Assembly (NCBI GenBank): GCA_041946735.1
Contig: JBHGAY010000012.1
Span: 64,001-128,000 of the forward strand
Direction of reading: 5' to 3'
Source of the DNA: Candidatus Eiseniibacteriota bacterium
Lineage (GTDB): Bacteria; Eisenbacteria; RBG-16-71-46; CAIMUX01; VGJL01
DNA length: 64,000 nt
A model generated the notes under the pieces. That model searched no databases, was not told where the DNA came from, and was given only the letters and a program-made list of their open reading frames with translations. The position numbers and the translations under genes were made by a program. Shown one piece after another: positions 1-64,000 of this stretch. Within the stretch, counting starts at the first letter, position 1. Each line of letters begins with the position of its first letter.

Positions 1-45
1 TGCCTTTTAAGCAGGACGTGCCGGGTTCGAGTCCCGGGCGGCTCA
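1..45 (+). tRNA. tRNA-Lys(UUU), 5'-truncated by the window edge
   Basis: Anticodon arm TGC-CTTTTAA-GCA (anticodon TTT), T-arm CCGGG-TTCGAGT-CCCGG (21-37), acceptor strand GCGGCTC plus discriminator A45. CCA is not encoded (followed by CAT). Confidence 0.9.
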
Positions 46-316
46 CATTCCCACCCCATGAGACGTCGTTGGTGGAACCTCGCGCGCCGGGACCCTCCGC
101 CGTGTGCGCGAGCGCGGGGAGCCCGGCACCCCTCGATCGAGGGCACACCGTCCACGACATCTGACGAACGTTTTGCGAACTGCGCTTTCTCCTTTCCGCC
201 TGCTCTCTCCGCTTTCCCGTGCCCGGAGCTTGTAGAAGCGTAGACGGACCCGTCGCGAAGGCACTCGCTTGCGCGCGGGACCGCTTGGCGCACGAACCTA
301 CCCATAGCGTTGTCCT

Positions 317-334
317 GCATATTGTTACATATGC
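317..334. promoter_or_regulatory. AT-rich palindrome, possible transcription-factor operator
   Basis: GCATAT-TGTTAC-ATATGC inverted repeat in an AT-rich patch of a high-GC intergenic region. Confidence 0.35.
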
Positions 335-556
335 CTTTCCACATCGAGGCCCCTTCTCTTGCGGCAAAGAACTAGCCGCTTTCCACTCGTGCGCGCGCTC
401 CTCCACGTGTTGTGCAAAAAGCAATCGCAAGGTTTTCCCTCTTCACTTTCCTGGACCGGCGTCCGATCTGCGTAGCGGGGCGAAGCTTGGACGGCCCGGG
501 GCGCGCGCAGGATTGCGCGGGAGCGTGCAATCTGCGGCGAATCGGGTCCTGCTGCG

Positions 557-585
557 TTGACAGGGCTGGGAGGCCATGTTAGCGT
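557..585 (+). promoter_or_regulatory. sigma70-type promoter P1 upstream of the giant gene
   Basis: TTGACA-17 bp-TAGCGT with extended TGn. Confidence 0.6.
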
Positions 586-729
586 CCGTCCGGCTTTCAC
601 ATAGCCCCTCATGAGGTTCTCGCCTGATGAGGGGATGGACTCGAGGGGCGCGTGCTAGGGAGGGCCGTAGTGCGCCGACGCGGACGCGAAGGATCGCTGC
701 CACCGATTCCCACCGTTCGGAATTTATCG

Positions 730-758
730 TTGACAGCCCTAGTACCCTGTGGCATAGT
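730..758 (+). promoter_or_regulatory. sigma70-type promoter P2 upstream of the giant gene
   Basis: TTGACA-17 bp-CATAGT with extended TGn. Confidence 0.6.
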
Positions 759-796
759 GCGCTGCGATCGTGATTCTGCCGTCGTAACGATCTTTG

Positions 797-809
797 TATC
801 AATGAGTTG
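797..809 (+). promoter_or_regulatory. possible IHF-binding site
   Basis: TATCAATGAGTTG matches WATCARNNNNTTR. Confidence 0.3.
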
Positions 810-1169
810 TGGCGCTTGTGCGATGGCACACGAGGGGCGGAGGTGCCTGGACTGATGACTCACAGGCCGAAACGTTCGGAAGTAGGGGCCGGCGTGTTGA
901 GAAACATTCTCCAGGGGCACCGAGGGGCAAACCGCCCGTCGGGGATTTCTGTTTTTTGCGGGAGGGCGCGCGCGAGACCCGCGCGCGCCGCTCCCTCTTC
1001 TGCTGTCTGGTGCCGATCGGGATCGGACCCTCCCGCGAGGGATTCGGAGAGGTCCCGAACTACAGGGAGGGGCAATCGAGCCGTGAGCGAGCGCTGCGGA
1101 ACCACCGGGGCTGGACGTGAGAGGCCCGGGTTCTTGGGCGGCGTCGTCATTCAAAGGAGGAGATGGGTG

Positions 1170-4100
1170 ATGAGCGGAACAAGGACCAGGACCCTCGTCT
1201 TCGTGACGGCCCTGGTGCTCTGCCTGGTCGCCGGTTTCTCCGGGGCCTTCGCAGATACGCGAGACACGGAGCCGTCGGAAAACCAGGTGATCAACTACCC
1301 GGCCTACCCGGTCGAGCCGCTGGCCGGAGGACAGTATCCGCAAGGTCCTCCGTACATTGTCTCGGCCACGTACAACCCGGAAGGCCCACGGGTCGTGATC
1401 GTCTTCAACGAAGGCGTCAATCCCACGGGAGTCAACCCGGAGGACGTCCTCTCGTCGAACACGTTCGACCTGACGCAGACCGCCTTCGGGAGCGATGACG
1501 GGGACAACGTCCTCTACCTGACGTTCGACACGACCCCCGGCAACGCCGGGTTCGACGACGCGTCGACGGAAATCTTCGCCATGCTGCCGGGCGGGTTCCA
1601 GGACGCGACGCTGATGCGCAACATGGACGTGAGCCCGATCACCGTCGGCGACGGCCCGGTGATCACCAGCGTCACGATCAGTAACCGGCAAAACGATCTG
1701 CAGGGCATCGACGGCCCGGACGACAACCAGGTGGTCGTCACCTTCGACGCCAACGTGCAGCTCGTGGGGACCGACGACGCGGCCTTCGGCTCGACTCTCG
1801 AGTTCAACGGCCAGGCGCTCGACTCCAACGTCGCCGGAAACCAGATCACGATCGGGCTGGCCACGCAGACGGCCGACACCCCGCAGTTCCTGTACATGCA
1901 GCCCGGAGTGATGAATCTCCGGCTGGCGTCGGGAACGGTCCGTTGGGTGGCGAACAACGTCTCGAACAACAAGCTGGTCTTCCGCGCGACCGCGAACGAC
2001 GGACCGCTCCTCGCGGCCGCCTACTGGCGCGACCCGGTCACCGGGGGGAGCGAGGACGCGGACGTCGCGATCGCTTTCGACCAGCCGATCACGAACAATC
2101 TGCCCGCAGACTTCGGGGCGGAGTTCGACGCGGTGCCCGACGAGACGCAGGGGACGGTAACCACCTGGTTCCCGACCTCCTGGACCAACGTCCTGCGGGT
2201 CGGAAGCTTCAGCGCGGGCTTCATCCCCTACGAGAGGATCGCGATCGACACCAACGGCAGCCTGGCAGACTACCAGAACGCCGCTGCGCTCGATCCGGAC
2301 TCGATCGACGTCCACAGGGGTCTCGGGCTCGTTCGCGCGGCGTACAACCGCAACCTGACGCCCACCGACCTGACCGACGACGAGCTCTACCTGTATTTCA
2401 CGGAGCCGATCCAGAACTCAACGGATCTGACGGCGGACAACTTCGACGACTACTTCGACCTCATCGGCTTCTCGATCGGCGACCTGCCGGTTCTGGAGTA
2501 CGTCGAGCCGTCCGGTCCGGACAACTTCTCCGTGGTCATCGTCCGGAACTGGTTCCGGGCGCAGACGGCCAACCCCTGGGAGCAGGGGGACCGGATCATC
2601 GCGAAGGACCCGGGAATCCTCCCGGATCTCGTCGGTAGCATCTCGGGCGGCGGGCTCTGGGTCGGGACGGACGAGTCGACCGAAGGGGTCTACTACCTCC
2701 CGGTCCTCGACGAGTCCCGTCCTATCCAGCTGGCGCTCGAGGACACCCACGAGACGGTCGCCGATGCCTGGACCTTCGACGACACCAATGATACCTACAC
2801 GATCTTCCTCCGCTTCTCCGAGAACAGCGCGAACGGCGCTGCGAACGGCGAGGAAGACAGCGACGAATACTTCCTGTACCCGATCCGCGCCAACGACATG
2901 GCCCTCTGGGACAAGACCCGGATGGCGACCTATCTGCCCGAGGCGATCGCGATCGGGAACCTGAGTCCGCGGCAGGTGGACGGGACGACCCGGTTGGGCG
3001 TCTACGTGTCCGTCGAGGATGTGAATCCCGCAGCTCCTCCGGGGACCATCTTCTCGACGATCGACGGGTTCGACATCACGAGTCCCGGCCAGCTCGCCTT
3101 CCTGCTCGCTGCGGCGGATTGGCAGGGGAACCTCTCCAGGATCGAGACGATCAACCCAGACGAGTACGGCTGGACCTGGCTGCTGCCGCAGCCGGCGAAC
3201 CCGGATCTCCGGGTGTACATCCAGCCGGAGTACTGCTCGCCGGAGTTCCAGGGGAACATCCCGCTCTACGGCGTGCACTTCATCCACGACTACGAAGTGG
3301 ACAGGGTTCGTTTCGAGTACCTGAAGGACGACAACGGCAACGGTTGCGACACCGACGCGGGCGAGACCTGGGAAGAGCTCGTCACCGTCGGCGGCGAGCT
3401 GGCTCCCGCGCAGCGCGGCGACCCGCTCATGTACCGCAACAACACCGACCAGGGCTGCCGGGACGACCTGCGGGCGATGAGCCTCGGGACCTGGTACGCC
3501 TTCGAGTACGACGGGGTCGATGACTACTACTACTACGATGCGGACAACGACCTGATCTACAGCCCGCGCGACATGGTCGTCCGAAGCGACGACGACGTCT
3601 TCGGCAACGGCGACGATCTGGTCGTCATCGGCTCGGACCTCTACGGCGAGTCGGTGCCCGACGGCGCGATCCTCACGGCGTTCGTCTACTACGGCGACCC
3701 GAACGAGAGCGCGACCAACCCGGCCTACTACTGGGCCGAGGCCGACGCCGAGTGCCCGGGCGATCCGATCCTCGCGAGCCAGGGAACCGAGCTCGGGATC
3801 CTCAGCCCGTCCGACTACATCTTCCGCGAGAACCGCGAAGGGTACGTCGACGGCGGCGGCGTCCTGGACCCGACCCTCCAGGGGACCAACCTCTGGACGG
3901 CCAACTGGGCGCCGTGCGAGCTCGACGATCCGGACGGCGAGTACCTCGTGCGGACGATCGCGATCGACCGCTCCGGCAACGAGGACGAGATCCAGGAACA
4001 CTGCTACGACCCGAACGCCTGGAACCCGCTCGAGGTCGAGGCGATCACGGTCGAGTGCGAGCAGAACCTGACGGTCGATCTGACGACCGTCGACGCCTAC

Positions 4101-7100
4101 GTGCCTCGCTGGGACGAAGGAGCCGACGCCTGGACCTACGACGTCGTGACCCTCGACCTGGACACCACGGCGCCGGTCGTCGATCAGCTGCCGCCCAACA
4201 CGCGGTTCTTCAGGATCAACGCCGACGTCGACGCTCCCGACGTGGAGGGAGTCGTCTTCCAGGTCGACACCCCCGACGGAAGCTTCATCGTCGGCCCGAA
4301 CCCGGATGCGGACGTCTACAGCGATCTCGACGCGCTTCCGGGCTACAACTACCAGGCGGGCAACGCCGAGTACCTGGACGACGAGCGCTTCCAGGACGAC
4401 GGCGACTTCGTTTACGAGCCGGGCACGGACACCGTGCTGGATCCCGGCCGTAACGGCGTCGTCGACACTCCTGCGGGACAGCTCCTCATCCCGCTGGTCC
4501 TCGAGGACCTTGGGGACGTCGACCAGGACAACGACGGCAACATCCTCGACAACGGCACCGCGCAGAACGAGATCGACACTGTCGCTCCGTTCACGGCGTG
4601 GTTCGACATGGACGGTTACCAGGCGCCCGGCATCGTGAACTTCACGATTACGGCGACGGCGAACCGGACGGTCGAGAGCTGCCCGGGCGGCGCCCAGGCG
4701 AGCGCCGACAGCGAGGTCATCGAGATCAACAACTGGAGCCGGCCGCTGGTCGACGTGATCCGCGTCGAGGACCAGAACGACGCGGTCATCGACGTGTGGC
4801 ACCCGGTCGCCGATGGCGATCCGTACGGGATCTACCCGACGGAAGCCGGCAGCGAGCGGACCTTCCTGATCCACGTCACGGCCGAGGATCCGGACGGCAT
4901 CCGGTGGGTGCGGCTCTTCTACCGGGCGAACCCGGCCTGCGGCGGCACGCCGACGGTCTGGACGCTCGTGAGCCCCGCCGACGTCGACACCCTCCCCGAC
5001 GGCTCTCCGTGGGATAGCTACCCCGACGTGGACTATCCCTACGAGTTCCACTGGGTGCTGGGCGCTCTCGACGACGCGAACGGCAACTACCAGTTCTACG
5101 CGGAGGCGATGGACGAGGCGGGGAACCTCTCGGGGATCCCGGTCTTCCCGTACGGCTTCGGGTTCAACGAGTACGCGGGACAGGATCTCGCGCACGTCGT
5201 CCCGCTCGCCAACACGGATCACTGCGCTCCCGGTGACACGATCACCGTCGGGGACGAGTACCTGATCACGGCCGAGCTGGCGGATCCGACGCTGGAAGGC
5301 GACGTGCAGGTGCGCTTCTACTACGCTCCGCGCGTAGTCGGCGCAACCTACGCGCCCACCGACATCGACGCCAACAACCGGCTCTATCTGGACTTCTCGA
5401 TCCTCGACCCGACGACGGGCGGCCTCTATGTCTGCGTCAACGGTGTGGAGTACTCCAACGCCAACTACACGGCGAACGCAGGAGATGACTTCATCACCTT
5501 CACGCAGCTTCCGGCCGAGGGATCGACGATCCAGGTGAGCTACAACTTCGTGAGCGCGAACTACCCGGACGGGTGGCTCCCGATCGGCGAGGGCGACGAC
5601 GTCGCTCCGTACACCGTCGAGTGGGAGGAGGGTGTCAATCCTCCGGGCGTGCCCCCGTTCCAGGAGACGATCGACAACGGCCTGCCGGGCTATGACCTGA
5701 TCGCGGTCGCGCTGATCGATGTCGACGGCGACGGCCAGTACGATCCGGGCAGCATGTGCGACGTGATGGAGGCGCTCGCGAGCGAGAACGGCAACCATCG
5801 CGTGATCGTCGAGATCGGCAAGCCGATCGTTCACCTCTACGGTCTCGACTACGAGCCGGACTTCGCGGATGCCCAGTGGCACTACCCGCAGCAGGAGTAC
5901 TGGCCGGGGAACGCCTTCGGCCCGTCGAACGGATACGTGCAGCCCGATGGCGCGGAGAAGAAGCTCTCCGGCGTCGAGTTCGACGTGTTCGTGACGGCAG
6001 CTCCCGAGGACCCGGCGACGATCGATGACGTCCGGCTGGTCATGTTCCACCAGTTCCACGCCGAGCCGTACGACTCGATCGGGATGACGCTGATCGGCGA
6101 GGGTGAAGAGTTCACCATGCCGATCACGATGTACACGCGCGACTACTACGAAGTCCGGCCGGAGGAGATCGAGAACATCACGTTGCACGTGACCGATCTC
6201 GGGACCGGGACGACGACGCAGTACGCGATGGCGCCGGACGACGCGACGGAGCGCAACTACTACCAGGCGACCGCCACGTTCACGACCGGCAAGACGTACA
6301 CGTATCAGTTCTTCATCGACAAGGTCGGCGATGACGACGGCTTCTACCTGGATCGCCGGAACTCCGGTCCGTTCCAGCAGCCTAAGGACGACATCCCCGG
6401 CTACGCGTCGCTCATCGTCACGCCGCCTTCGGACTTCTGGTACGCGCACCTCACGAGCGCGAACTACCAGGAGAACACGATCTATCGCACGAACGTCGAG
6501 GCGATCGACTCCGACGGAGTCATCGGCAGCAACATGTCGGACGGTAGCGGCGACCCGCAGGGGCCGATCGTCTACGTCTACGACACGACGGCGCCGAACA
6601 TCGTCCGTCTCTGGGCCGATCCGATGCTGGTCGGCGTCGCGGACCCGCAGACGACCCTGTGGCTCGAGGCGAACGACGAGCCGAACCTCGACGTCAACGT
6701 GATCACGACGCGGACCGTCGTGTTCCAGTACAGCCCGCTCGAGACGCCGGACGAGTGGATCACGATCGGGATCGACACGACCTACGAGGACGGCTGGTTC
6801 ATGCCGTGGACCGTCCCCAACCCGATCAGCGATCTCTACGACAACGACGGCGACGGGCAGGTGGACGAGGACGACGAGCTGCTCGCGGACTACCCGGTCC
6901 GTGCGGTGGTCTTCGACGATGCCGGGTACTATCACGACCCGTTCGTCGTGGGCTTCCCGGGCTCGGGCAACCCGAGCTACGCCAGCTCGATCATCGTCCA
7001 GTTCGACGCGTTCCCGCCGTACACGCACATCATCGATCCGCATGACGGGACGGTCTTCCCGTATGGAACGACGATCCCGGTGACCGGGGTCGCCAACGAC

Positions 7101-10100
7101 ACGCCTCCCGAGGCGGCCGTGGCGACCGGCGTCGACTTCGTCCGGTTCCAGTACAAGGACGGCCAGAACCTCTGGGTCGAGAACGGCACGGCTCCGTACT
7201 ACACGCACGGGACCGACTTCGTCTTCCGCGACGAGAACGGCAACGAGCAGTACGACGACGGAGTCGACGTGGTCCTGTTCCAGCCGACGGGCACGGCGCC
7301 CGGCGACTTCAACGGCCAGGCGGGGAACCTCTGGTTCGACATCGACCCGACGGTGAACGACAACACCGACGAGCCGATCATCCAGGCGGATGCGCCGGAT
7401 CAGACGGAGTTCTCCATCGACTTCGATACGCGGCAGGTCTGGGGTACGGAGGATCTCTACGTCCGTCTCCGGATGCTGGCGACCGACATGGCCGGCAACG
7501 AGACGATCCAGGACGACCTCCATGCCGAGGAGATCGTCATCATCCTCAACGACATCACCGCGCCGACCGCCTACCTGCAGTGGATGTCGCGGCCTTGCGA
7601 GCCGACCTGCGCCGTTCTGAGCGGCGACGAGGTCGAGGGAACCAAGGGCGCGGTCACCCTCTACGGAACGGTCCTCGATCCGACCGGCGGCCTCGAGCAC
7701 GTGGTCGCGGTCGACATCGAGATCCGGGCCGAGGGCGACACCGACTGGACGGTCCTCGGTCGCGATCAGACTCCGTTCGACGCCGAGCCGTGCGCCGACG
7801 TTCCGGATCCCAACGGGACGTTCGGGTACTTCGCGCAGGCGTGGAACACCGACGAGTATCCCGAGGGCGTGTACGAAGTCCGCGCGGTTGCGGTCGACGA
7901 CGACGGCAACCGTGACGAGGAAGGCGCCCTCATCGTCCGGGTGAACGTGGACCGTACGCCGCCGAGCGTGAACTACGCGGCGACGGAAGGCTTCCCCGGC
8001 TTCATCGAGGGGATGGCGGAGTACCAGAACGACGGCGATCCTGACAGTCCGTCGTTCGTGATCGTCCGCGATCCCGATACCGGCGACGTCGAGTTCCGGG
8101 TCTACACGACCGACCCGGACGTCCAGACGATGACGCTGCAGTGGCGCTACCCGAGCGACCCGCTCGGCCTGTGGCGGCCCTGGAGCGAGGCGTTCAACGA
8201 GTTCAACAATGCGGATCGTCGGCTCTTCACCGACTTCCAGTACGAGCCGGCCCAGAACTTCGATGACGCCTTCGTCTGGATCGCGCACGCGGAGGACTTC
8301 TTCTACGAGACCGAGCCCGGCCTGGCGGACTACCTCATCAAGAGCACGTTCGTCCAGGGTCCGGTCGAGTGGCGCGTCCTCGCGACCGACTCGGCCTGCA
8401 ACACGAACTCCGGCCAGACCGACTTCGTGACGGCGACCGTCGACCTCACCTGCCCCAGCGTCTGGGACTACGCGGTCGACAAGCCGACCCGGATCGTCGT
8501 GCCTGGCGAGGAGATGAACTTCACCGTGTTCCTGAAGGACGCCGAGAGCGACGTCCGGACGGTCACGCTCCTGGGCGTTACGGATCCCGGAACGCCGGAC
8601 GAGCATCGCTACGTCATCGCGACGGGCGAGCTGCTCCCGGTCGTCGAGGGCGAGAACGTCTTCGATCTCGGTGGGCCGAACACGCAGTGGAAGTTCACCG
8701 CGACCTGGGCGTTCCCGGACGTCGTCTACAAGGACACCCCGCTTGAGATCTGGGTGGTCCGCGGCGACGTCGCCGGCAACACCTGCGGCGAGAACGAGCG
8801 GATCGATCTGATCACGGTCCAGGACCTCGTTCCGCCGGACAACACGAAGATCGTCTACATCGCCGGCCAGGTCGCCTTGAGCGACGACCCGGCGGACTCG
8901 GTCGCCTACGACGGTGGCCTGCCCGAGCTGCTCGAGAACGACAACGTCTGGGTGAACCGCGATGGCGGCCTCATCTACACGCCGTTCGGCGGCAACGGCG
9001 ACAACGACGACTACCTGGTCAGCGAAGGCTGGACGCCCGGTGTCGAGAACAACACCGAGGCGGACATCTTCACGCTGGGTGACGAGCTGGCAACCTATCC
9101 GCGCGAAGTGAACGAGGGGTACATGGGCAACCCGGCGGCCAACCCGCCGCGCGTCGCTCGTCTCGTGACCCTCGTCGCCCGCACCTGGGCGGATGACCAG
9201 AGCTTCGGCGCAGCGGACGACGGGATCGCGAAGGTGATCTTCCTCGTCCGTCCGTTCGGCGAGACTCAGGCCGACACCCTGTCGAAGGACGAGTACCAGC
9301 CGTTCTACCCGCTCTATCTGTGGCACGCCTTCTGGAACACGCAGGCGACGCTCGATGACGGCGTCACCCCGATCTATCCGGACGGCGACTACGAGATCGC
9401 GGCGTACGGCGTCGACTCCTCCGGCAACGTCGAGGACACGGCGGCTCTCGAGTGGACCCGGGTCACGGTGGACAACACCCCGCCGGTCGCCACGATGGAC
9501 GCCGATCCGACGACGGAGACGGTCGAGCAGACCCCGACTCCGATCGACATCGAGCGGAACAGCGCGTTCCTGCTCTTCGCCCGGATCCTGCCGGAGAACC
9601 CGATCAACGACGACGCGGCGACCTTCTTCTTCAAGAGGACGCGCGATCTGAACATGGCGGGGAGCTGGCTGCAGATCCCGGCGGTCGACGATCCGAACAC
9701 TCCGATCAACGAGAACTGGGCGCGCGGTCCCGAGGACGGCAATCCCGACGACACGCGTCCGTACAGCTTCAACCTCGATCTCGGGAAGTCGATGGATCCC
9801 GTGGACTTCCTGCACTGGCTGAACGATCCGAACACCGCGCCGAAGCCCGGCCCGCTGCACGTCGGCGAGCAGTATGACTTCGTCGCGGCGGCGTCCGACC
9901 TGCTGGGGAACACCACCTCGCACCTCGACGCCTTCGCCGACAGCCTGTGGGTCCGGATCCGGATCGTCGACACGATCGCTCCGATCATGACCATCACGGC
10001 CGTGGAGCGGAACATCGGTCAGACCGACCGGATCGAGAACCCGGATCAGGTCCATGCCCAGTCGTTCGCCTACCTCGAGGCCAAGAACCTCGACGGCATG

Positions 10101-13100
10101 ACCGACCTGGACGACGTCTTCTTCGTCTATCGCCCGCAGGGCGGGACGGACTGGACGCTCCTCGACGGCACGCTCGAAGAGCTCGGGGACGGCAGCTGGC
10201 AGATCGGTCCGTGGGATCTCGCGGCTCTCGAGCACAACGCGTGGTACGAGGTGGCGGCGATTGGCGTCGACGACGTCGGCAACCAGTCCGACCCGAGCGA
10301 CGACGCGACGCCGAAGCTCCTCGTCTACGTCGACTACGAGGCGCCGGACAACTACGCCTTCACGCACCCGGCGATCGACGCGACCGACCTCTGCGACTGG
10401 TACACCGGTGGGCTGCAGGGCGTGAAGCTCTACGACCTCGCGGTTGCGGACGCGGATGACGTCGAGAACGTCGACACGTGGGACATCGTTTTCGAGTACA
10501 AGCCGAGCTCGGCGATCGACGAGCCGGGCAACTGGACGACCGTGCCGACGGGCGGCGAGAACCTCCCGGATCACCCGGTCATCCATGACGACGGCACGAA
10601 CAGCTGGTGGCAGAAGTGGGAGATCCAGGATCTGAGCACCGACCTCTACGACATCCGCGCGACCATCGAGGATGTCGCCGGGAACGTGTCGGTCCTCGGT
10701 CTCACCCGCCTCGGCTACGACAACGACGAGCCGACCGACGTCGCGATCAGCCGGATCGAGACGGTCGAGGGCGGCGACATCGAGTTCCATCCGGACGGCC
10801 TGACCGACATCGCGGCGGGGACCGTCGTCCGGGTCTGCGCTTCCGCGAAGGACGACGAACTGAACCTGCCCGAGGACCGGGAGACCGGCGTCGCGCAGTT
10901 CGTGTTCGAGGCGTCCCGCGACGGTGGCGTGACCTGGTACGACCTCGGTCTCGCCGAGGCGGCTCAGGACGCAAACGACCCGACCGACTACACCGCTTGC
11001 CTCGACTGGAACACCACGGGCCTGGCTCCGGGGACTCTCCTCTGGGTCGGCGTCACGGCGGTGGACGAGTGCGGCAACGACAGCGGCCGGATCATCTACC
11101 AGATGCGGATCAGCGACATCATCCCGCCGACGGCCCGGATCGTCTGCTTCGACCCGGATCAGCAGCCGCACGGCGAGAATCCGCCGACCTGTGTCAAGAT
11201 CTACGCCCTCGCGGAGTCCGATCCGGACATCGCCGGCGTGATCTTCCAGTACGACACGGTTGACGGGGACGAGAACCACGAGTGGGTGAACATCGGAGTG
11301 GGCGAGCCGGTCAGCGGTGTGAACGGCGGCGGCGCGCCGACCACCGAGGTCCTGTGGTGGGCGTCTCTCCAGACGACCTCCCTCGACCCGGCCGTCACCC
11401 AGTACTGGCTGCGGGCGATCGCGAAGGACGAGGTCGGGAACCAGTACGGCGATTCGCCGGACGAGGTCGTCCCGATGATGCTCGCCTCTCTCGTGACCCT
11501 GCCGGACGGCTCGATGACCTTCGAGCCGGCCCGTACGACCACCCATGCGGTCGATAACGTCTCGGTCCAGGTCGAGAGCGCGACGCGCGTCATCCTCACC
11601 GTGAAGATGGCGGACAGCGTCGAGCGTCCTCGCGTGGTCGTGCTCGCGGAGCAGCCGTACCTCGAGTCCGGCGACTTCTGCCTGCACAACAACGAGGCGT
11701 GGATCTACTCGGCCGGCACCGACGGCGACTACAACCTGCTCCGGTCCAACGACGACCCGACGGTCTGGCGCGGCGAGATCCATCTGGAAGCGGAAGGCTG
11801 CTACCAGTATTCGATCTGCGTGACCGGTACGGACGAAGGCCTCCTCGTCGACCACGTCGGCGTGGCGGTCAACCAGTACCCGGTCTCGGCTGCGCTCGGA
11901 ACGAACGGCACCGTCGTGACGCCGGGCTATGAGGACCTCGAGAGCCGCGTGACGATCGTCTCCGGCGCCATCGAGGGTGAGGATTGCCTGCTCGTCAGCC
12001 CGACCCTCCCGCCGACGCTCGACCAGGACCAGGCGGTCTACCTGGAGCCGGTCGCGGACTCGGCGTGGCACATCGAGCTGATCGGCGGCAACTTCTCCGA
12101 CTTCGCAACCGGGTATCACCCGACCGTGGTCATCGCCTACGACCAGGCGGCCGTCGATGCGGCGCTCGCCGGTAGCAACGGCGCGGTGACCGAGGACATG
12201 CTGACCGTCCGCCGCTGGAACCCGGACACGGGTAGCTGGTCGGGCAACGGAATCAGCGCCATCCGGGTCAACACGGAAGCGAACACGATCAGCTTCGCCG
12301 TCGACAACCTGTCGTCGGCTCTCGACTGCATCAACGACCTGCTGAAGAGCGACGGCGAGGGCGGCTCGAGCTGCTCCGAGGGGAACATCTTCCAGGTGTT
12401 CGCTCCGAAGAGCGCGGCGCCGGTCTTCGTCTACAGCTTCTTCCCGCACAGCGCCTATCTGAGCGACTGGTGGACCGACGCCGACCCGATCGTCAGCGCC
12501 TACTTGAACGATCTCGGCGGACAGGGCATCGACCCGACCACAGTGAAGGTCCTGATCGACGGCCGTATCGTGGCGAACATGTTCCCCGCGGGCGGCGGAG
12601 AGGCGGACTACTTCTGGGGCGAGGGCCATGCCGAGATCTGGGCGGCGAACGAGGAAGGCACCGTCTGGGAGCTCGAGTACACGCACTCCCGTCTGCAGCG
12701 TGACTGGCTGACGGAGGGACAGCACACCTTCACGGTCCAGTACCGCTCGTACGGGACGTCGGACGAGACGAGCGTCGACACTCCGTTCTTCGTCGACCTC
12801 ACCGCTCCGCAGCTCGCGTTCCACGGCGGCTGGATCGGCAACCCGCTGCTCCAGAACCTGGCCGGCTACATCGACGGTGGTCCGAACTCGATTCTGACCG
12901 TCTCGATGTACGACGGCGGCTCCGGTATCTTCGTCCGGCCCGAGCGGCAGGAGTTCCTGCCGGACCTCGACTGCGATGAGTACATCGACAGCGAGGACCT
13001 CTACGAGGAGCCGGTCTGGACGCCCGATAGCGGCTGCTGGCAGGCGGTCGACTTCGGGATCAAGTACGACCTCTGGCTGGTCCATTACGAGGACGACCAG

Positions 13101-14105
13101 CACGACATCGACGAGTTCGAAGAGAGGGTTCTGCTGCACCAGGGCACGGCGGACGAGATCCTGCCGTACCTGCAGCCGGCTCTCTACGGAACGGGCGAGA
13201 CCTACGATCCGACCGACACGCTGCTGGTCAGACTGCCGATCGTCGGCGGCGGCCGGATCCAGGAAGGGGACATCCTCGAGGTCACCGTCTACACGTTGAA
13301 GCACATCACGTCCGACGGTCCCGGCTTCGGCTGCGACTTTGCGGACACGGTGGGCATCGGTGACACGAACCTCCTGCTGCAGAACTGCTGGTTCGATTGG
13401 TCTGCAGAGGAGCTGCATGTCTACGACATGGGTGTTCTCGATCAGGTGCGGAACAGCGGAAGCAAGTTCATCGAGCAGCGGTTCGTTGTCGACATGCTGC
13501 CGCCCGCCTGCACCATCGTCCTGCCGGGCGCGACGCAGGATCCGAACCAGGACATGATCATCGATGTCACGGTCTCGGATCTCGGCGTCGGTCTCGATGT
13601 GACGAACCCGACGGTCCGAGTGGTCGGTCCCGACGGCTCTCAGATCGCGGTCCAGAACCTCGTGGTCACGGGCAACCGGATCACGGGCAAGGTCCCCGCG
13701 CCTCTGCAGACCGGCGAGTACACGATCACCGTGACCGCGTCGGATCGTCTCGGGCATGTCTGCACGACGACGAAGACGGTCCGGGTCGAAGCGGCTCAGC
13801 TCACCCTGACCGAGGCGTACAGCTACCCGAACCCGTTCGATCCTGGTCATGGCGACGTCGTCCTGAACTTCGCCGTGAGCAAGACGAGCGACGTGACCAT
13901 CAAGGTCTATGACTTCGCCGGCAACTTCGTGACGAACATCGCGACCAACCGTCAGGTGCACCCCGGTGATGCTCCCATCACCTGGGGCGGCACCAACTCG
14001 GAAGGCCAGCCGCTGGCGAATGGCGCTTACATCGTCCGTGTCGTCGCCACTGACGGCGCTCGGACGGAGCAGGCGAACCTCAAGGTGGTCATCTGGAGGG
14101 AGTAG
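1170..14105 (+). CDS. Giant (~4,311 aa) secreted acidic multi-Ig-domain surface protein with T9SS/FlgD-Ig-like C-terminal sorting domain
   Basis: AGGAGG RBS at 1155-1160; Sec signal peptide MSGTRTRTLVFVTALVLCLVAGFSGAFA|D; ~15 Y-x-x-x-A-x-A-x-D-x-x-G-N Ig-type motifs; Dx[DN]xDG Ca-binding loops; C-terminal YSYPNPF...IKVYDFAGN...WGGTN..G..LANGAYIVRV. Confidence 0.9.
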   Translation: MSGTRTRTLVFVTALVLCLVAGFSGAFADTRDTEPSENQVINYPAYPVEPLAGGQYPQGPPYIVSATYNPEGPRVVIVFNEGVNPTGVNPEDVLSSNTFDLTQTAFGSDDGDNVLYLTFDTTPGNAGFDDASTEIFAMLPGGFQDATLMRNMDVSPITVGDGPVITSVTISNRQNDLQGIDGPDDNQVVVTFDANVQLVGTDDAAFGSTLEFNGQALDSNVAGNQITIGLATQTADTPQFLYMQPGVMNLRLASGTVRWVANNVSNNKLVFRATANDGPLLAAAYWRDPVTGGSEDADVAIAFDQPITNNLPADFGAEFDAVPDETQGTVTTWFPTSWTNVLRVGSFSAGFIPYERIAIDTNGSLADYQNAAALDPDSIDVHRGLGLVRAAYNRNLTPTDLTDDELYLYFTEPIQNSTDLTADNFDDYFDLIGFSIGDLPVLEYVEPSGPDNFSVVIVRNWFRAQTANPWEQGDRIIAKDPGILPDLVGSISGGGLWVGTDESTEGVYYLPVLDESRPIQLALEDTHETVADAWTFDDTNDTYTIFLRFSENSANGAANGEEDSDEYFLYPIRANDMALWDKTRMATYLPEAIAIGNLSPRQVDGTTRLGVYVSVEDVNPAAPPGTIFSTIDGFDITSPGQLAFLLAAADWQGNLSRIETINPDEYGWTWLLPQPANPDLRVYIQPEYCSPEFQGNIPLYGVHFIHDYEVDRVRFEYLKDDNGNGCDTDAGETWEELVTVGGELAPAQRGDPLMYRNNTDQGCRDDLRAMSLGTWYAFEYDGVDDYYYYDADNDLIYSPRDMVVRSDDDVFGNGDDLVVIGSDLYGESVPDGAILTAFVYYGDPNESATNPAYYWAEADAECPGDPILASQGTELGILSPSDYIFRENREGYVDGGGVLDPTLQGTNLWTANWAPCELDDPDGEYLVRTIAIDRSGNEDEIQEHCYDPNAWNPLEVEAITVECEQNLTVDLTTVDAYVPRWDEGADAWTYDVVTLDLDTTAPVVDQLPPNTRFFRINADVDAPDVEGVVFQVDTPDGSFIVGPNPDADVYSDLDALPGYNYQAGNAEYLDDERFQDDGDFVYEPGTDTVLDPGRNGVVDTPAGQLLIPLVLEDLGDVDQDNDGNILDNGTAQNEIDTVAPFTAWFDMDGYQAPGIVNFTITATANRTVESCPGGAQASADSEVIEINNWSRPLVDVIRVEDQNDAVIDVWHPVADGDPYGIYPTEAGSERTFLIHVTAEDPDGIRWVRLFYRANPACGGTPTVWTLVSPADVDTLPDGSPWDSYPDVDYPYEFHWVLGALDDANGNYQFYAEAMDEAGNLSGIPVFPYGFGFNEYAGQDLAHVVPLANTDHCAPGDTITVGDEYLITAELADPTLEGDVQVRFYYAPRVVGATYAPTDIDANNRLYLDFSILDPTTGGLYVCVNGVEYSNANYTANAGDDFITFTQLPAEGSTIQVSYNFVSANYPDGWLPIGEGDDVAPYTVEWEEGVNPPGVPPFQETIDNGLPGYDLIAVALIDVDGDGQYDPGSMCDVMEALASENGNHRVIVEIGKPIVHLYGLDYEPDFADAQWHYPQQEYWPGNAFGPSNGYVQPDGAEKKLSGVEFDVFVTAAPEDPATIDDVRLVMFHQFHAEPYDSIGMTLIGEGEEFTMPITMYTRDYYEVRPEEIENITLHVTDLGTGTTTQYAMAPDDATERNYYQATATFTTGKTYTYQFFIDKVGDDDGFYLDRRNSGPFQQPKDDIPGYASLIVTPPSDFWYAHLTSANYQENTIYRTNVEAIDSDGVIGSNMSDGSGDPQGPIVYVYDTTAPNIVRLWADPMLVGVADPQTTLWLEANDEPNLDVNVITTRTVVFQYSPLETPDEWITIGIDTTYEDGWFMPWTVPNPISDLYDNDGDGQVDEDDELLADYPVRAVVFDDAGYYHDPFVVGFPGSGNPSYASSIIVQFDAFPPYTHIIDPHDGTVFPYGTTIPVTGVANDTPPEAAVATGVDFVRFQYKDGQNLWVENGTAPYYTHGTDFVFRDENGNEQYDDGVDVVLFQPTGTAPGDFNGQAGNLWFDIDPTVNDNTDEPIIQADAPDQTEFSIDFDTRQVWGTEDLYVRLRMLATDMAGNETIQDDLHAEEIVIILNDITAPTAYLQWMSRPCEPTCAVLSGDEVEGTKGAVTLYGTVLDPTGGLEHVVAVDIEIRAEGDTDWTVLGRDQTPFDAEPCADVPDPNGTFGYFAQAWNTDEYPEGVYEVRAVAVDDDGNRDEEGALIVRVNVDRTPPSVNYAATEGFPGFIEGMAEYQNDGDPDSPSFVIVRDPDTGDVEFRVYTTDPDVQTMTLQWRYPSDPLGLWRPWSEAFNEFNNADRRLFTDFQYEPAQNFDDAFVWIAHAEDFFYETEPGLADYLIKSTFVQGPVEWRVLATDSACNTNSGQTDFVTATVDLTCPSVWDYAVDKPTRIVVPGEEMNFTVFLKDAESDVRTVTLLGVTDPGTPDEHRYVIATGELLPVVEGENVFDLGGPNTQWKFTATWAFPDVVYKDTPLEIWVVRGDVAGNTCGENERIDLITVQDLVPPDNTKIVYIAGQVALSDDPADSVAYDGGLPELLENDNVWVNRDGGLIYTPFGGNGDNDDYLVSEGWTPGVENNTEADIFTLGDELATYPREVNEGYMGNPAANPPRVARLVTLVARTWADDQSFGAADDGIAKVIFLVRPFGETQADTLSKDEYQPFYPLYLWHAFWNTQATLDDGVTPIYPDGDYEIAAYGVDSSGNVEDTAALEWTRVTVDNTPPVATMDADPTTETVEQTPTPIDIERNSAFLLFARILPENPINDDAATFFFKRTRDLNMAGSWLQIPAVDDPNTPINENWARGPEDGNPDDTRPYSFNLDLGKSMDPVDFLHWLNDPNTAPKPGPLHVGEQYDFVAAASDLLGNTTSHLDAFADSLWVRIRIVDTIAPIMTITAVERNIGQTDRIENPDQVHAQSFAYLEAKNLDGMTDLDDVFFVYRPQGGTDWTLLDGTLEELGDGSWQIGPWDLAALEHNAWYEVAAIGVDDVGNQSDPSDDATPKLLVYVDYEAPDNYAFTHPAIDATDLCDWYTGGLQGVKLYDLAVADADDVENVDTWDIVFEYKPSSAIDEPGNWTTVPTGGENLPDHPVIHDDGTNSWWQKWEIQDLSTDLYDIRATIEDVAGNVSVLGLTRLGYDNDEPTDVAISRIETVEGGDIEFHPDGLTDIAAGTVVRVCASAKDDELNLPEDRETGVAQFVFEASRDGGVTWYDLGLAEAAQDANDPTDYTACLDWNTTGLAPGTLLWVGVTAVDECGNDSGRIIYQMRISDIIPPTARIVCFDPDQQPHGENPPTCVKIYALAESDPDIAGVIFQYDTVDGDENHEWVNIGVGEPVSGVNGGGAPTTEVLWWASLQTTSLDPAVTQYWLRAIAKDEVGNQYGDSPDEVVPMMLASLVTLPDGSMTFEPARTTTHAVDNVSVQVESATRVILTVKMADSVERPRVVVLAEQPYLESGDFCLHNNEAWIYSAGTDGDYNLLRSNDDPTVWRGEIHLEAEGCYQYSICVTGTDEGLLVDHVGVAVNQYPVSAALGTNGTVVTPGYEDLESRVTIVSGAIEGEDCLLVSPTLPPTLDQDQAVYLEPVADSAWHIELIGGNFSDFATGYHPTVVIAYDQAAVDAALAGSNGAVTEDMLTVRRWNPDTGSWSGNGISAIRVNTEANTISFAVDNLSSALDCINDLLKSDGEGGSSCSEGNIFQVFAPKSAAPVFVYSFFPHSAYLSDWWTDADPIVSAYLNDLGGQGIDPTTVKVLIDGRIVANMFPAGGGEADYFWGEGHAEIWAANEEGTVWELEYTHSRLQRDWLTEGQHTFTVQYRSYGTSDETSVDTPFFVDLTAPQLAFHGGWIGNPLLQNLAGYIDGGPNSILTVSMYDGGSGIFVRPERQEFLPDLDCDEYIDSEDLYEEPVWTPDSGCWQAVDFGIKYDLWLVHYEDDQHDIDEFEERVLLHQGTADEILPYLQPALYGTGETYDPTDTLLVRLPIVGGGRIQEGDILEVTVYTLKHITSDGPGFGCDFADTVGIGDTNLLLQNCWFDWSAEELHVYDMGVLDQVRNSGSKFIEQRFVVDMLPPACTIVLPGATQDPNQDMIIDVTVSDLGVGLDVTNPTVRVVGPDGSQIAVQNLVVTGNRITGKVPAPLQTGEYTITVTASDRLGHVCTTTKTVRVEAAQLTLTEAYSYPNPFDPGHGDVVLNFAVSKTSDVTIKVYDFAGNFVTNIATNRQVHPGDAPITWGGTNSEGQPLANGAYIVRVVATDGARTEQANLKVVIWRE

Positions 14106-14116
14106 CGGGTGAGAAG

Positions 14117-14144
14117 GCGGGGGGAGGACCCTTCCTCCCCCCGC
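14117..14144 (+). other. Intercistronic 12-bp GC stem-loop without U-tract (mRNA stability or partial attenuation)
   Basis: GCGGGGGGAGGA-CCCT-TCCTCCCCCCGC. Confidence 0.6.
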
Positions 14145-14205
14145 GATCTCGCATCTTCGACTTCGGACGAGTGAACGACGACGGGTTCAACAAGGAGGTA
14201 AGGAC

Positions 14206-15837
14206 ATGGTGAGTCTGAAGCGAGGAACGATCCTGACCCTCGTGGTCTTGACGGGATCGATCCTCCTCACTGGGCTCGCGTGGGCCGCCAGCGACAGCAA
14301 CGGGAACCATAATGCTCCCTACCTGCGCATGGGCGTCGGTGCACGGGCCCTGGGAATGGGGGGCGCCTACGTCGCGGTCGCCAACGACCTGACGGCAGGC
14401 TACTGGAACCCGGCCGGCCTCGCCTGGACCAACGGATGGCAGGTCGGCGGGATGTTCTCGAGCGGAATGGACGTCGATCGGAAGTACAACCAGATCGGCG
14501 CGTCGTATGGCGGAAGCTGGGGCGCGATCGGGTTCAACTGGCTCAACGCCGGCATGACCGACATTCCCCAGCGCAACGCGACGGGCGGGGACATGGGCAC
14601 GTTCGACTTCTCGGACAATGCCTTCATGCTCTCGCTTGCGAAGGGTTTCGATATCGCGTCCTTTGGGATCACCGGCAAGTACCTGCGTGAGGGGCTCGAC
14701 GCGAACATTCCGGGCGACGACAACGTCAACGGGTACGGAATCGACCTCGGTTTCGGCCTCGCTCTGATGGATCAGGTGCGCCTCGGGTTCGCGGTGCAGG
14801 ACATCGCCGGGTCGCTGGGCAACGCGGACGAAGACGAAGTCGACGACATCCCCACGAACCTGCGCGCCGGCCTGATGGTCGGGCCGATTCCGGGGCTGAC
14901 GGCGGCGTTCGACGTCGAGAAGACCCAGGACGACGACGACTACAAGTTCCATCTTGGCGGCGAGTACCGGATGCCTCTCTCCGAGGACTTCGGTGCCGCG
15001 GTCCGGCTGGGGCTCAACGACGGGGAGTTCGCGGCGGGGTTCGGGCTGAAGTTCCGGTTCCTCGAGGCGGACTACGCGTACGTCAACGACCAGCAGGACT
15101 TCCTGAACGAGAACCATCGCTTCTCCGTCGCCCTGAAGTTCGGCGAGGAGGAGATGATGATGACCGGTCCGGGGGCGATGCGCGACACCGATCGGGACGG
15201 GATCCCCGATGACGTGGATCAGTGCCCGACGCTCGCGGAAGACCTCGACGGCTTCATGGACAACGACGGCTGCCCCGACCCGGACAACGACGGCGACGGC
15301 ATCCCGGACATCAATGACAACTGCCCGAACCAGGCGGAAGACATGGATGGCTGGCAGGACGCCGACGGTTGCCCGGACGTCGACAACGACGGCGACGGCA
15401 TCCTCGACAAGGACGACAAGTGCCCGAACGTCGCCGAGGACGTCAACGGCTACCAGGACGACGACGGCTGCCCGGACGGCGGGCAGGCGAACGCGGGGAT
15501 CCCGGTTCTCGCATACATCAACTTCAAGTACGACAGCGCGGAGATCAGCGGCGCCGATCCGATCCCGGTCCTCGAGGACGTGGCTCGGATCATGCGGGAG
15601 CGCCCCGATCTGCGGCTGAAGATCACGGGACACACCGACTCGACCGGCAGCGACCAGTACAACATGAAGCTGTCGATGCGCCGGGCCGATGCGATCAAGG
15701 ACTATCTGGTCAAGAGGGGCGTGTCTGCGGACCGGATGGTCACCGAGGGGAAGGGCGAGAGCCAGCCGGTGGATACGAACGACACCGATCTCGGCCGCGC
15801 CCGCAACCGCCGGATCGAGTTCCAGGTCCTGCAATAG
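14206..15837 (+). CDS. PorV/PorQ-family outer-membrane barrel fused to thrombospondin type-3 repeats and an OmpA-like peptidoglycan-binding domain
   Basis: AAGGAGGT RBS; signal peptide; L.MGVGARALGMGGAYVAVANDLTAGYWNPAGLA (PorV/FadL-like N-terminus); three DxDxDGIxDxxDxCPxxAEDxxGxxDxDGCPD repeats; GHTDSTG...N..LS.RRA...NRRIEF (OmpA-C). Confidence 0.88.
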   Translation: MVSLKRGTILTLVVLTGSILLTGLAWAASDSNGNHNAPYLRMGVGARALGMGGAYVAVANDLTAGYWNPAGLAWTNGWQVGGMFSSGMDVDRKYNQIGASYGGSWGAIGFNWLNAGMTDIPQRNATGGDMGTFDFSDNAFMLSLAKGFDIASFGITGKYLREGLDANIPGDDNVNGYGIDLGFGLALMDQVRLGFAVQDIAGSLGNADEDEVDDIPTNLRAGLMVGPIPGLTAAFDVEKTQDDDDYKFHLGGEYRMPLSEDFGAAVRLGLNDGEFAAGFGLKFRFLEADYAYVNDQQDFLNENHRFSVALKFGEEEMMMTGPGAMRDTDRDGIPDDVDQCPTLAEDLDGFMDNDGCPDPDNDGDGIPDINDNCPNQAEDMDGWQDADGCPDVDNDGDGILDKDDKCPNVAEDVNGYQDDDGCPDGGQANAGIPVLAYINFKYDSAEISGADPIPVLEDVARIMRERPDLRLKITGHTDSTGSDQYNMKLSMRRADAIKDYLVKRGVSADRMVTEGKGESQPVDTNDTDLGRARNRRIEFQVLQ

Positions 15838-15897
15838 GCAGACCGGACACGATCCGTGCGGCCGGCCCGTAAGGGGCCGGACCTCGAGAACCCGTCG

Positions 15898-15930
15898 AGG
15901 CCCCATGGGAGCGATCCCATGGGGCCTTTC
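15898..15930 (+). terminator. Probable intrinsic terminator of the giant-gene/porV-ompA operon
   Basis: AGGCCCCATGGGA-GCGA-TCCCATGGGGCCT 13-bp stem with GNRA loop and short T tail; further hairpins at 15862-15900. Confidence 0.6.
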
Positions 15931-16108
15931 GCACACCCCGGCGATGCTTTCACCGAGCCTGGGCGCGTGTGCGGTGGTGCGGAGGGGCGGAGGGCGTTCT
16001 GCAACGGGGGGCGGATCGTGCATGGCGGGAGGGCGGAATGCATCGCTCCCGGGCGTTGGCAAGGCGACCGCCCGACGATAGGGCAGGCAGTTACCGTGGC
16101 GGGCGGTT

Positions 16109-16124
16109 TGGAACGGCCCCTGCT
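16109..16124 (+). promoter_or_regulatory. sigma54 (-24/-12) promoter of the pilin gene
   Basis: TGGAACGGCCCCTGCT, exact GG-N10-GC spacing, ~40 bp upstream of the pilin ATG. Confidence 0.5.
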
Positions 16125-16162
16125 ACGAGTAGGCTGGGGTCCGATCACTCTGGGGGCGCGCC

Positions 16163-16558
16163 ATGCAACTGCGGGCGGATCCGAAGTCGAGCGGCAAGGC
16201 CCGGCAGGGTGGCTTCACCCTGATCGAGCTCGTCATCGTCGTCACCATCCTCGGGATTCTCGCGTCGCTCGCGGTTCCGAACTACATGCGGGCACGCGAG
16301 CGCGCCCGGCGAGCCTCGTGCTTCTCCAACCAGAGTCATCTGCTGCTGGCGGGCTCCCTCTACGCCGCCGACCACAAGGTCTGGAACGAGGTGGTCAACA
16401 GCGGCACCCTCTGGACCCTGGGTTACGTCGGCGAGAGATGCGGCGACTGCCCCGACGACCTGGTGGAGAACGAGGGCGACTACGACGTGACGATCGCCGA
16501 CGGTCAGCCGATCTCGGTGCAATGCCTGGTCAATCCGGCGGAGCATCAGCTTCACTAG
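16163..16558 (+). CDS. Type IV pilin / pseudopilin-like protein
   Basis: Class III signal GG|FTLIELVIVVTILGILASLAVPNY with E5; several Cys in the head domain. Confidence 0.85.
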   Translation: MQLRADPKSSGKARQGGFTLIELVIVVTILGILASLAVPNYMRARERARRASCFSNQSHLLLAGSLYAADHKVWNEVVNSGTLWTLGYVGERCGDCPDDLVENEGDYDVTIADGQPISVQCLVNPAEHQLH

Positions 16559-16695
16559 GCGCCGAGCGGACGCCGCGCCGAGGCGGCGCCACCGCGAGCG
16601 GCTGCCCGGAAGCTTGACGTCCCGTCTCGCTCGTTCTGACGTCCCGACCGTCCCTACCTGCAAGGCCGCGTCCGTCAAGGATCGCCCGGCTCGCC

Positions 16696-16724
16696 TTGAC
16701 ACCCCCGGAACCCCGACCTATCGT
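16696..16724 (+). promoter_or_regulatory. sigma70-type promoter upstream of the riboflavin operon
   Basis: TTGACA-17 bp-TATCGT; -35 overlaps the inverted repeat GTCAAGG-N13-CCTTGAC. Confidence 0.55.
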
Positions 16725-16802
16725 GCCTCGGATGAATGCGACCCGCCGCTCGCGCGCGGCTGCCGCGCCCGCGCGTATCCGCCCGTTCGTCGCGAGGGGC
16801 CG

Positions 16803-17075
16803 ATGAAGTCGTTCCTGCTCTTCACTCTGCTGTGCATCGTCGTGATCCTGCTGCTTCGTTCCTCGCATCGTCGGCAACGCGACGTCGAGGCGCGCCGGCG
16901 CCCTCCCACGCCTCCTTCCCGCCGCGAGCCGCCCATCGTCCCACCCGAGGAGATCGTCGACGTGAAGTTCGAGGAGCGGCCGGAGGGGAGGTCCGGGGCG
17001 ACGAAAGGCAACGGCGCGTCGCCGGCCGCTCGCGGCGCGGAGCCGGGGCGTGAGGGGCCGAAGGAGGAGAGCTGA
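16803..17075 (+). CDS. Small membrane-anchored hypothetical protein (90 aa)
   Basis: GAGG RBS; N-terminal TM MKSFLLFTLLCIVVILLL; Pro-rich linker; EEIVDVKFEE motif. Confidence 0.6.
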   Translation: MKSFLLFTLLCIVVILLLRSSHRRQRDVEARRRPPTPPSRREPPIVPPEEIVDVKFEERPEGRSGATKGNGASPAARGAEPGREGPKEES

Positions 17076-17122
17076 CCGCGCCGGCGCATCGGGAACGGTT
17101 CACCGAAGCGGAGAAGAGGGCC

Positions 17123-18334
17123 ATGCGCCGGGCGCTCGCGCTCGCCGCGCGCGGCCGCGGTCTCGTCTCCCCGAACCCCGCCGTCGGGGCCGTGCTGCTC
17201 GACGGAGAGCGGATCGTCGCGGAGGGGCACCACCGCCGTTTCGGAGGCCCCCATGCAGAAGCCGCGCTGCTCGACCAACTCGAAGGCGGACCGCCGGTCC
17301 GGCCTTCCGCCGTCCTGCTCGTGACACTCGAGCCTTGCTCCCACAAGGGGAAGACCGCCCCCTGCGTCGATCGTCTCCTCGCCTCGCCGATCCGCCGCTT
17401 CGTCGTCGCGACGTCCGACCCCAATCCGCTGGTGTCGGGACGGGGCATTCGCGCGCTCCGAGCGGACGGAAGGGAAGTTCGCGTGGGGCTCGAAGAGGAT
17501 CGCGCCCGCGGCTTGAACCTTCCTTTCTTCCTCGCCCAAAGGGAAGGCCGGGCGATGGTGACGCTGAAGATCGCATCGACTCTCGATGGAAAGGTTGCGG
17601 ATCGCGGCGGCGGCTCGCGATGGATCACCTCGCCCGCCTCGCGCGCGCTCGTCTCGCGGCTGCGCTCGCACGCCGACGCGATCGTGATCGGCCATGGCAC
17701 CGCTCGCCGGGACGATCCGCGGCTCGTCGTCCACGGAGACCCACGCCGCACCCCCACGCGAATCCTCCTCGATTCGCGACTCGCTTCCGACCCGGATCTG
17801 AAGCTCGCCCGGCTGTGGAGGAGGCAGGTGGCCGGTCGAACGGGGGACGCCTCTTCGCCCGACCGGCGGGGAAACTGGATCCAGGTCGAGGATCGTGCGG
17901 CGGGGCCGGCGCTCCGCTGGCGTTTCGAGCCGCGCCTGATCGCCGTCGGCGCCGAGCCCACGGCCGCCCGGATCCGCAGCTTCCGGCGCGCGGGGTGGGA
18001 AGTGTGGCTCCTGCCCGACCGGAGCGGCCGGCGGGTCGATCTCGCGAGGCTCGGGCGCGCGGCGGCGCGGGCCGGTCTGCTCGACCTCCTCGTCGAAGGG
18101 GGGCCGCGACTTTCCGCCGCTTTCCTCGAGGACGGCCCTCTCGATCGCCTCCTTCTCTTCCTCGCCCCTCGCGTTCTCGGCCCCGGGCTCGGTTGGAGCG
18201 ACGCCTGTCCGCCCCGGGAGATCTCCGCTTCGCGCACCCTGGTCGCGGCCGCTCCTCCACGACGGATCGGCGGCGGCGACCTCCTCCTCGATCTCGTTCC
18301 GGGCGGCCCGGTCCGTTCCCGGGCGACGGGATAG
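17123..18334 (+). CDS. ribD: Bifunctional pyrimidine deaminase/reductase
   Basis: PNPAVG, HAE, TLEPCSH..KTAPC, LKIASTLDG, VEGG motifs. Confidence 0.95.
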   Translation: MRRALALAARGRGLVSPNPAVGAVLLDGERIVAEGHHRRFGGPHAEAALLDQLEGGPPVRPSAVLLVTLEPCSHKGKTAPCVDRLLASPIRRFVVATSDPNPLVSGRGIRALRADGREVRVGLEEDRARGLNLPFFLAQREGRAMVTLKIASTLDGKVADRGGGSRWITSPASRALVSRLRSHADAIVIGHGTARRDDPRLVVHGDPRRTPTRILLDSRLASDPDLKLARLWRRQVAGRTGDASSPDRRGNWIQVEDRAAGPALRWRFEPRLIAVGAEPTAARIRSFRRAGWEVWLLPDRSGRRVDLARLGRAAARAGLLDLLVEGGPRLSAAFLEDGPLDRLLLFLAPRVLGPGLGWSDACPPREISASRTLVAAAPPRRIGGGDLLLDLVPGGPVRSRATG

Positions 18335-18412
18335 ACGGGCGGCGCCGCGGGAAGCGGGGTCCGGCGGGCGGTCCGATACGCTACAGTCTTCGGAAGCGAG
18401 AGGGGCGATGCG

Positions 18413-19024
18413 ATGTTCACGGGACTCGTGGAGGGGGTCGGAGAGGTCGTCGGAGTCCGGGGCGCAGGAGGCGTTCGGGAGCTAGCGATCCGCAGTCCCT
18501 TCCCGAAGGCCGATCTGGTCGCCGGGGCTTCCATCGCGGTGCATGGCGTCTGCCTGACTCTCGTCGAAAGCGGCGGGGACGACGGAGTCTTCCGGGTGCA
18601 AGCGGGGCGGGAGACGCTCCGCCGTTCGGTTCTCCGGGGATTGCGCGTCGGCTCGCTCGTTCACCTCGAGCGCGCGCTCGCCGCCGGTGACCGGCTCGGC
18701 GGCCACATCGTCCAGGGACACGTGGACGGGATCGGACGGATCGCTCGGGTGCAGCGCGGGGGAGGCGAAACGGTCCTCGACGTGGCCGCGGCACCGGAGA
18801 TCCTCCGCTACCTCGTCGAGAAGGGTTCGGTGACGGTCGACGGAGTGAGCCTCACCGTCGGCCGCGTCGGCGCCCGCGCCTTCCGGGTGCACGTCATTCC
18901 CAAGACCGCCGAGACGACGCTGCTCGCCCGCTACCGGCCGGGACGGCGGGTGAACCTGGAGGCGGATATACTCGCCAAGTACGTCGAGGCGCTGCTGCGG
19001 GCGAGGGATCGGAGCGGTGCGTGA
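18413..19024 (+). CDS. ribE: Riboflavin synthase
   Basis: N-terminal [26 protein letters not shown]. Confidence 0.95.
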
Positions 19025-19073
19025 GCGAGAGCACGGTCGACCGGGGCGGAGCCGGATCGATTCGGGGGGAAGC

Positions 19074-20303
19074 ATGAGCGTTCGCGAAGATCCGGTCTTC
19101 TGCAGCGTGGAGGAGGCGGTCGCCGAGATCCGCGCGGGCCGGATGCTGATCGTGGTGGACGACGAGGACCGCGAGAACGAGGGAGACCTGATCATGGCGG
19201 CGGAGAAGATCACGCCGCAATCGGTGAACTTCCTCGCGCGCTATGGACGCGGACTGATCTGCGTCCCGATGCAGGAGGAGCGCCTGAACGCGCTCGACCT
19301 TCCGCCGATGGTCCGCACGAACACCGCGAAGCTCGGCACTCCATTCACCGTCAGCGTCGACGCGGTCCACAACACGACGACCGGCATCTCCGCCTTCGAC
19401 CGCGCGCACACGATCCGCACCCTGATCGATCCGCACACGCGCCCGGAGGATCTCGCCCGCCCGGGCCACGTCTTTCCGCTGATCGCCGCCAAAGGCGGAG
19501 TGCTTCGGCGCGCCGGCCACACCGAGGCGACGGTCGACCTCGCGATCCTGGCCGGCCTGTATCCGGCGGGCGTCCTTTGCGAAATCCTCAACGAGGATGG
19601 GACGATGGCCCGCCTTCCCGAGCTGAAGCGGATGGCGGAGGAGCACGGCCTGCGGATCCTCTCGATCGGCTCGCTGATCGAGTACCGCCGCCGCACGGAA
19701 CATCTCGTCCGCCGGATCGTCGAGGCCGACCTGCCGACGGCGCACGGAGACTTCCGTCTCGTCCTCTTCGAAAGCATCCTGGACGGCGATCATCACGTCG
19801 CGATGGTGAAGGGGGAGATCCATCCGGAGGAGCCGGTCCTCGTCCGGGTGCACTCGCAGTGCTTGACGGGGGACGTCCTCGACAGCCGCCGGTGCGACTG
19901 CGGCGAGCAGAAGGAGCTCGCGCTCTCCGCGATCGCCGCCGCCGGCGCGGGGGTCTTCCTCTACATGAGGCAGGAGGGGCGCGGAATCGGCCTCGCGAAC
20001 AAGATTCGCGCCTACCATCTGCAGGACATCGGGCTCGACACCGTGGAGGCGAACGTCTCGCTTGGCTTCCAGCCCGACGAGCGGGACTTCGGGATCGGCG
20101 CGCAGATCCTCGCGGATCTCGGCGTCGGGAAGATCCGTTTGCTCACGAACAACCCGCGCAAACGCGTCGGGCTCGCCGCCCACGGCCTGTCGATCGTCGA
20201 GCTTGTGCCGATCGAGGCTCCGCCGAATCCGGAGAACCGGCACTACCTCGACACCAAGAGGCGGAAGATGGGACATATCCTCCGCATCGACGCCGAAGGA
20301 TGA
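19074..20303 (+). CDS. ribBA: DHBP synthase / GTP cyclohydrolase II
   Basis: [28 protein letters not shown]...[13 protein letters not shown]. Confidence 0.96.
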
Positions 20304-20316
20304 AGCCGGGGCGCGG

Positions 20317-20395
20317 GGATCGATCCGCGATCGGAGATCGATCCTCGACCGATCGCCGGCTGGTCACGATAGATCGCAGAGACGATAGATCGCAG
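20317..20395. repeat. GATC-dense intergenic element with inverted and direct repeats
   Basis: GGATCGATC...GATCGATCC inverted repeat; ACGATAGATCGCAG direct repeat at 20366 and 20382. Confidence 0.5.
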
Positions 20396-20492
20396 TGAGG
20401 TTGCGGATGTCCCGCTCGCCCGGATCGCGAGACCCGGGGAGGTTCGGGCGCGCATCGTTCGAGGGAAGGGTGGACCGAGGGAGGATTCCGGG

Positions 20493-21059
20493 ATGGCGAA
20501 GCAGTTCCTCGCGACGCTGGACGGTTCGGAGAAGCGATTCGCCTGTATCGTCAGCCGCTTCAGCCGCACGGTGACCGACCGCCTGCTCCAGGGCGCGGTC
20601 GACTGTCTGATCCAGCATGGGGTGACCGAGGACCGGATCGACGTGGTCTGGGTCCCGGGCTCGTTCGAGATTCCGCTCGCCGCGCAGGCCGCCGCACGCT
20701 CGGGTCGGTACGACGCGATCCTCGGGCTCGGTTGCGTGATCCGCGGCGAGACGGCGCACTTCGACCACGTCGCGCGCGAGGCCTCGCGCGGACTCTTCCA
20801 GGTCGGCTACGACACCGGAGTCCCGACCGTATTCGGCGTGATCACGGCGGACACGGCGGAGCAGGCCATCGAGCGCTCCGGTCTGAAGGGGGGCGGCCGC
20901 GGCTACGATGCCGCTCTCGTCGCGCTCGAGATGATCGGCGTGCTCGGATATCTCAGAGCGGGCGGACCGGCGAGCGCCGGCGGGCGAGCGACCGAAAGCC
21001 GGCCGGCGAGGGAGAGCGGACCGGCGAGGGGACGCAGGCCGGCGAACCGGCGGAAGTGA
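20493..21059 (+). CDS. ribH: 6,7-dimethyl-8-ribityllumazine synthase
   Basis: VWVPGSFEIP; LGCVIRGETAHFD. Confidence 0.96.
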   Translation: MAKQFLATLDGSEKRFACIVSRFSRTVTDRLLQGAVDCLIQHGVTEDRIDVVWVPGSFEIPLAAQAAARSGRYDAILGLGCVIRGETAHFDHVAREASRGLFQVGYDTGVPTVFGVITADTAEQAIERSGLKGGGRGYDAALVALEMIGVLGYLRAGGPASAGGRATESRPARESGPARGRRPANRRK

Positions 21060-21706
21060 GCGGACCGAGAATCCCCGACGACTTCGCAAGGGGCGGGCGA
21101 ACTCGCGCCCGAGAGGTAGTCTTCCGCGCCGCATTCGAGGCGGACCTGACCGGCGACGATCCGCTCGAGGTCCTGGAACTCTCTCTCGGACGCTTCCGTT
21201 TCACTCCGGATGGCCGCGCCTTCGCGCTCCGGCTCGCGCGCGGGCTTTCCGATCGACTCGAGGAGGTCGACGCCCTCCTTACGCAGCTGCTCGAGCGCTG
21301 GTCGCTCGCCCGCGTTTCGACGGTCGTCCGCGCGATCCTTCGGGTCGGATCGGTGGAGCTGCTGGCGGTCGACGAGACCGCTCCGGCCGTCGTCGTCAAC
21401 GAGGCGGTCCGCCTGGCGAAGCGGTACGGGGAGGAGGACTCCGCGGCGTTCGTCAACGGAGTCCTCGATGCCGCCGCCCGGCGCTTGCGGCCGGGCGCCT
21501 TCGATCGCGACGAGGGTGAGGGGCGGCTGGCTCCCCGGCGGGAGCGGAGCCGGCGCCCGCGACCGCAGGAGGGCGGGTCCGAAGGGGGGCCGAGAAGAGG
21601 AGCGGGGGGAAGGCCGGGAGGAGGAGCGGGAAGCTCCGGAGGGGGGCAAAGAAGTGGTGGCGATGCTCCACCGAGAGGGCAAGGAGGAGGGGGAGGCGGC
21701 CGTTGA
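21056..21706 (+). CDS. nusB: Transcription antitermination factor NusB with long Gly/Arg-rich tail
   Basis: RTRARE..; WSLAR; AILR; VVNEAVRLAKRYG..DS..FVNGVLD; GTGA overlap with ribH. Confidence 0.92.
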   Translation: MSGPRIPDDFARGGRTRAREVVFRAAFEADLTGDDPLEVLELSLGRFRFTPDGRAFALRLARGLSDRLEEVDALLTQLLERWSLARVSTVVRAILRVGSVELLAVDETAPAVVVNEAVRLAKRYGEEDSAAFVNGVLDAAARRLRPGAFDRDEGEGRLAPRRERSRRPRPQEGGSEGGPRRGAGGRPGGGAGSSGGGQRSGGDAPPRGQGGGGGGR

Positions 21707-21731
21707 CCGTCCTTGGATCCTCTGATAGCTT
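21703..21731 (+). promoter_or_regulatory. sigma70-type promoter of the glycosylation operon
   Basis: TTGACC-17 bp-TAGCTT with extended TGn, overlapping the nusB stop. Confidence 0.55.
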
Positions 21732-21810
21732 ATGATTTTGCCGCATTTGCGGCCCTGGGTCTTCGGCCTCCGGGCGGGGCTCCGGCAGGAAGGGATGCCT
21801 GAAGGGAAGG

Positions 21811-22632
21811 ATGCGCGCCTCCACCCCCGAGCACTGGGATCGGTACTGGGACGAGCGGAAGGAGACGATCGAGGAGGTCTATTCCAACGAGGACCGGATC
21901 CTTCGCCAGCTCGAGGGCCTTCCGCTCACCGGCCGCCGCATCCTGGAAGTCGGCGCCGGCTCCGGGCGCGACAGCCTGGAGCTCGCCCGGCGGGGCGCCC
22001 GGGTCTTCGTGATCGACTACGTCCGATCGTCCTTCGGCGTGATCCGCCGGCAGGCGCGCGAGCAGGAGCTGACCATCCACGCCGTTTGCGCCGACGCGAC
22101 GCGAATGCCGTTCCGGGACGGCACCTTCGCCCTGGTCTTCCATCAGGGGCTTCTCGAGCACTTCCGCGACCCGAATCCGCTCGTCTCGGAGAACTACCGA
22201 GTCCTGGAGGACGGCGGCCACTGCCTGATCGACGTCCCGCAGCGCTGGCACGTCTACACCCTCGCCAAGCATGCCCTGATTCTCGTGAACCGCTGGTTCG
22301 CGGGATGGGAAACGGAGTACTCCCCCGGCCAGCTCGAAGCCCTCATGCGGCGCCACGGCTTCTCGATCGTCCGCACGGGCGGGGACTGGTTCCGTCCCGG
22401 CTTCTTCTATCGCGGCCTGCGCTACGTCCTGATGCGCGGCCGGATCGCGCGGCTTCCGCTCCACCCGCGCGGCCCGAAGCTGCTTGGCGTCCCCGGGGAG
22501 TGGATCCGCGGCCGCCTGCGCGGGACGAGGCTCGGTCTGCACACCTACGCAATGATCGGCACGCTCGGCAGGAAGAATGCCGCCTCGCGACCGGGCGGCG
22601 GCGGCGCGCAGCGCGGGGGAGAGAAAGGGTGA
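21811..22632 (+). CDS. Class I SAM-dependent methyltransferase
   Basis: ILEVGAGSG motif I; CADATRMPF; HQGLLEHF. Confidence 0.88.
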   Translation: MRASTPEHWDRYWDERKETIEEVYSNEDRILRQLEGLPLTGRRILEVGAGSGRDSLELARRGARVFVIDYVRSSFGVIRRQAREQELTIHAVCADATRMPFRDGTFALVFHQGLLEHFRDPNPLVSENYRVLEDGGHCLIDVPQRWHVYTLAKHALILVNRWFAGWETEYSPGQLEALMRRHGFSIVRTGGDWFRPGFFYRGLRYVLMRGRIARLPLHPRGPKLLGVPGEWIRGRLRGTRLGLHTYAMIGTLGRKNAASRPGGGGAQRGGEKG

Positions 22633-22639
22633 GGGCGGG

Positions 22640-23776
22640 GTGCGGATTCTGATCATCAGCTACCGCGACCTCCGGCATCCGGAGATGGGAGGCGCGGAGG
22701 TCATCCTCTACGAGATCTATCGCCGGCTGCAGGCGCGCGGGCACTCGATCACCTTCCTGGCCGGCGCGTGGCCCGGAGGACCGCTCGAGGACGAGATCGA
22801 TGGGATGCGCGTGCTCCGCGCCGGGAACCTGTACAACTTCAACTGGATCGTGCCGCAGGTCTGGAAGCGGATCCGCGGGGAAGGCTACGACGTCATTGTC
22901 GAGGACCTGAACAAGATCCCGTTCTACGGGCCTTCGTTCCAGCACGAGGTGCCGGTGCTCGCCAACGTTCCGCACCTCTTCGGGACGACCGTCTTCCGCG
23001 AGACGCCCTGGCCGTTCGCCCTCTACGTCTACCTGCACGAGCAGCTCATTCCGGCCGTCTATCGTCGCTGCCGCTTCCAGGTCCTCTCCAACACGACGCG
23101 CGATGACCTGATCCGACGCGGGATCCGCGCCGACCAGATCCACGTCATCCGTTCCGGGATCGACCATTCCTTCTACCAGCCCCCGAACCGCGACGGCTCG
23201 GGGCCGCCGCCGCCCGTGCTGCTCTATCTCGGCCGCCTGAAGAAGTACAAGGGGATCGACCTGCCGATCCAGGCGATGCCGGCGATCCTCGAACGCGTCC
23301 CCGAGGCGCGCTACTGGATCGCCGGGGATGGGGACTTCCGCGCCGAGCTGCAGGAGCGGATCCGCGAGGCGGGGCTCGAGGGGAAGGTGGAGCTGCTCGG
23401 CCACAAGAGCGGCGCCGAGAAGCTCGCGATGCTCGCGCAGACGAGGGTCCTGGTCTACACCTCCCCGAAGGAAGGCTGGGGGCTCTCCGTGATCGAGGCG
23501 AACGCGATGGGGATCCCGGCGGTCGCGAGCGACTCCCCGGGCCTGTGTGAGTCGGTCCGGGACGGGGAGACCGGCTATCTCGTCCCGCACGGGGACGTCA
23601 GGGCCTTGGCCGGCCGGCTGATCGAGCTGTTGAGCGACGATGCGCTCTGGTCCAGGATGGGCCGGGCGGGGATCGAGTGGGCGTCCCGCTTCCATTGGGA
23701 CGCGATGGCGGACGAGACCGAGGGGCTCCTGGCGCGCGTCGTCGAGGAGGGGCCCGGGGGAGAGCCGAGGCGATGA
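22640..23776 (+). CDS. Glycosyltransferase family 4
   Basis: RDLRHPEMGGAE; YLGRLKKYKG; KEGWGLSVIEANAMGIP. Confidence 0.9.
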   Translation: MRILIISYRDLRHPEMGGAEVILYEIYRRLQARGHSITFLAGAWPGGPLEDEIDGMRVLRAGNLYNFNWIVPQVWKRIRGEGYDVIVEDLNKIPFYGPSFQHEVPVLANVPHLFGTTVFRETPWPFALYVYLHEQLIPAVYRRCRFQVLSNTTRDDLIRRGIRADQIHVIRSGIDHSFYQPPNRDGSGPPPPVLLYLGRLKKYKGIDLPIQAMPAILERVPEARYWIAGDGDFRAELQERIREAGLEGKVELLGHKSGAEKLAMLAQTRVLVYTSPKEGWGLSVIEANAMGIPAVASDSPGLCESVRDGETGYLVPHGDVRALAGRLIELLSDDALWSRMGRAGIEWASRFHWDAMADETEGLLARVVEEGPGGEPRR

Positions 23777-26397
23777 GGTTACTGGCGGAGAGCGAAACGA
23801 AGACGATCGGCCTCGGCGCGATCGCCGTCTTCCTGATCACGCAGATCGTCTACATCCTCACGCTGACCCGGACCTGCCCGTTCTGGGACAGCGGAGAGTT
23901 CATCTCGACCTCCTACATCCTCGGCATCCCGCACCCGCCGGGCACCCCGTTCTACGTCCTGATCGGGCGCCTCTTCACCTTCCTCCCGATCGGCTCGATC
24001 GCGACGCGCGTCAACTACCTCTCGGCCGTCTCCTCGAGCGTCGCCGCGGTGCTCGGCTACCTGGTCGCCGTCGAGCTGTTCCGCTGGATGCAGCGGGGAC
24101 GCCCGGAGGCGGAGCGCACGCCGATCCTGATCGGCATTCTCGGCGGCGTGGCGGCCGGCCTGTTCACCGCCTTCTCCCGCACCTTCTGGGAGAACGCGCT
24201 CGAAGCGGAGGTCTACGGCCTCTCGAGCGCGGCGACCATGGGAGCGTTCTGGCTGACGCTGCTGTGGGCGGGGCGCGAAGGGGAGACGAAGCGCAACAAC
24301 AAGCTGTTCCTCCTCGCCTACTACCTGATCGCCGTCTCCGCCGGGATCCACATGGGGACGTTCCTCGTTCTCCCGGCGATGCTCCTGCTCGTGCTGCTCG
24401 TCGACCACCGGACGCTCGCGCCGCATCTCTTCGGCGCGTTCGTCGTCGCAGGCGTTCTCGTCGGCCTTGCGCCGGCGATGCTGCCGATCCTGAAGGAACT
24501 CTGGATCGTCCTGCTCCTGCTCGGCCTCCTCGCTTCCCTGCTGCTCGGCCGGCTCTGGTCGCCGCTCGGCCCGCGCGGTGTCGTCTTCTGGTGCCTGCTG
24601 CTCACCGTGATCGGCCTGTCGAACCATCTCTATCTACCGATCCGCGCCGCGCTCGATCCGGCGATCAACGAGGCCGATCCCTCGACGACTCACTCGCTCT
24701 GGCTTGCCCTGATCCGCGACCAGTACAAGCCGGCGAACCCGTTCCTGATCCGCAACGCGCCCTGGGACGTGCAGTTCACGCGGCACTTCTGGCGCTACCT
24801 CCACGACCAGTACCAGCTCCGGCTGAGCCCGGCATGGCTCGCCAACTACCTCCCGTACGCGATCGGGGTGATCGGGATGATCGGCCACGCGCGTCGCGAG
24901 AAGAAGAGCTTCGCTTCGCTCTTCTTCTTCTACCTGATCACGACCGTCGGGATGGTCTTCTACCTGAACTTCCGGACGGACGAGGTGCGCGACCGCGACT
25001 ACTTCTTCACGCCGAGCTACCAGGTCTTCGCGGTCTGGATCGGGCTCGGGTTCGCGACGATCGCCGGGTGGGTTCGCTGGGCCTACACCGAGGGGCGCGA
25101 CCGGCTGGGGACCCGCCTCGGATTGCTCGTCGGCGGCCTCGGCATCCTCTTCGCCTTCTCCACCTGCGCGAACTTCTGGCACATGCGGGACAGGACCGGC
25201 TTCTACCTCGCGCGCGACCTCGCCTACAACATGCTGACCCCGCTCGATCGCGACGCGCTGATCTTCACCAACGGCGACAACGACACCTTCCCGCTCTGGT
25301 ACCTGCAGGAGGTCGAGAAGCAGAGGAAGGACATCCGCGTCGTGAACCTGAGCCTGCTGAACACCGCCTGGTACATGCGCCAGCTCCGCGACCAGCAGCC
25401 GAAGGTGGCGATCGGCTGGAACGACAAGCAGATGGACACCGTGATGGACGTTCCGGAGAAGTTCGTCGAGTACGCGCAGGGGGACATGTCACGCGAGCAG
25501 TACGAGTCCTTCCTGCGCTCGAATGGTCTCGCGAAGTACGTTCCCGATCCCGACCAGTTCATCTACTCGAAGGACATCGCGACGCGCCGGATCATCGAGG
25601 AGAACTCCGGCAAGCGGCCGATCTACTTCGCCGTCACGGTCCCCGACCAGATGGGCTTCGACGATCGGATGACGATGGAAGGTCTGGTATTCCGGCTCGG
25701 CGAGAAGCATCCCGACGGTCAGGACGACGTCGACGTCGACAAGACGCTCCACAACCTCAACGACGTCTACCTCTATCGCGGGTTGCTGACGAAGGACGGC
25801 CGCTACGACAACTCCGTCTTCAAGGACGACAACGCGCTCCGGCTCGTGCAGAACTACGCGGCCGGCTACGTGCGCGCGGCGGAGAAGCTCTCGACCGAGG
25901 GTCGCAACGAGGAGGCGCTCGGCGCAATCGAGAAGGCGTTGGTCCTCTCCTCGTCTCCGTCGATTCTCTACTCGGCCGGCGTCATCTACTACCGCACCGA
26001 GATGTTCGACAAGGCGGAGCAGGAGTTCCGCGAACTGGTCAACCACAACTACGGCGAGTACCCGATCCTCCGCCTCCTCGGCAGGACCGTCGAGCGGCAG
26101 GGGCGGATCGCCGAGGCGGAGCAGATCTACCGCGAGGGGTACGCGCGGTACCCCGACGAGCCGGAGGCGCTGCGCGAGCTCTTCTCGTTCTACGTCGAGA
26201 TGGGGGAGAACGAGAAGGCGCTCGACGTCCTCGAGCAGTGGGTGCGGCGCCATCCGGCCGACGAGGCGGCGCGCAAGCGGCTCGAGGAGCTGCGAGCGGG
26301 CGGGCTCGCCGCACCGGAGACCGTGAACCCGGCCGTGCCGACGCCGACCCAGCCGGCGGTCCCGCGCTCCACGCAGCCGTCGTCCGGAGGGAACTGA
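23773..26397 (+). CDS. DUF2723/TMEM260-like polytopic GT-C glycosyltransferase with C-terminal TPRs
   Basis: FWDSGEFI...LGIPHPPGTPFY; EAEVY; YLPIRA; EVRDRDYFF; FTNGDNDTFPLWYLQEVE; many TM segments. Confidence 0.88.
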   Translation: MRLLAESETKTIGLGAIAVFLITQIVYILTLTRTCPFWDSGEFISTSYILGIPHPPGTPFYVLIGRLFTFLPIGSIATRVNYLSAVSSSVAAVLGYLVAVELFRWMQRGRPEAERTPILIGILGGVAAGLFTAFSRTFWENALEAEVYGLSSAATMGAFWLTLLWAGREGETKRNNKLFLLAYYLIAVSAGIHMGTFLVLPAMLLLVLLVDHRTLAPHLFGAFVVAGVLVGLAPAMLPILKELWIVLLLLGLLASLLLGRLWSPLGPRGVVFWCLLLTVIGLSNHLYLPIRAALDPAINEADPSTTHSLWLALIRDQYKPANPFLIRNAPWDVQFTRHFWRYLHDQYQLRLSPAWLANYLPYAIGVIGMIGHARREKKSFASLFFFYLITTVGMVFYLNFRTDEVRDRDYFFTPSYQVFAVWIGLGFATIAGWVRWAYTEGRDRLGTRLGLLVGGLGILFAFSTCANFWHMRDRTGFYLARDLAYNMLTPLDRDALIFTNGDNDTFPLWYLQEVEKQRKDIRVVNLSLLNTAWYMRQLRDQQPKVAIGWNDKQMDTVMDVPEKFVEYAQGDMSREQYESFLRSNGLAKYVPDPDQFIYSKDIATRRIIEENSGKRPIYFAVTVPDQMGFDDRMTMEGLVFRLGEKHPDGQDDVDVDKTLHNLNDVYLYRGLLTKDGRYDNSVFKDDNALRLVQNYAAGYVRAAEKLSTEGRNEEALGAIEKALVLSSSPSILYSAGVIYYRTEMFDKAEQEFRELVNHNYGEYPILRLLGRTVERQGRIAEAEQIYREGYARYPDEPEALRELFSFYVEMGENEKALDVLEQWVRRHPADEAARKRLEELRAGGLAAPETVNPAVPTPTQPAVPRSTQPSSGGN

Positions 26398-26402
26398 GCG
26401 CC

Positions 26403-27371
26403 ATGGCTCTCCACCTCGTCACGGGAGCGGCGGGATTCATCGGCTCCCACCTCTGCGCCCGCCTGCTCGAGGAGGGGGAGGAGGTTCTCGGGGTCGACTG
26501 CTTCACGGACTACTACGACCCGGCCCTGAAGCGGCGAAACCTCGCCACGCTGCAGGGCCGGCCCGGCTTCCGCTTTCGCGAGCTGGATCTCCGCGCCGGC
26601 GCGATCGAGCCGGTCCTCGATCGCGTCGAAGGGATCTTCCACCAGGCCGCGCAGGCGGGGGTCCGCGCCTCCTGGGGCGAACATTTCCGGGACTATTCGG
26701 ACATCAACGTCCTCGCGACGCAGCGCCTGCTCGAGGCCTGCCGGGGTCGCGAGGAGCAGATCCGCCGCTTCGTCTACGCCTCCTCTTCGTCGATCTACGG
26801 CGACGCGCTCGCCTATCCGGTCGGCGAGGACGATCCCAAGCTGCCCATCTCCCCCTACGGGGTGACGAAGCTTGCCGGCGAACTTCTCGTCCGCCTCTAC
26901 GCCGTTCAGCACGGGCTGCGCGCGACGAGCCTCCGCTACTTCACCGTCTATGGCCCGCGCCAGCGTCCCGACATGGGCTTCCATCGCTTCCTGCGCGCCA
27001 TCCACGAGGGAAGGAGCGTTCCCCTCTACGGCGACGGCGAGCAGACGCGCGACTTCACCTTCGTCTCCGACGCCGTCGAGGCGAACCTCCTCGCGCTACG
27101 CGGGGATCGCGTCGAGCCCGGGACGGCGTTCAACATCGGCGGCGGCTCCCGCGTGCGTCTGCTCGACGTCCTCGACCGCCTCGCGGCGATCACCGGCAAG
27201 CCGGTGCGGATCGACCGCCAGCCGCCTTCTCCGGGGGACGTCCGCCACACCGGCGCGGACACGGCGCGCGCCCGCGAGCAGCTCGGCTACGCGCCGAAGG
27301 TCGGGATCGACGAAGGGCTGCGGCGCGAGAACGAGTGGATGATCCGCTATCTCGCTGGAGACGGGGAGTGA
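26403..27371 (+). CDS. NAD-dependent nucleotide-sugar epimerase/dehydratase
   Basis: TGAAGFIG; AAQAGVR; YGVTK; YFTVYGPRQRPDM (UDP-glucuronate 4-epimerase-like). Confidence 0.9.
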   Translation: MALHLVTGAAGFIGSHLCARLLEEGEEVLGVDCFTDYYDPALKRRNLATLQGRPGFRFRELDLRAGAIEPVLDRVEGIFHQAAQAGVRASWGEHFRDYSDINVLATQRLLEACRGREEQIRRFVYASSSSIYGDALAYPVGEDDPKLPISPYGVTKLAGELLVRLYAVQHGLRATSLRYFTVYGPRQRPDMGFHRFLRAIHEGRSVPLYGDGEQTRDFTFVSDAVEANLLALRGDRVEPGTAFNIGGGSRVRLLDVLDRLAAITGKPVRIDRQPPSPGDVRHTGADTARAREQLGYAPKVGIDEGLRRENEWMIRYLAGDGE

Positions 27372-28318
27372 GGGAGCCGCCCCGCGTGTCGGTCGTGATC
27401 CCCGCCTTCGACGAGGAGGCGTCGATCGGACCGCTCGTCGAGGAGGTCGCGCGGGTGCTCGGGCCGACCGGCCGGACCTTCGAGATCCTCGTCGTCGACG
27501 ACGGCAGCCGGGACGCGACGCCCATGGAGGTCGAGAAGCGGATCGGCACCGTCCCGGGGCTGCGGCTGCTCTCGTTGCGCGCCAACGCCGGGAAGTCGGC
27601 TGCTCTCCGCCTCGGCTTCGACGAGGCTCGGGGGACCGAGGCGGTCGTGACGCTCGACGCCGATCTCCAGGACGACCCGAAGGAGATCCCCGGGATGCTC
27701 GGGATGCTGGACGAGGGGTACGACGTCATTTCGGGGTGGAAGCGCAAGCGGCGCGACCCGTGGACGAAGACCTTTCCGAGCCGGATCTGGAACTTCTGGA
27801 CCGCACGGTTGACCGGCATCCACATCCATGACTTCAACTCCGGCTTCAAGGCCTACCGCCGTCCCGTCCTCGACACGCTCGATCTCCACGGGGAGCTGCA
27901 CCGCTACATTCCGGTTCTCGCCGGCCGGATGGGATGGAGGATCGCAGAGCGGGAGGTGGTCCACCATCCCCGAGAGCATGGGCGAAGCAAGTTCGGGGGA
28001 GGCCGCTTCCTGACCGGGTTCCTCGATCTGATGCTCGTGATGTTCCTGAGCGGCCGGCACCGCTCGCCGCTCCACGTCTTCGGGCGTCTCGGGATCGCGT
28101 TCCTGGCCGTCGGCGGCCTGATCGAGCTGTACATGGCGGGGATCTGGGTGATCGAGTCCCGTCTCCGCGTCCGTCCTATGCTGCTTTTCGGCGTGATTCT
28201 CGTGATCCTCGGAATCCAGTTCATCTCGATGGGGTTGTTGGCCGAGATGATCGCCGGGATCCGCAGGCCGAGTGACACGCCGGTCCGCAAACGTCTTCCG
28301 GAGGAGGAAGGTCCATGA
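27368..28318 (+). CDS. GT2 polyprenol-phosphate glycosyltransferase (ArnC/GtrB-like)
   Basis: [29 protein letters not shown]; two C-terminal TMs. Confidence 0.88.
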
Positions 28319-29250
28319 GGGTGCTGATCACGGGGGGAGCCGGGTTCATCGGGTCCCATCTGAGCGACTACCTGCTCGCCAAGGGGATGGAGGTGATCTG
28401 CATGGACAACCTCCTGACCGGCAGCGTCGACAACATCGCGCACATCCACAACCCCCGATTCCGTTTCATCGAGTACGACGTCACGAACTACATCTACGTG
28501 GACGGGCCGTTGGACTTCGTCCTCCATTTCGCGAGCCCCGCGAGCCCGAACGACTACCTGCGCCTGCCGATCCATACCCTGAAGGTCGGCGCGCTGGGCA
28601 CGCACCGGGCGCTGGGCCTCGCGCGGGCGAAGAAGGCGCGCTTCCTGCTCGCTTCGACGTCCGAGGTGTATGGGGATCCCGGCATCCACCCGCAACCGGA
28701 GTCGTACTGGGGAAACGTGAATCCGATCGGACTGCGCGGCGTCTACGACGAGGCGAAGCGCTACGCCGAGGCGCTCACGATGGCGTACCACCGCTATCAC
28801 GGCGTCGACACCAAGATCGTCCGGATCTTCAACACCTTCGGCCCCCGCATGCGGCGCGACGACGGCCGCGCCGTCCCGACCTTCATCATGCAGGCCCTGC
28901 GCGGCGAACCGATGACGATCTTCGGCGACGGCTCGCAGACCCGCTCCTTCGGCTACATCACCGATCTCGTGCGGGGGATCGACCTGCTGATGCATTCCGA
29001 GCTCTGGGAGCCGGTCAACATCGGCAACCCGCAGGAGATGACGGTGACCGAGATGGCGCAGGAGATCGTGAAGCTCACGGGCAGCAAGAGCGCGCTCGTC
29101 CATCGTCCCCTTCCCGAGGACGACCCGAAGGTTCGCCAGCCCGACATCTCGCAGGCGCGCGCCCGCCTCGGCTGGGAGCCGAAGGTCGACGTCCGCGAGG
29201 CGTTGCGCTTGACGATCGAGTGGTTCCGGCGTCTCGGGGAGGCCGTCTGA
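28315..29250 (+). CDS. UDP-glucuronate decarboxylase (UDP-xylose synthase) family
   Basis: [41 protein letters not shown]. Confidence 0.92.
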
Positions 29251-29260
29251 GGGACGGCCG

Positions 29261-30025
29261 ATGAGCGAGCTGCCGCCGGTCTGGATCATCATCCCGACCT
29301 ACGACGAGCTGGAGAACGTCAAGACGCTCGTCCCCGATCTGCTCTCCCGCGGATCGAACATCGACGTGCTGGTCGTCGACGACAACTCGCCGGACGGCAC
29401 GGGACGATGGGTCGAGGAGTTCGGCCGGACGGTCCCTCGCGTCCACGTGCTGCATCGCCCGCGCAAGATGGGGCTCGGCTCCGCCTACCGGGACGGCTTC
29501 CGCTTCGCGCTCGAACAGGGCGCGGAGCTGATCTTCGAGATGGACGCCGACTACTCGCACGACCCCTCCGCGCTCCCCTCCTTCTTCGAGGCGGCGCGCG
29601 AGGCGGACCTGGTCCTCGGGAGCCGCTACAAGAACGGCGTCACCGTGGTGAACTGGCCCCTGCGGCGGCTGATGCTCTCGTACTTCGCGAACGTCTACAC
29701 TCGGTGGCTGACCGGCCTGCCGGTGCGCGACGCCACCGGCGGCTACAAATGCTTCCGGCGCGCCGTCCTCGAGGCGATCGACCTCGGGTCGATCCGCTCC
29801 GACGGCTACGCGTTCCAGATCGAGATGACGTTCGACGCCTGGATGCTCGGCTTCCGGATCGCCGAGATCCCGATCGTCTTCGTCGACCGGCGCGTCGGGA
29901 TCTCCAAGATGAGCCGGGGAATCGTCGGCGAGGCGTTCTTCCTCGTCTTCCGGCTCGCTCTGCGCCGGATCTTCGGGCGGAGGCGCAGGCGGAGGCCGCC
30001 GGCCGGGGCGCCGGAGGCGGCATGA
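29261..30025 (+). CDS. Polyprenol monophosphomannose synthase (DPM1/Ppm1-like)
   Basis: IIPTYDE; VDDNSPDGTG; KMGLGSAY; EMDADYSHDP; GYAFQIEM. Confidence 0.9.
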   Translation: MSELPPVWIIIPTYDELENVKTLVPDLLSRGSNIDVLVVDDNSPDGTGRWVEEFGRTVPRVHVLHRPRKMGLGSAYRDGFRFALEQGAELIFEMDADYSHDPSALPSFFEAAREADLVLGSRYKNGVTVVNWPLRRLMLSYFANVYTRWLTGLPVRDATGGYKCFRRAVLEAIDLGSIRSDGYAFQIEMTFDAWMLGFRIAEIPIVFVDRRVGISKMSRGIVGEAFFLVFRLALRRIFGRRRRRRPPAGAPEAA

Positions 30026-30133
30026 GGGTACCGGCATGAGGGGAGCAGCATGAGGGTACCGGCATGAGGGGAGCAGCATGAGGGCGGCGGCATGAGGGAG
30101 AGCAGCATGAAGGCGGCGGCATGAGGGAGAGCG
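30020..30133 (+). repeat. Eight-copy ~14-bp tandem repeat GCATGAGGG-N5 encoding six ATGA-coupled mini-ORFs
   Basis: Units start at 30020, 30034, 30048, 30062, 30076, 30090 (15 bp), 30105 and 30119. Confidence 0.9.
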
Positions 30134-32232
30134 AGTCGACCGGCGCGATGCGCGCGGACGCCGAGGCGGCGGCCCCGCTCGTCTCGCTGATCATCGTGCA
30201 CTTCCGCACGCCCGACGTGCTCGCCGCCTGTCTCGACTCGATCGCCGCGGCGCGGCTCGTCGCCGCGCACGAGGTGCTGGTGATCGACAACGCCCCCGTC
30301 GACGATCGCGCGGAGAGGCTTTGCGAGGGACGGCCGGGCGTCGTCTACGTCCGCAACGAGAAGAACGTCGGATTCGGCCGCGCCGTCAACCAGGGGCTGC
30401 GCGCGGGTCGAGGGGAGTTCCTGCTCGTACTGAACCCCGACGTGGAGGTGCGGGCCGGATCGGTGGAGCGGCTGATCGAGCAGATGGAGCGCGATCCGTC
30501 CGCCGGTCTCGTCGCGCCGAAGCTCCTCTATCCGGACGGCACGCTCCAGCACTCGTGCCGGACGTTCTACACCCTGCCGGTCTTTCTCCTGCGACGGACC
30601 TTCCTCGGCCGGCTCTTCCCGCGCCATCCGAAGCTGCGCGCGCACCTGATGCTCGACTACGACCACGAGACGACGCGGCCGGTCGACTGGTGCCTCGGAG
30701 CGAGCCTGCTCGCGCGCCGGCGCGCGGTCGAGGACGTCGGTCCGATGGATGAACGCTTCTTCCTCTACTTCGAGGACGTCGACTGGTGCTACCGAATGCA
30801 GGCGCGCGGCTGGCGGGTCCTCTACCATCCCGAGTCCGTGATGGTCCATCGCTACGAGCGGGCGAGCGCGCGGCGGCCGGGGAAGGGGCTCCTGATCCAC
30901 CTGGCCTCCACCCTCCGCTACTACGAGAAGTGGAGCTTCCTGCTGTATTGGCTGAAGCTCCGCTCGACCGCGATCCGCCGCGCGGTCCTGATCCTGTCCG
31001 ATCTGATCGCCGTCAACGCGGCGTTCGTCCTCGCCTATGCGATCCGCAACCTGAGCGGCCCGTTCTTCTCGAAGCCGATGTTCGGGCTGAACCGCTACAC
31101 CCGCCTGCTGCTCTTCACCGACGCGGTCGCGCTCCTCTCCCTCGCCTTCGCGGGGATGTACCGCGCGCGCCGGCGCGAGGAGGCGGGGGAGCAGGTCCTC
31201 GGCGCGACGCGCGCCATGGTGATGACGGCGCTCGTGACGATGGCCTCGACCTTCCTGTTCCCGTCGCCGGTCTACTCGAGGCTCGTCGTGGGTCTCTTCC
31301 TGCCGCTCTGCCTGCTGCTGATCCTCCTGTTCCGCTGGGGGATCTTCCACGCGCAGGGGAGCGTGCGGTCGCGTCGGATGCACCTGCGGCGCGTCGGCCT
31401 GCTCGCGCCCGAGAAAGACGCCGATCTGCTGCGCGCCCGCTCGGCGGAGCACGAGGAGTACGGCTTCGAGATCCTGCCGCTGCCGCCGGGGGCGGCCGTG
31501 CTGCGCGGCCGCGAGGGAGGACTGCAGGAGGCGGTATTCGCCTGGACGCAGGAGGAGCGGATCGCCGAGGTGGTGCTGTTCGAGGACTGGCCGGGCGGGG
31601 AGACGGCGCCGCTGATCCATCGCCTCGCGCGCGCCGGGATTCCGGTGCGCCTCGTGCCGCGGGCGCGCGACGCGATCGAGGCCGGCACCCGCATGGGGGA
31701 CTTCCTCGGCTTTCCGGCCCTGTCCGTGGCCGGCGCCCATCCCGCCGTCCGCTCCTGGGAAAAGCGAGCCGTCGACGGGGCGCTGGCGATCGTGTCGATC
31801 CTCCTCCTCGGGATCCCGTATCTCCTCGTCCGTCTCTGGCTCTTCGCCACGCGACGGCCGATCGAGAAGCACGAATGGATCGGGCGCGGCGGGGAGGTGC
31901 TCCGCACCGGCCGGCTGCCAGGACGTTGGCCGCGCGGGGCCTTCTTTACCGGCCTCCGCGACTTCCCTAGACTCGGGCGTTGGCTCGTCGGCCAGTGGAG
32001 CTTGGTCGGGATCCATCCCTTCGAAGCCTCGATCTGGCCGGATCTCCCCGAGACGTACCGTCGATTCCCCCCCGACGCTCCTCCGGGATGGATCACGCTG
32101 GCGGACCGGCATGGCAGCCGATCCGCCGAGCAGATCTGCGCCGCGAATCGGGAGTATGTCGGGCGGTGGAGCCTGGCCCTGGACATCGATCTCGTGATCG
32201 AGAGGTTGAGAGGAAGGAAGGAAAGCCCGTGA
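30121..32232 (+). CDS. GT2 glycosyltransferase fused to a WcaJ-like membrane / degenerate phosphoglycosyltransferase module
   Basis: NVGFGRAVNQG; LNPD; FFLYFEDVDWC; then 4 TMs, KRAVD..., WSLVG, YVGRWSLALDI. Confidence 0.85.
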   Translation: MRESESTGAMRADAEAAAPLVSLIIVHFRTPDVLAACLDSIAAARLVAAHEVLVIDNAPVDDRAERLCEGRPGVVYVRNEKNVGFGRAVNQGLRAGRGEFLLVLNPDVEVRAGSVERLIEQMERDPSAGLVAPKLLYPDGTLQHSCRTFYTLPVFLLRRTFLGRLFPRHPKLRAHLMLDYDHETTRPVDWCLGASLLARRRAVEDVGPMDERFFLYFEDVDWCYRMQARGWRVLYHPESVMVHRYERASARRPGKGLLIHLASTLRYYEKWSFLLYWLKLRSTAIRRAVLILSDLIAVNAAFVLAYAIRNLSGPFFSKPMFGLNRYTRLLLFTDAVALLSLAFAGMYRARRREEAGEQVLGATRAMVMTALVTMASTFLFPSPVYSRLVVGLFLPLCLLLILLFRWGIFHAQGSVRSRRMHLRRVGLLAPEKDADLLRARSAEHEEYGFEILPLPPGAAVLRGREGGLQEAVFAWTQEERIAEVVLFEDWPGGETAPLIHRLARAGIPVRLVPRARDAIEAGTRMGDFLGFPALSVAGAHPAVRSWEKRAVDGALAIVSILLLGIPYLLVRLWLFATRRPIEKHEWIGRGGEVLRTGRLPGRWPRGAFFTGLRDFPRLGRWLVGQWSLVGIHPFEASIWPDLPETYRRFPPDAPPGWITLADRHGSRSAEQICAANREYVGRWSLALDIDLVIERLRGRKESP

Positions 32233-34484
32233 TCCGCATCGACCGCCGCGTCCGCTTCCGCCCGCTTCTCGCCTTGGCGGCCTCGCTCGCGATCGCTTTC
32301 GCTGCCCTGATCGCCGGCGTCGCCGCTCCGGCTTCGGGCCAGACGACCGGACGCTGGACCACCTACCTCAACACCAACAACGTGCGCGGCCTCGCCTGGG
32401 ATGGATCGCGGTTCTGGCTCGCGACGATGGGCGGAGCTGTCGGCTATGACCCGGCGACGGGGGAGATCGACACCTTCCACCGGCGCAATGGCGGCCTGCT
32501 GAGCGATTCGCTGCGCGCCGTCGCGGTCGGTCCTGACGGCCGGGTCTGGTTCGGGAGCGACCGGGCCGGGATCTCCGTCCTCGATCCGGCGAGTGGAACC
32601 TGGGACGCGTTCACGAGCTTGCTCCAGCCGATCCCCGGCAACGAGATCCGCTCGCTGGCCATCCGCGGCGACACGCTCTTCGTCGGGACCGCCCACGGCT
32701 TCACGATCTTCGAAGGCGACACGGTGCGTGCGGTCTGCTTCGAGGGGATCGACCTTTGCGGATTGCCGAACTACGAGGTCCGCGACATCGTCTCCGATCC
32801 TGCGGGGGACGGTTTCTGGTTCGCGACCTCCGGCGGCGTCGCGCACCGCGATCGCGCGGGGGCGTGGACCGTCTACGCCGATCCGCCTTCGAACACGACG
32901 GTGCAGCGCCTCATCCGGCACCGCGGCGAGTGGGTCGGAGCCTTCCCGGACGGCGTGCGCGTGCTGCGCCAAGGCGCCTGGACGCTCCTCGCCTCCGGCC
33001 TCCCGCAGGATCCGGTGATCTCCGACCTGCTCTCCGAAGGCGATGTCCTCTGGGTCGCGTCCGCGCGTGGCGTCTACCGTCGCGACGGGGACGGCGACTT
33101 CGTCCCCGTCGGCGACCCGGTCATCGCGGGAACCAGGCTGTTGCGAACTCCCGACGGCGCGCTCTGGGCGTCGACGTTGGACGTGCGCGAGTGGATGAAC
33201 GGGCTCTGGCGGCTCTCTCCGGACGGAGCGACCTGGACACGCAAGGCCTTCCCGGGGCCCGGAATCCGCGCGCACTGGCTGGCCCTCGCGTTCGATCGGG
33301 ACGGCTTGCTGCACGGCACGACCGCGCAGGTGGGGGAGGCCCCCTTCTACCAGACCTTCGACGGACGCAACTGGTCGAATCCGGAGAACCTTCGCGACTG
33401 GAGCTTCGACATCCTCTTCACGGCCGACGGCACGCAGTGGCTCGCCCAGTGCTGCTGCGGCGCGAGCGGCAGCTGCGAGCTGAGCTTCAAGAACGGCCCG
33501 TCGCGCGAGTATCTCGAGCCGCGCAACGTTCGCGATCTCGCGCTCGACGAGCAGGGGCGCATCTGGGCCGGCTCGTACAACGACGACGACCAGTGGGCCG
33601 AAGGGATCTACATGCGTCCGGCGAACGGATCCGACTGGCAGCAGTTCACCGTCGCGTCGACCGGGACCATGCTCAGCAATCGCGTCCGCGCCATCATTCC
33701 CTACCGAGGCGAGGTCTGGATCGGCTACGCGCAGGCCGGCGTCCATCGGTGGAACCCGGGAGCGGACGGCGTCTACGGCACGGTCGACGATACCTGGACG
33801 CTCTATTCGACCGAGACGCCGGGACGGACGCTGCTTTCCGACGGAGTCACGCGGATCGCTCCGCAGGGGTCGAAGATCTGGATCGGAACGGCGGGCGGGA
33901 TCTCGATCGTCGATCTGGAAACCGGGGCCATCACGCAGATCGGGCAGGCGTACGACCGCCTGCCTTCGTCGCAGGTGAACTTCCTGCTTCCGACCGACGA
34001 TGGCGGCGCGTGGGTCTCGACCTTCCAGTCGGGCCTCACGCGGATGACACCGGAGGGGTCGTTCTTCACCTTCACCACCTACACTCCTCCCGACCTTCCC
34101 AACCCCAACGTCGAGACGCTCGCCATCGATCCCGACGGGCGGAGCCTCTGGATCGGCACCTCGCGCGGCCTCGCCCATTTCGTTCCCCCGGCGGCCGGCC
34201 AGGAGGGGAAAGCGGACCTGGCTGCCTATCCGAACCCGTTCCTGCCCGGATGCTCCGACGGGATCCGGCTTCTCGGCTACGAGGGAAGCGGGGACGGCAT
34301 CGTCGTCGATCTCAGCGGCAAGACGGTGCGGCGTTTCGAGCGTAGGTACGCGGGCGATCTCGTCTGGGACGGACTGGACGGCTCCGGCGATCCTGTTTCG
34401 CCGGGGCTCTACTGGATCCGCCTCTCGACGCCCGAGGGGATCCGTGCCGTCGGCGTCGGGATCGCGGACGGTCCCTGCCGGTAG
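32229..34484 (+). CDS. PorZ-like secreted beta-propeller protein with T9SS/FlgD-Ig-like C-terminal domain
   Basis: Signal peptide; WTTYLN; repeated LxSxxVxxI...lWiGT.GG propeller blades; C-terminal AYPNPF...DLSGKTVR...WDG.D.SG..VSPGLYWI. Confidence 0.75.
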   Translation: MIRIDRRVRFRPLLALAASLAIAFAALIAGVAAPASGQTTGRWTTYLNTNNVRGLAWDGSRFWLATMGGAVGYDPATGEIDTFHRRNGGLLSDSLRAVAVGPDGRVWFGSDRAGISVLDPASGTWDAFTSLLQPIPGNEIRSLAIRGDTLFVGTAHGFTIFEGDTVRAVCFEGIDLCGLPNYEVRDIVSDPAGDGFWFATSGGVAHRDRAGAWTVYADPPSNTTVQRLIRHRGEWVGAFPDGVRVLRQGAWTLLASGLPQDPVISDLLSEGDVLWVASARGVYRRDGDGDFVPVGDPVIAGTRLLRTPDGALWASTLDVREWMNGLWRLSPDGATWTRKAFPGPGIRAHWLALAFDRDGLLHGTTAQVGEAPFYQTFDGRNWSNPENLRDWSFDILFTADGTQWLAQCCCGASGSCELSFKNGPSREYLEPRNVRDLALDEQGRIWAGSYNDDDQWAEGIYMRPANGSDWQQFTVASTGTMLSNRVRAIIPYRGEVWIGYAQAGVHRWNPGADGVYGTVDDTWTLYSTETPGRTLLSDGVTRIAPQGSKIWIGTAGGISIVDLETGAITQIGQAYDRLPSSQVNFLLPTDDGGAWVSTFQSGLTRMTPEGSFFTFTTYTPPDLPNPNVETLAIDPDGRSLWIGTSRGLAHFVPPAAGQEGKADLAAYPNPFLPGCSDGIRLLGYEGSGDGIVVDLSGKTVRRFERRYAGDLVWDGLDGSGDPVSPGLYWIRLSTPEGIRAVGVGIADGPCR

Positions 34485-35883
34485 CCGGCCGGCGGCGGGG
34501 GACGCGCGGCGCCGCGAGAAGCGCGTCGTCTACGCCGCCTACTTCTTTCCGCCCACCGGAGGGGCGGGCGTCCAGAGGACGCTGAAGTTCGTCCGCCATC
34601 TTCCCTCCTTCGGATGGACGACGGTCGTCGTCACGACGCGGGAAGAAGCGTACTGGATGCGCGATCCGACCCTCCTTGCCGAGGTGCCTCCCGAGGCGCG
34701 GGTCGTGCGCACGCGGGCCTGGACGGGACTCACGCTGCTCGGCGTCCTGCGCGGGCGCCCCCGCCCGCCATCCGGTCCCTCGGTCCCCGCCGAGGACCGC
34801 GCGGGGGAAGTCGCGAGCGCGCCGCCGCGAACGGCGCGGCGCGAGGGATCCACGCAGGGCCGGCTCCGGCGGGCCGCGTCGTGGCTCTTCGTCCCCGATT
34901 CGTATCTCGGCTGGGTGCCGTTCGCGCGCCGCGCCGTCGCGCGCGAGCTCGAGCGGGGCGGCGTCCTGGTCACCACGTCTTCTCCGGACAGCGCGCACCT
35001 GATCGGGCTCGGCCTCGTGGCCGGCCGAGGAATCGGGGCCGGGCCGGCCGGGCGCCGGATCCCCTGGGTCGCGGACTTCCGCGATCCATGGGTGCGCCGC
35101 ATGAGCCTCTCTCCGCCCACCGCGCTCCATGCCCGGGCGCACGAGGCGCTCGAGGCGCGCGTGGTCCGCGCCTGCACGCGGATGATCGTCACCTCCGAGG
35201 CGACCCGGCGCGACTATCTCGCCCGCTATCCCGAGCTCGACCCGGGCAAGATCGTCACAATCACAAATGGATACGACGAGGAGGACTTCGCTGGAGTCCC
35301 GGTCGCGCCCGCGCGCGACTTCCGGCTCGTGCACGTGGGTCAGCTCAATCCCGAGAGGCCGATCGGCCCGCTGCTCGACCACCTCGAGGCGTTCTTCGCG
35401 ATCCGCCCCCGAGCGCGGACGGAGACGATCGTCGAGATGATCGGTCCTCGCTACGCCGAGGACGAGGCGGAGGCCGAGCGGCGCGGGTTCGGCCGCCTGG
35501 TCCGTTTCGCCGGCGCCGTCGCCCACCGCCAGGCGATCGAGCGGATGCTGGCGGCGCGGGTCCTCGTCCTTCTCGAGCAGGAGAGCGAGCGCGGGGCGCT
35601 GATCCTCCCCGGGAAGATCTTCGAGTACCTCCGCTCCGGGCGGCCGGTCTTCGGCCTCGTCCCTCGTGGGGCCGCGTGGGAGCTGCTGGAGGAGACGCGG
35701 GCGGGACGAGCCGCACTGCCTTCCTCTCCGCGGGACGGGGCGGCCATCCTCGCCGGTCTCTATGACCGCTGGAGCGCCGGCGAGACCCTCGAGCCGCCGT
35801 CCGATCGCGCCCGCATCGCCTCCTTCGAGCGGCGTCCTCTCACCGCCCGCCTCGCCGCCCTGCTCGACGATCTCCTGTCCTAG
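34444..35883 (+). CDS. Glycosyltransferase family 4 (start uncertain)
   Basis: YFFPPTGGAGVQRTLKF; WVADFRDPW; ITNGYD; PGKIFEYL. Confidence 0.88.
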   Translation: MPSASGSRTVPAGSRPAAGDARRREKRVVYAAYFFPPTGGAGVQRTLKFVRHLPSFGWTTVVVTTREEAYWMRDPTLLAEVPPEARVVRTRAWTGLTLLGVLRGRPRPPSGPSVPAEDRAGEVASAPPRTARREGSTQGRLRRAASWLFVPDSYLGWVPFARRAVARELERGGVLVTTSSPDSAHLIGLGLVAGRGIGAGPAGRRIPWVADFRDPWVRRMSLSPPTALHARAHEALEARVVRACTRMIVTSEATRRDYLARYPELDPGKIVTITNGYDEEDFAGVPVAPARDFRLVHVGQLNPERPIGPLLDHLEAFFAIRPRARTETIVEMIGPRYAEDEAEAERRGFGRLVRFAGAVAHRQAIERMLAARVLVLLEQESERGALILPGKIFEYLRSGRPVFGLVPRGAAWELLEETRAGRAALPSSPRDGAAILAGLYDRWSAGETLEPPSDRARIASFERRPLTARLAALLDDLLS

Positions 35884-35963
35884 CCGAACGTTCCTTCGAC
35901 AAGCAACGCGACGACTGGCTCGCTAAGCCAGAGAGAAACTTGCACTTAAGTGCGAGTACCCCC

Positions 35964-36026
35964 TTGACGATCTTCGGGGTGGTGGTGCATTGTGGGGCTC
36001 CAGGGATTGTAGTGGGTCATTAGGGA
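35964..36026 (+). promoter_or_regulatory. dcw (Pmra) promoter with MraZ-box-like repeats
   Basis: TTGACG-18 bp-CATTGT; GTGGT/GTGGG/AGGGA/GTGGG/AGGGA at 35982, 35992, 36002, 36012 and 36022 (10-bp period). Confidence 0.65.
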
Positions 36027-36047
36027 GACGGCACCTCGGAGGGGTCG

Positions 36048-36512
36048 GTGATCCCGTTCTTGGGCGAGTACCGCTACGCGGTCGACGAGAAGGGGCGCGT
36101 CAACGTCCCGGCCAAGTTCCGGGACATCCTGAAGAAGATGGACGAGGAGCAGCAGCTCGTCCTGACCAAGGGATTCGACAGCTGTCTCTACCTCTTTCCG
36201 ATCGCGTCGTGGGAGCGCTTCCAGGAACAGCTGAGCAACGACGAGATGCAGGCCGAAGGGGTCGCGCGCTACTTCGAGAGGCTGTTCGTCCGGGGCGGCT
36301 CGGTCCTCTCGCCCGATGCCCAGGGACGGATTCCCCTCACCTCCGAGCAGCGCGCGTGGGCGCAGATCAGCAAGGAAGTGATCGTCTTCGGAAACAATCG
36401 AAAGATGGAGCTGTGGTCCCCGGCCGTCTTCGAAAAGTACATGAACGAAGGCGAGGGGTCGGATCAGTCGGTCGAGCAGATGGCGAAGCAGTACTTCCGC
36501 AAACATTTCTGA
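36048..36512 (+). CDS. mraZ: Division/cell-wall cluster transcriptional repressor
   Basis: FLGEY..VDEKGR..VP; DAQGRI; ELWS. Confidence 0.95.
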   Translation: MIPFLGEYRYAVDEKGRVNVPAKFRDILKKMDEEQQLVLTKGFDSCLYLFPIASWERFQEQLSNDEMQAEGVARYFERLFVRGGSVLSPDAQGRIPLTSEQRAWAQISKEVIVFGNNRKMELWSPAVFEKYMNEGEGSDQSVEQMAKQYFRKHF

Positions 36513-36572
36513 CATCGGGGATGGACATTCGGCGCGTCGCGCGATCGCGAGGCGCGCAGCGCGGGGGAAGGG

Positions 36573-37004
36573 ATGCACACAGGGACGACGCAACGTACAA
36601 GCAGGAGGGAACGCGCGGCGCGACGCGTGCGGCGCGAGTGGATCGAGCGGCCGGAAGGGGACCTTGGCCGCGTGGAGCTCCAGCGGCTCGCCTCGCGGCT
36701 CGAGTCGCTCCCGGCCGGAACGCGACGCGTCCGGATCGAGTGGGGCCTGGTCCGTCATCTCGACTTCCGCGCGATCCCCGCGCTCGGGGCGAGTCTGCAG
36801 CACGCGCGGCGCTTCGGCGTCGAGGTGCGCGGCATCGATTGCGATCCGTATCTCGCCGCGCTCCTGAGCCTCGCGCTCGATCGCGAGGATGCGGAGCTCC
36901 TGACCGGGGCGAGACGCGGCCGGCGTTCGCGGGCCGCGTTCCGTCACGCGGCGGCCGGACGCCTGGCGCGGCTCGCTTCGCCGCGTTCGATTTCGCGGAA
37001 CTAG
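36573..37004 (+). CDS. STAS-like (anti-anti-sigma fold) hypothetical protein
   Basis: EGDL...V.IEW..VRHLDFRAI..L...ARRFG.EV....DPYL..LL.L pattern; fills the mraZ-rsmH gap. Confidence 0.55.
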   Translation: MHTGTTQRTSRRERAARRVRREWIERPEGDLGRVELQRLASRLESLPAGTRRVRIEWGLVRHLDFRAIPALGASLQHARRFGVEVRGIDCDPYLAALLSLALDREDAELLTGARRGRRSRAAFRHAAAGRLARLASPRSISRN

Positions 37005-37145
37005 GCCGGTCGGTTGCGAACGATTTCGGCGAGCGCGGCCCGGGGGCAGGTTCTCGGGCAAAACCCAAAGGCCGGGGCTTCCATCCCTCCTGGCTCCGCC
37101 AGCGTCGGAGGTCCTCGGGCCGCCTCCTTGCCGAAGAGGTGCGGA

Positions 37146-38024
37146 ATGCACGAGCCGGTGCTCGTCGACGTCGTGGCCGAGATGCTCGTGACCGATCCTT
37201 CCGGCCTCTATGTGGACGGGACGGTCGGCGGCGCGGCGCACGCGCGCAAGATCCTGGAACGCTTGAGCCCCGAGGGTTGCCTCTGGGGATTCGATTGGGA
37301 CGAGGGGATGCTCGAGATCGCACGCCGGCGCCTCTCTTCGGATTCGGAGAGGGTGACACTGTTCCACGATCCGTTCTCGCAGATCGGCGCGCGGCTCGCC
37401 GGCGCCGGCAGGCGCGCGCATGGGGTGCTCCTCGATCTCGGACTGAACACCGAGGTGCTCGACGATCCTGCCCGAGGGTTCCAGTATCGTGATCCCTCCT
37501 CCCCGCTCGACATGCGGATGGACCGGCGTCGTGAGCGGACGGCGGCATCGATCCTGAATGGGTCGTCCGAGGAGGATCTCCTGCGCCTCTTCCGGGAGCG
37601 TGGGGAGCTGCGTAGGCCGCGCGCCGCCGCTCGGGCGATCGTGCGGGAGCGCGAGCGGGCTCCACTCGCGACCTCGGGCGATCTGATTCGGGGCCTGCGG
37701 CGCGGCGGAGCCCTCTCGGGCGGTCCGGCCGAACTGTCCCGTCTCTATCAAGCCCTGCGCTTCGAAGTCAACGGGGAGCTCGAAGAGCTCGACGCGGCGC
37801 TCCGGCAGGCTCCCGAGTGGCTGGTCGTGTCAGGACGTCTCGCCGTCCTGTCGTACGAGTCGCTCTCGGATCGTCGCGTCAAGCAGGTCGATCGCCCCGG
37901 TCCCGGCCACGTTCCCCACATGCGATCTCTCACCCGGCGCGTCATTCGTCCCGATCGGGACGAAACGCGCCGCAACCCGCGCGCTCGCTCGGCGAAGCTG
38001 CGCGTGCTGGAAAGGACGGTCTGA
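37146..38024 (+). CDS. rsmH: 16S rRNA m4C1402 methyltransferase
   Basis: MHEPVL; VDGTVG; PLDMRMD; QALRFEVN; NPRARSAKLR. Confidence 0.95.
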   Translation: MHEPVLVDVVAEMLVTDPSGLYVDGTVGGAAHARKILERLSPEGCLWGFDWDEGMLEIARRRLSSDSERVTLFHDPFSQIGARLAGAGRRAHGVLLDLGLNTEVLDDPARGFQYRDPSSPLDMRMDRRRERTAASILNGSSEEDLLRLFRERGELRRPRAAARAIVRERERAPLATSGDLIRGLRRGGALSGGPAELSRLYQALRFEVNGELEELDAALRQAPEWLVVSGRLAVLSYESLSDRRVKQVDRPGPGHVPHMRSLTRRVIRPDRDETRRNPRARSAKLRVLERTV

Positions 38025-38026
38025 CG

Positions 38027-38461
38027 ATGGCGTACCGCGGCCGAAGGGTTCGACGGCGCGGCGGCGAGACGAAGGTGCTCCTCGTCGTCCTCGCCTTTGT
38101 CGCCTACTCGGGTCTCGTCGTCTACCAGAGGTTCGAGGTGCGCGAGCGCGCCGGAAGGATCGAGCGGCTCGAGCAGCGCCTCCAGGAAGCGCGGACCGAC
38201 GAGCAGCTGACGCGGCTGAAGCTCGATCAGGCCTGCGCGTTCCCCGCCGTTCAGCAGCACGCAAGAGAGCGGTGGGGCATGACCGTCGCGGACGCCACGC
38301 AGCGGGTCCTGCTGCGCGGGCCGGCCGAGCCGGCGGTGGAAGCGCAGCCCGCGTCCCGGACCGGCCTCGCCTCGCGCCTGACCCGTCTCTTCCGTCCTGA
38401 GGTCGCCATGGCAAGCACCGCAGCACCCCGGCGCCAGGACGATGGGACGGGGTCGCGCTGA
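38027..38461 (+). CDS. ftsL: FtsL-like cell division protein
   Basis: Basic N-terminus, single TM, coiled coil, ARERWGM; position between rsmH and ftsI. Confidence 0.7.
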   Translation: MAYRGRRVRRRGGETKVLLVVLAFVAYSGLVVYQRFEVRERAGRIERLEQRLQEARTDEQLTRLKLDQACAFPAVQQHARERWGMTVADATQRVLLRGPAEPAVEAQPASRTGLASRLTRLFRPEVAMASTAAPRRQDDGTGSR

Positions 38462-40634
38462 TCGCCTCCGCTTCCTGACCGTCGCGATCCTCGCCGGGGT
38501 CGCGATCGTCTGGCTGCGGGCAGGCTGGTTGACGCTCGTCCGCCACGACGAGCTCCTCCACCTCGCCCACCGGCAGCAGACCGACATCCTGAAGATCCCC
38601 GCGCTTCGCGGCCCGATCCTCGACCGGGCGGGCGAGCGCCTCGCGTTCTCCGTCGAGGGAAGCTCGCTCGCCGTCGATCCCGCCGCTCTCGAACAGCCGG
38701 AGAGCCTCGCCGTCGCGATGGAGCGCGCGGGCCTGCTCCCTGCCACGAAGGTGCGCGAGATCCTCGCGGCGGGTGCCGGCAAGAGGTTCGTCTGGCTGAC
38801 GCGCCGGACACTGCCGGAGGCGGTCGCGCGGGACCTGGAGGAGAGGTTCGGGCCTGCGCTGATCCGGCTTCCCGAGCCCAAGCGCCTCTACCCGCTCGGA
38901 CCGGCCGCCGCCCCTCTGCTCGGCGCCACCGGTATCGACGGTCTGGGGCTCTTCGGTCTCGAGGGTCGCTACGAGGGCAGCCTTCGCGGCGAGGATGGCC
39001 GGATGCTCGACTTCCTGTCGGGGCATCGCAGCCTTCACGAGGGACCCGGGCGGGTGATCCTGCAGTCTCCCCGGATCGGCTCGACCGTCGAACTCACGAT
39101 CGACGGGCGCTTCCAGCAGATCGTCGAGGCGCGGCTGCGCGAGGCGGTGGAGGAGCAGCAAGCGCGCGGCGGAACCGCGCTGCTTCTCGACCCGAAGACC
39201 GGCGAGATCCTCGCGATCGCCTCGATGCCCGGCTTCGATCCGGAACGGATCGACCCGGCGGACTCCCTCGCACTCGGTATCTGGGCGGTCACGCAGAACT
39301 ACGAGCCCGGGTCGACGTACAAGATCGTCGCCTTCGCCGCCGCGCTCGAAGCGGGCGCCATCCACCGGGAGGATCCGATCGACTGCTGCGGCGGCAAGCG
39401 GCGCGTCCCCGGCGGGATCGTGAGCGATCACGAGGGGTACGGCGTGATTCCCGCGCGCATGGTGCTCGCGCATTCGAGCAACATCGGCACCGGCAGGGTC
39501 GCGGAAAGGGTCGGCGGCGAAGCTTTCTACCGGATGGAGCGCCTCCTCGGCTTCGGAGTCCCGACAGGAATCGAGATTCCAGGGGAGGAGAGGGGCCGGA
39601 TCACCGATCCGGGCGCGTGGTCCGCCCGTTCGTTGATCACGCAGGCTTTCGGCCAGGAGATCTCCTGCACCGCGCTGCAACTCGCGATGGCGTATGCGGC
39701 AGTGGCGAACGGAGGACTTCTCGTGCGACCCTACGTGGTGCGGGCCGTGCGCGCCCCGGACGGCCGCGTCCTCCAAGAGCACCAGCCGGAGATCCTGCGC
39801 CGCGCGATGCGGCCGGAGACCGCGCGAGAGTTGCGCGAGATGCTCCGTGGAGTCGTGACCGAGGGGACGGGAAGGAAAGCGGAGGTGGAGGGGCTGTTTC
39901 CCGCGGGGAAGACCGGTACCGCGCAAAAGTACATTCCCGAGGAAGGGATCTATTCGAATCAGCGCTACATCGCCTCCTTCGCCGGCTTCGCGCCGTACGA
40001 CGCTCCGCGATGGCTTTGCCTCGTCGTCCTCGACGAGCCGCGCGGCTCCATCTGGGGAGGGAGCGTCTCCGCGCCCGTGTTTGCTCGGATCCTCGAAGAT
40101 GTCTCGAGGCTGGACGACCGCCCGACCGAGGCCCCGCCGGAGAGCGTGCGCGAAATCGTCGACGAGGAGCCGATGCGGCCGGTCGTCCCGGTGACCGCGG
40201 GGCTCTCCCCTGCGTTCGCCGGCCGGCTCATTCGCGAGAAGGGGTTCGCGACGAAGTTCGCCGGTCAAGGAAGCCGCGTCCTCGAGTCGCGGCCTGCCGC
40301 CGGCGCGGTGTGCGGCGCTGGAGCGACCGTCACCCTCGTGCTCGGCGATCTTCCGGATTCGCTCGGAACGGGCGAAGGCCTTCCGGACTTCGCCGGTCTC
40401 TCGCTCCGCGACGCGATGACGCGAGCCCGCTGGTGCGACCTTGCCGTCACGCCGCGGGGCTCGGGCTGGGTCGTCGCGCAGGATCCGCCGCCCGGCACTC
40501 CGTTCTCGCCCGGCAGCCCGCTCGTCTTGGACCTCTCGCCCGACTCCTGCCGCGCCTGGGCCGTCTTCGACCAAGAGCGCAAGGAGATGACGGACGACCG
40601 TCTCGCGTGGGGAACGTCCGAGGCGTCGCGATGA
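38442..40634 (+). CDS. ftsI: Class B penicillin-binding protein (PBP3) with PASTA domains
   Basis: RG.ILDR; YEPGSTYK (SxxK); SSN; KTGT; two C-terminal PASTA-like repeats. Confidence 0.93.
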   Translation: MGRGRADRLRFLTVAILAGVAIVWLRAGWLTLVRHDELLHLAHRQQTDILKIPALRGPILDRAGERLAFSVEGSSLAVDPAALEQPESLAVAMERAGLLPATKVREILAAGAGKRFVWLTRRTLPEAVARDLEERFGPALIRLPEPKRLYPLGPAAAPLLGATGIDGLGLFGLEGRYEGSLRGEDGRMLDFLSGHRSLHEGPGRVILQSPRIGSTVELTIDGRFQQIVEARLREAVEEQQARGGTALLLDPKTGEILAIASMPGFDPERIDPADSLALGIWAVTQNYEPGSTYKIVAFAAALEAGAIHREDPIDCCGGKRRVPGGIVSDHEGYGVIPARMVLAHSSNIGTGRVAERVGGEAFYRMERLLGFGVPTGIEIPGEERGRITDPGAWSARSLITQAFGQEISCTALQLAMAYAAVANGGLLVRPYVVRAVRAPDGRVLQEHQPEILRRAMRPETARELREMLRGVVTEGTGRKAEVEGLFPAGKTGTAQKYIPEEGIYSNQRYIASFAGFAPYDAPRWLCLVVLDEPRGSIWGGSVSAPVFARILEDVSRLDDRPTEAPPESVREIVDEEPMRPVVPVTAGLSPAFAGRLIREKGFATKFAGQGSRVLESRPAAGAVCGAGATVTLVLGDLPDSLGTGEGLPDFAGLSLRDAMTRARWCDLAVTPRGSGWVVAQDPPPGTPFSPGSPLVLDLSPDSCRAWAVFDQERKEMTDDRLAWGTSEASR

Positions 40635-42133
40635 TCCGCTTCGAGGAGGTGCCCGCGCTCCTCGCGGATCTCCTCGAGCGGCCGCTCCCGCCCGGCTGGC
40701 CGCGCGGCGAAGTGGGCTCGGTCGAGCAGGACAGCCGGCGCATCCGCCCGCCCGGTCTCTTCGTCTGCGTCGCCGGCACGCATGAGGACGGCCGGCGCTT
40801 TCTCGATGACGCGGCGCGTCGCGGCGCCGCCGCGGCGATCGGCCCCGCGACGGAAGTGGAAGAAGCGGCGCCGCCGGTCCCCTACGCCGCCGTGCGCGAT
40901 CCGCGCCGAGCGTCGGCGATCCTCTCCGCGCGGCACCACGGCGATCCGTCCCACTTCCTCGATCTGATCGGGATCACGGGGACCAACGGCAAGACGACGA
41001 CGAGCTGGCTCCTGCAGGCGATCTGGGAGGGATGCGGCCTTCCGGCGGCCGTGTCCGGGACTCTCGGCGCCGGGCGCCCGGGGGCGCTGCGCGCGGCGAC
41101 CCACACGACTCCCGAGGCGCCACGATTCCAGGCCTCCCTCCGCGAGCTTCTCGCGGAGGGATACCGCGCGGTCGCTGCCGAGGTCTCCTCGCACGCGCTC
41201 GATCAGGATCGCGTCTACGCGACGCGCTTCCGGGCGGCCGTCTTCACGAACCTCACGCGCGACCATCTCGACTACCACGGGACGCTGGATGCCTACGCCG
41301 CCGCGAAGGCGAAGCTCTTCCATCCCGAGGGGCGCGGCGACGCCTCTCCCTGCATCGCGGTGATGAACCTGGACGATGCCGCCTCGTCGAAGCTCCGCGC
41401 GGGCAGCCCGGACCCGCTTTTCGGCTATGGGACAAGGCCGGCCTGCGCGATCCGGCTCGAGTCGCTCGAGGCGACACCCGAGGGGCTGCGGCTGCGCGTG
41501 CTCACGCCGCGCGGCGCGCGAACCGTCCGTTCCCCGCTGATCGGGACGTTCAACGGCTGGAACCTGCTCGCCGCCTACGCCACCGCCTGGGCGTGCGGGC
41601 TGCCGCCCGACGCGGTCGAGGAGCGCCTCGCGCGCGGCGTCCGCGTCCCGGGAAGGATGGAGCGGATCGAGCGCGGGCAGCCGTTCCTCGTGGTCGTCGA
41701 CTACGCGCATACCCCCGATGCGCTGGCGCGGGCGATCGAGGCGTTGCGGCCGCAGACGAGGGGACGTCTGACCGTCCTGTTCGGTTGCGGGGGCGACCGC
41801 GATCATGGCAAGCGCCCCGAGATGGGGAGGATCGCCGCGGAGAGGGCAGACCGCGTGATCGTGACGAGCGACAACCCGCGCAGCGAGGACCCGCGCTCGA
41901 TCCTCGAGGCGATCGTGGAAGGGGTGCGGGAGGCGGGCCGCGAGCCCGACCTCGTCACGCTCGATCGCGAGGAGGCGATCTTCGCGGCGGTCGCGGGGGC
42001 GGGGAGCCAGGACGCGTTGCTCATCGCGGGGAAGGGACACGAGGACTACCAGGAGACGGCACAGGGAAAGCGCCCGTTCGACGACCGCGAGGTAGCGGCT
42101 CGCGCCCTCGCGTCGCAAGGATGGGGACCGTGA
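40631..42133 (+). CDS. murE: UDP-MurNAc-tripeptide synthetase (meso-DAP type)
   Basis: GITGTNGKTT; EVSSH; DYAHTPD; DNPR. Confidence 0.95.
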   Translation: MIRFEEVPALLADLLERPLPPGWPRGEVGSVEQDSRRIRPPGLFVCVAGTHEDGRRFLDDAARRGAAAAIGPATEVEEAAPPVPYAAVRDPRRASAILSARHHGDPSHFLDLIGITGTNGKTTTSWLLQAIWEGCGLPAAVSGTLGAGRPGALRAATHTTPEAPRFQASLRELLAEGYRAVAAEVSSHALDQDRVYATRFRAAVFTNLTRDHLDYHGTLDAYAAAKAKLFHPEGRGDASPCIAVMNLDDAASSKLRAGSPDPLFGYGTRPACAIRLESLEATPEGLRLRVLTPRGARTVRSPLIGTFNGWNLLAAYATAWACGLPPDAVEERLARGVRVPGRMERIERGQPFLVVVDYAHTPDALARAIEALRPQTRGRLTVLFGCGGDRDHGKRPEMGRIAAERADRVIVTSDNPRSEDPRSILEAIVEGVREAGREPDLVTLDREEAIFAAVAGAGSQDALLIAGKGHEDYQETAQGKRPFDDREVAARALASQGWGP

Positions 42134-43557
42134 ACGGCTGGACGCTCCGATCGATCGCGCAGCTCTGCGAGGGGAGGCTCGCGAACGCCGCCGATCCGGA
42201 CCTGGTCGTCCCGCCCGGCGCCGTCTCCTTCGACTCCCGTTCGATCCGCCCGGGGGAGCTGTTCGTCGCGCTGCGCGGAGCGCGCGACGGCCACGAGTTC
42301 GTGCCCGCGGCGGCGCGGGCCGGCGCGGCCGGCGCGATCGTCGCGGAGGACTACGACGCCTCCGCGATCGGCGCGGGCCGCGACGATGCCTCGGCGACTC
42401 CAGCGGCCGGCTTCGCGCTGATCCGCGTCCCCGATCCTCTCGCGGCGCTCCACCTCTGGGCGGGGCGCCACCGGCGGGCGATGCCGGCGGTCGTGATCGC
42501 CGTGACCGGATCGTCCGGCAAGACGACCACGAAGGACCGCCTGGGCGAGATCCTCGCGGCGAATGCGCCGACCATGCGGACCGAAGGGAACTGGAACAAT
42601 CACATCGGCGTCCCCCTCACCCTCCTCCACCTGCGTCCGGAGCATCGCTGGGGGATCGTCGAGATCGCGATGAACCATCCGGGGGAGATCGCCCCGCTGG
42701 CCCGCCTCGCCGCTCCCGACCATGTGCTGCTGACCACGGTGGGATGGGCCCACATCGGCGCCTTCGGGACGCGCGAAGCGATCCTCGAGGAGAAGCTCGA
42801 TGCCGCGCGCGCTCTCGGTGCCCGCGGCCTCTTCTTCCACGAAGCGGACCCCTGGCTGCTCGAGCGACTCCCCGCGCCGCTGCGCGACCGCCCGCGGCGG
42901 ACCTTCGGCCTCGCGCCCGGCGCCGATCTCCATCCCGAGGCGGTCGAGTACGGTTGGGAGGGGACGCGATTCCGCACCCCGTACACGGGACAGGTGCGCC
43001 TCTCCTGCCCGGGACGCGGGGCGCTGCAGGCCGCGATCGCCGCCTCGCTCGTCGCCCGCGAGCTCTCGATCGAGGGATCGACGGCGCGCGCGAGCCTCGA
43101 GGCGGCGCGCCCGCGCGCGCTGCGGATGGAGCCGCGGGCGATGGGTGGCGCCATCGCGATCCTCGATTGCTACAACGCGAGCCCGGAGTCCAGCCTCGCG
43201 GCCGTCTCCTTCCTGGCGGAGACGCCGGGGGCGCGGCGGCGCTGGCTCGCGTTCGGCGAGATGCGGGAGCTGGGGGCCAGCTCCGAGGAGAGCCACCGCC
43301 AGGTCGGCGAGAGAGCGGCTGCTGGCGTCGACGGCGCCTTCTTCTTCGGCGAAGGTTGCCGCCCGGCCCGCGAGGCGTATCGTGCGGGATCGCGGCCGGG
43401 GACCTTCGCCGCGCTCTATACGTCCCACGAGGCGCTCGCCGCGGATCTCGCTCCGAGGATCGAGCCGGGGGACCGCGTCCTGTTCAAGGGGGCGCGCGCG
43501 ACGGCGATGGAGACGGTCTACGAGGCGTGCCGGCGTCGTCTGGAAGGGAGGGGGTAA
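42130..43557 (+). CDS. murF: UDP-MurNAc-pentapeptide synthetase
   Basis: VTGSSGKTTTK; NNHIGVPLT; DCYNASP; GEMRELG. Confidence 0.95.
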   Translation: MNGWTLRSIAQLCEGRLANAADPDLVVPPGAVSFDSRSIRPGELFVALRGARDGHEFVPAAARAGAAGAIVAEDYDASAIGAGRDDASATPAAGFALIRVPDPLAALHLWAGRHRRAMPAVVIAVTGSSGKTTTKDRLGEILAANAPTMRTEGNWNNHIGVPLTLLHLRPEHRWGIVEIAMNHPGEIAPLARLAAPDHVLLTTVGWAHIGAFGTREAILEEKLDAARALGARGLFFHEADPWLLERLPAPLRDRPRRTFGLAPGADLHPEAVEYGWEGTRFRTPYTGQVRLSCPGRGALQAAIAASLVARELSIEGSTARASLEAARPRALRMEPRAMGGAIAILDCYNASPESSLAAVSFLAETPGARRRWLAFGEMRELGASSEESHRQVGERAAAGVDGAFFFGEGCRPAREAYRAGSRPGTFAALYTSHEALAADLAPRIEPGDRVLFKGARATAMETVYEACRRRLEGRG

Positions 43558-43560
43558 GGG

Positions 43561-44646
43561 ATGCTGTACGAGCTGCTCTATCCGCTCCGCGACACCTTCT
43601 CCGCGCTGAACGTCTTCCGGTACATCACGTTTCGCACCGCCTACGCGACGATCACCGCGCTGCTGCTCTCCTTCGCGCTCGGTCCCTGGCTGGTCGCGCG
43701 CCTGCGCCGCATGCGCCTGCAGCAGGTGATCCGGGAGGATGGTCCGAGCGCGCATTTCGGCAAGAAGGGGACGCCGACGATGGGCGGCCTCTTGATCCTC
43801 TTCTCGGTGGTCGTGCCGACCCTGCTCTGGGCGAACCTGCACAGCACGCCGGTCTGGATCCTGCTGTTCGTGACGACGTCGCTGGGCCTTCTGGGATTCC
43901 TCGACGACTGGCTCCATGTCGTGCGCAAGGAGAAGAAGGGGCTGCTCGGCCGCTACAAGATTCTCGTGCAGGTCGCCGTCGGGATGGGCGTCGGCCTGCT
44001 GCTCGTCGGAACGAACGTGTACGGTCCCATGACGACGCAGACGACCGTTCCGTTCATCAAGGAGCGGCTGTTCGATCTCGGGCTCCTGTACATTCCTTTC
44101 GTGGTCCTCGTGATCACGGCGACGTCGAATGCGGTGAACCTGGCGGATGGGCTCGACGGCCTCGCGATCGGGATGGTGATGCCGCCGGTGCTCGCCTACG
44201 GCGCCCTCGCATACGTCACCGGCCACGCCGGATTCGCGAAGTACCTGAACATTCCGTATCTCGAGGGATGCGGCGAGCTGACCGTGTACGCGGGCGCGCT
44301 GTTCGGCGCCTGTCTCGGGTTTCTCTGGTACAATGCGCATCCGGCCGAGGTCTTCATGGGCGACACCGGTTCCCTGGCCCTCGGCGGCAGCCTTGGGGCG
44401 ATGTCGATCCTGATCAAGCGGGAGCTGTTGCTCGTGATCGTCGGGGGGCTCTTCGTCCTCGAGACGCTGAGCGTCGTCATCCAGGTGCTGAGCTTCAAGT
44501 GGACGGGGAAGAGGGTGTTTCGGATGGCGCCGCTCCATCATCATTTCGAACTGGCCGGCTGGCCGGAGACCAAGGTGGTCGTGCGCTTCTGGATCGTCTC
44601 GATCCTGCTCGCGCTGGTCACTCTCTCGACGGTGAAGCTGCAGTAG
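43561..44646 (+). CDS. mraY: Phospho-MurNAc-pentapeptide transferase
   Basis: KKGTPTMGG; NAVNLADGLDGL; FMGDTGSL; APLHHHFE. Confidence 0.97.
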   Translation: MLYELLYPLRDTFSALNVFRYITFRTAYATITALLLSFALGPWLVARLRRMRLQQVIREDGPSAHFGKKGTPTMGGLLILFSVVVPTLLWANLHSTPVWILLFVTTSLGLLGFLDDWLHVVRKEKKGLLGRYKILVQVAVGMGVGLLLVGTNVYGPMTTQTTVPFIKERLFDLGLLYIPFVVLVITATSNAVNLADGLDGLAIGMVMPPVLAYGALAYVTGHAGFAKYLNIPYLEGCGELTVYAGALFGACLGFLWYNAHPAEVFMGDTGSLALGGSLGAMSILIKRELLLVIVGGLFVLETLSVVIQVLSFKWTGKRVFRMAPLHHHFELAGWPETKVVVRFWIVSILLALVTLSTVKLQ

Positions 44647-44663
44647 AGGCCGGCGCGCGCGGG

Positions 44664-44705
44664 GCATCGTGCATCGAGCCTCGGGCATCGGGCATCGGGC
44701 ATCGA
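44664..44705. repeat. Six-copy heptamer tandem repeat (GCATCGG-like)
   Basis: GCATCGT GCATCGA GCCTCGG GCATCGG GCATCGG GCATCGA between mraY and murD. Confidence 0.8.
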
Positions 44706-44731
44706 CAGGGCGACAACAGGAGGTGGGGCAC

Positions 44732-46231
44732 TTGGATCGGCGGGGAGATCTCGCGGGGCGGAGGATCGGCATCATCGGGATGGCCCGTTCCGGGCTGGCG
44801 GCGGCGCGTCTGGCGCTGAACGAGGGGGCGGTCCCGTTCGGGTTCGATCTGCGCAGGCCGTCCGGCACGGAGGCGGAGCGGACGGTCCGCGAGCTGGAGG
44901 AGAAAGGGGCCCACTTCTTCTGGGGGCCCCATCCGCTCGACGCCCTCGACCGTCTCGACCGGATCGTCCAGAGCCCGGGGGTGCCGCGAGAGATCGAGTT
45001 CCTCCGCGCGGCCCGCGAGAGGGGGATCCCGATCTGGAGCGAGATCGAGTTCGCATGGCGATTCGCCCGCGGACCGATCCTCGGGATCACCGGCACCAAC
45101 GGCAAGTCGACGACCGCCGCATGGACCGACGACCTGCTCGCTCGATGCGGGCGCGCGCACGCCCTCGTCGGGAACATCGGCCGCCCGATCTCCGACGGCG
45201 TGCTGCGCGAGCCGCCCGGCGCGGTCCTCGTCACCGAGATCTCGAGCTTTCAGCTCGAGGAGATCGAGACATTCCGCCCGCAAGGGGCGGCGCTCCTGAA
45301 CCTGACCCCCGACCATCTCGACCGCCATGGCAGCTTCGAGGCGTACCGCGAGGCGAAGATGCGGATCTTCCTCAACCAGACCGTCGAGCAGTATGCGGTG
45401 ATCGGAGAGGCGGACGACCTGGCCGACGAGGTGGCGCGCCGCTTTCCGCCCCGCATCCTCCGCTTCCGCCTCGAGGACCGGGGGGAGGAGGGGGCGTTCG
45501 TCCGCCAGGGCCGGATCGGCATCCGTCTCGACGGCGCGGAGCGGATGCTGTGCGAGGCCTCGGAACTCTCCCTTCCCGGGCCGCACAACTTGGCGAACGC
45601 GCTCGCGGCGCTGGCGCTGACCGCGCCGCTTCGCCTGCCCGAGGAAGGGCTGCTCGCGTCTCTCCGCCGCTTCCCCGGCCTGCCGCACCGGCTCGAACGG
45701 ATCGCGACGATCGACGGCGTGCCTTACGTCAACGACTCGAAGGCGACGAACACCGATTCGACCGTCACCGCGCTCCATGCCTTCGGCGACACGCCGCTGA
45801 TCCTGCTGGCCGGCGGACGTGACAAGGGGCAGGACTTCCGGCCGATCGCCGCGCTCGTGCGCGAGCGCTGCCGGGCGGTGCTCTTGTTCGGCGAGTCCTC
45901 CGCGTCGATCCGCGAGCAGTGGGGGGCCGATCTGTGCGAGGTGGTGCCGGATCTCGCCGCCGCCCTCGCCCGCGCGCGCGAGATCGTCCGTCCGGGGGAG
46001 ATCGTCCTGCTCTCCCCCGCGTGCGCCAGCTTCGACCAGTTCCGCAACTACGAGGAGCGGGGGGACAGCTTCCGGCGGATCGTGCTCGAGATGGCGAAGG
46101 AAGGCGGGGCCTCGGGAACGCCCGCGCCCGCGCCGGCGGCCCCGCCCGCGCCGGCGCCGCCGCCGCAGTCGCCGCCGCAATCATCGCCGCAGTCGCCGCC
46201 GCCCCCGCGGCGAGACAGGGAGGACCGATGA
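44732..46231 (+). CDS. murD: UDP-MurNAc-L-Ala:D-Glu ligase
   Basis: AGGAGGT RBS before TTG; GMARSG; GITGTNGKST; EISSFQL; NDSKATN; SPACASFD. Confidence 0.95.
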   Translation: MDRRGDLAGRRIGIIGMARSGLAAARLALNEGAVPFGFDLRRPSGTEAERTVRELEEKGAHFFWGPHPLDALDRLDRIVQSPGVPREIEFLRAARERGIPIWSEIEFAWRFARGPILGITGTNGKSTTAAWTDDLLARCGRAHALVGNIGRPISDGVLREPPGAVLVTEISSFQLEEIETFRPQGAALLNLTPDHLDRHGSFEAYREAKMRIFLNQTVEQYAVIGEADDLADEVARRFPPRILRFRLEDRGEEGAFVRQGRIGIRLDGAERMLCEASELSLPGPHNLANALAALALTAPLRLPEEGLLASLRRFPGLPHRLERIATIDGVPYVNDSKATNTDSTVTALHAFGDTPLILLAGGRDKGQDFRPIAALVRERCRAVLLFGESSASIREQWGADLCEVVPDLAAALARAREIVRPGEIVLLSPACASFDQFRNYEERGDSFRRIVLEMAKEGGASGTPAPAPAAPPAPAPPPQSPPQSSPQSPPPPRRDREDR

Positions 46232-47367
46232 GGAACAACGTCGCGCGCGTGTTCCGTCCGGAGCGCTGGTTGCTCGTCTCGGTGCTGATCCTCTGCGCGG
46301 TCGGCCTCGTGATGGTCTACTCCTCGAGCGCGGTCCTCGGAATGGCGCTCGCCCGCTCCTCCGCGCACTTCTTCGAAGGCCAGCTCGTGAAGCTGTTGGG
46401 CGGCCTCGTGCTGCTCGTCGCCTTCTGGCGGCTCGACTACCACTTCCTGTCCGGAAAGATCGCGTGGGTCGGCATCGGCGCCGCCTTCGCCGCGCTCCTC
46501 GCGCTGGCGCTCCATCTCGGCGTCGCCGGCGGCGCGACGGCGGATCGCTGGCTGCGGATCGGCGGCTTCACGCTCCAGCCCTCGGAGTTCGCGCGCGTCG
46601 GGCTCGTCGTCTTCCTCGCCTCGTATCTGAGCCGCAAGGAACCTTCGCTCCCCCTGTCGCGCCGCTTCCTCGTGCCGCTCGCCGTCGCGCTCGGCATCAC
46701 GTTGCTCGTCGCCGCGCAGCCGAACCTGTCGATGGCGCTCCTGATCCTGATGCTGGCCGGAGGGATTTTCTTCCTCGCCGACCTGCCGATCCGCTATCTC
46801 CTCGGCTCGACGCTGATCCCCGGCGCGATCGCGCTGGTCCTGATGCGCCCGTACCAGCGCGAGCGGGTCCTCTCCTTCCTCGGAATCGGAGGCGCGAGCG
46901 AAGCCGGCTACCAGCTCCAGCAGAGCATCACGGCGGTCGGATCCGGGGGGATCGCCGGTCTCGGACTCGGCAACGGCCTGCAGAAATACTTCTACTTGCC
47001 CTTTCCGCACACCGACTTCATTCTCGGCATCGTCGGAGAGGAGACCGGGCTCATCGGGATCACCGTTCTGCTCGTTCTCTACGTCTCCCTGATCGTGATG
47101 GGGATCGATGCGGCTCGTCGCGCTCCCGACCGTTTCGGCCACCTTCTTGCGGCGGGCTTGACCTGGAATCTCGCAATGAACGTTCTGGTGCACGCGATGG
47201 TGAACCTCGGCATGGGTCCGGTGACGGGCGTCCCGCTTCCGTTCCTGAGCTGCGGCGGATCGGCCCTGATGGCGAACCTGCTCGCCGTCGGGATTTTGCT
47301 GTCCGTCGCGCGCCATGCCACCGTGTCGCGCTCCGATGATTGGTCCTCGTGGGGACGCCGTTCATGA
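46228..47367 (+). CDS. ftsW: SEDS peptidoglycan polymerase
   Basis: MVYSSS; RWL..; QPSEFA; LP.PHTDFI...GEE; G.PLPFLS. Confidence 0.93.
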   Translation: MRNNVARVFRPERWLLVSVLILCAVGLVMVYSSSAVLGMALARSSAHFFEGQLVKLLGGLVLLVAFWRLDYHFLSGKIAWVGIGAAFAALLALALHLGVAGGATADRWLRIGGFTLQPSEFARVGLVVFLASYLSRKEPSLPLSRRFLVPLAVALGITLLVAAQPNLSMALLILMLAGGIFFLADLPIRYLLGSTLIPGAIALVLMRPYQRERVLSFLGIGGASEAGYQLQQSITAVGSGGIAGLGLGNGLQKYFYLPFPHTDFILGIVGEETGLIGITVLLVLYVSLIVMGIDAARRAPDRFGHLLAAGLTWNLAMNVLVHAMVNLGMGPVTGVPLPFLSCGGSALMANLLAVGILLSVARHATVSRSDDWSSWGRRS

Positions 47368-48575
47368 AGGTGATCCTGACCGGCGGCGGAACGGGCGGAC
47401 ACCTCTTCCCCGCCTTGGCGATCGCAGAGTCCCTCCGGAAGAGGGACCCGCGCGTGGAGCTTCTGTTCCTCGGCTCCCAGCGGGGGCTCGAAGCGACGGC
47501 GGTGCCGCAGGCCGATCTGCCGTTCGAAGGACTGCCGGCCATGCCGCTGCCGCGGCGCTTCTCGCCGCGTCTCTTCCGGGCCGGGATCGCCGACTTCCGC
47601 GCCGTGCTCGCCGCGCGCGCCGCGCTGCGCCGCTTTCGGCCCGACGTCATCTTCGCCACCGGCGGGTTCGCCTCCGCCCCGGTCCTCGCGGCCGCATGGA
47701 TGGAGAAGACGCCGGTCCTGCTGCACGAGCAGAACGCCGTGCCCGGGCTCACCAACCGGATCGCGAGCCGCTTCGCCCGCGAAGTCCACCTGACGTTCAG
47801 CGCTTCCCGCCGCTACTTCCCGAGGCGTGACAACCTCCGCCTCTCGGGAATGCCGCTTCGCGAGGGGATCGTCGGCGGCAGCCGCAACAAGGCGCTTCGC
47901 CTCTTCCGGCTCGAGGAGGGACGGACGACGATCCTCGTCTTCGGCGGGAGCCAGGGAGCCCACCACATCAACGAGGCGATCCTCGACGCGCTTCCCCGCT
48001 TCGCGAACCAGCGCGGGATCCAGTTCATCCTGCAGGCGGGGCAGAAGGACTACGCGTGGATGCTCGAGCGCTGCCGGGCGATTCCGGTCCGGACGTGGGT
48101 GCGCCCGTTCATCCAGAACATGGGAGAGGCGTACGCGATCGCCGACCTCGTCGTCTGCCGCGCCGGCGCGCTCACGCTCGCCGAGCTGCACGCGACCGGC
48201 AAGCCGGCGATCCTCGTCCCCTACCCCTATGCCACGGCCGACCATCAGACGCAGAACGCGGAAGGATCGGTCGAGGCGGGCGCCGCCGTCATGATTCCCG
48301 ACGCGCAGCTCGACGGACCGGCCCTCGCCTCTCGCATCCTCGATCTGATCGAGGACCGCCGCGAGTTGCGCCGCATGTCGATCCAGGCGATGCGGCTCGC
48401 CCGTCCCGACGCCGCCGATCGGATCGTCCGCGCGATCCTTCGCTATCCGGAGGCAGCCGACGGGACGGAGGGAGAGCCCGAGCCGCACCCGCGCGCGGCT
48501 TCCGCCGAGAGACCGGTCCGCCGCAGGCGCGGCGGAGCGAGGAGGGGAGGCGATGTCGCCCGGCAAGGTGCGTAG
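47364..48575 (+). CDS. murG: Lipid II GlcNAc transferase
   Basis: GGGTGGH; HEQNA.PG; GGSQGA; CRAGA.T; HQ..NA. Confidence 0.96.
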   Translation: MKVILTGGGTGGHLFPALAIAESLRKRDPRVELLFLGSQRGLEATAVPQADLPFEGLPAMPLPRRFSPRLFRAGIADFRAVLAARAALRRFRPDVIFATGGFASAPVLAAAWMEKTPVLLHEQNAVPGLTNRIASRFAREVHLTFSASRRYFPRRDNLRLSGMPLREGIVGGSRNKALRLFRLEEGRTTILVFGGSQGAHHINEAILDALPRFANQRGIQFILQAGQKDYAWMLERCRAIPVRTWVRPFIQNMGEAYAIADLVVCRAGALTLAELHATGKPAILVPYPYATADHQTQNAEGSVEAGAAVMIPDAQLDGPALASRILDLIEDRRELRRMSIQAMRLARPDAADRIVRAILRYPEAADGTEGEPEPHPRAASAERPVRRRRGGARRGGDVARQGA

Positions 48576-50019
48576 GATCCACTTCGTCGGCATCGGCGGC
48601 ACCGGGATGTGCGGGCTGGCCGAGGTGTGCCTGAATCTCGGCTACGAGGTCTCCGGCAGCGATCTCGCGCGCACGGAGGTGACCGAGCGACTCGAGCGGC
48701 TGGGCGCGAGGGTGATGCAGGGGCACCAGGCGGAGAACGTGCGAGGGAGCGATCTCCTCGTCGTGTCCTCCGCGATCCGCAAGACGAACCCGGAGTATCG
48801 CGAGGCGGTCAAGCTTCATATCCCCATGCTCAAGCGCGGCGAGATGCTCGCGGAGATCATGCGCCTGAAGACCGGGATCGCGGTCGCGGGCGCGCATGGC
48901 AAGACGACGACCACTTCGCTCACCGGACACGTCCTCTCCTCGGCCGGGCTCGATCCCACCGTCGTCGTCGGCGGGCGCCTGCGCGCGCTCGGCAGCAACG
49001 CGCGCCTCGGCACCGGCGAGTACCTCGTCGCGGAGGCGGACGAGAGCGACGGCTCCTTCCTCGATCTGAACCCCACGATCTCGATCGTCACGAACATCGA
49101 CCTGGAGCACCTCGATCATTACCGCGGCCTGCCGGACATCGAGGAGGCGTTCACGCGCTTCCTCCGCAAGGTCCCGTTCTACGGAGTGGCGATCGTCTGC
49201 GGGGACGATCCGAACGTCCGCGAGGTCATTCCGCGCGTGCAGAAGCGAATCGTCACCTACGGCTTCGGGAGCGACAACCAGGTGATCGCGGAGGATCCGG
49301 TCTTCGAGGCGATGCACTCGCGCTTTCGCATCCGCTGGTTCGAGGAAGCGGGGGAGAGCTTCGAGCTCAACCTGCCGGGACGGCACAACATCCTGAACGC
49401 GCTCGCTGCCTACACCGTTGCGCGGGAGCTGGGCGTTCGCACCGAGACGATCCGCGAGGCGTTCTCCACCTTCGGCGGCGTCGGCCGTCGCTTCGAGATC
49501 CGATCCGAGGCGGGAGGGGTGCTGCACGTCGACGATTACGGCCACCATCCGACCGAGATCGCGGCCGTTCTCGCCGCGGCGCGGGCGGTCTGGCCGGACC
49601 GGCGGATCGTGACGCTGTTCCAACCGCACCGCTTCTCGCGGACGAAGGCGCTCCACGCCGCCTTCGGCTCCGCGCTCGCCGCCTGCGACGTCCTGCTCCT
49701 CACCGAGATCTACCCGGCCGGCGAGATTCCCTTGCCCGGGGTGTCCTCCTCGCTTATTCTCGCCGCGGTTCGCGGACAGCCCCATTCTCCCGAGGCGCAT
49801 CCGGTCGCCGACGCGGAGGAGGCGATTCGTGAAGCGGGCGCGTTGCTCCAGCCGGGCGATCTCCTCCTCACCCTCGGGGCGGGGGACGTGGTGCGCTGGG
49901 GCGATCGAATCATGAACGAGAGGGCGCGACGTCCATCGCGGGCGGAGCGCACGGAGGCCAGGCCGGCCGAAGCCCCCGCAGTCCCTTCGGGACCGGAGGA
50001 CCGGGAGAGCAGGACGTGA
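48553..50019 (+). CDS. murC: UDP-MurNAc:L-Ala ligase
   Basis: HFVGIGG.GM; GAHGKTTT; EADESDG; DDYGHHP; FQPHR. Confidence 0.96.
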   Translation: MSPGKVRRIHFVGIGGTGMCGLAEVCLNLGYEVSGSDLARTEVTERLERLGARVMQGHQAENVRGSDLLVVSSAIRKTNPEYREAVKLHIPMLKRGEMLAEIMRLKTGIAVAGAHGKTTTTSLTGHVLSSAGLDPTVVVGGRLRALGSNARLGTGEYLVAEADESDGSFLDLNPTISIVTNIDLEHLDHYRGLPDIEEAFTRFLRKVPFYGVAIVCGDDPNVREVIPRVQKRIVTYGFGSDNQVIAEDPVFEAMHSRFRIRWFEEAGESFELNLPGRHNILNALAAYTVARELGVRTETIREAFSTFGGVGRRFEIRSEAGGVLHVDDYGHHPTEIAAVLAAARAVWPDRRIVTLFQPHRFSRTKALHAAFGSALAACDVLLLTEIYPAGEIPLPGVSSSLILAAVRGQPHSPEAHPVADAEEAIREAGALLQPGDLLLTLGAGDVVRWGDRIMNERARRPSRAERTEARPAEAPAVPSGPEDRESRT

Positions 50020-50864
50020 CCGACCTTCAGTCCTTCTGGGCGGAAGCCGCGTGGGAGCGGCTCGTCGAACGGCGCCGGAGACGCAACCGGCGCCGCGGCG
50101 CCGCCGCCGCTCTCGGCATCCTCCTCCTGCTCGGCGCGATCGCGCTCGCGATCCTCCACCGCCACGAGATCCTCAGTGCCGCCCCGTGGACCGTGCGGGC
50201 GATCGAGGTCTCCGGCAACCGCAACGTCTCGACCGCCGAGGTGCTCGATCTGCTCGACCTGCATGCGGGCGACCCGTGGTGGCGCTTCCGCCCAGCGGCG
50301 ATCCGCTCCCGGGCCGCCTCGAGCCCCGCGATCCAGTCGCTCTCGCTCCGCTACGTCTGGTTCCACCGGCTGCGCGTGGAGCTGACCGAACGCGAGGGGA
50401 GCCTGGCGGTCCTCTCGCCGATCGTCGGAGAGATGAGCGAGGACGGCTGGCTGCTCCCGCCGTCTCCGCTCGGAGAGGAGCACGACCTGCCGATCCTCCG
50501 CGCTCGCGGCTTCGCCCTGCCGGCGCCCGGCTCGATGGTCGGCGGAGAGATCGGCCGCGTCGCCCGCCTCGTCGGGGAGATGCGCCGCACGCACGCGGAT
50601 CTCTGGCGGGAGATCTCCGAGATCGATCTGGGGCCGGAGGAGGCGCGGGCGTTCCTGCGCTCCGGACGCCAGATCGTCCTCTTCACTCCGGGCCGCCACG
50701 ACGACCTCTGGGGGAAGGTCCCGACCGTGCTCGAGGACCTCCGCCGCCAGGGCCGTCACGACGTCGTCCTGGATCTGCGATTCCCGGAGAGGATCGTCGT
50801 CCATCTGCCCGAAGTGGTCGCCCCGGACACCCTGCTGACCCAGACCGGCAAGGAGCGCGCCTGA
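50016..50864 (+). CDS. ftsQ: Cell division protein FtsQ/DivIB
   Basis: Single TM; POTRA-like IEVSGN; C-terminal LDLRF..RIVV. Confidence 0.85.
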   Translation: MTDLQSFWAEAAWERLVERRRRRNRRRGAAAALGILLLLGAIALAILHRHEILSAAPWTVRAIEVSGNRNVSTAEVLDLLDLHAGDPWWRFRPAAIRSRAASSPAIQSLSLRYVWFHRLRVELTEREGSLAVLSPIVGEMSEDGWLLPPSPLGEEHDLPILRARGFALPAPGSMVGGEIGRVARLVGEMRRTHADLWREISEIDLGPEEARAFLRSGRQIVLFTPGRHDDLWGKVPTVLEDLRRQGRHDVVLDLRFPERIVVHLPEVVAPDTLLTQTGKERA

Positions 50865-50868
50865 ACCG

Positions 50869-52092
50869 ATGACACCGAAGAGAAACATCCTGGCCGGACT
50901 CGACGTCGGATCCACCAAAGTCTGCTGCGCCGTCGGGGAGTCGTTGCCGGACTCCGGGATCCGCCTCCTCGGGCTCGGCGAGGCGCCGTGCGACGGCCTC
51001 GACCGCGGGAACCTGGTGAACGTGGAGGCGACGGTCGAGGCGATCCGGGCAGCGGTCGATGCCGCGGGACGGATGGCCGGCGTCACCATCCGCGAGGCGC
51101 TGCTCGGCATCAGCGGCGAGCACGTGCGCGGCATCCAGAGCCGCGGCGTGATCGGGATCAGCCGCCGGGACAAGGAGGTCGTCCGCGAGGACGTGGAGCG
51201 CGTGCTCGAAGCGGCCCGGGCGGTGAAGATCCCGGCCGATCGCGAGCTGCTCCACGTGATCCCGCGCGGCTTCACGGTCGACGAGCAGTCCGGGATCCGC
51301 GATCCGCTCGGCATGTCCGGCATCCGCCTCGAGGCGGAAGTCCACATCGTGACGATCGCCAGCCCGCCGGTCCGCAATCTGCTGCGCGCCGTCGCGCGCG
51401 CCGGGATCGGCATCGACTCGCTCGTCCTGCAGCCGCTCGCCGCTTCGCTCTCCGTCCTCGGGGAGGACGAGAAGGGGCTCGGAGTGGCGCTCGTCGACAT
51501 CGGGGGAGGAACGAGCGACGTCGTCCTCTTCGAGTCGGGAGTCGTGCGGCATACGGCGATCGTGGGCCTCGGCGGGCGGCACCTCACGCAGGACATCGCG
51601 ATCGGTTTGCGCACGCCGGCCGACCGCGCCGAGGAGCTGAAGATCCACCACGGATGCGCCGTCTCCGCGCGCGTTCCCGCCGAGGAGGTCGTCGAGGTGC
51701 CGGGGGTCGGCGGCCGCGCGCCCCGCGTGATCAGCCGCCAGGTCCTGGCCGCGATCATCGAGCCGCGCGCCGAAGAGATCCTGATGCTGATCCTCCAGGA
51801 GCTGGACCGGTGCGGCGCGACCGATCTGCTCGGCGCGGGAGTCGTGATGACGGGCGGCAGCTCGCTGCTCCCCGGGATGGTGGAGCTGGCGGAGCGCGTG
51901 CTGGGCATTCCCGCGCGGATCGGGGTCCCGCGGGCGATCGAAGGACTGCCGGAGGGAGAAGGGCGTCCCGGCCATGCGGTCGCGCTCGGCCTTCTCCTCC
52001 ACGGCGCGGAAACGGAGCGCGGGCGCGATTCGGGGCGCGGATTCCTCGGCCTCTTCCGGCGCCCGCGCGAATGGGTGCGCGAGTATCTCTGA
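50869..52092 (+). CDS. ftsA: Cell division protein FtsA
   Basis: GLDVGSTKV; DPLGMSG.RLE; DIGGGT; AEELK; TGG. Confidence 0.96.
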   Translation: MTPKRNILAGLDVGSTKVCCAVGESLPDSGIRLLGLGEAPCDGLDRGNLVNVEATVEAIRAAVDAAGRMAGVTIREALLGISGEHVRGIQSRGVIGISRRDKEVVREDVERVLEAARAVKIPADRELLHVIPRGFTVDEQSGIRDPLGMSGIRLEAEVHIVTIASPPVRNLLRAVARAGIGIDSLVLQPLAASLSVLGEDEKGLGVALVDIGGGTSDVVLFESGVVRHTAIVGLGGRHLTQDIAIGLRTPADRAEELKIHHGCAVSARVPAEEVVEVPGVGGRAPRVISRQVLAAIIEPRAEEILMLILQELDRCGATDLLGAGVVMTGGSSLLPGMVELAERVLGIPARIGVPRAIEGLPEGEGRPGHAVALGLLLHGAETERGRDSGRGFLGLFRRPREWVREYL

Positions 52093-52180
52093 CGCGTCGG
52101 GCGGGCCGGAGGCGGCCCGTCCTGACGGGAACGTGCAGCGGCGGGAGCGGCCGGATCCGCTTCCGCGGGAGGTGCAGGGA

Positions 52181-53701
52181 ATGCTGGAAATCGACGGGCG
52201 GCGGGGAGAGCCGGCGAAGATCGCGGTGGTGGGGCTCGGTGGCGGAGGTTCGAACGCGGTCAACCGGATGATCTCCGAAGGGCTCCGGGACGTCACCTTC
52301 TGGGTAGCGAACACCGACGCTCAAGCGCTGCAGAACGCCGTGTGCGAGAACCGGCTGCAACTCGGCTCCGCCCTGACCGCGGGGCTCGGCGCCGGGGGGG
52401 ATCCGGAAGTGGGGCGGGCGGCGGCCGAGGAGGATGCGCAGTCCCTCCAGGAAGTCCTGGACGGCTACGACATGGTCTTCCTTACCGCCGGCATGGGGGG
52501 AGGGACGGGAACCGGCTCCTCCCCGGTCGTCGCGCGGATCGCGCGCTCGCTCGGCGCGCTCACGGTCGCGATCGTCACGCGTCCTTTCCTGTTCGAAGGA
52601 TCGCGGAGGGCGGCGCGCGCCGAAGAGGGGATCCGCCAGCTCGCCGACGAGGTCGACACGCTGATCGTGATCCCGAACGACAAGCTCCTGCACCTGGTGG
52701 AGCGGGGCGCGAACCTGAACGCGGGGCTGCGCGTCGCCGACGAGGTGCTGTTCCAGGCGACTCGCGGCATCAGCGACATCATCCTCGGCAACGGCCTCAT
52801 CAACGTCGACTTCGCTGACGTCCGCACCGTGATGAAGAATCGCGGCGGAGCCCTGCTCGGCTGCGGCATCGCGCGCGGGCCCAACCGCGCGGTCGAGTCG
52901 GCGCAGGCGGCGGTGTCGAGCCCGCTGCTCGACGATCTCACGATCTCCGGAGCCGAGGCGATCCTCGTCAACGTCGTCGGCGGTCCGGGAATGGGATTCC
53001 ACGAGGTCACCGAGGCGGCGCAGTACATCTCCGAGCAGGCCGGCAAGGAGGCGGACGTCTTCTGGGGCGCCGTGATCGATCCGAACCTCGAAGAGGAGAT
53101 GCGCGTCACGTTGATCGCGACCGGCTTCCAGCGCTCCCCTGCGATCCGGAAGGTGGAGCGCCCGGCGGTGGCGGCGCGGCCCGAGCCGGCCGCTGCCGCC
53201 ACGGCGCCGCCGATGCCGGAACGGACGCCGGCGCCCGCGCCCGCGCCAGTGCCCACACCCGCGCCGCGCTCCCCCGAGCCGCTGCGCGCTCCCGAGATCC
53301 CGGAGCCTGTCTACGCGCGCGAGCCGCTTCCGCCGCTTCCCGGTCTCGACGATCCGGAGATCCTGCCGTTCCCCGACTCGCTCGAGTACGGCGGCGCCGC
53401 CGGCCAGGACGATCGCCTCTCGCCGGCTGCCGCAAGCGCCGAGCCCGAGCCCGACCCGTCGTGGACTCCGCGGATCGTGCGCGGCCGTGACGACGAGCGG
53501 CCGGGCGCCACCGAGGCGGCGGAGAGCTGGATCGAGGAACCGCAGGCCGAGGGCCCGGCGCCGGCCACCGACCGAGGACCGGCACTGTGGCGCCGCCGTC
53601 CCGGCCGTCGCTATCGCATGCCGGACCGGCTCGACGACGCGCGATTCGATGGACGCAATCCGCTCGACATACCGACCTTCCTGAGGAAGCAGATGGACTG
53701 A
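52181..53701 (+). CDS. ftsZ: Cell division GTPase FtsZ with long Pro/acidic linker
   Basis: GLGGGGSNAV; GMGGGTGTG; INVDFADV; C-terminal LDIPTFLRKQMD. Confidence 0.97.
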   Translation: MLEIDGRRGEPAKIAVVGLGGGGSNAVNRMISEGLRDVTFWVANTDAQALQNAVCENRLQLGSALTAGLGAGGDPEVGRAAAEEDAQSLQEVLDGYDMVFLTAGMGGGTGTGSSPVVARIARSLGALTVAIVTRPFLFEGSRRAARAEEGIRQLADEVDTLIVIPNDKLLHLVERGANLNAGLRVADEVLFQATRGISDIILGNGLINVDFADVRTVMKNRGGALLGCGIARGPNRAVESAQAAVSSPLLDDLTISGAEAILVNVVGGPGMGFHEVTEAAQYISEQAGKEADVFWGAVIDPNLEEEMRVTLIATGFQRSPAIRKVERPAVAARPEPAAAATAPPMPERTPAPAPAPVPTPAPRSPEPLRAPEIPEPVYAREPLPPLPGLDDPEILPFPDSLEYGGAAGQDDRLSPAAASAEPEPDPSWTPRIVRGRDDERPGATEAAESWIEEPQAEGPAPATDRGPALWRRRPGRRYRMPDRLDDARFDGRNPLDIPTFLRKQMD

Positions 53702-53796
53702 TCTCACCGAGGTCTCGCGTCCGGAGCGGGGCGGAGGCGCGACGCGTTGCGCGCCCGCCCTCCCCGCCCGGAGCGACCCGGCGAAGGGAGGTGTGC

Positions 53797-55440
53797 ATGT
53801 CCTTCCTGGGGCGTCTCTTCCATAGGGACGGGATGTCGGACTACCGGCGCGGGATCCTCGCGTTCAACCGGGGCGACTTCGACGAGGCGGTCGAGGCGTT
53901 CGAGCGCACCCTCGCGTCGATCCAGGACCCGAGCGATCCGTACTTCAGCCTCGGGCGCTTCTACGCGGCCGAGGCGCACGCGCGCCTGGGGCTCGCGCTC
54001 GAACGCCGCGGGGAGCGGCGCGCCGCCGCCGAACAGTTCCGCCTCGCCCTCGGATGCGGCTACCGCTATCCCGACGTTCACCAGCGCCTCGCCGCCATGC
54101 TCGAGGCGGAAGGCCAGCTCGCCGAGGCGGAGAGCGAGTGCCGCGCCGCGCTCGAGATCCATCCCGGCTATCTCGACGCGCGATGCCGGCTGCTGCTCGT
54201 GTTGATCGGGCAGGGACGGCGCGACCTCGCCGCGGCGGAGCTGGACACGCTGATCGAGGCGGGCTTCCCGCTGCCGGCGCCGCTCGCGCCGGGGGCGGGC
54301 GTCCCCGAAGATCCCACCTTCCTCGAGGAGCTGCGCCGCATGCTCGACAGCCGGCAGCGCAGCCAGCAGCAGCTCGAGCGGGCGCTGGAGAGCTACGACC
54401 GCGGCAACCGGGCCGAAGCGTTGCGCGAGCTCCGCGCGGCGGTCGCGGAGCAGCCGCGCTACGCCGACCTTCGCCGCCGACTCGGAAGCCTGCTCCTCGA
54501 GCAGGGGGACACCTCCGGCGCGATCGAGGAGCTGGGGGCGGCGATCGCGATCAATCCCGACTACGTGGAGGCGCGGCTGCAGATGGGGATCGCGCAGCTT
54601 CGCGCCGGCCGCCCGGCCGAAGCGATTCCGCACCTGGAGACCGCGGCGCGCCTGCAACCGGAGTACCCCGATGCGCGCCTCTTCCTCGCGCTCGCGCTCG
54701 TCCGCGAGGGAAGGATCGCCGACGCGGACGCCTCGCTCATGCTGACGATCGCCGAGCACAAGAACTTCGCGCGCGCCCGCTACGCATTGGGCCTCGTGCG
54801 GCTCGTGCAGGGAAGGACCGGCGAAGGCCTCGAGACGCTGCAAGAGGCGATCGACGCGGATCCCCTGCTGCTGCGCGGGCGGACCGACCTCGCCCACGCC
54901 CAGGCTCACGAGGGGGACCCGGAGATCGCCGAGAGCCTCTTCCGCAAAGTGCTGGAGCGCGCGCCGGAGGATTCCGACGCGCGTCTCGGCTTCGGGCTGG
55001 CGCTTCTCTCAGAGGGACGGAGGGACGAGGCGCACGAGCAGCTGCTCCTCGCCTGCCGCGCCCTCCCGCGCGATCCTCGCGCCGTGGCCGCCCTCGCCCG
55101 CATCGAGATCGAGCGCGGGGAGAACGAACCGGCGATCGAGAGGATCGACCGGGTGCTCGCTGGCGCGCCGGACGGCGCGGCGCCCGATCCGGCGCTCCTG
55201 CACCTGCGCGCGCGGGCCTTGACCGGCGCCGGGCGGCCGGCGGAAGCGCGGGCCGATCTGGAGGCGCTCCTCGGGATCGAGCCGGGGAACGTCGAGGCGC
55301 GAGTGGAGCTGGGTCTGCTGCTCTTCCAGGAAGGTCGGGCCGCCGAGGGGCGCGAGGCGATGGCCGAGGCGCTCCGGCGGGACGCCACGCACCCGGTCGC
55401 GCGCGTGTTCGCGGATCCGGGCCTCGTGGCGTCGCTCTAG
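53797..55440 (+). CDS. Tetratricopeptide repeat protein
   Basis: GGAGG RBS; multiple TPRs with YPD/YAD...LG...A..EL..A..INP.Y.EA pattern. Confidence 0.85.
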   Translation: MSFLGRLFHRDGMSDYRRGILAFNRGDFDEAVEAFERTLASIQDPSDPYFSLGRFYAAEAHARLGLALERRGERRAAAEQFRLALGCGYRYPDVHQRLAAMLEAEGQLAEAESECRAALEIHPGYLDARCRLLLVLIGQGRRDLAAAELDTLIEAGFPLPAPLAPGAGVPEDPTFLEELRRMLDSRQRSQQQLERALESYDRGNRAEALRELRAAVAEQPRYADLRRRLGSLLLEQGDTSGAIEELGAAIAINPDYVEARLQMGIAQLRAGRPAEAIPHLETAARLQPEYPDARLFLALALVREGRIADADASLMLTIAEHKNFARARYALGLVRLVQGRTGEGLETLQEAIDADPLLLRGRTDLAHAQAHEGDPEIAESLFRKVLERAPEDSDARLGFGLALLSEGRRDEAHEQLLLACRALPRDPRAVAALARIEIERGENEPAIERIDRVLAGAPDGAAPDPALLHLRARALTGAGRPAEARADLEALLGIEPGNVEARVELGLLLFQEGRAAEGREAMAEALRRDATHPVARVFADPGLVASL

Positions 55441-55441
55441 G

Positions 55442-55675
55442 TCAGGCCGTCGCGGACTCCTTCTCGGAGCTGGGGCGGGACTTGCTCACCTGCTTCTGCA
55501 CGAGGCCGGAGCGGAGGCACCGGGTGCAGACGCGCAAGCGGACCGGCTTTCCGTCGACGATCGCCCGCACCTTCTGGAGATTCGGGTTCCAGACGCGATG
55601 CGAGACGTTGTGGGCGTGGGAGATCTGGTTGCCGAACTGGATCCCCTTGCCGCAGATGTCGCACGCTCGAGACAT
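55442..55675 (-). CDS. rpmB: 50S ribosomal protein L28 (Zn-binding CxxC form)
   Basis: [21 protein letters not shown]...R.W.PNLQ...[19 protein letters not shown]. Confidence 0.95.
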
Positions 55676-55722
55676 CGATTCCTCCCTCGCCCGGTCGCTG
55701 ATCCGGGACGACGCAAAAGCGC

Positions 55723-55751
55723 AGTCTAGCAGCGGCTCCCGGGCCGGGCAA
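55723..55751 (-). promoter_or_regulatory. rpmB promoter
   Basis: Minus strand TTGCCC-17 bp-TAGACT with extended TGn. Confidence 0.5.
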
Positions 55752-55849
55752 CCCCCTTTCGGGACGGAAGGGCAGGGACCGACGACAGCAGAACCGGGCG
55801 CCCGACCGCCCGTTGCGGCGCCACGGACCACCTCCGGGCCGGCGGCGCA

Positions 55850-58147
55850 ATGAGCGGCCGCGACAGGAGCGGCGGCGACAGGAGCGGCGCGGATCGCCGC
55901 ACCCCTCGCGGCGCGGCTCCCGGCACGCGGCCCGCGCCTACCTCCGCCTCCGCCTCCACCTCCGCCGCCGCCTCTGCCTCCGCGGTCGCAGGACTGCCGG
56001 GCGTGGGCCCGAAGCGGGCGGAAGCGCTCGCCCGCCTCGGCATCGAGACGCTGGAGGATCTGCTCCTTCATCTGCCGATCCGCTACCTCGACCGCACCAG
56101 GACGGCCGGCTTCGCCGCCGCTCGTCCGGGCGAGGAGGCGACGCTCCTCGCCCGCGTCGTCTCCTGCTCCTCGCGCCGGATTCGCGGCGGCATCCCTCTC
56201 GTCTCGGCGAAGCTCGTGGACGAAGAGGGTGGCAAGGGGGAAGCGGTCTGGTTCCGCCAGCCCTGGCTCGCGCGCTCGCTGCAGCCGGGTGTCGCGGTCT
56301 TGCTGAGCGGTCGGTGCCGCCCGTCCCGTCCGATCGTCCTCGTGCATCCGGATCTCGAGATCCTCGCCGGCGACGGCGGCCTGGAGCTCGAACCGCGCGA
56401 AGGCGTAACGATCCTCGCCGTCTACCCGCTCGTCCGCGGGCTCACGCAACGCCTCCTCCGCGGATGGATCGAGACGGCTCTCGATCGCGCCGGCGCGCCG
56501 GAGCCGCGCGACGAGGACTCCGCGCTAGCCGAGGAGCGAGATCGCCTCGGCCTCCCGCGAAAGGCGCGCGCCCTGCGCGCGGTGCATCGTCCCGCCTCGA
56601 TCGAAGAGGCGGAGGCGGCGCGACGCAGTCTCGTCTGGGAGGAGATCTTCCTGCTGCAGCTGCTGCTCGCCCGCTTGCGCGCCGAGCGCAGCGACCGGGC
56701 GCCGGTAGTCCGTGTGGACGACGAGGGCCGGCGGTGCGCGCTTGCGGTGCGCGCGGCCCTGCCGTTCCGCCTCACGGAGGACCAGGCGAAGGCGTATGCG
56801 GAGATCGAGAGCGATCTCGCGGCCGAGCGTCCCATGCGCCGCCTGCTGCAGGGGGACGTGGCGTGCGGCAAGACGGCCGTCGTCGCGCTCGCCTGCGCCG
56901 CGATCGCCCGCTCGGGCGGAGGCGCCCAGGCGGCGCTGCTCGCGCCGACCGAGCTGCTCGCCGCGCAGCATGCCGAGACGCTCGCGTCCCTCCTCTCGCC
57001 CGCCGGCCTGCGCGTCGGCCGCCTCGTCGGCGGCGGGCCTGCGGCCGCGCGCCGCGCGCTGTTGCAGGAGATCGCGGCGGGGGAGATCGACGTGGCCGTC
57101 GGAACGCATGCGCTTCTCTCCCGGGGCGTCGCGTTCCGCCGCCTCGCGCTGGTCGCGGTGGACGAGCAGCATCGCTTCGGCGTCGCCCAGCGGCTCGAGA
57201 TGCGACGCAAAGGAGGTTCGCCGCACGTGCTCGTCCTCTCCGCGACGCCGATCCCGCGCACGCTTTCCCTCGCGCTGCACGGCGACCTCGACGTCACGAC
57301 CATCCGCAGCCTGCCTCCCGGCCGCGTCCCGGTGCGCACGCGGATCGTCCCGCCCGCGCAGCGCGAGAGAATGCTCCGCTGGATCGCCGCGCGCCTGCGC
57401 GACGGGGAGCAGGCGTTCTTCGTCTGTCCGCGCATCGAAGGGGACGCGGCGGCCCTCGATGCGTCGGGCTCGCGCGCGAAGGACGGCGAGGCGGGAGGGC
57501 CGGCCGCGGACGAGCGCGAGGGGGCCGCGGACACGCTCGATGCGGTCGCCTTGCATCGCTCGCTCCTCGCGCATCCCGCCTTCCGCGGGATTCCGATCGC
57601 GCTTCTCCATGGACGCATCGATTCCGCCTCGCGAGAGCGCGTCACCGCCGGGCTCCGGGACGGCACGATTCGCGGGGTCGTCGCGACGACGGTGATCGAG
57701 GTCGGCGTCGACGTGCCGCACGCTTCGATCCTCGTCGTCCAGCATCCGGATCGCTTCGGCCTCGCGCAGCTCCATCAGCTGCGAGGACGGGTCGGCCGCT
57801 CGCCCGGGCAGGATCCGTACTGCTTCCTGATGGCCGGGGACCTGCGGGAAGAAACGCCCGCGGCTCAGCGTCTCGCCACGCTCGTGGGGGAGACCGACGG
57901 CTTCCGGATCGCCGAGATCGACCTCCGGATGCGCGGTTCCGGGCGAATTCTCGGCACCGACCAGACGGGCGTCTCCCCGCTCTCGGCGCTCCTCGGCCGT
58001 GACATGGACCTTCTCGAGGCGGCCCGCGAGGGCGCCACCCGGCTTCTGGCGTCCGACCCGCGCCTCGCCTCGCCGAGCCACGAGCGGCTCGCGGCCCGGG
58101 TGGAGCAGCTCCTCCTGCGGTCCCGCCCGTACTACGAAACGGCTTAG
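55850..58147 (+). CDS. recG: ATP-dependent DNA helicase RecG
   Basis: [55 protein letters not shown]. Confidence 0.93.
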
Positions 58148-58416
58148 GGGACGGGGCGACCGGCTCGCGTCGAGGCGGGGGCGGAGGAGGCGAGGGAGGC
58201 GGGGGCGGAGGCGGCGGAGGCGGCGGCGCGGCGCGCTTCGGGATGCGCGCGGGCGCGCGGGTCTCGCGGCCCCGGAGGCGCGCCCGCTCCCAGGAATCCC
58301 GCCATCCCGTGGCTTTTCCCCCGGTCAAGCCGGCGAGGCCAGCGCCCGATAACAGAAGAGGCGGCTCTAGGAACTGCGGGGATTCCCCCGCGCGAGGAAG
58401 CATCCAGGGAGGCCTC

Positions 58417-60192
58417 ATGGTCCTGGTCAGTTATTCCGGGCGCGAGATCAACGCGAAGCTCGTCTACTACGGTCCCGGTTTGTCGGGCAAGACGACGAAC
58501 CTGGAGTACATCTACGGTGCGATCCCCCAGGTGCATCGAGGCAAGATGGTCTCGATGAAGACGAAGACCGAGCGCACGCTCTTCTTCGACTTCCTCCCGA
58601 TCGATCTCGGAGAGCTGGCGGGATTCAAGACTCGCTTCCTCCTCTACACGGTCCCCGGGCAGGTCTACTACAACGCGACACGCAAGCTCGTCCTGAAGGG
58701 AGTCGACGCGGTCGTCTTCGTCGCCGATTCGAAGCGCGGCAAGATGGACGAGAACATCGAGAGTCTCGAGAACCTGCGCGAGAACCTGAAGGAGCACGGC
58801 CTCGACCTCGACCGCATCCCCTGGGTCCTGCAGTACAACAAGCGGGACGTCCCGGACGCCTACACGATCGAGGAGCTGGAGAAGGCGCTGAATCCGGGGA
58901 ACGTCCCGTCGTTCGAGGCGGTCGCAAAGTCGGGCGAGGGAGTGTTCGAGACGTTCAAGGCGGTCTCGCGGATGCTGCTGAAGCACCTCTCGCAGGAGAT
59001 CGGCGTGCGCGTCGTGACGCCGGCCGCCGGCGCCCCGAGCGGGTCGAACGATGCGGCGGCCGCAACGCCGGCCGCGGGCGAAGACCGGCGCATGAGCGGG
59101 CCTCCTTCGACGCCGCCGGTTGCTCCGATGCCACCGATGGCGCAGCCGCCGAAGTTCGCAGCCTCCACGTTCCGCGCGCCTGCCGCGCCCATGGCGCCTG
59201 CCGCGCCCATGCCGGCTGCTGCGCCGGTTGCTCCTGCAGCGCCTCCGGCGCGACCGTCCTCGTTCTTCGACCGGGAGCGGACCGACGCGGCCCAGCCGAT
59301 GTCTGCGACCAGGCCGCTCGGCCATGCGTCCCTCGGCGCGCAGGCGCCCGCCGCGCCGATGCCGGCCGCACCGACGTCCCCCGCGCCCGCGCCCGCGCCT
59401 GCGCCTGTGCCCGCGTCCACGCCCGCGCTCATGACCGGGACGGACGCCGCGACCGAGGCCGGCGCGGAGGCCGGGACGAAGCCCCGGAGCGCGACCGAGT
59501 GCCCACCGGAGCTTCGGATCGAGCCGGTCGTTACGCAGACGCTCTCTCATGACGGCGAAAGCTCCGCCACTCCCACGACGGCGGCCGAGCCGGACCATCC
59601 GGCTGGAATGGGGGATCGCCTTCGCCGGTGGCTCGGCCGATCGCGCGAGACGGACGACGAACGGCTCGTCTTCGACACCGACCGCCACGCCACGCGCCCG
59701 GCGGATCATGCGGAGCATGCGGATCGTGCGGAGCATGAAGAGGACGTCACGCGCGAGGCGCCGCATTCGCAGCACGAAGCGCACGAGAGCCCCGCCTCCT
59801 CCGCCGCGCCCGCTGTCTCCGCCGCGCCTGCCGCCGGCAAGAGCGACCCGACGCCCGAGCCGGCATGCGACGAGCCGGCGGACGCGCAGCCGGCCGCGGC
59901 CTCGACCGTCCCGACCGTCCCGACCGCCTCGACCATCCCCACCGCCTCGACCGCCGGGAACGCCCCGAACGTCGCGCCGCCGCCGCCGCCGCTACCGCTG
60001 CCCCTGCCCCGGGCGAACCGGCGGGACTCCGCGCCGCTCGAGAAGGAGATCCCGGTCGAGGTGTCGCTCACCTCGGAAGAGATCCGGGCAGGCGTCGTCC
60101 TTCGCTTCCGCGTCGAGATCCGGCGCGTTGAGCCAATGGACGAAGAGCAGGACGAGTCGCTCCGGGAGATGCGCGTGCCGCGCGCAGCTTAG
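58417..60192 (+). CDS. mglA: MglA-family small GTPase with ~390-aa low-complexity C-terminal extension
   Basis: INAKLVYYGPGLSGKTTNL; ERTLFFDFLP; YTVPGQVYY; VVFVADS; QYNKRD; EAVA. Confidence 0.9.
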   Translation: MVLVSYSGREINAKLVYYGPGLSGKTTNLEYIYGAIPQVHRGKMVSMKTKTERTLFFDFLPIDLGELAGFKTRFLLYTVPGQVYYNATRKLVLKGVDAVVFVADSKRGKMDENIESLENLRENLKEHGLDLDRIPWVLQYNKRDVPDAYTIEELEKALNPGNVPSFEAVAKSGEGVFETFKAVSRMLLKHLSQEIGVRVVTPAAGAPSGSNDAAAATPAAGEDRRMSGPPSTPPVAPMPPMAQPPKFAASTFRAPAAPMAPAAPMPAAAPVAPAAPPARPSSFFDRERTDAAQPMSATRPLGHASLGAQAPAAPMPAAPTSPAPAPAPAPVPASTPALMTGTDAATEAGAEAGTKPRSATECPPELRIEPVVTQTLSHDGESSATPTTAAEPDHPAGMGDRLRRWLGRSRETDDERLVFDTDRHATRPADHAEHADRAEHEEDVTREAPHSQHEAHESPASSAAPAVSAAPAAGKSDPTPEPACDEPADAQPAAASTVPTVPTASTIPTASTAGNAPNVAPPPPPLPLPLPRANRRDSAPLEKEIPVEVSLTSEEIRAGVVLRFRVEIRRVEPMDEEQDESLREMRVPRAA

Positions 60193-60358
60193 CTGGCCGG
60201 GCTTGTCGGCCCGGCAGCACCTCCGGGCCATCAGCGCCATCGTTTCCGGGCCGCGCGGGCCTTCCGCGCGGCCCGTTGCCATCCGCGCGCCGAGAAGAAG
60301 CGCGCTCGCGCCCGGCTTCTCGCGCAGCACCCCGCCTAATCGACGAACTACGATCTGC

Positions 60359-60388
60359 TTGACGCGTCCGACCAAGGCTCCGTAGATT
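60359..60388 (+). promoter_or_regulatory. Promoter for TPR-trpA-uppP
   Basis: TTGACG-18 bp-TAGATT. Confidence 0.45.
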
Positions 60389-60424
60389 GCCTTTCTGGCC
60401 CACCGTTGGGCGAACGAGGGGGAG

Positions 60425-61513
60425 ATGGCCGGAGACGAGCGGAGCCAGAAGCGGATCGAGGAGACCGAGAAGCGTCTGCGGTCGCATCCCAGCGACCGCG
60501 ATCTGCTCTTTCAACTCGTCCAGCTCTATCACGACGCAGGACGCCCGGCGCAGGCCGCGGCGCTGCTCGAAGCGCGGCTCCTCGAGGGGGAGAGCGACTG
60601 GGATCTCCTCCGCGAGTGCGCCAGCGCGTTCCGCCTCGCCGGCAAGCCCGATCGCGCGCTGGAGCTTCTCACGCAAGCGTCGTCGCTTCACGCGGAGCGC
60701 CCCGATTTCTGGTCCCTCAAGGGACGGATGCACGAGGATCTTCGCGAGTACGACCGCGCGCGAGCCGACCACGAGCGCGCGCTCGCCATCGAGCCGACCG
60801 GGACCGAGTTCCGCTACCGGCTCGGCGTCACGATGATGAAGGGCGGCCGCGGCGACGAGGCGATCGTGGCCTTCGAGCAGTGCGTGAAGCAGGATCCCCG
60901 GATGACGAAGGCGCAGATCAACATCGGCTACATCCACGATCAGAACGGGGATTCCGAGCGCGCCGTCCTCGCCTTCCAGAAGGCGATCGAGATGAACCCG
61001 AACAGCGTCGAGAGCCACTGCAACCTGGGCGCCGCCTACGGGGATCTCGGGCGCAAGCGCGAAGCGGTCGAGGAGTTCAAGAAGGCGATCGAGCTCGATC
61101 CGCAGTGCGCGCTCGCGCACTTCAACCTCGGCGTCATCTACCTCGAGGACCGCCCGGAGGAGGCGCGCGCCTGCCTGCAGAAGGCGCTCTCGATCGATCC
61201 GGAGAACTGGGAGATCCAGTACTACCTGGGCGTCCTCTACTTCAAGAAGGGGATCTACGACACGGCGCTGCGCTACCTGCAGAACTGCCGCGAGCAGAAT
61301 CCCGACAGCCCGCGCGTGCTCTACGTGCTCGGCATGGCGTACAACAAGAGCGACATGCCCGACCACGCGGTCGAGACGCTGACGCGGCTCTGCGAGCTGC
61401 AGCCCGAGAACGGCGACGCCCACTACAACCTCGGGATCGCCCTCGACAAGAAGGGGCTCTACGACCGGGCGAAAGCCGCGTATCGCGAAGCCGACCGCCT
61501 GATGCACCGGTAG
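60425..61513 (+). CDS. Tetratricopeptide repeat protein
   Basis: Canonical TPRs (A..NLG..Y...G...EA...F.KAIELDP); no signal peptide. Confidence 0.9.
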   Translation: MAGDERSQKRIEETEKRLRSHPSDRDLLFQLVQLYHDAGRPAQAAALLEARLLEGESDWDLLRECASAFRLAGKPDRALELLTQASSLHAERPDFWSLKGRMHEDLREYDRARADHERALAIEPTGTEFRYRLGVTMMKGGRGDEAIVAFEQCVKQDPRMTKAQINIGYIHDQNGDSERAVLAFQKAIEMNPNSVESHCNLGAAYGDLGRKREAVEEFKKAIELDPQCALAHFNLGVIYLEDRPEEARACLQKALSIDPENWEIQYYLGVLYFKKGIYDTALRYLQNCREQNPDSPRVLYVLGMAYNKSDMPDHAVETLTRLCELQPENGDAHYNLGIALDKKGLYDRAKAAYREADRLMHR

Positions 61514-61530
61514 GCAGGCACGCCCCGCGC

Positions 61531-62370
61531 ATGACGACGGCGCTCGAGACGGCCCTTCGCGAGCGTCTCCACTCCGGGCGGCGTCTCCTCGTCCCGTTCC
61601 TGACGGCCGGATGGCCCGACGCCGATAGCTTCCTCGAGGCGGCGCGCGCCTGCGCGGCGGCCGGCGCCGATCTGCTCGAGGTCGGTGTTCCGTTTTCCGA
61701 TCCGATCGCGGACGGACCGACGATCCAGCGGACCTCGCAGGAAGCGCTCGCGCGCGGCGAGACGCTGGAGCGTACGCTCGACACCCTCGCGCGCGAGGCG
61801 CCCGGGATCGGCCTGCCGATCGTCCTCATGAGCTACGCGAACCCGATCCTCGCCTTCGGCATCGATCGCTTCTGCGAGCGCGCGCCGCGCGCCGGCGTCG
61901 GCGGGCTGCTGCTTTCCGACGTCCCGCCCGAGGAGCTGCCGGAGATCGAGGGACCGCTCGCCGCGGCCGGCATCGCGCGGATCCTGCTGATCGCTCCGAC
62001 CACGCCGCCCGAGCGGGTCGAGGCGCTCGCGCGCCGCGCGTCGGGCTTCCTCTACTGCGTGACCCGGCTCGGCGTGACGGGAGCGGGGACGAGCTTCTCC
62101 GGCAACCTCGGCGAGCAGCTCGCGCGCATCCGCGCAGTCACCGACGTCCCGGTCGTCGCGGGCTTCGGCATCCGCCAGCCCGCCGACCTCGACAAGCTTC
62201 CGGGCGGGCTCGACGGAGTCGTCCTCGGCGCGCGCCTGCTCGAGGCGGTGGCGGACACGGGCGCGGGCGCCGGCGCGGACACGGGCGCCGGCGCGGGCGC
62301 GGGGGGAACCATCACGGATCGCGTCACCGCCTTGCTCGCACCCTTTCGAGAGAGGTTGGATCTTCGATGA
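61531..62370 (+). CDS. trpA: Tryptophan synthase alpha chain
   Basis: LEVGVPFSDPIADGPTIQ; LMSYANP; LIAPTT; GFLY..GVTG; GFGI. Confidence 0.93.
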   Translation: MTTALETALRERLHSGRRLLVPFLTAGWPDADSFLEAARACAAAGADLLEVGVPFSDPIADGPTIQRTSQEALARGETLERTLDTLAREAPGIGLPIVLMSYANPILAFGIDRFCERAPRAGVGGLLLSDVPPEELPEIEGPLAAAGIARILLIAPTTPPERVEALARRASGFLYCVTRLGVTGAGTSFSGNLGEQLARIRAVTDVPVVAGFGIRQPADLDKLPGGLDGVVLGARLLEAVADTGAGAGADTGAGAGAGGTITDRVTALLAPFRERLDLR

Positions 62371-63164
62371 ACCTGCTGGACATGCTCGTCCTGGCCGTGG
62401 TGCAGGGAGCGACGGAGTTCCTCCCCGTCTCGAGCAGCGGGCACCTCGTGCTCGCCAACGCGCTCCTCGGCGTGCACGAGCCGGGGATCACGACGGAGAT
62501 CGTGCTGCACCTCGGCACGCTCGTCGCCGTCGTCTTCTACTTCCGCAAAGACCTGCTGCGGCTTCTCACCGGAATCGTCCGCTGGATCGGCGGCCGCCGC
62601 GGGGACGAGGAGCGCTCGGCCGGCCGGCTGTTCTGGCTCCTCGTGCTCGGGACGATTCCCGCCGTCATCGCCGGCGTCCTCCTCGGCGACTGGCTCGAGG
62701 GGATGTTCGAGGATCCGCGCGACACGGCGATCCAGATTCTCATCACCGCCGCGATCCTCTTCTCGACGCTGCTGGTGCGGCGCGGCGTGCGGCGCATCGA
62801 CTCGCTGCGCTCGATCCTGATCGGGATCGGCCAGGCGATCGCGATCGTCCCGGGAATCTCGCGGAGCGGGACCACGATCGCGACGGCGCTCTACCTGAAG
62901 GTCGAGCCGCGCGAAGCGGCGCGCTTCTCCTTCCTCCTCTCGATCCCCGCGATCCTCGGGGCTGCCGTGTTCGAGGCGCCGAAGATGGCGCACGAGATCC
63001 ACACGGCGGGGGCGGGGCTGCTCGCGATCGGCTTCGTCGTCTCGATGGTCGTCGGCTGGCTCTCGATCGCCGCGCTCCTGCGCATTGTGCAGGAGGGGAA
63101 GTTCGGCTGGTTCGGGATCTGGTGCGTGGTGGTCGGGATCGCGGGGCTTCTGCTGCTGCGGTAG
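62367..63164 (+). CDS. uppP: Undecaprenyl-diphosphate phosphatase
   Basis: VQGATEFLPVSSSGHL; PGISRSG.T; FSFLLSIP. Confidence 0.95.
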   Translation: MNLLDMLVLAVVQGATEFLPVSSSGHLVLANALLGVHEPGITTEIVLHLGTLVAVVFYFRKDLLRLLTGIVRWIGGRRGDEERSAGRLFWLLVLGTIPAVIAGVLLGDWLEGMFEDPRDTAIQILITAAILFSTLLVRRGVRRIDSLRSILIGIGQAIAIVPGISRSGTTIATALYLKVEPREAARFSFLLSIPAILGAAVFEAPKMAHEIHTAGAGLLAIGFVVSMVVGWLSIAALLRIVQEGKFGWFGIWCVVVGIAGLLLLR

Positions 63165-63363
63165 GCGGAGGGCTCTCGGCGCGCCCGCCCTCTCGGCGGG
63201 CGCCAGCTTCAACCGAATCCAAGCGAGCGCGCCGTCGTTTGATCGGAACGGCGGCGCGCAAGTGGTACAGGCTCTTTTCCCCAGCGCGGAGTCGGGCCCG
63301 GCCCCGATCGCGGGGGTTCTTTCCGGTGGCGGTCCTCCCTTCGGCCTGCCGGCCGCCGGGAGG

Positions 63364-63459
63364 CTATCTCTTCAACCACCAGAAGATGTCGAAGATCAGC
63401 ACGACGAACAGACCGAGGACCATGGCTTTCGCCTGCCTTTCGCTCCAACGGTGGAGCAC
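63364..63459 (-). CDS. Putative 31-aa single-TM small protein
   Basis: GGAGG then GTG: MLHRWSERQAKAMVLGLFVVLIFDIFWWLKR*; GC3-rich codons in the hydrophobic segment; hairpin 63334-63363 directly downstream. Confidence 0.45.
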   Translation of the reverse strand: MLHRWSERQAKAMVLGLFVVLIFDIFWWLKR

Positions 63460-63552
63460 CAGCCCTCCGATCCCATCCGTGCCCCCCGCCCAACCCATCC
63501 GTTCGGGCCCTTCCCATCTTCGAGATCGGCCGATTTCCCCAGAGGCTGAATG

Positions 63553-63588
63553 AAAAACTCCCCGGACGGGGGAGCCCGCCCGGGGACG
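63553..63588 (-). terminator. Intrinsic terminator of the minus-strand phosphatase gene
   Basis: GC hairpin TCCCCGG...CCGGGGA preceded on the + strand by GAAAAA (U-tract on the minus strand). Confidence 0.6.
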
Positions 63589-63608
63589 CCTGCGCAGGCA
63601 GGAAGCGT

Positions 63609-64000
63609 CTACGAGTAGCTGCGACGAGCGGCTGCGCTGGAATCCGCGGCCTCGCGAACACCCGCAGGGTCACGGCCACCGGCGCCGGGCGCCTCGCCGG
63701 TCCCCGCCACCGCAGCCGTACGGGCCGGCTCGGTCGCCAGCGCCTTCACGATCAGCACCGTCACGTCGTCCTCGCGGGTCGGCTTCGCGCGGACGCGCTC
63801 CATCATCCGATCGAGGATCCTGCCCGACGGAAGATGGCGCAGCTCGACGGCGAGCGCCTCGAGATGGTCCTCGCGGAAGGAGTCCTTCTCGTCGAGCGGA
63901 TCGGGGATCCCGTCGGTGAAGCAGAGAAGCAGATCGCCGGGCGAGAGCCGCACGCGCGCGATCGGGTAGCTGGTGCCAGCCTGGATCCCGAGGAGCAGGG
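63609..64000 (-). CDS. SpoIIE/RsbU-like PP2C Ser/Thr phosphatase, 3' end only
   Basis: LLLGI...L.PGDLLL.FTDGI...EDDVTVLIVK; runs off the window. Confidence 0.85.
   Translation of the reverse strand, partial: LLLGIQAGTSYPIARVRLSPGDLLLCFTDGIPDPLDEKDSFREDHLEALAVELRHLPSGRILDRMMERVRAKPTREDDVTVLIVKALATEPARTAAVAGTGEAPGAGGRDPAGVREAADSSAAARRSYS

Follow-up and report, generated by a model that had tools for sequence, protein, structure and literature searches.

The window analysed here, a stretch of 64,000 nucleotides from the genome of a Candidatus Eiseniibacteriota bacterium (contig JBHGAY010000012.1), encodes near its left end a giant protein followed by a smaller partner. Both genes lie on the forward (+) strand, and the following features were assigned:

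730-758, + strand: sigma-70-like promoter candidate, 10 of 12 consensus matches, extended -10
1170-14105, + strand: giant gene, uninterrupted frame, 4,311 aa
1170-1253, + strand: Sec signal peptide of the giant, approximately residues 1-28, no lipobox; read by eye, with the same pattern in homologues
1254-3269, + strand: N-terminal region of the giant, resembling Big_5/SWM Ig-like repeats (ESM Atlas features 0.90-0.93)
3270-11762, + strand: stalk of the giant, degenerate tandem Ig-like with acidic inserts, probably calcium-binding, from motifs and weak Pfam matches
11763-12416, + strand: GAIN-B/ZU5-like beta-sandwich of the giant, by structure comparison; autoproteolysis motif not conserved
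12417-13496, + strand: core of the giant, its best conserved region outside the CTD, candidate assembly domain
13497-14102, + strand: Ig domain and type-A-like CTD of the giant (CTD, residues 4209-4311)
14117-14144, + strand: intergenic GC-rich hairpin, 12 pairs, z -4.5, no T tract
14206-15837, + strand: partner gene, 543 aa, with signal peptide, PorV/PorQ-family barrel, TSP3 repeats and OmpA-C
14293-15153, + strand: FadL-fold barrel of the partner (residues 30-316), 14 strands in the model, predicted CTD receptor
15178-15480, + strand: three TSP3-type repeats, DGCP-type, as periplasmic spacer (TSP_3 28.2 against a cut-off of 25)
15499-15834, + strand: OmpA-C peptidoglycan-binding domain (OmpA 83.3 against 27.2) with D478, N486 and R493
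15897-15929, + strand: terminator-like hairpin closing the unit, 14 pairs, z -4.4, only three T

A Shine-Dalgarno site at 1155-1160 together with the signal peptide fits the start at 1170, for which reason another possible start, at 807, was discarded. A long antisense frame (2418-13961) was dismissed as well, as a shadow of the GC-rich giant gene. Of the 252 CTD proteins that the genome encodes, the giant is the largest, the next having 1,873 aa. It is acidic (D+E 17%, K+R 4%) and Ig-like, and contains 37 Cys. The Atlas matches of the N-terminal region have a low recognition value and serve as a lead only. In the stalk, Big_3_3, Big_13 and Big_7 match weakly, as they do in homologues, and ten of the 11 A/G-x-D-x-x-G-N motifs of the giant are found here. 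The beta-sandwich aligns with GAIN domains and the ankyrin ZU5 domain (Z 9.3-10.2, rmsd 2.7-3.3, 127-146 residues aligned); an autoproteolytic GAIN/GPS site was rejected because the residues at this site vary among homologues. Mean identity, taken per 100 residues, is 0.38-0.46 in the core and 0.18-0.41 in the parts upstream of it. A search of the ESM Atlas with residues 3520-4200 yielded no match of at least 0.9, and Foldseek with the C-terminal 790 residues returned only generic, weak multi-Ig matches (TM ~0.2), spanning S-layers, adhesins, titin and complement alike. Across families the giant is collinear, without one obvious variable tip; four homologues carry vWA inserts.

The earlier note had described this protein as a signal-peptide giant with a T9SS-like sorting end, which is borne out by the frame, the Shine-Dalgarno site and a Pfam FlgD_ig match on residues 4236-4296 (41.1 bits, cut-off 27). 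Por_Secre_tail stays below its cut-off (TIGR04183, 18.9 versus 23), and no CHU_C or type B CTD model matches the giant at E values up to 0.1. The fold of the CTD corresponds to the CTDs of PorZ (Z 10.4) and mirolase, and the profile models of PorU and PorZ both match the C-terminal region. Indeed, the giant has the makings of a type A cargo, namely a signal peptide and a C-terminal Ig-like CTD with the Gly and Lys of this class; both G48, between beta3 and beta4, and K102, in the last strand, are invariant in 35 of 35 giant-family CTDs. Few parts of the giant are as well conserved as its CTD, in line with a lasting interface.

The partner likewise turned out to be composed as previously read, with the profiles of a PorV/PorQ-type barrel, TSP3 repeats and OmpA-C all over their cut-offs. 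NF033709 (PorV/PorQ) covers residues 36-312 with 103.3 (cut-off 90). The best structural match of the barrel is PorV (6h3i_F; Z 30.2, rmsd 3.8, 281 residues aligned), ahead of a FadL homologue (3dwo, Z 28.9) and a BamG-type FadL fold (Z ~24), and a profile search with the barrel retrieves PorV at E 2e-12 versus a FadL-type channel only at 0.07. According to the equivalog models the partner is not an orthologue of PorV or PorQ, since NF033710 and NF033711 (cut-offs 250 and 220 bits) are absent from its best 25 families, the 25th of which scores 47 bits. The genome has seven other PorV paralogues, one of which is its best PorV match (123.6 bits), and PF11751 (PorP/SprF) does not match the partner. 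Of 206 genomes, 38 have the barrel, as a single copy scoring 297-398 bits, other paralogues reaching at most 174.

Behind the barrel, 49 of 50 fusions retain the OmpA-C residue D478 and all 50 retain N486 and R493, with a spacing identical to that of D576, N584 and R591 of PorE (PMC7192894). The number of TSP3 repeats is less constant, four partner homologues having one or none. Tails of TSP3 and OmpA-C are common on unrelated proteins of the phylum, most of 166 genomes matching residues 322-542 only, and are also found in Capnocytophaga OmpA (5wtl). The genome encodes four further OmpA-C proteins, and none over the cut-off for PorE.

When modeled together, the giant CTD and the barrel reach a complex score of 0.93, compared to 0.00 for the best control; among solved complexes 116 of 157 attain the mark set for this score, among mismatches 2 of 215. 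At least 90% of the contacts recur between runs, with a partner pLDDT of at least 92. PorV-CTD complexes have already been solved (8gl6 and others), and resemblance to them may be why the model passes. The interface residues R41, D91 and R92 of the barrel are conserved. On the side of the giant, the CTD ends in Trp and has, in its beta3-beta4 loop, an aromatic residue specific to the family. Interface column 46 is F or W in all 35 giant CTDs and in none of 251 other CTDs of the genome; at column 49, R is found in 215 of these 251 and in none of the 35. Based on this signature and on gene linkage, we infer that the barrel may read a surface that is specific to the CTDs of this family. The earlier note would have been contradicted by an ordinary FadL/OmpA porin lacking a CTD interface; the barrel is instead closest to PorV and models onto the CTD.

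The predicted linkage of PorV-OmpA fusions to CTD cargo is complete: in all 35 evaluable fusion loci (36 fetched) the giant lies directly upstream. Conversely, all 31 loci with a giant core continue with the partner barrel (29 with OmpA, two cut by contig ends), although they are largely the same set and not a fresh sample. Because the loci are related to one another, these counts are not independent. A third fixed gene was rejected, since no cluster of downstream genes is present in more than 13 of 25 loci. An independent set of metagenomes contains 12 barrels with 250 bits or more; a CTD gene directly precedes 11 of them, and the twelfth has only 326 nt upstream. The aromatic signature is present in nine of these 11 CTDs and in none of five readable CTDs beside weaker barrels; Leu takes its place in the remaining two pairs and in three pairs of one family (f16). 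Eight further barrel-like or TSP3/OmpA matches include only one PorV-like fusion (L156), with its upstream region cut. In other lineages, 16 complete barrels placed in the same clade by a quick tree follow related giants without an OmpA domain, and the 21 loci of such barrels contain no OmpA domain elsewhere either. Wall binding is thus not needed for the pairing, and the tether is an add-on.

Export depends on genes outside the unit. The genome encodes SprA (TIGR04189, 492 bits, 2,109-aa frame), as do its relatives, together with PorU over the cut-off and approximately 250 CTD proteins. GldL, GldM and GldN were not found in the genome by a search without positive control, GldN and GldM were found in none of 206 genomes, with silent controls, and the PorP/SprF search of the genome was blank with an equally silent control. 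Of the sprA, porU and porKLMN genes that the earlier note suggested looking for, sprA and porU are present, and the lack of an SprA-like translocon that would have contradicted the note is not seen. The idea of a self-contained display and anchor module was not sustained, since the giant must use an SprA encoded elsewhere.

With regard to expression, the promoter candidate lies ~410 nt upstream of the giant start, implying a long 5' leader; the scan of 17.5 kb found three sites versus 1.1 expected. Similar sites occur 390-510 nt upstream in eight of 14 loci, a raw count without shuffle control. The operon had been described as closed by a terminator. A stable hairpin is indeed present 3' of the partner gene, but it has only three T and was not called by the terminator scan; long stems, often with T-rich tails, follow most homologous barrels. 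The intergenic hairpin had been overlooked. Stems of at least 10 pairs follow 33 of 35 giant genes, compared to 36 of 704 comparable co-directional gaps, making this hairpin a candidate mRNA-stabilising or partial-termination element. Among 1,312 genes, as called in this analysis and in a genome with weak codon bias, the giant ranks 4th and the barrel 16th in codon score, and the giant scores above the barrel in 26 of 28 loci. Together, hairpin and codon bias suggest unequal amounts, with the giant made in excess of the barrel, as would be expected if it polymerised into a coat or if the barrel were a shuttle that is recycled.

We propose, as a reasonably probable explanation, that the partner is a socket of the giant's own, anchored in the wall, which does in one protein what PorP and PorE do together and relies on recognition of the PorQ-PorZ type; the pair would serve an abundant, fixed surface structure. 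The partner probably grips the tail of the giant and clamps it to the cell wall. The giant would cross the inner membrane by Sec and, via its CTD, the outer membrane through the SprA of the genome. At SprA, the partner barrel rather than the general PorV would collect it through the family-specific CTD surface, as the complex model predicts. The CTD would stay uncleaved on the outer loops of the barrel, as PorZ on PorQ. With the C-terminus of the barrel in the periplasm, the TSP3 spacer would let OmpA-C, which has the fold and residues for it, grip peptidoglycan and immobilise the complex. Finally, in the weakest step, the intergenic hairpin may lead to more giant than barrel, and only some coat or fibre subunits would be riveted down. 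The earlier proposal of a cargo-specific PorV anchoring the giant to peptidoglycan thus retains the PorV match, the CTD model, the linkage and the wall residues; the pairing also exists without a tether, and simple 1:1 display is not established given the unequal amounts that the hairpin suggests.

Two known systems come closest. In PMC10947112, the PorV-family barrel PorQ is proposed to collect one cargo, PorZ, from Sov/SprA, and the CTDs of PorU and PorZ stay uncleaved. The pair described here resembles PorQ-PorZ and PorV-PorU in its PorV-family barrel with one cargo and in the C-terminus of that cargo, yet differs by a 0.47-MDa, non-enzymatic-looking cargo and by a barrel bearing the wall anchor. 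The claim of an undescribed system is consequently limited to the fused wall tether and the cargo. In P. gingivalis PG1035-PorP-PorE, F. johnsoniae Fjoh_3952-3951-3950 and SprB-SprF, static anchoring of a CTD-retaining protein via a PorP/SprF barrel and an OmpA-C protein is proposed (PMC9143113, PMC12618676, partial texts). Similar to these, a large cargo is encoded beside its own 14-stranded FadL-family barrel, and OmpA-C is coupled to the barrel as in the type B CTD-PorP-PorE anchor, here by fusion. In contrast to these, the barrel belongs to PorV/PorQ, the cargo ends in a type-A-like CTD (FlgD-Ig), and a single polypeptide unites the barrel, a TSP3 spacer and the wall domain. No published description of a PorV-OmpA fusion or of this pair was found in a search reaching few subscription journals.

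Among the alternatives, a dedicated recycling shuttle survives best, although we consider it unlikely. Here, the barrel would extract very large cargo from SprA and either release it or hand it to PorU for CTD cleavage and LPS attachment, OmpA-C parking the shuttle near export sites. The suggested excess of cargo, the PorU of the genome, which could cleave the giant CTD, the existence of OmpA-less partner barrels and the Tannerella S-layer proteins, which are CTD-cleaved and LPS-anchored (PMC12175726, partial text), all fit this reading. The C-terminal region of the giant scores well on the PorU model, but the feature separating cleaved from uncleaved CTDs is not established according to PMC11285876. 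A wall clamp would however hinder shuttling, the barrel gene itself ranks high in codon score, and the strong conservation of the CTD fits a lasting interface. It is improbable that the fusion mainly ties the outer membrane to the wall in a general way, as OmpA does, and is expressed along with the main surface protein, its CTD binding being an ancestral trait and its anchor having no part in holding the giant. The wide occurrence of TSP3 and OmpA-C tails agrees with this, but four other OmpA-C proteins are already available, the CTD-facing residues of the barrel are conserved, and a polypeptide binding both CTD and wall tethers its cargo whatever the selective reason.

TraB, the barrel-TSP3-OmpA protein atop which TraA has been modeled (PMC12045341, partial text), had been cited as the same architecture, and this applies to the C-terminal half of the partner, not to the barrel half: the TraB model scores 154 bits (cut-off 700) with residues 380-542 as best stretch, and does not match a stand-alone barrel of the partner clade. 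A TraAB-like role, in which the giant would be a homotypic receptor of polymorphic type and the barrel, anchored to the wall, would transmit force for kin recognition or outer-membrane exchange, is very improbable. The layout and the vWA inserts of four homologues speak for it; the different barrel family, sorting by a CTD instead of MYXO-CTERM and the collinear giant without a variable tip speak against it, and profile searches found no TraA homology. Chance neighbours or an ordinary FadL-type transporter, suggested by the close Z of the FadL homologue, are already largely refuted by the profile search, by the complex model and by complete linkage despite changing downstream neighbours.

If the wall-anchored socket is true, cargo-specific barrels, established for type B CTDs, would extend to type-A-like CTDs, and shuttle and wall-anchor roles that Bacteroidota keep apart as PorP and PorE would be naturally fused. 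The sequence code, two loop positions and a terminal Trp, would be testable in F. johnsoniae. As to the job of the giant, a structural coat or S-layer-like lattice comes first with a chance approaching even, a long adhesin is a substantial possibility, and another role is rather unlikely. Codon rank and the long leader were looked at as possible signs of the high abundance expected of an S-layer protein. In Tannerella, the T9SS exports large CTD proteins that coat the surface (PMC12175726, partial text; see also PMC4175972); no sequence match to these was found. In BamG-BamH, a FadL-fold barrel acts as docking pillar for a surface protein and not as a channel (PMC12611786, partial text), although that source describes a lipoprotein partner and a role in OMP assembly, without CTD or wall anchor. 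The pair also points to what is probably the dominant structure on the surface of an uncultured phylum, and to very large cargo being exported in a T9SS-like manner in genomes whose searches yielded no motor genes. A bolder reading, to which we give a small yet appreciable chance, holds that it is the subunit (0.45-0.6 MDa) of an unrecognised coat or sheath common to several Eisenbacteria families, produced in hairpin-controlled excess, riveted by a minority PorV-OmpA socket reading a private CTD code, and exported by SprA without a recognisable GldLM motor or GldKN ring.

Upstream of the unit, an Rfam search of positions 1-17000 returned only a weak tRNA end at 1-45, which was confirmed as tRNA-Lys.

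The gene pair is real and conserved, its proposed mechanism is coherent, and it is made of known parts and lies near a known principle. Both frames described in the earlier note, for a giant secreted protein with a T9SS-type C-terminal sorting domain (CTD) and its partner barrel, were found.

1170-14105, + strand: giant gene, open frame, 4,311 aa
14117-14144: second hairpin, in the gap between the giant and partner genes
14206-15837, + strand: partner gene, open frame, 543 aa

The domain makeup stands as first read. In profile searches FlgD_ig is over cut-off at the C-terminus of the giant, where the C-terminal parts of PorU and PorZ also match, more weakly, and the type A CTD model TIGR04183 falls slightly below cut-off; the partner passes the cut-offs for the PorV/PorQ family, TSP_3 and OmpA. 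The terminator proposed to close the operon corresponds to a strong hairpin at 15897-15928, but its T tail is short and a terminator scan made no call. The pair sits in housekeeping-gene surroundings, with tRNA-Lys and genes identified by eye as tig, clpP, clpX and purA on the upstream side and a prepilin-like gene and ribD on the downstream side, in a source genome (G000) of 4.89 Mb, 68% GC and 94.8% completeness; close homologues with names come from Candidatus Eisenbacteria. Past the operon, at 16163-16558, lies a small prepilin-type N-terminal methylation gene, and 6 of 25 loci have a similar gene 3' of the barrel.

The expected linkage between fusions (barrels with an OmpA-C domain) and CTD-bearing cargo was observed throughout. 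We fetched 36 fusion-type loci, leaving out two contig-end fragments; in one of them the sequence does not extend upstream of the fusion, and in all 35 evaluable loci a giant homologue lies directly upstream (one frameshifted throughout, two split once). The 13 complete giants span 4,349-5,581 aa and are collinear with that of G000. Conversely, a barrel lies 3' of the giant's conserved core in 31/31 loci, largely the same ones; 29 of these barrels carry OmpA and the remaining two are cut off. Of 206 phylum genomes, 38 have a single copy of the partner barrel, with a clear score gap to other barrels, and at that score level it is missing from the two largest families. A further 21 loci, at greater distance, carry labels such as Zixibacteria, Ignavibacteria and Elusimicrobia; in 17 of them a same-clade barrel comes directly after the CTD protein, 16 of these barrels being complete and OmpA-less; an OmpA domain occurs nowhere in the 21. 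In a quick tree the 35 fusion barrels form one clade (support 98), nested in a wider giant-partner clade (support 97) that leaves the other paralogues of G000 outside. Provided that the tree is rightly rooted at its midpoint, the pairing of cargo with barrel would thus be older than the wall tether. In family f16, three loci (L085-L087) each encode a CTD giant of ~2,950 aa, alignable with the G000 giant at the C-terminus alone, and next to it a barrel that belongs to the partner clade but has no OmpA domain, directly after the giant. Another, distant PorV-like-TSP3-OmpA fusion in two other genomes (L088:13168-18125 in G038; L156:997-2814 in G039) lies on a long branch away from the main clade and is possibly an independent fusion event; in L088 it stands 3' of a 1,093-aa CTD protein with CglD-like and DUF11 matches.

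A modelled complex of the CTD with the barrel reached a score of 0.93 (best control 0.00, against a mark reached by 116/157 solved complexes and 2/215 mismatches); because PorV-CTD structures exist (8gl6), this shows likeness to solved complexes, not binding or specificity. Contact agreement between runs was at least 90% and partner pLDDT at least 92. The modelled interface joins the N-terminal tail and outer loops of the barrel to the beta3-beta4 loop and last strand of the CTD, motifs reported as required for export (PMC11285876). CTD position 46, in the beta3-beta4 loop, is F/W in 35/35 giants and 0/251 other CTDs of G000, and position 49 is R in 215/251 other CTDs and 0/35 giants; terminal columns of the alignment were trimmed and hence are not comparable. 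W within the last five residues occurs in just 9 of 252 CTD proteins of G000. The position-46 aromatic recurs in 10/10 distant CTDs shown, but the three family-f16 pairs have Leu there. In 80 metagenome loci, the 12 barrels of at least 250 bits have a CTD gene directly upstream in 11 cases, nine with the aromatic, and the 66 barrels below 210 bits have one in 14, with the aromatic in 0/5 readable motifs.

The barrel is modelled with 14 strands. PorV is its best structural match (Z 30.2, rmsd 3.8, 281 aligned), followed by a FadL homologue (Z 28.9) and BamG (Z about 24), and the sole clear match in profile comparison (E 2e-12). An even strand number puts a C-terminal extension in the periplasm, which places TSP3 and OmpA-C there. 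The TSP3 stretch probably acts as a spacer, since unit number varies among 31 complete tails (three in 26, four in 1, one in 3, none in 1). Three OmpA-C residues are kept among 50 fusions (D478 49/50, N486 50/50, R493 50/50), spaced as the three residues by which PorE is reported to bind stem peptide (PMC7192894).

G000 carries the SprA-like translocon that the proposal presupposes (492 bits, cut-off 200). At E 1e-10, SprA_N matches 27/34 other genomes in the order and misses G000 itself; when five fusion-bearing misses were retested with TIGR04189, 4/5 matched and 1/5 did not. As the best reading we regard as fairly probable a dedicated socket, in which the giant would be exported through SprA and captured by its cognate barrel, the CTD would be retained and the complex fixed to the wall, possibly with just some subunits of a polymer held by the barrel. 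Its main rival, in which the barrel would be a dedicated shuttle that is recycled and attachment would be of the PorU type, seems unlikely. PorU is present in G000 (596 bits, cut-off 420). On this reading the pair would share its mode of working with the PG1035-PorP-PorE and Fjoh_3952-3951-3950 complexes, as reported (PMC9143113, PMC12618676), and its cargo recognition with PorQ-PorZ (PMC10947112), yet by their membership criteria it falls outside these systems, and outside TraAB. Profile searches of G000 gave no match for PorP, with a control that was also silent, and no PorE over cut-off, and a literature search found no description of the fusion.

The giant consists of degenerate Ig-like modules in series: a Big_5/SWM-like N-terminus (a lead only), Big_3/7/13-like modules in the middle, a GAIN-B/ZU5-like domain (structural match, Z about 10) whose cleavage motif is not conserved, the conserved core, an Ig domain and the CTD. 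Profile searches matched no enzyme families in it. Inserts of vWA in four homologues favour adhesion; that the giant is single-copy, collinear from family to family and predicted to be abundant would favour a structural coat.

In 33/35 loci a perfectly paired stem of 10 or more pairs, differing in sequence from locus to locus, begins no further than 30 nt past the giant's stop, and 15/17 distant loci have it as well. Of the co-directional gaps in G000 that measure 60-200 nt, 36/704 have such a stem. At least 4 T follow in just 4/35 loci. Such 3' stem-loops are reported to set unequal transcript levels within operons (PMC4423207). In codon likeness to a reference set of 38 genes, mostly ribosomal, the giant ranks 4 of 1,312 genes and 2 of 228 CTD proteins and the barrel 16, although in absolute terms the effect is slight. 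In 26/28 loci the giant uses C-ending codons more than the barrel does. For 8/14 loci a sigma-70-like site is present 390-510 nt before the giant. Hairpin, codon use and promoter-like site point indirectly to a giant that would be abundant and made in excess over the barrel. A second sigma-70-like site lies at 557-585, ~170 nt upstream of the first, and a site 580-655 nt upstream of the giant recurs in 7/14 loci. In most order-level loci a short conserved motif (14183-14199 in the window), often preceded by a second small hairpin, runs into the barrel gene's Shine-Dalgarno; it is a possible processing or translation-control site.

G000 has eight PorV-family genes over cut-off and, by iterated profile on our own gene calls, 252 CTD proteins. 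GldL, GldM and GldN have no match in G000, and GldN and GldM match 0/206 phylum genomes; no positive control gave a match in these searches either. With SprA, PorU, the PorV paralogues and the CTD proteins present, this may be a T9SS that lacks the known motor and ring. Pairing of barrel and CTD genes is common in G000: for 5/7 other PorV paralogues a CTD gene is no more than 4 kb away, and for four of them no more than 250 nt. Three operons combine a TonB-dependent receptor, a CTD protein and a PorV-family gene (C13:32392-38927, C11:14038-21222 and C35:18689-27667; loci L089, L094 and L092), one then followed by a GWxTD protein, and the best PorV-equivalog match of the genome (C11:91563-95941, L091) is immediately 5' of the gene for an inactivated, M6-like metalloprotease that bears a CTD.
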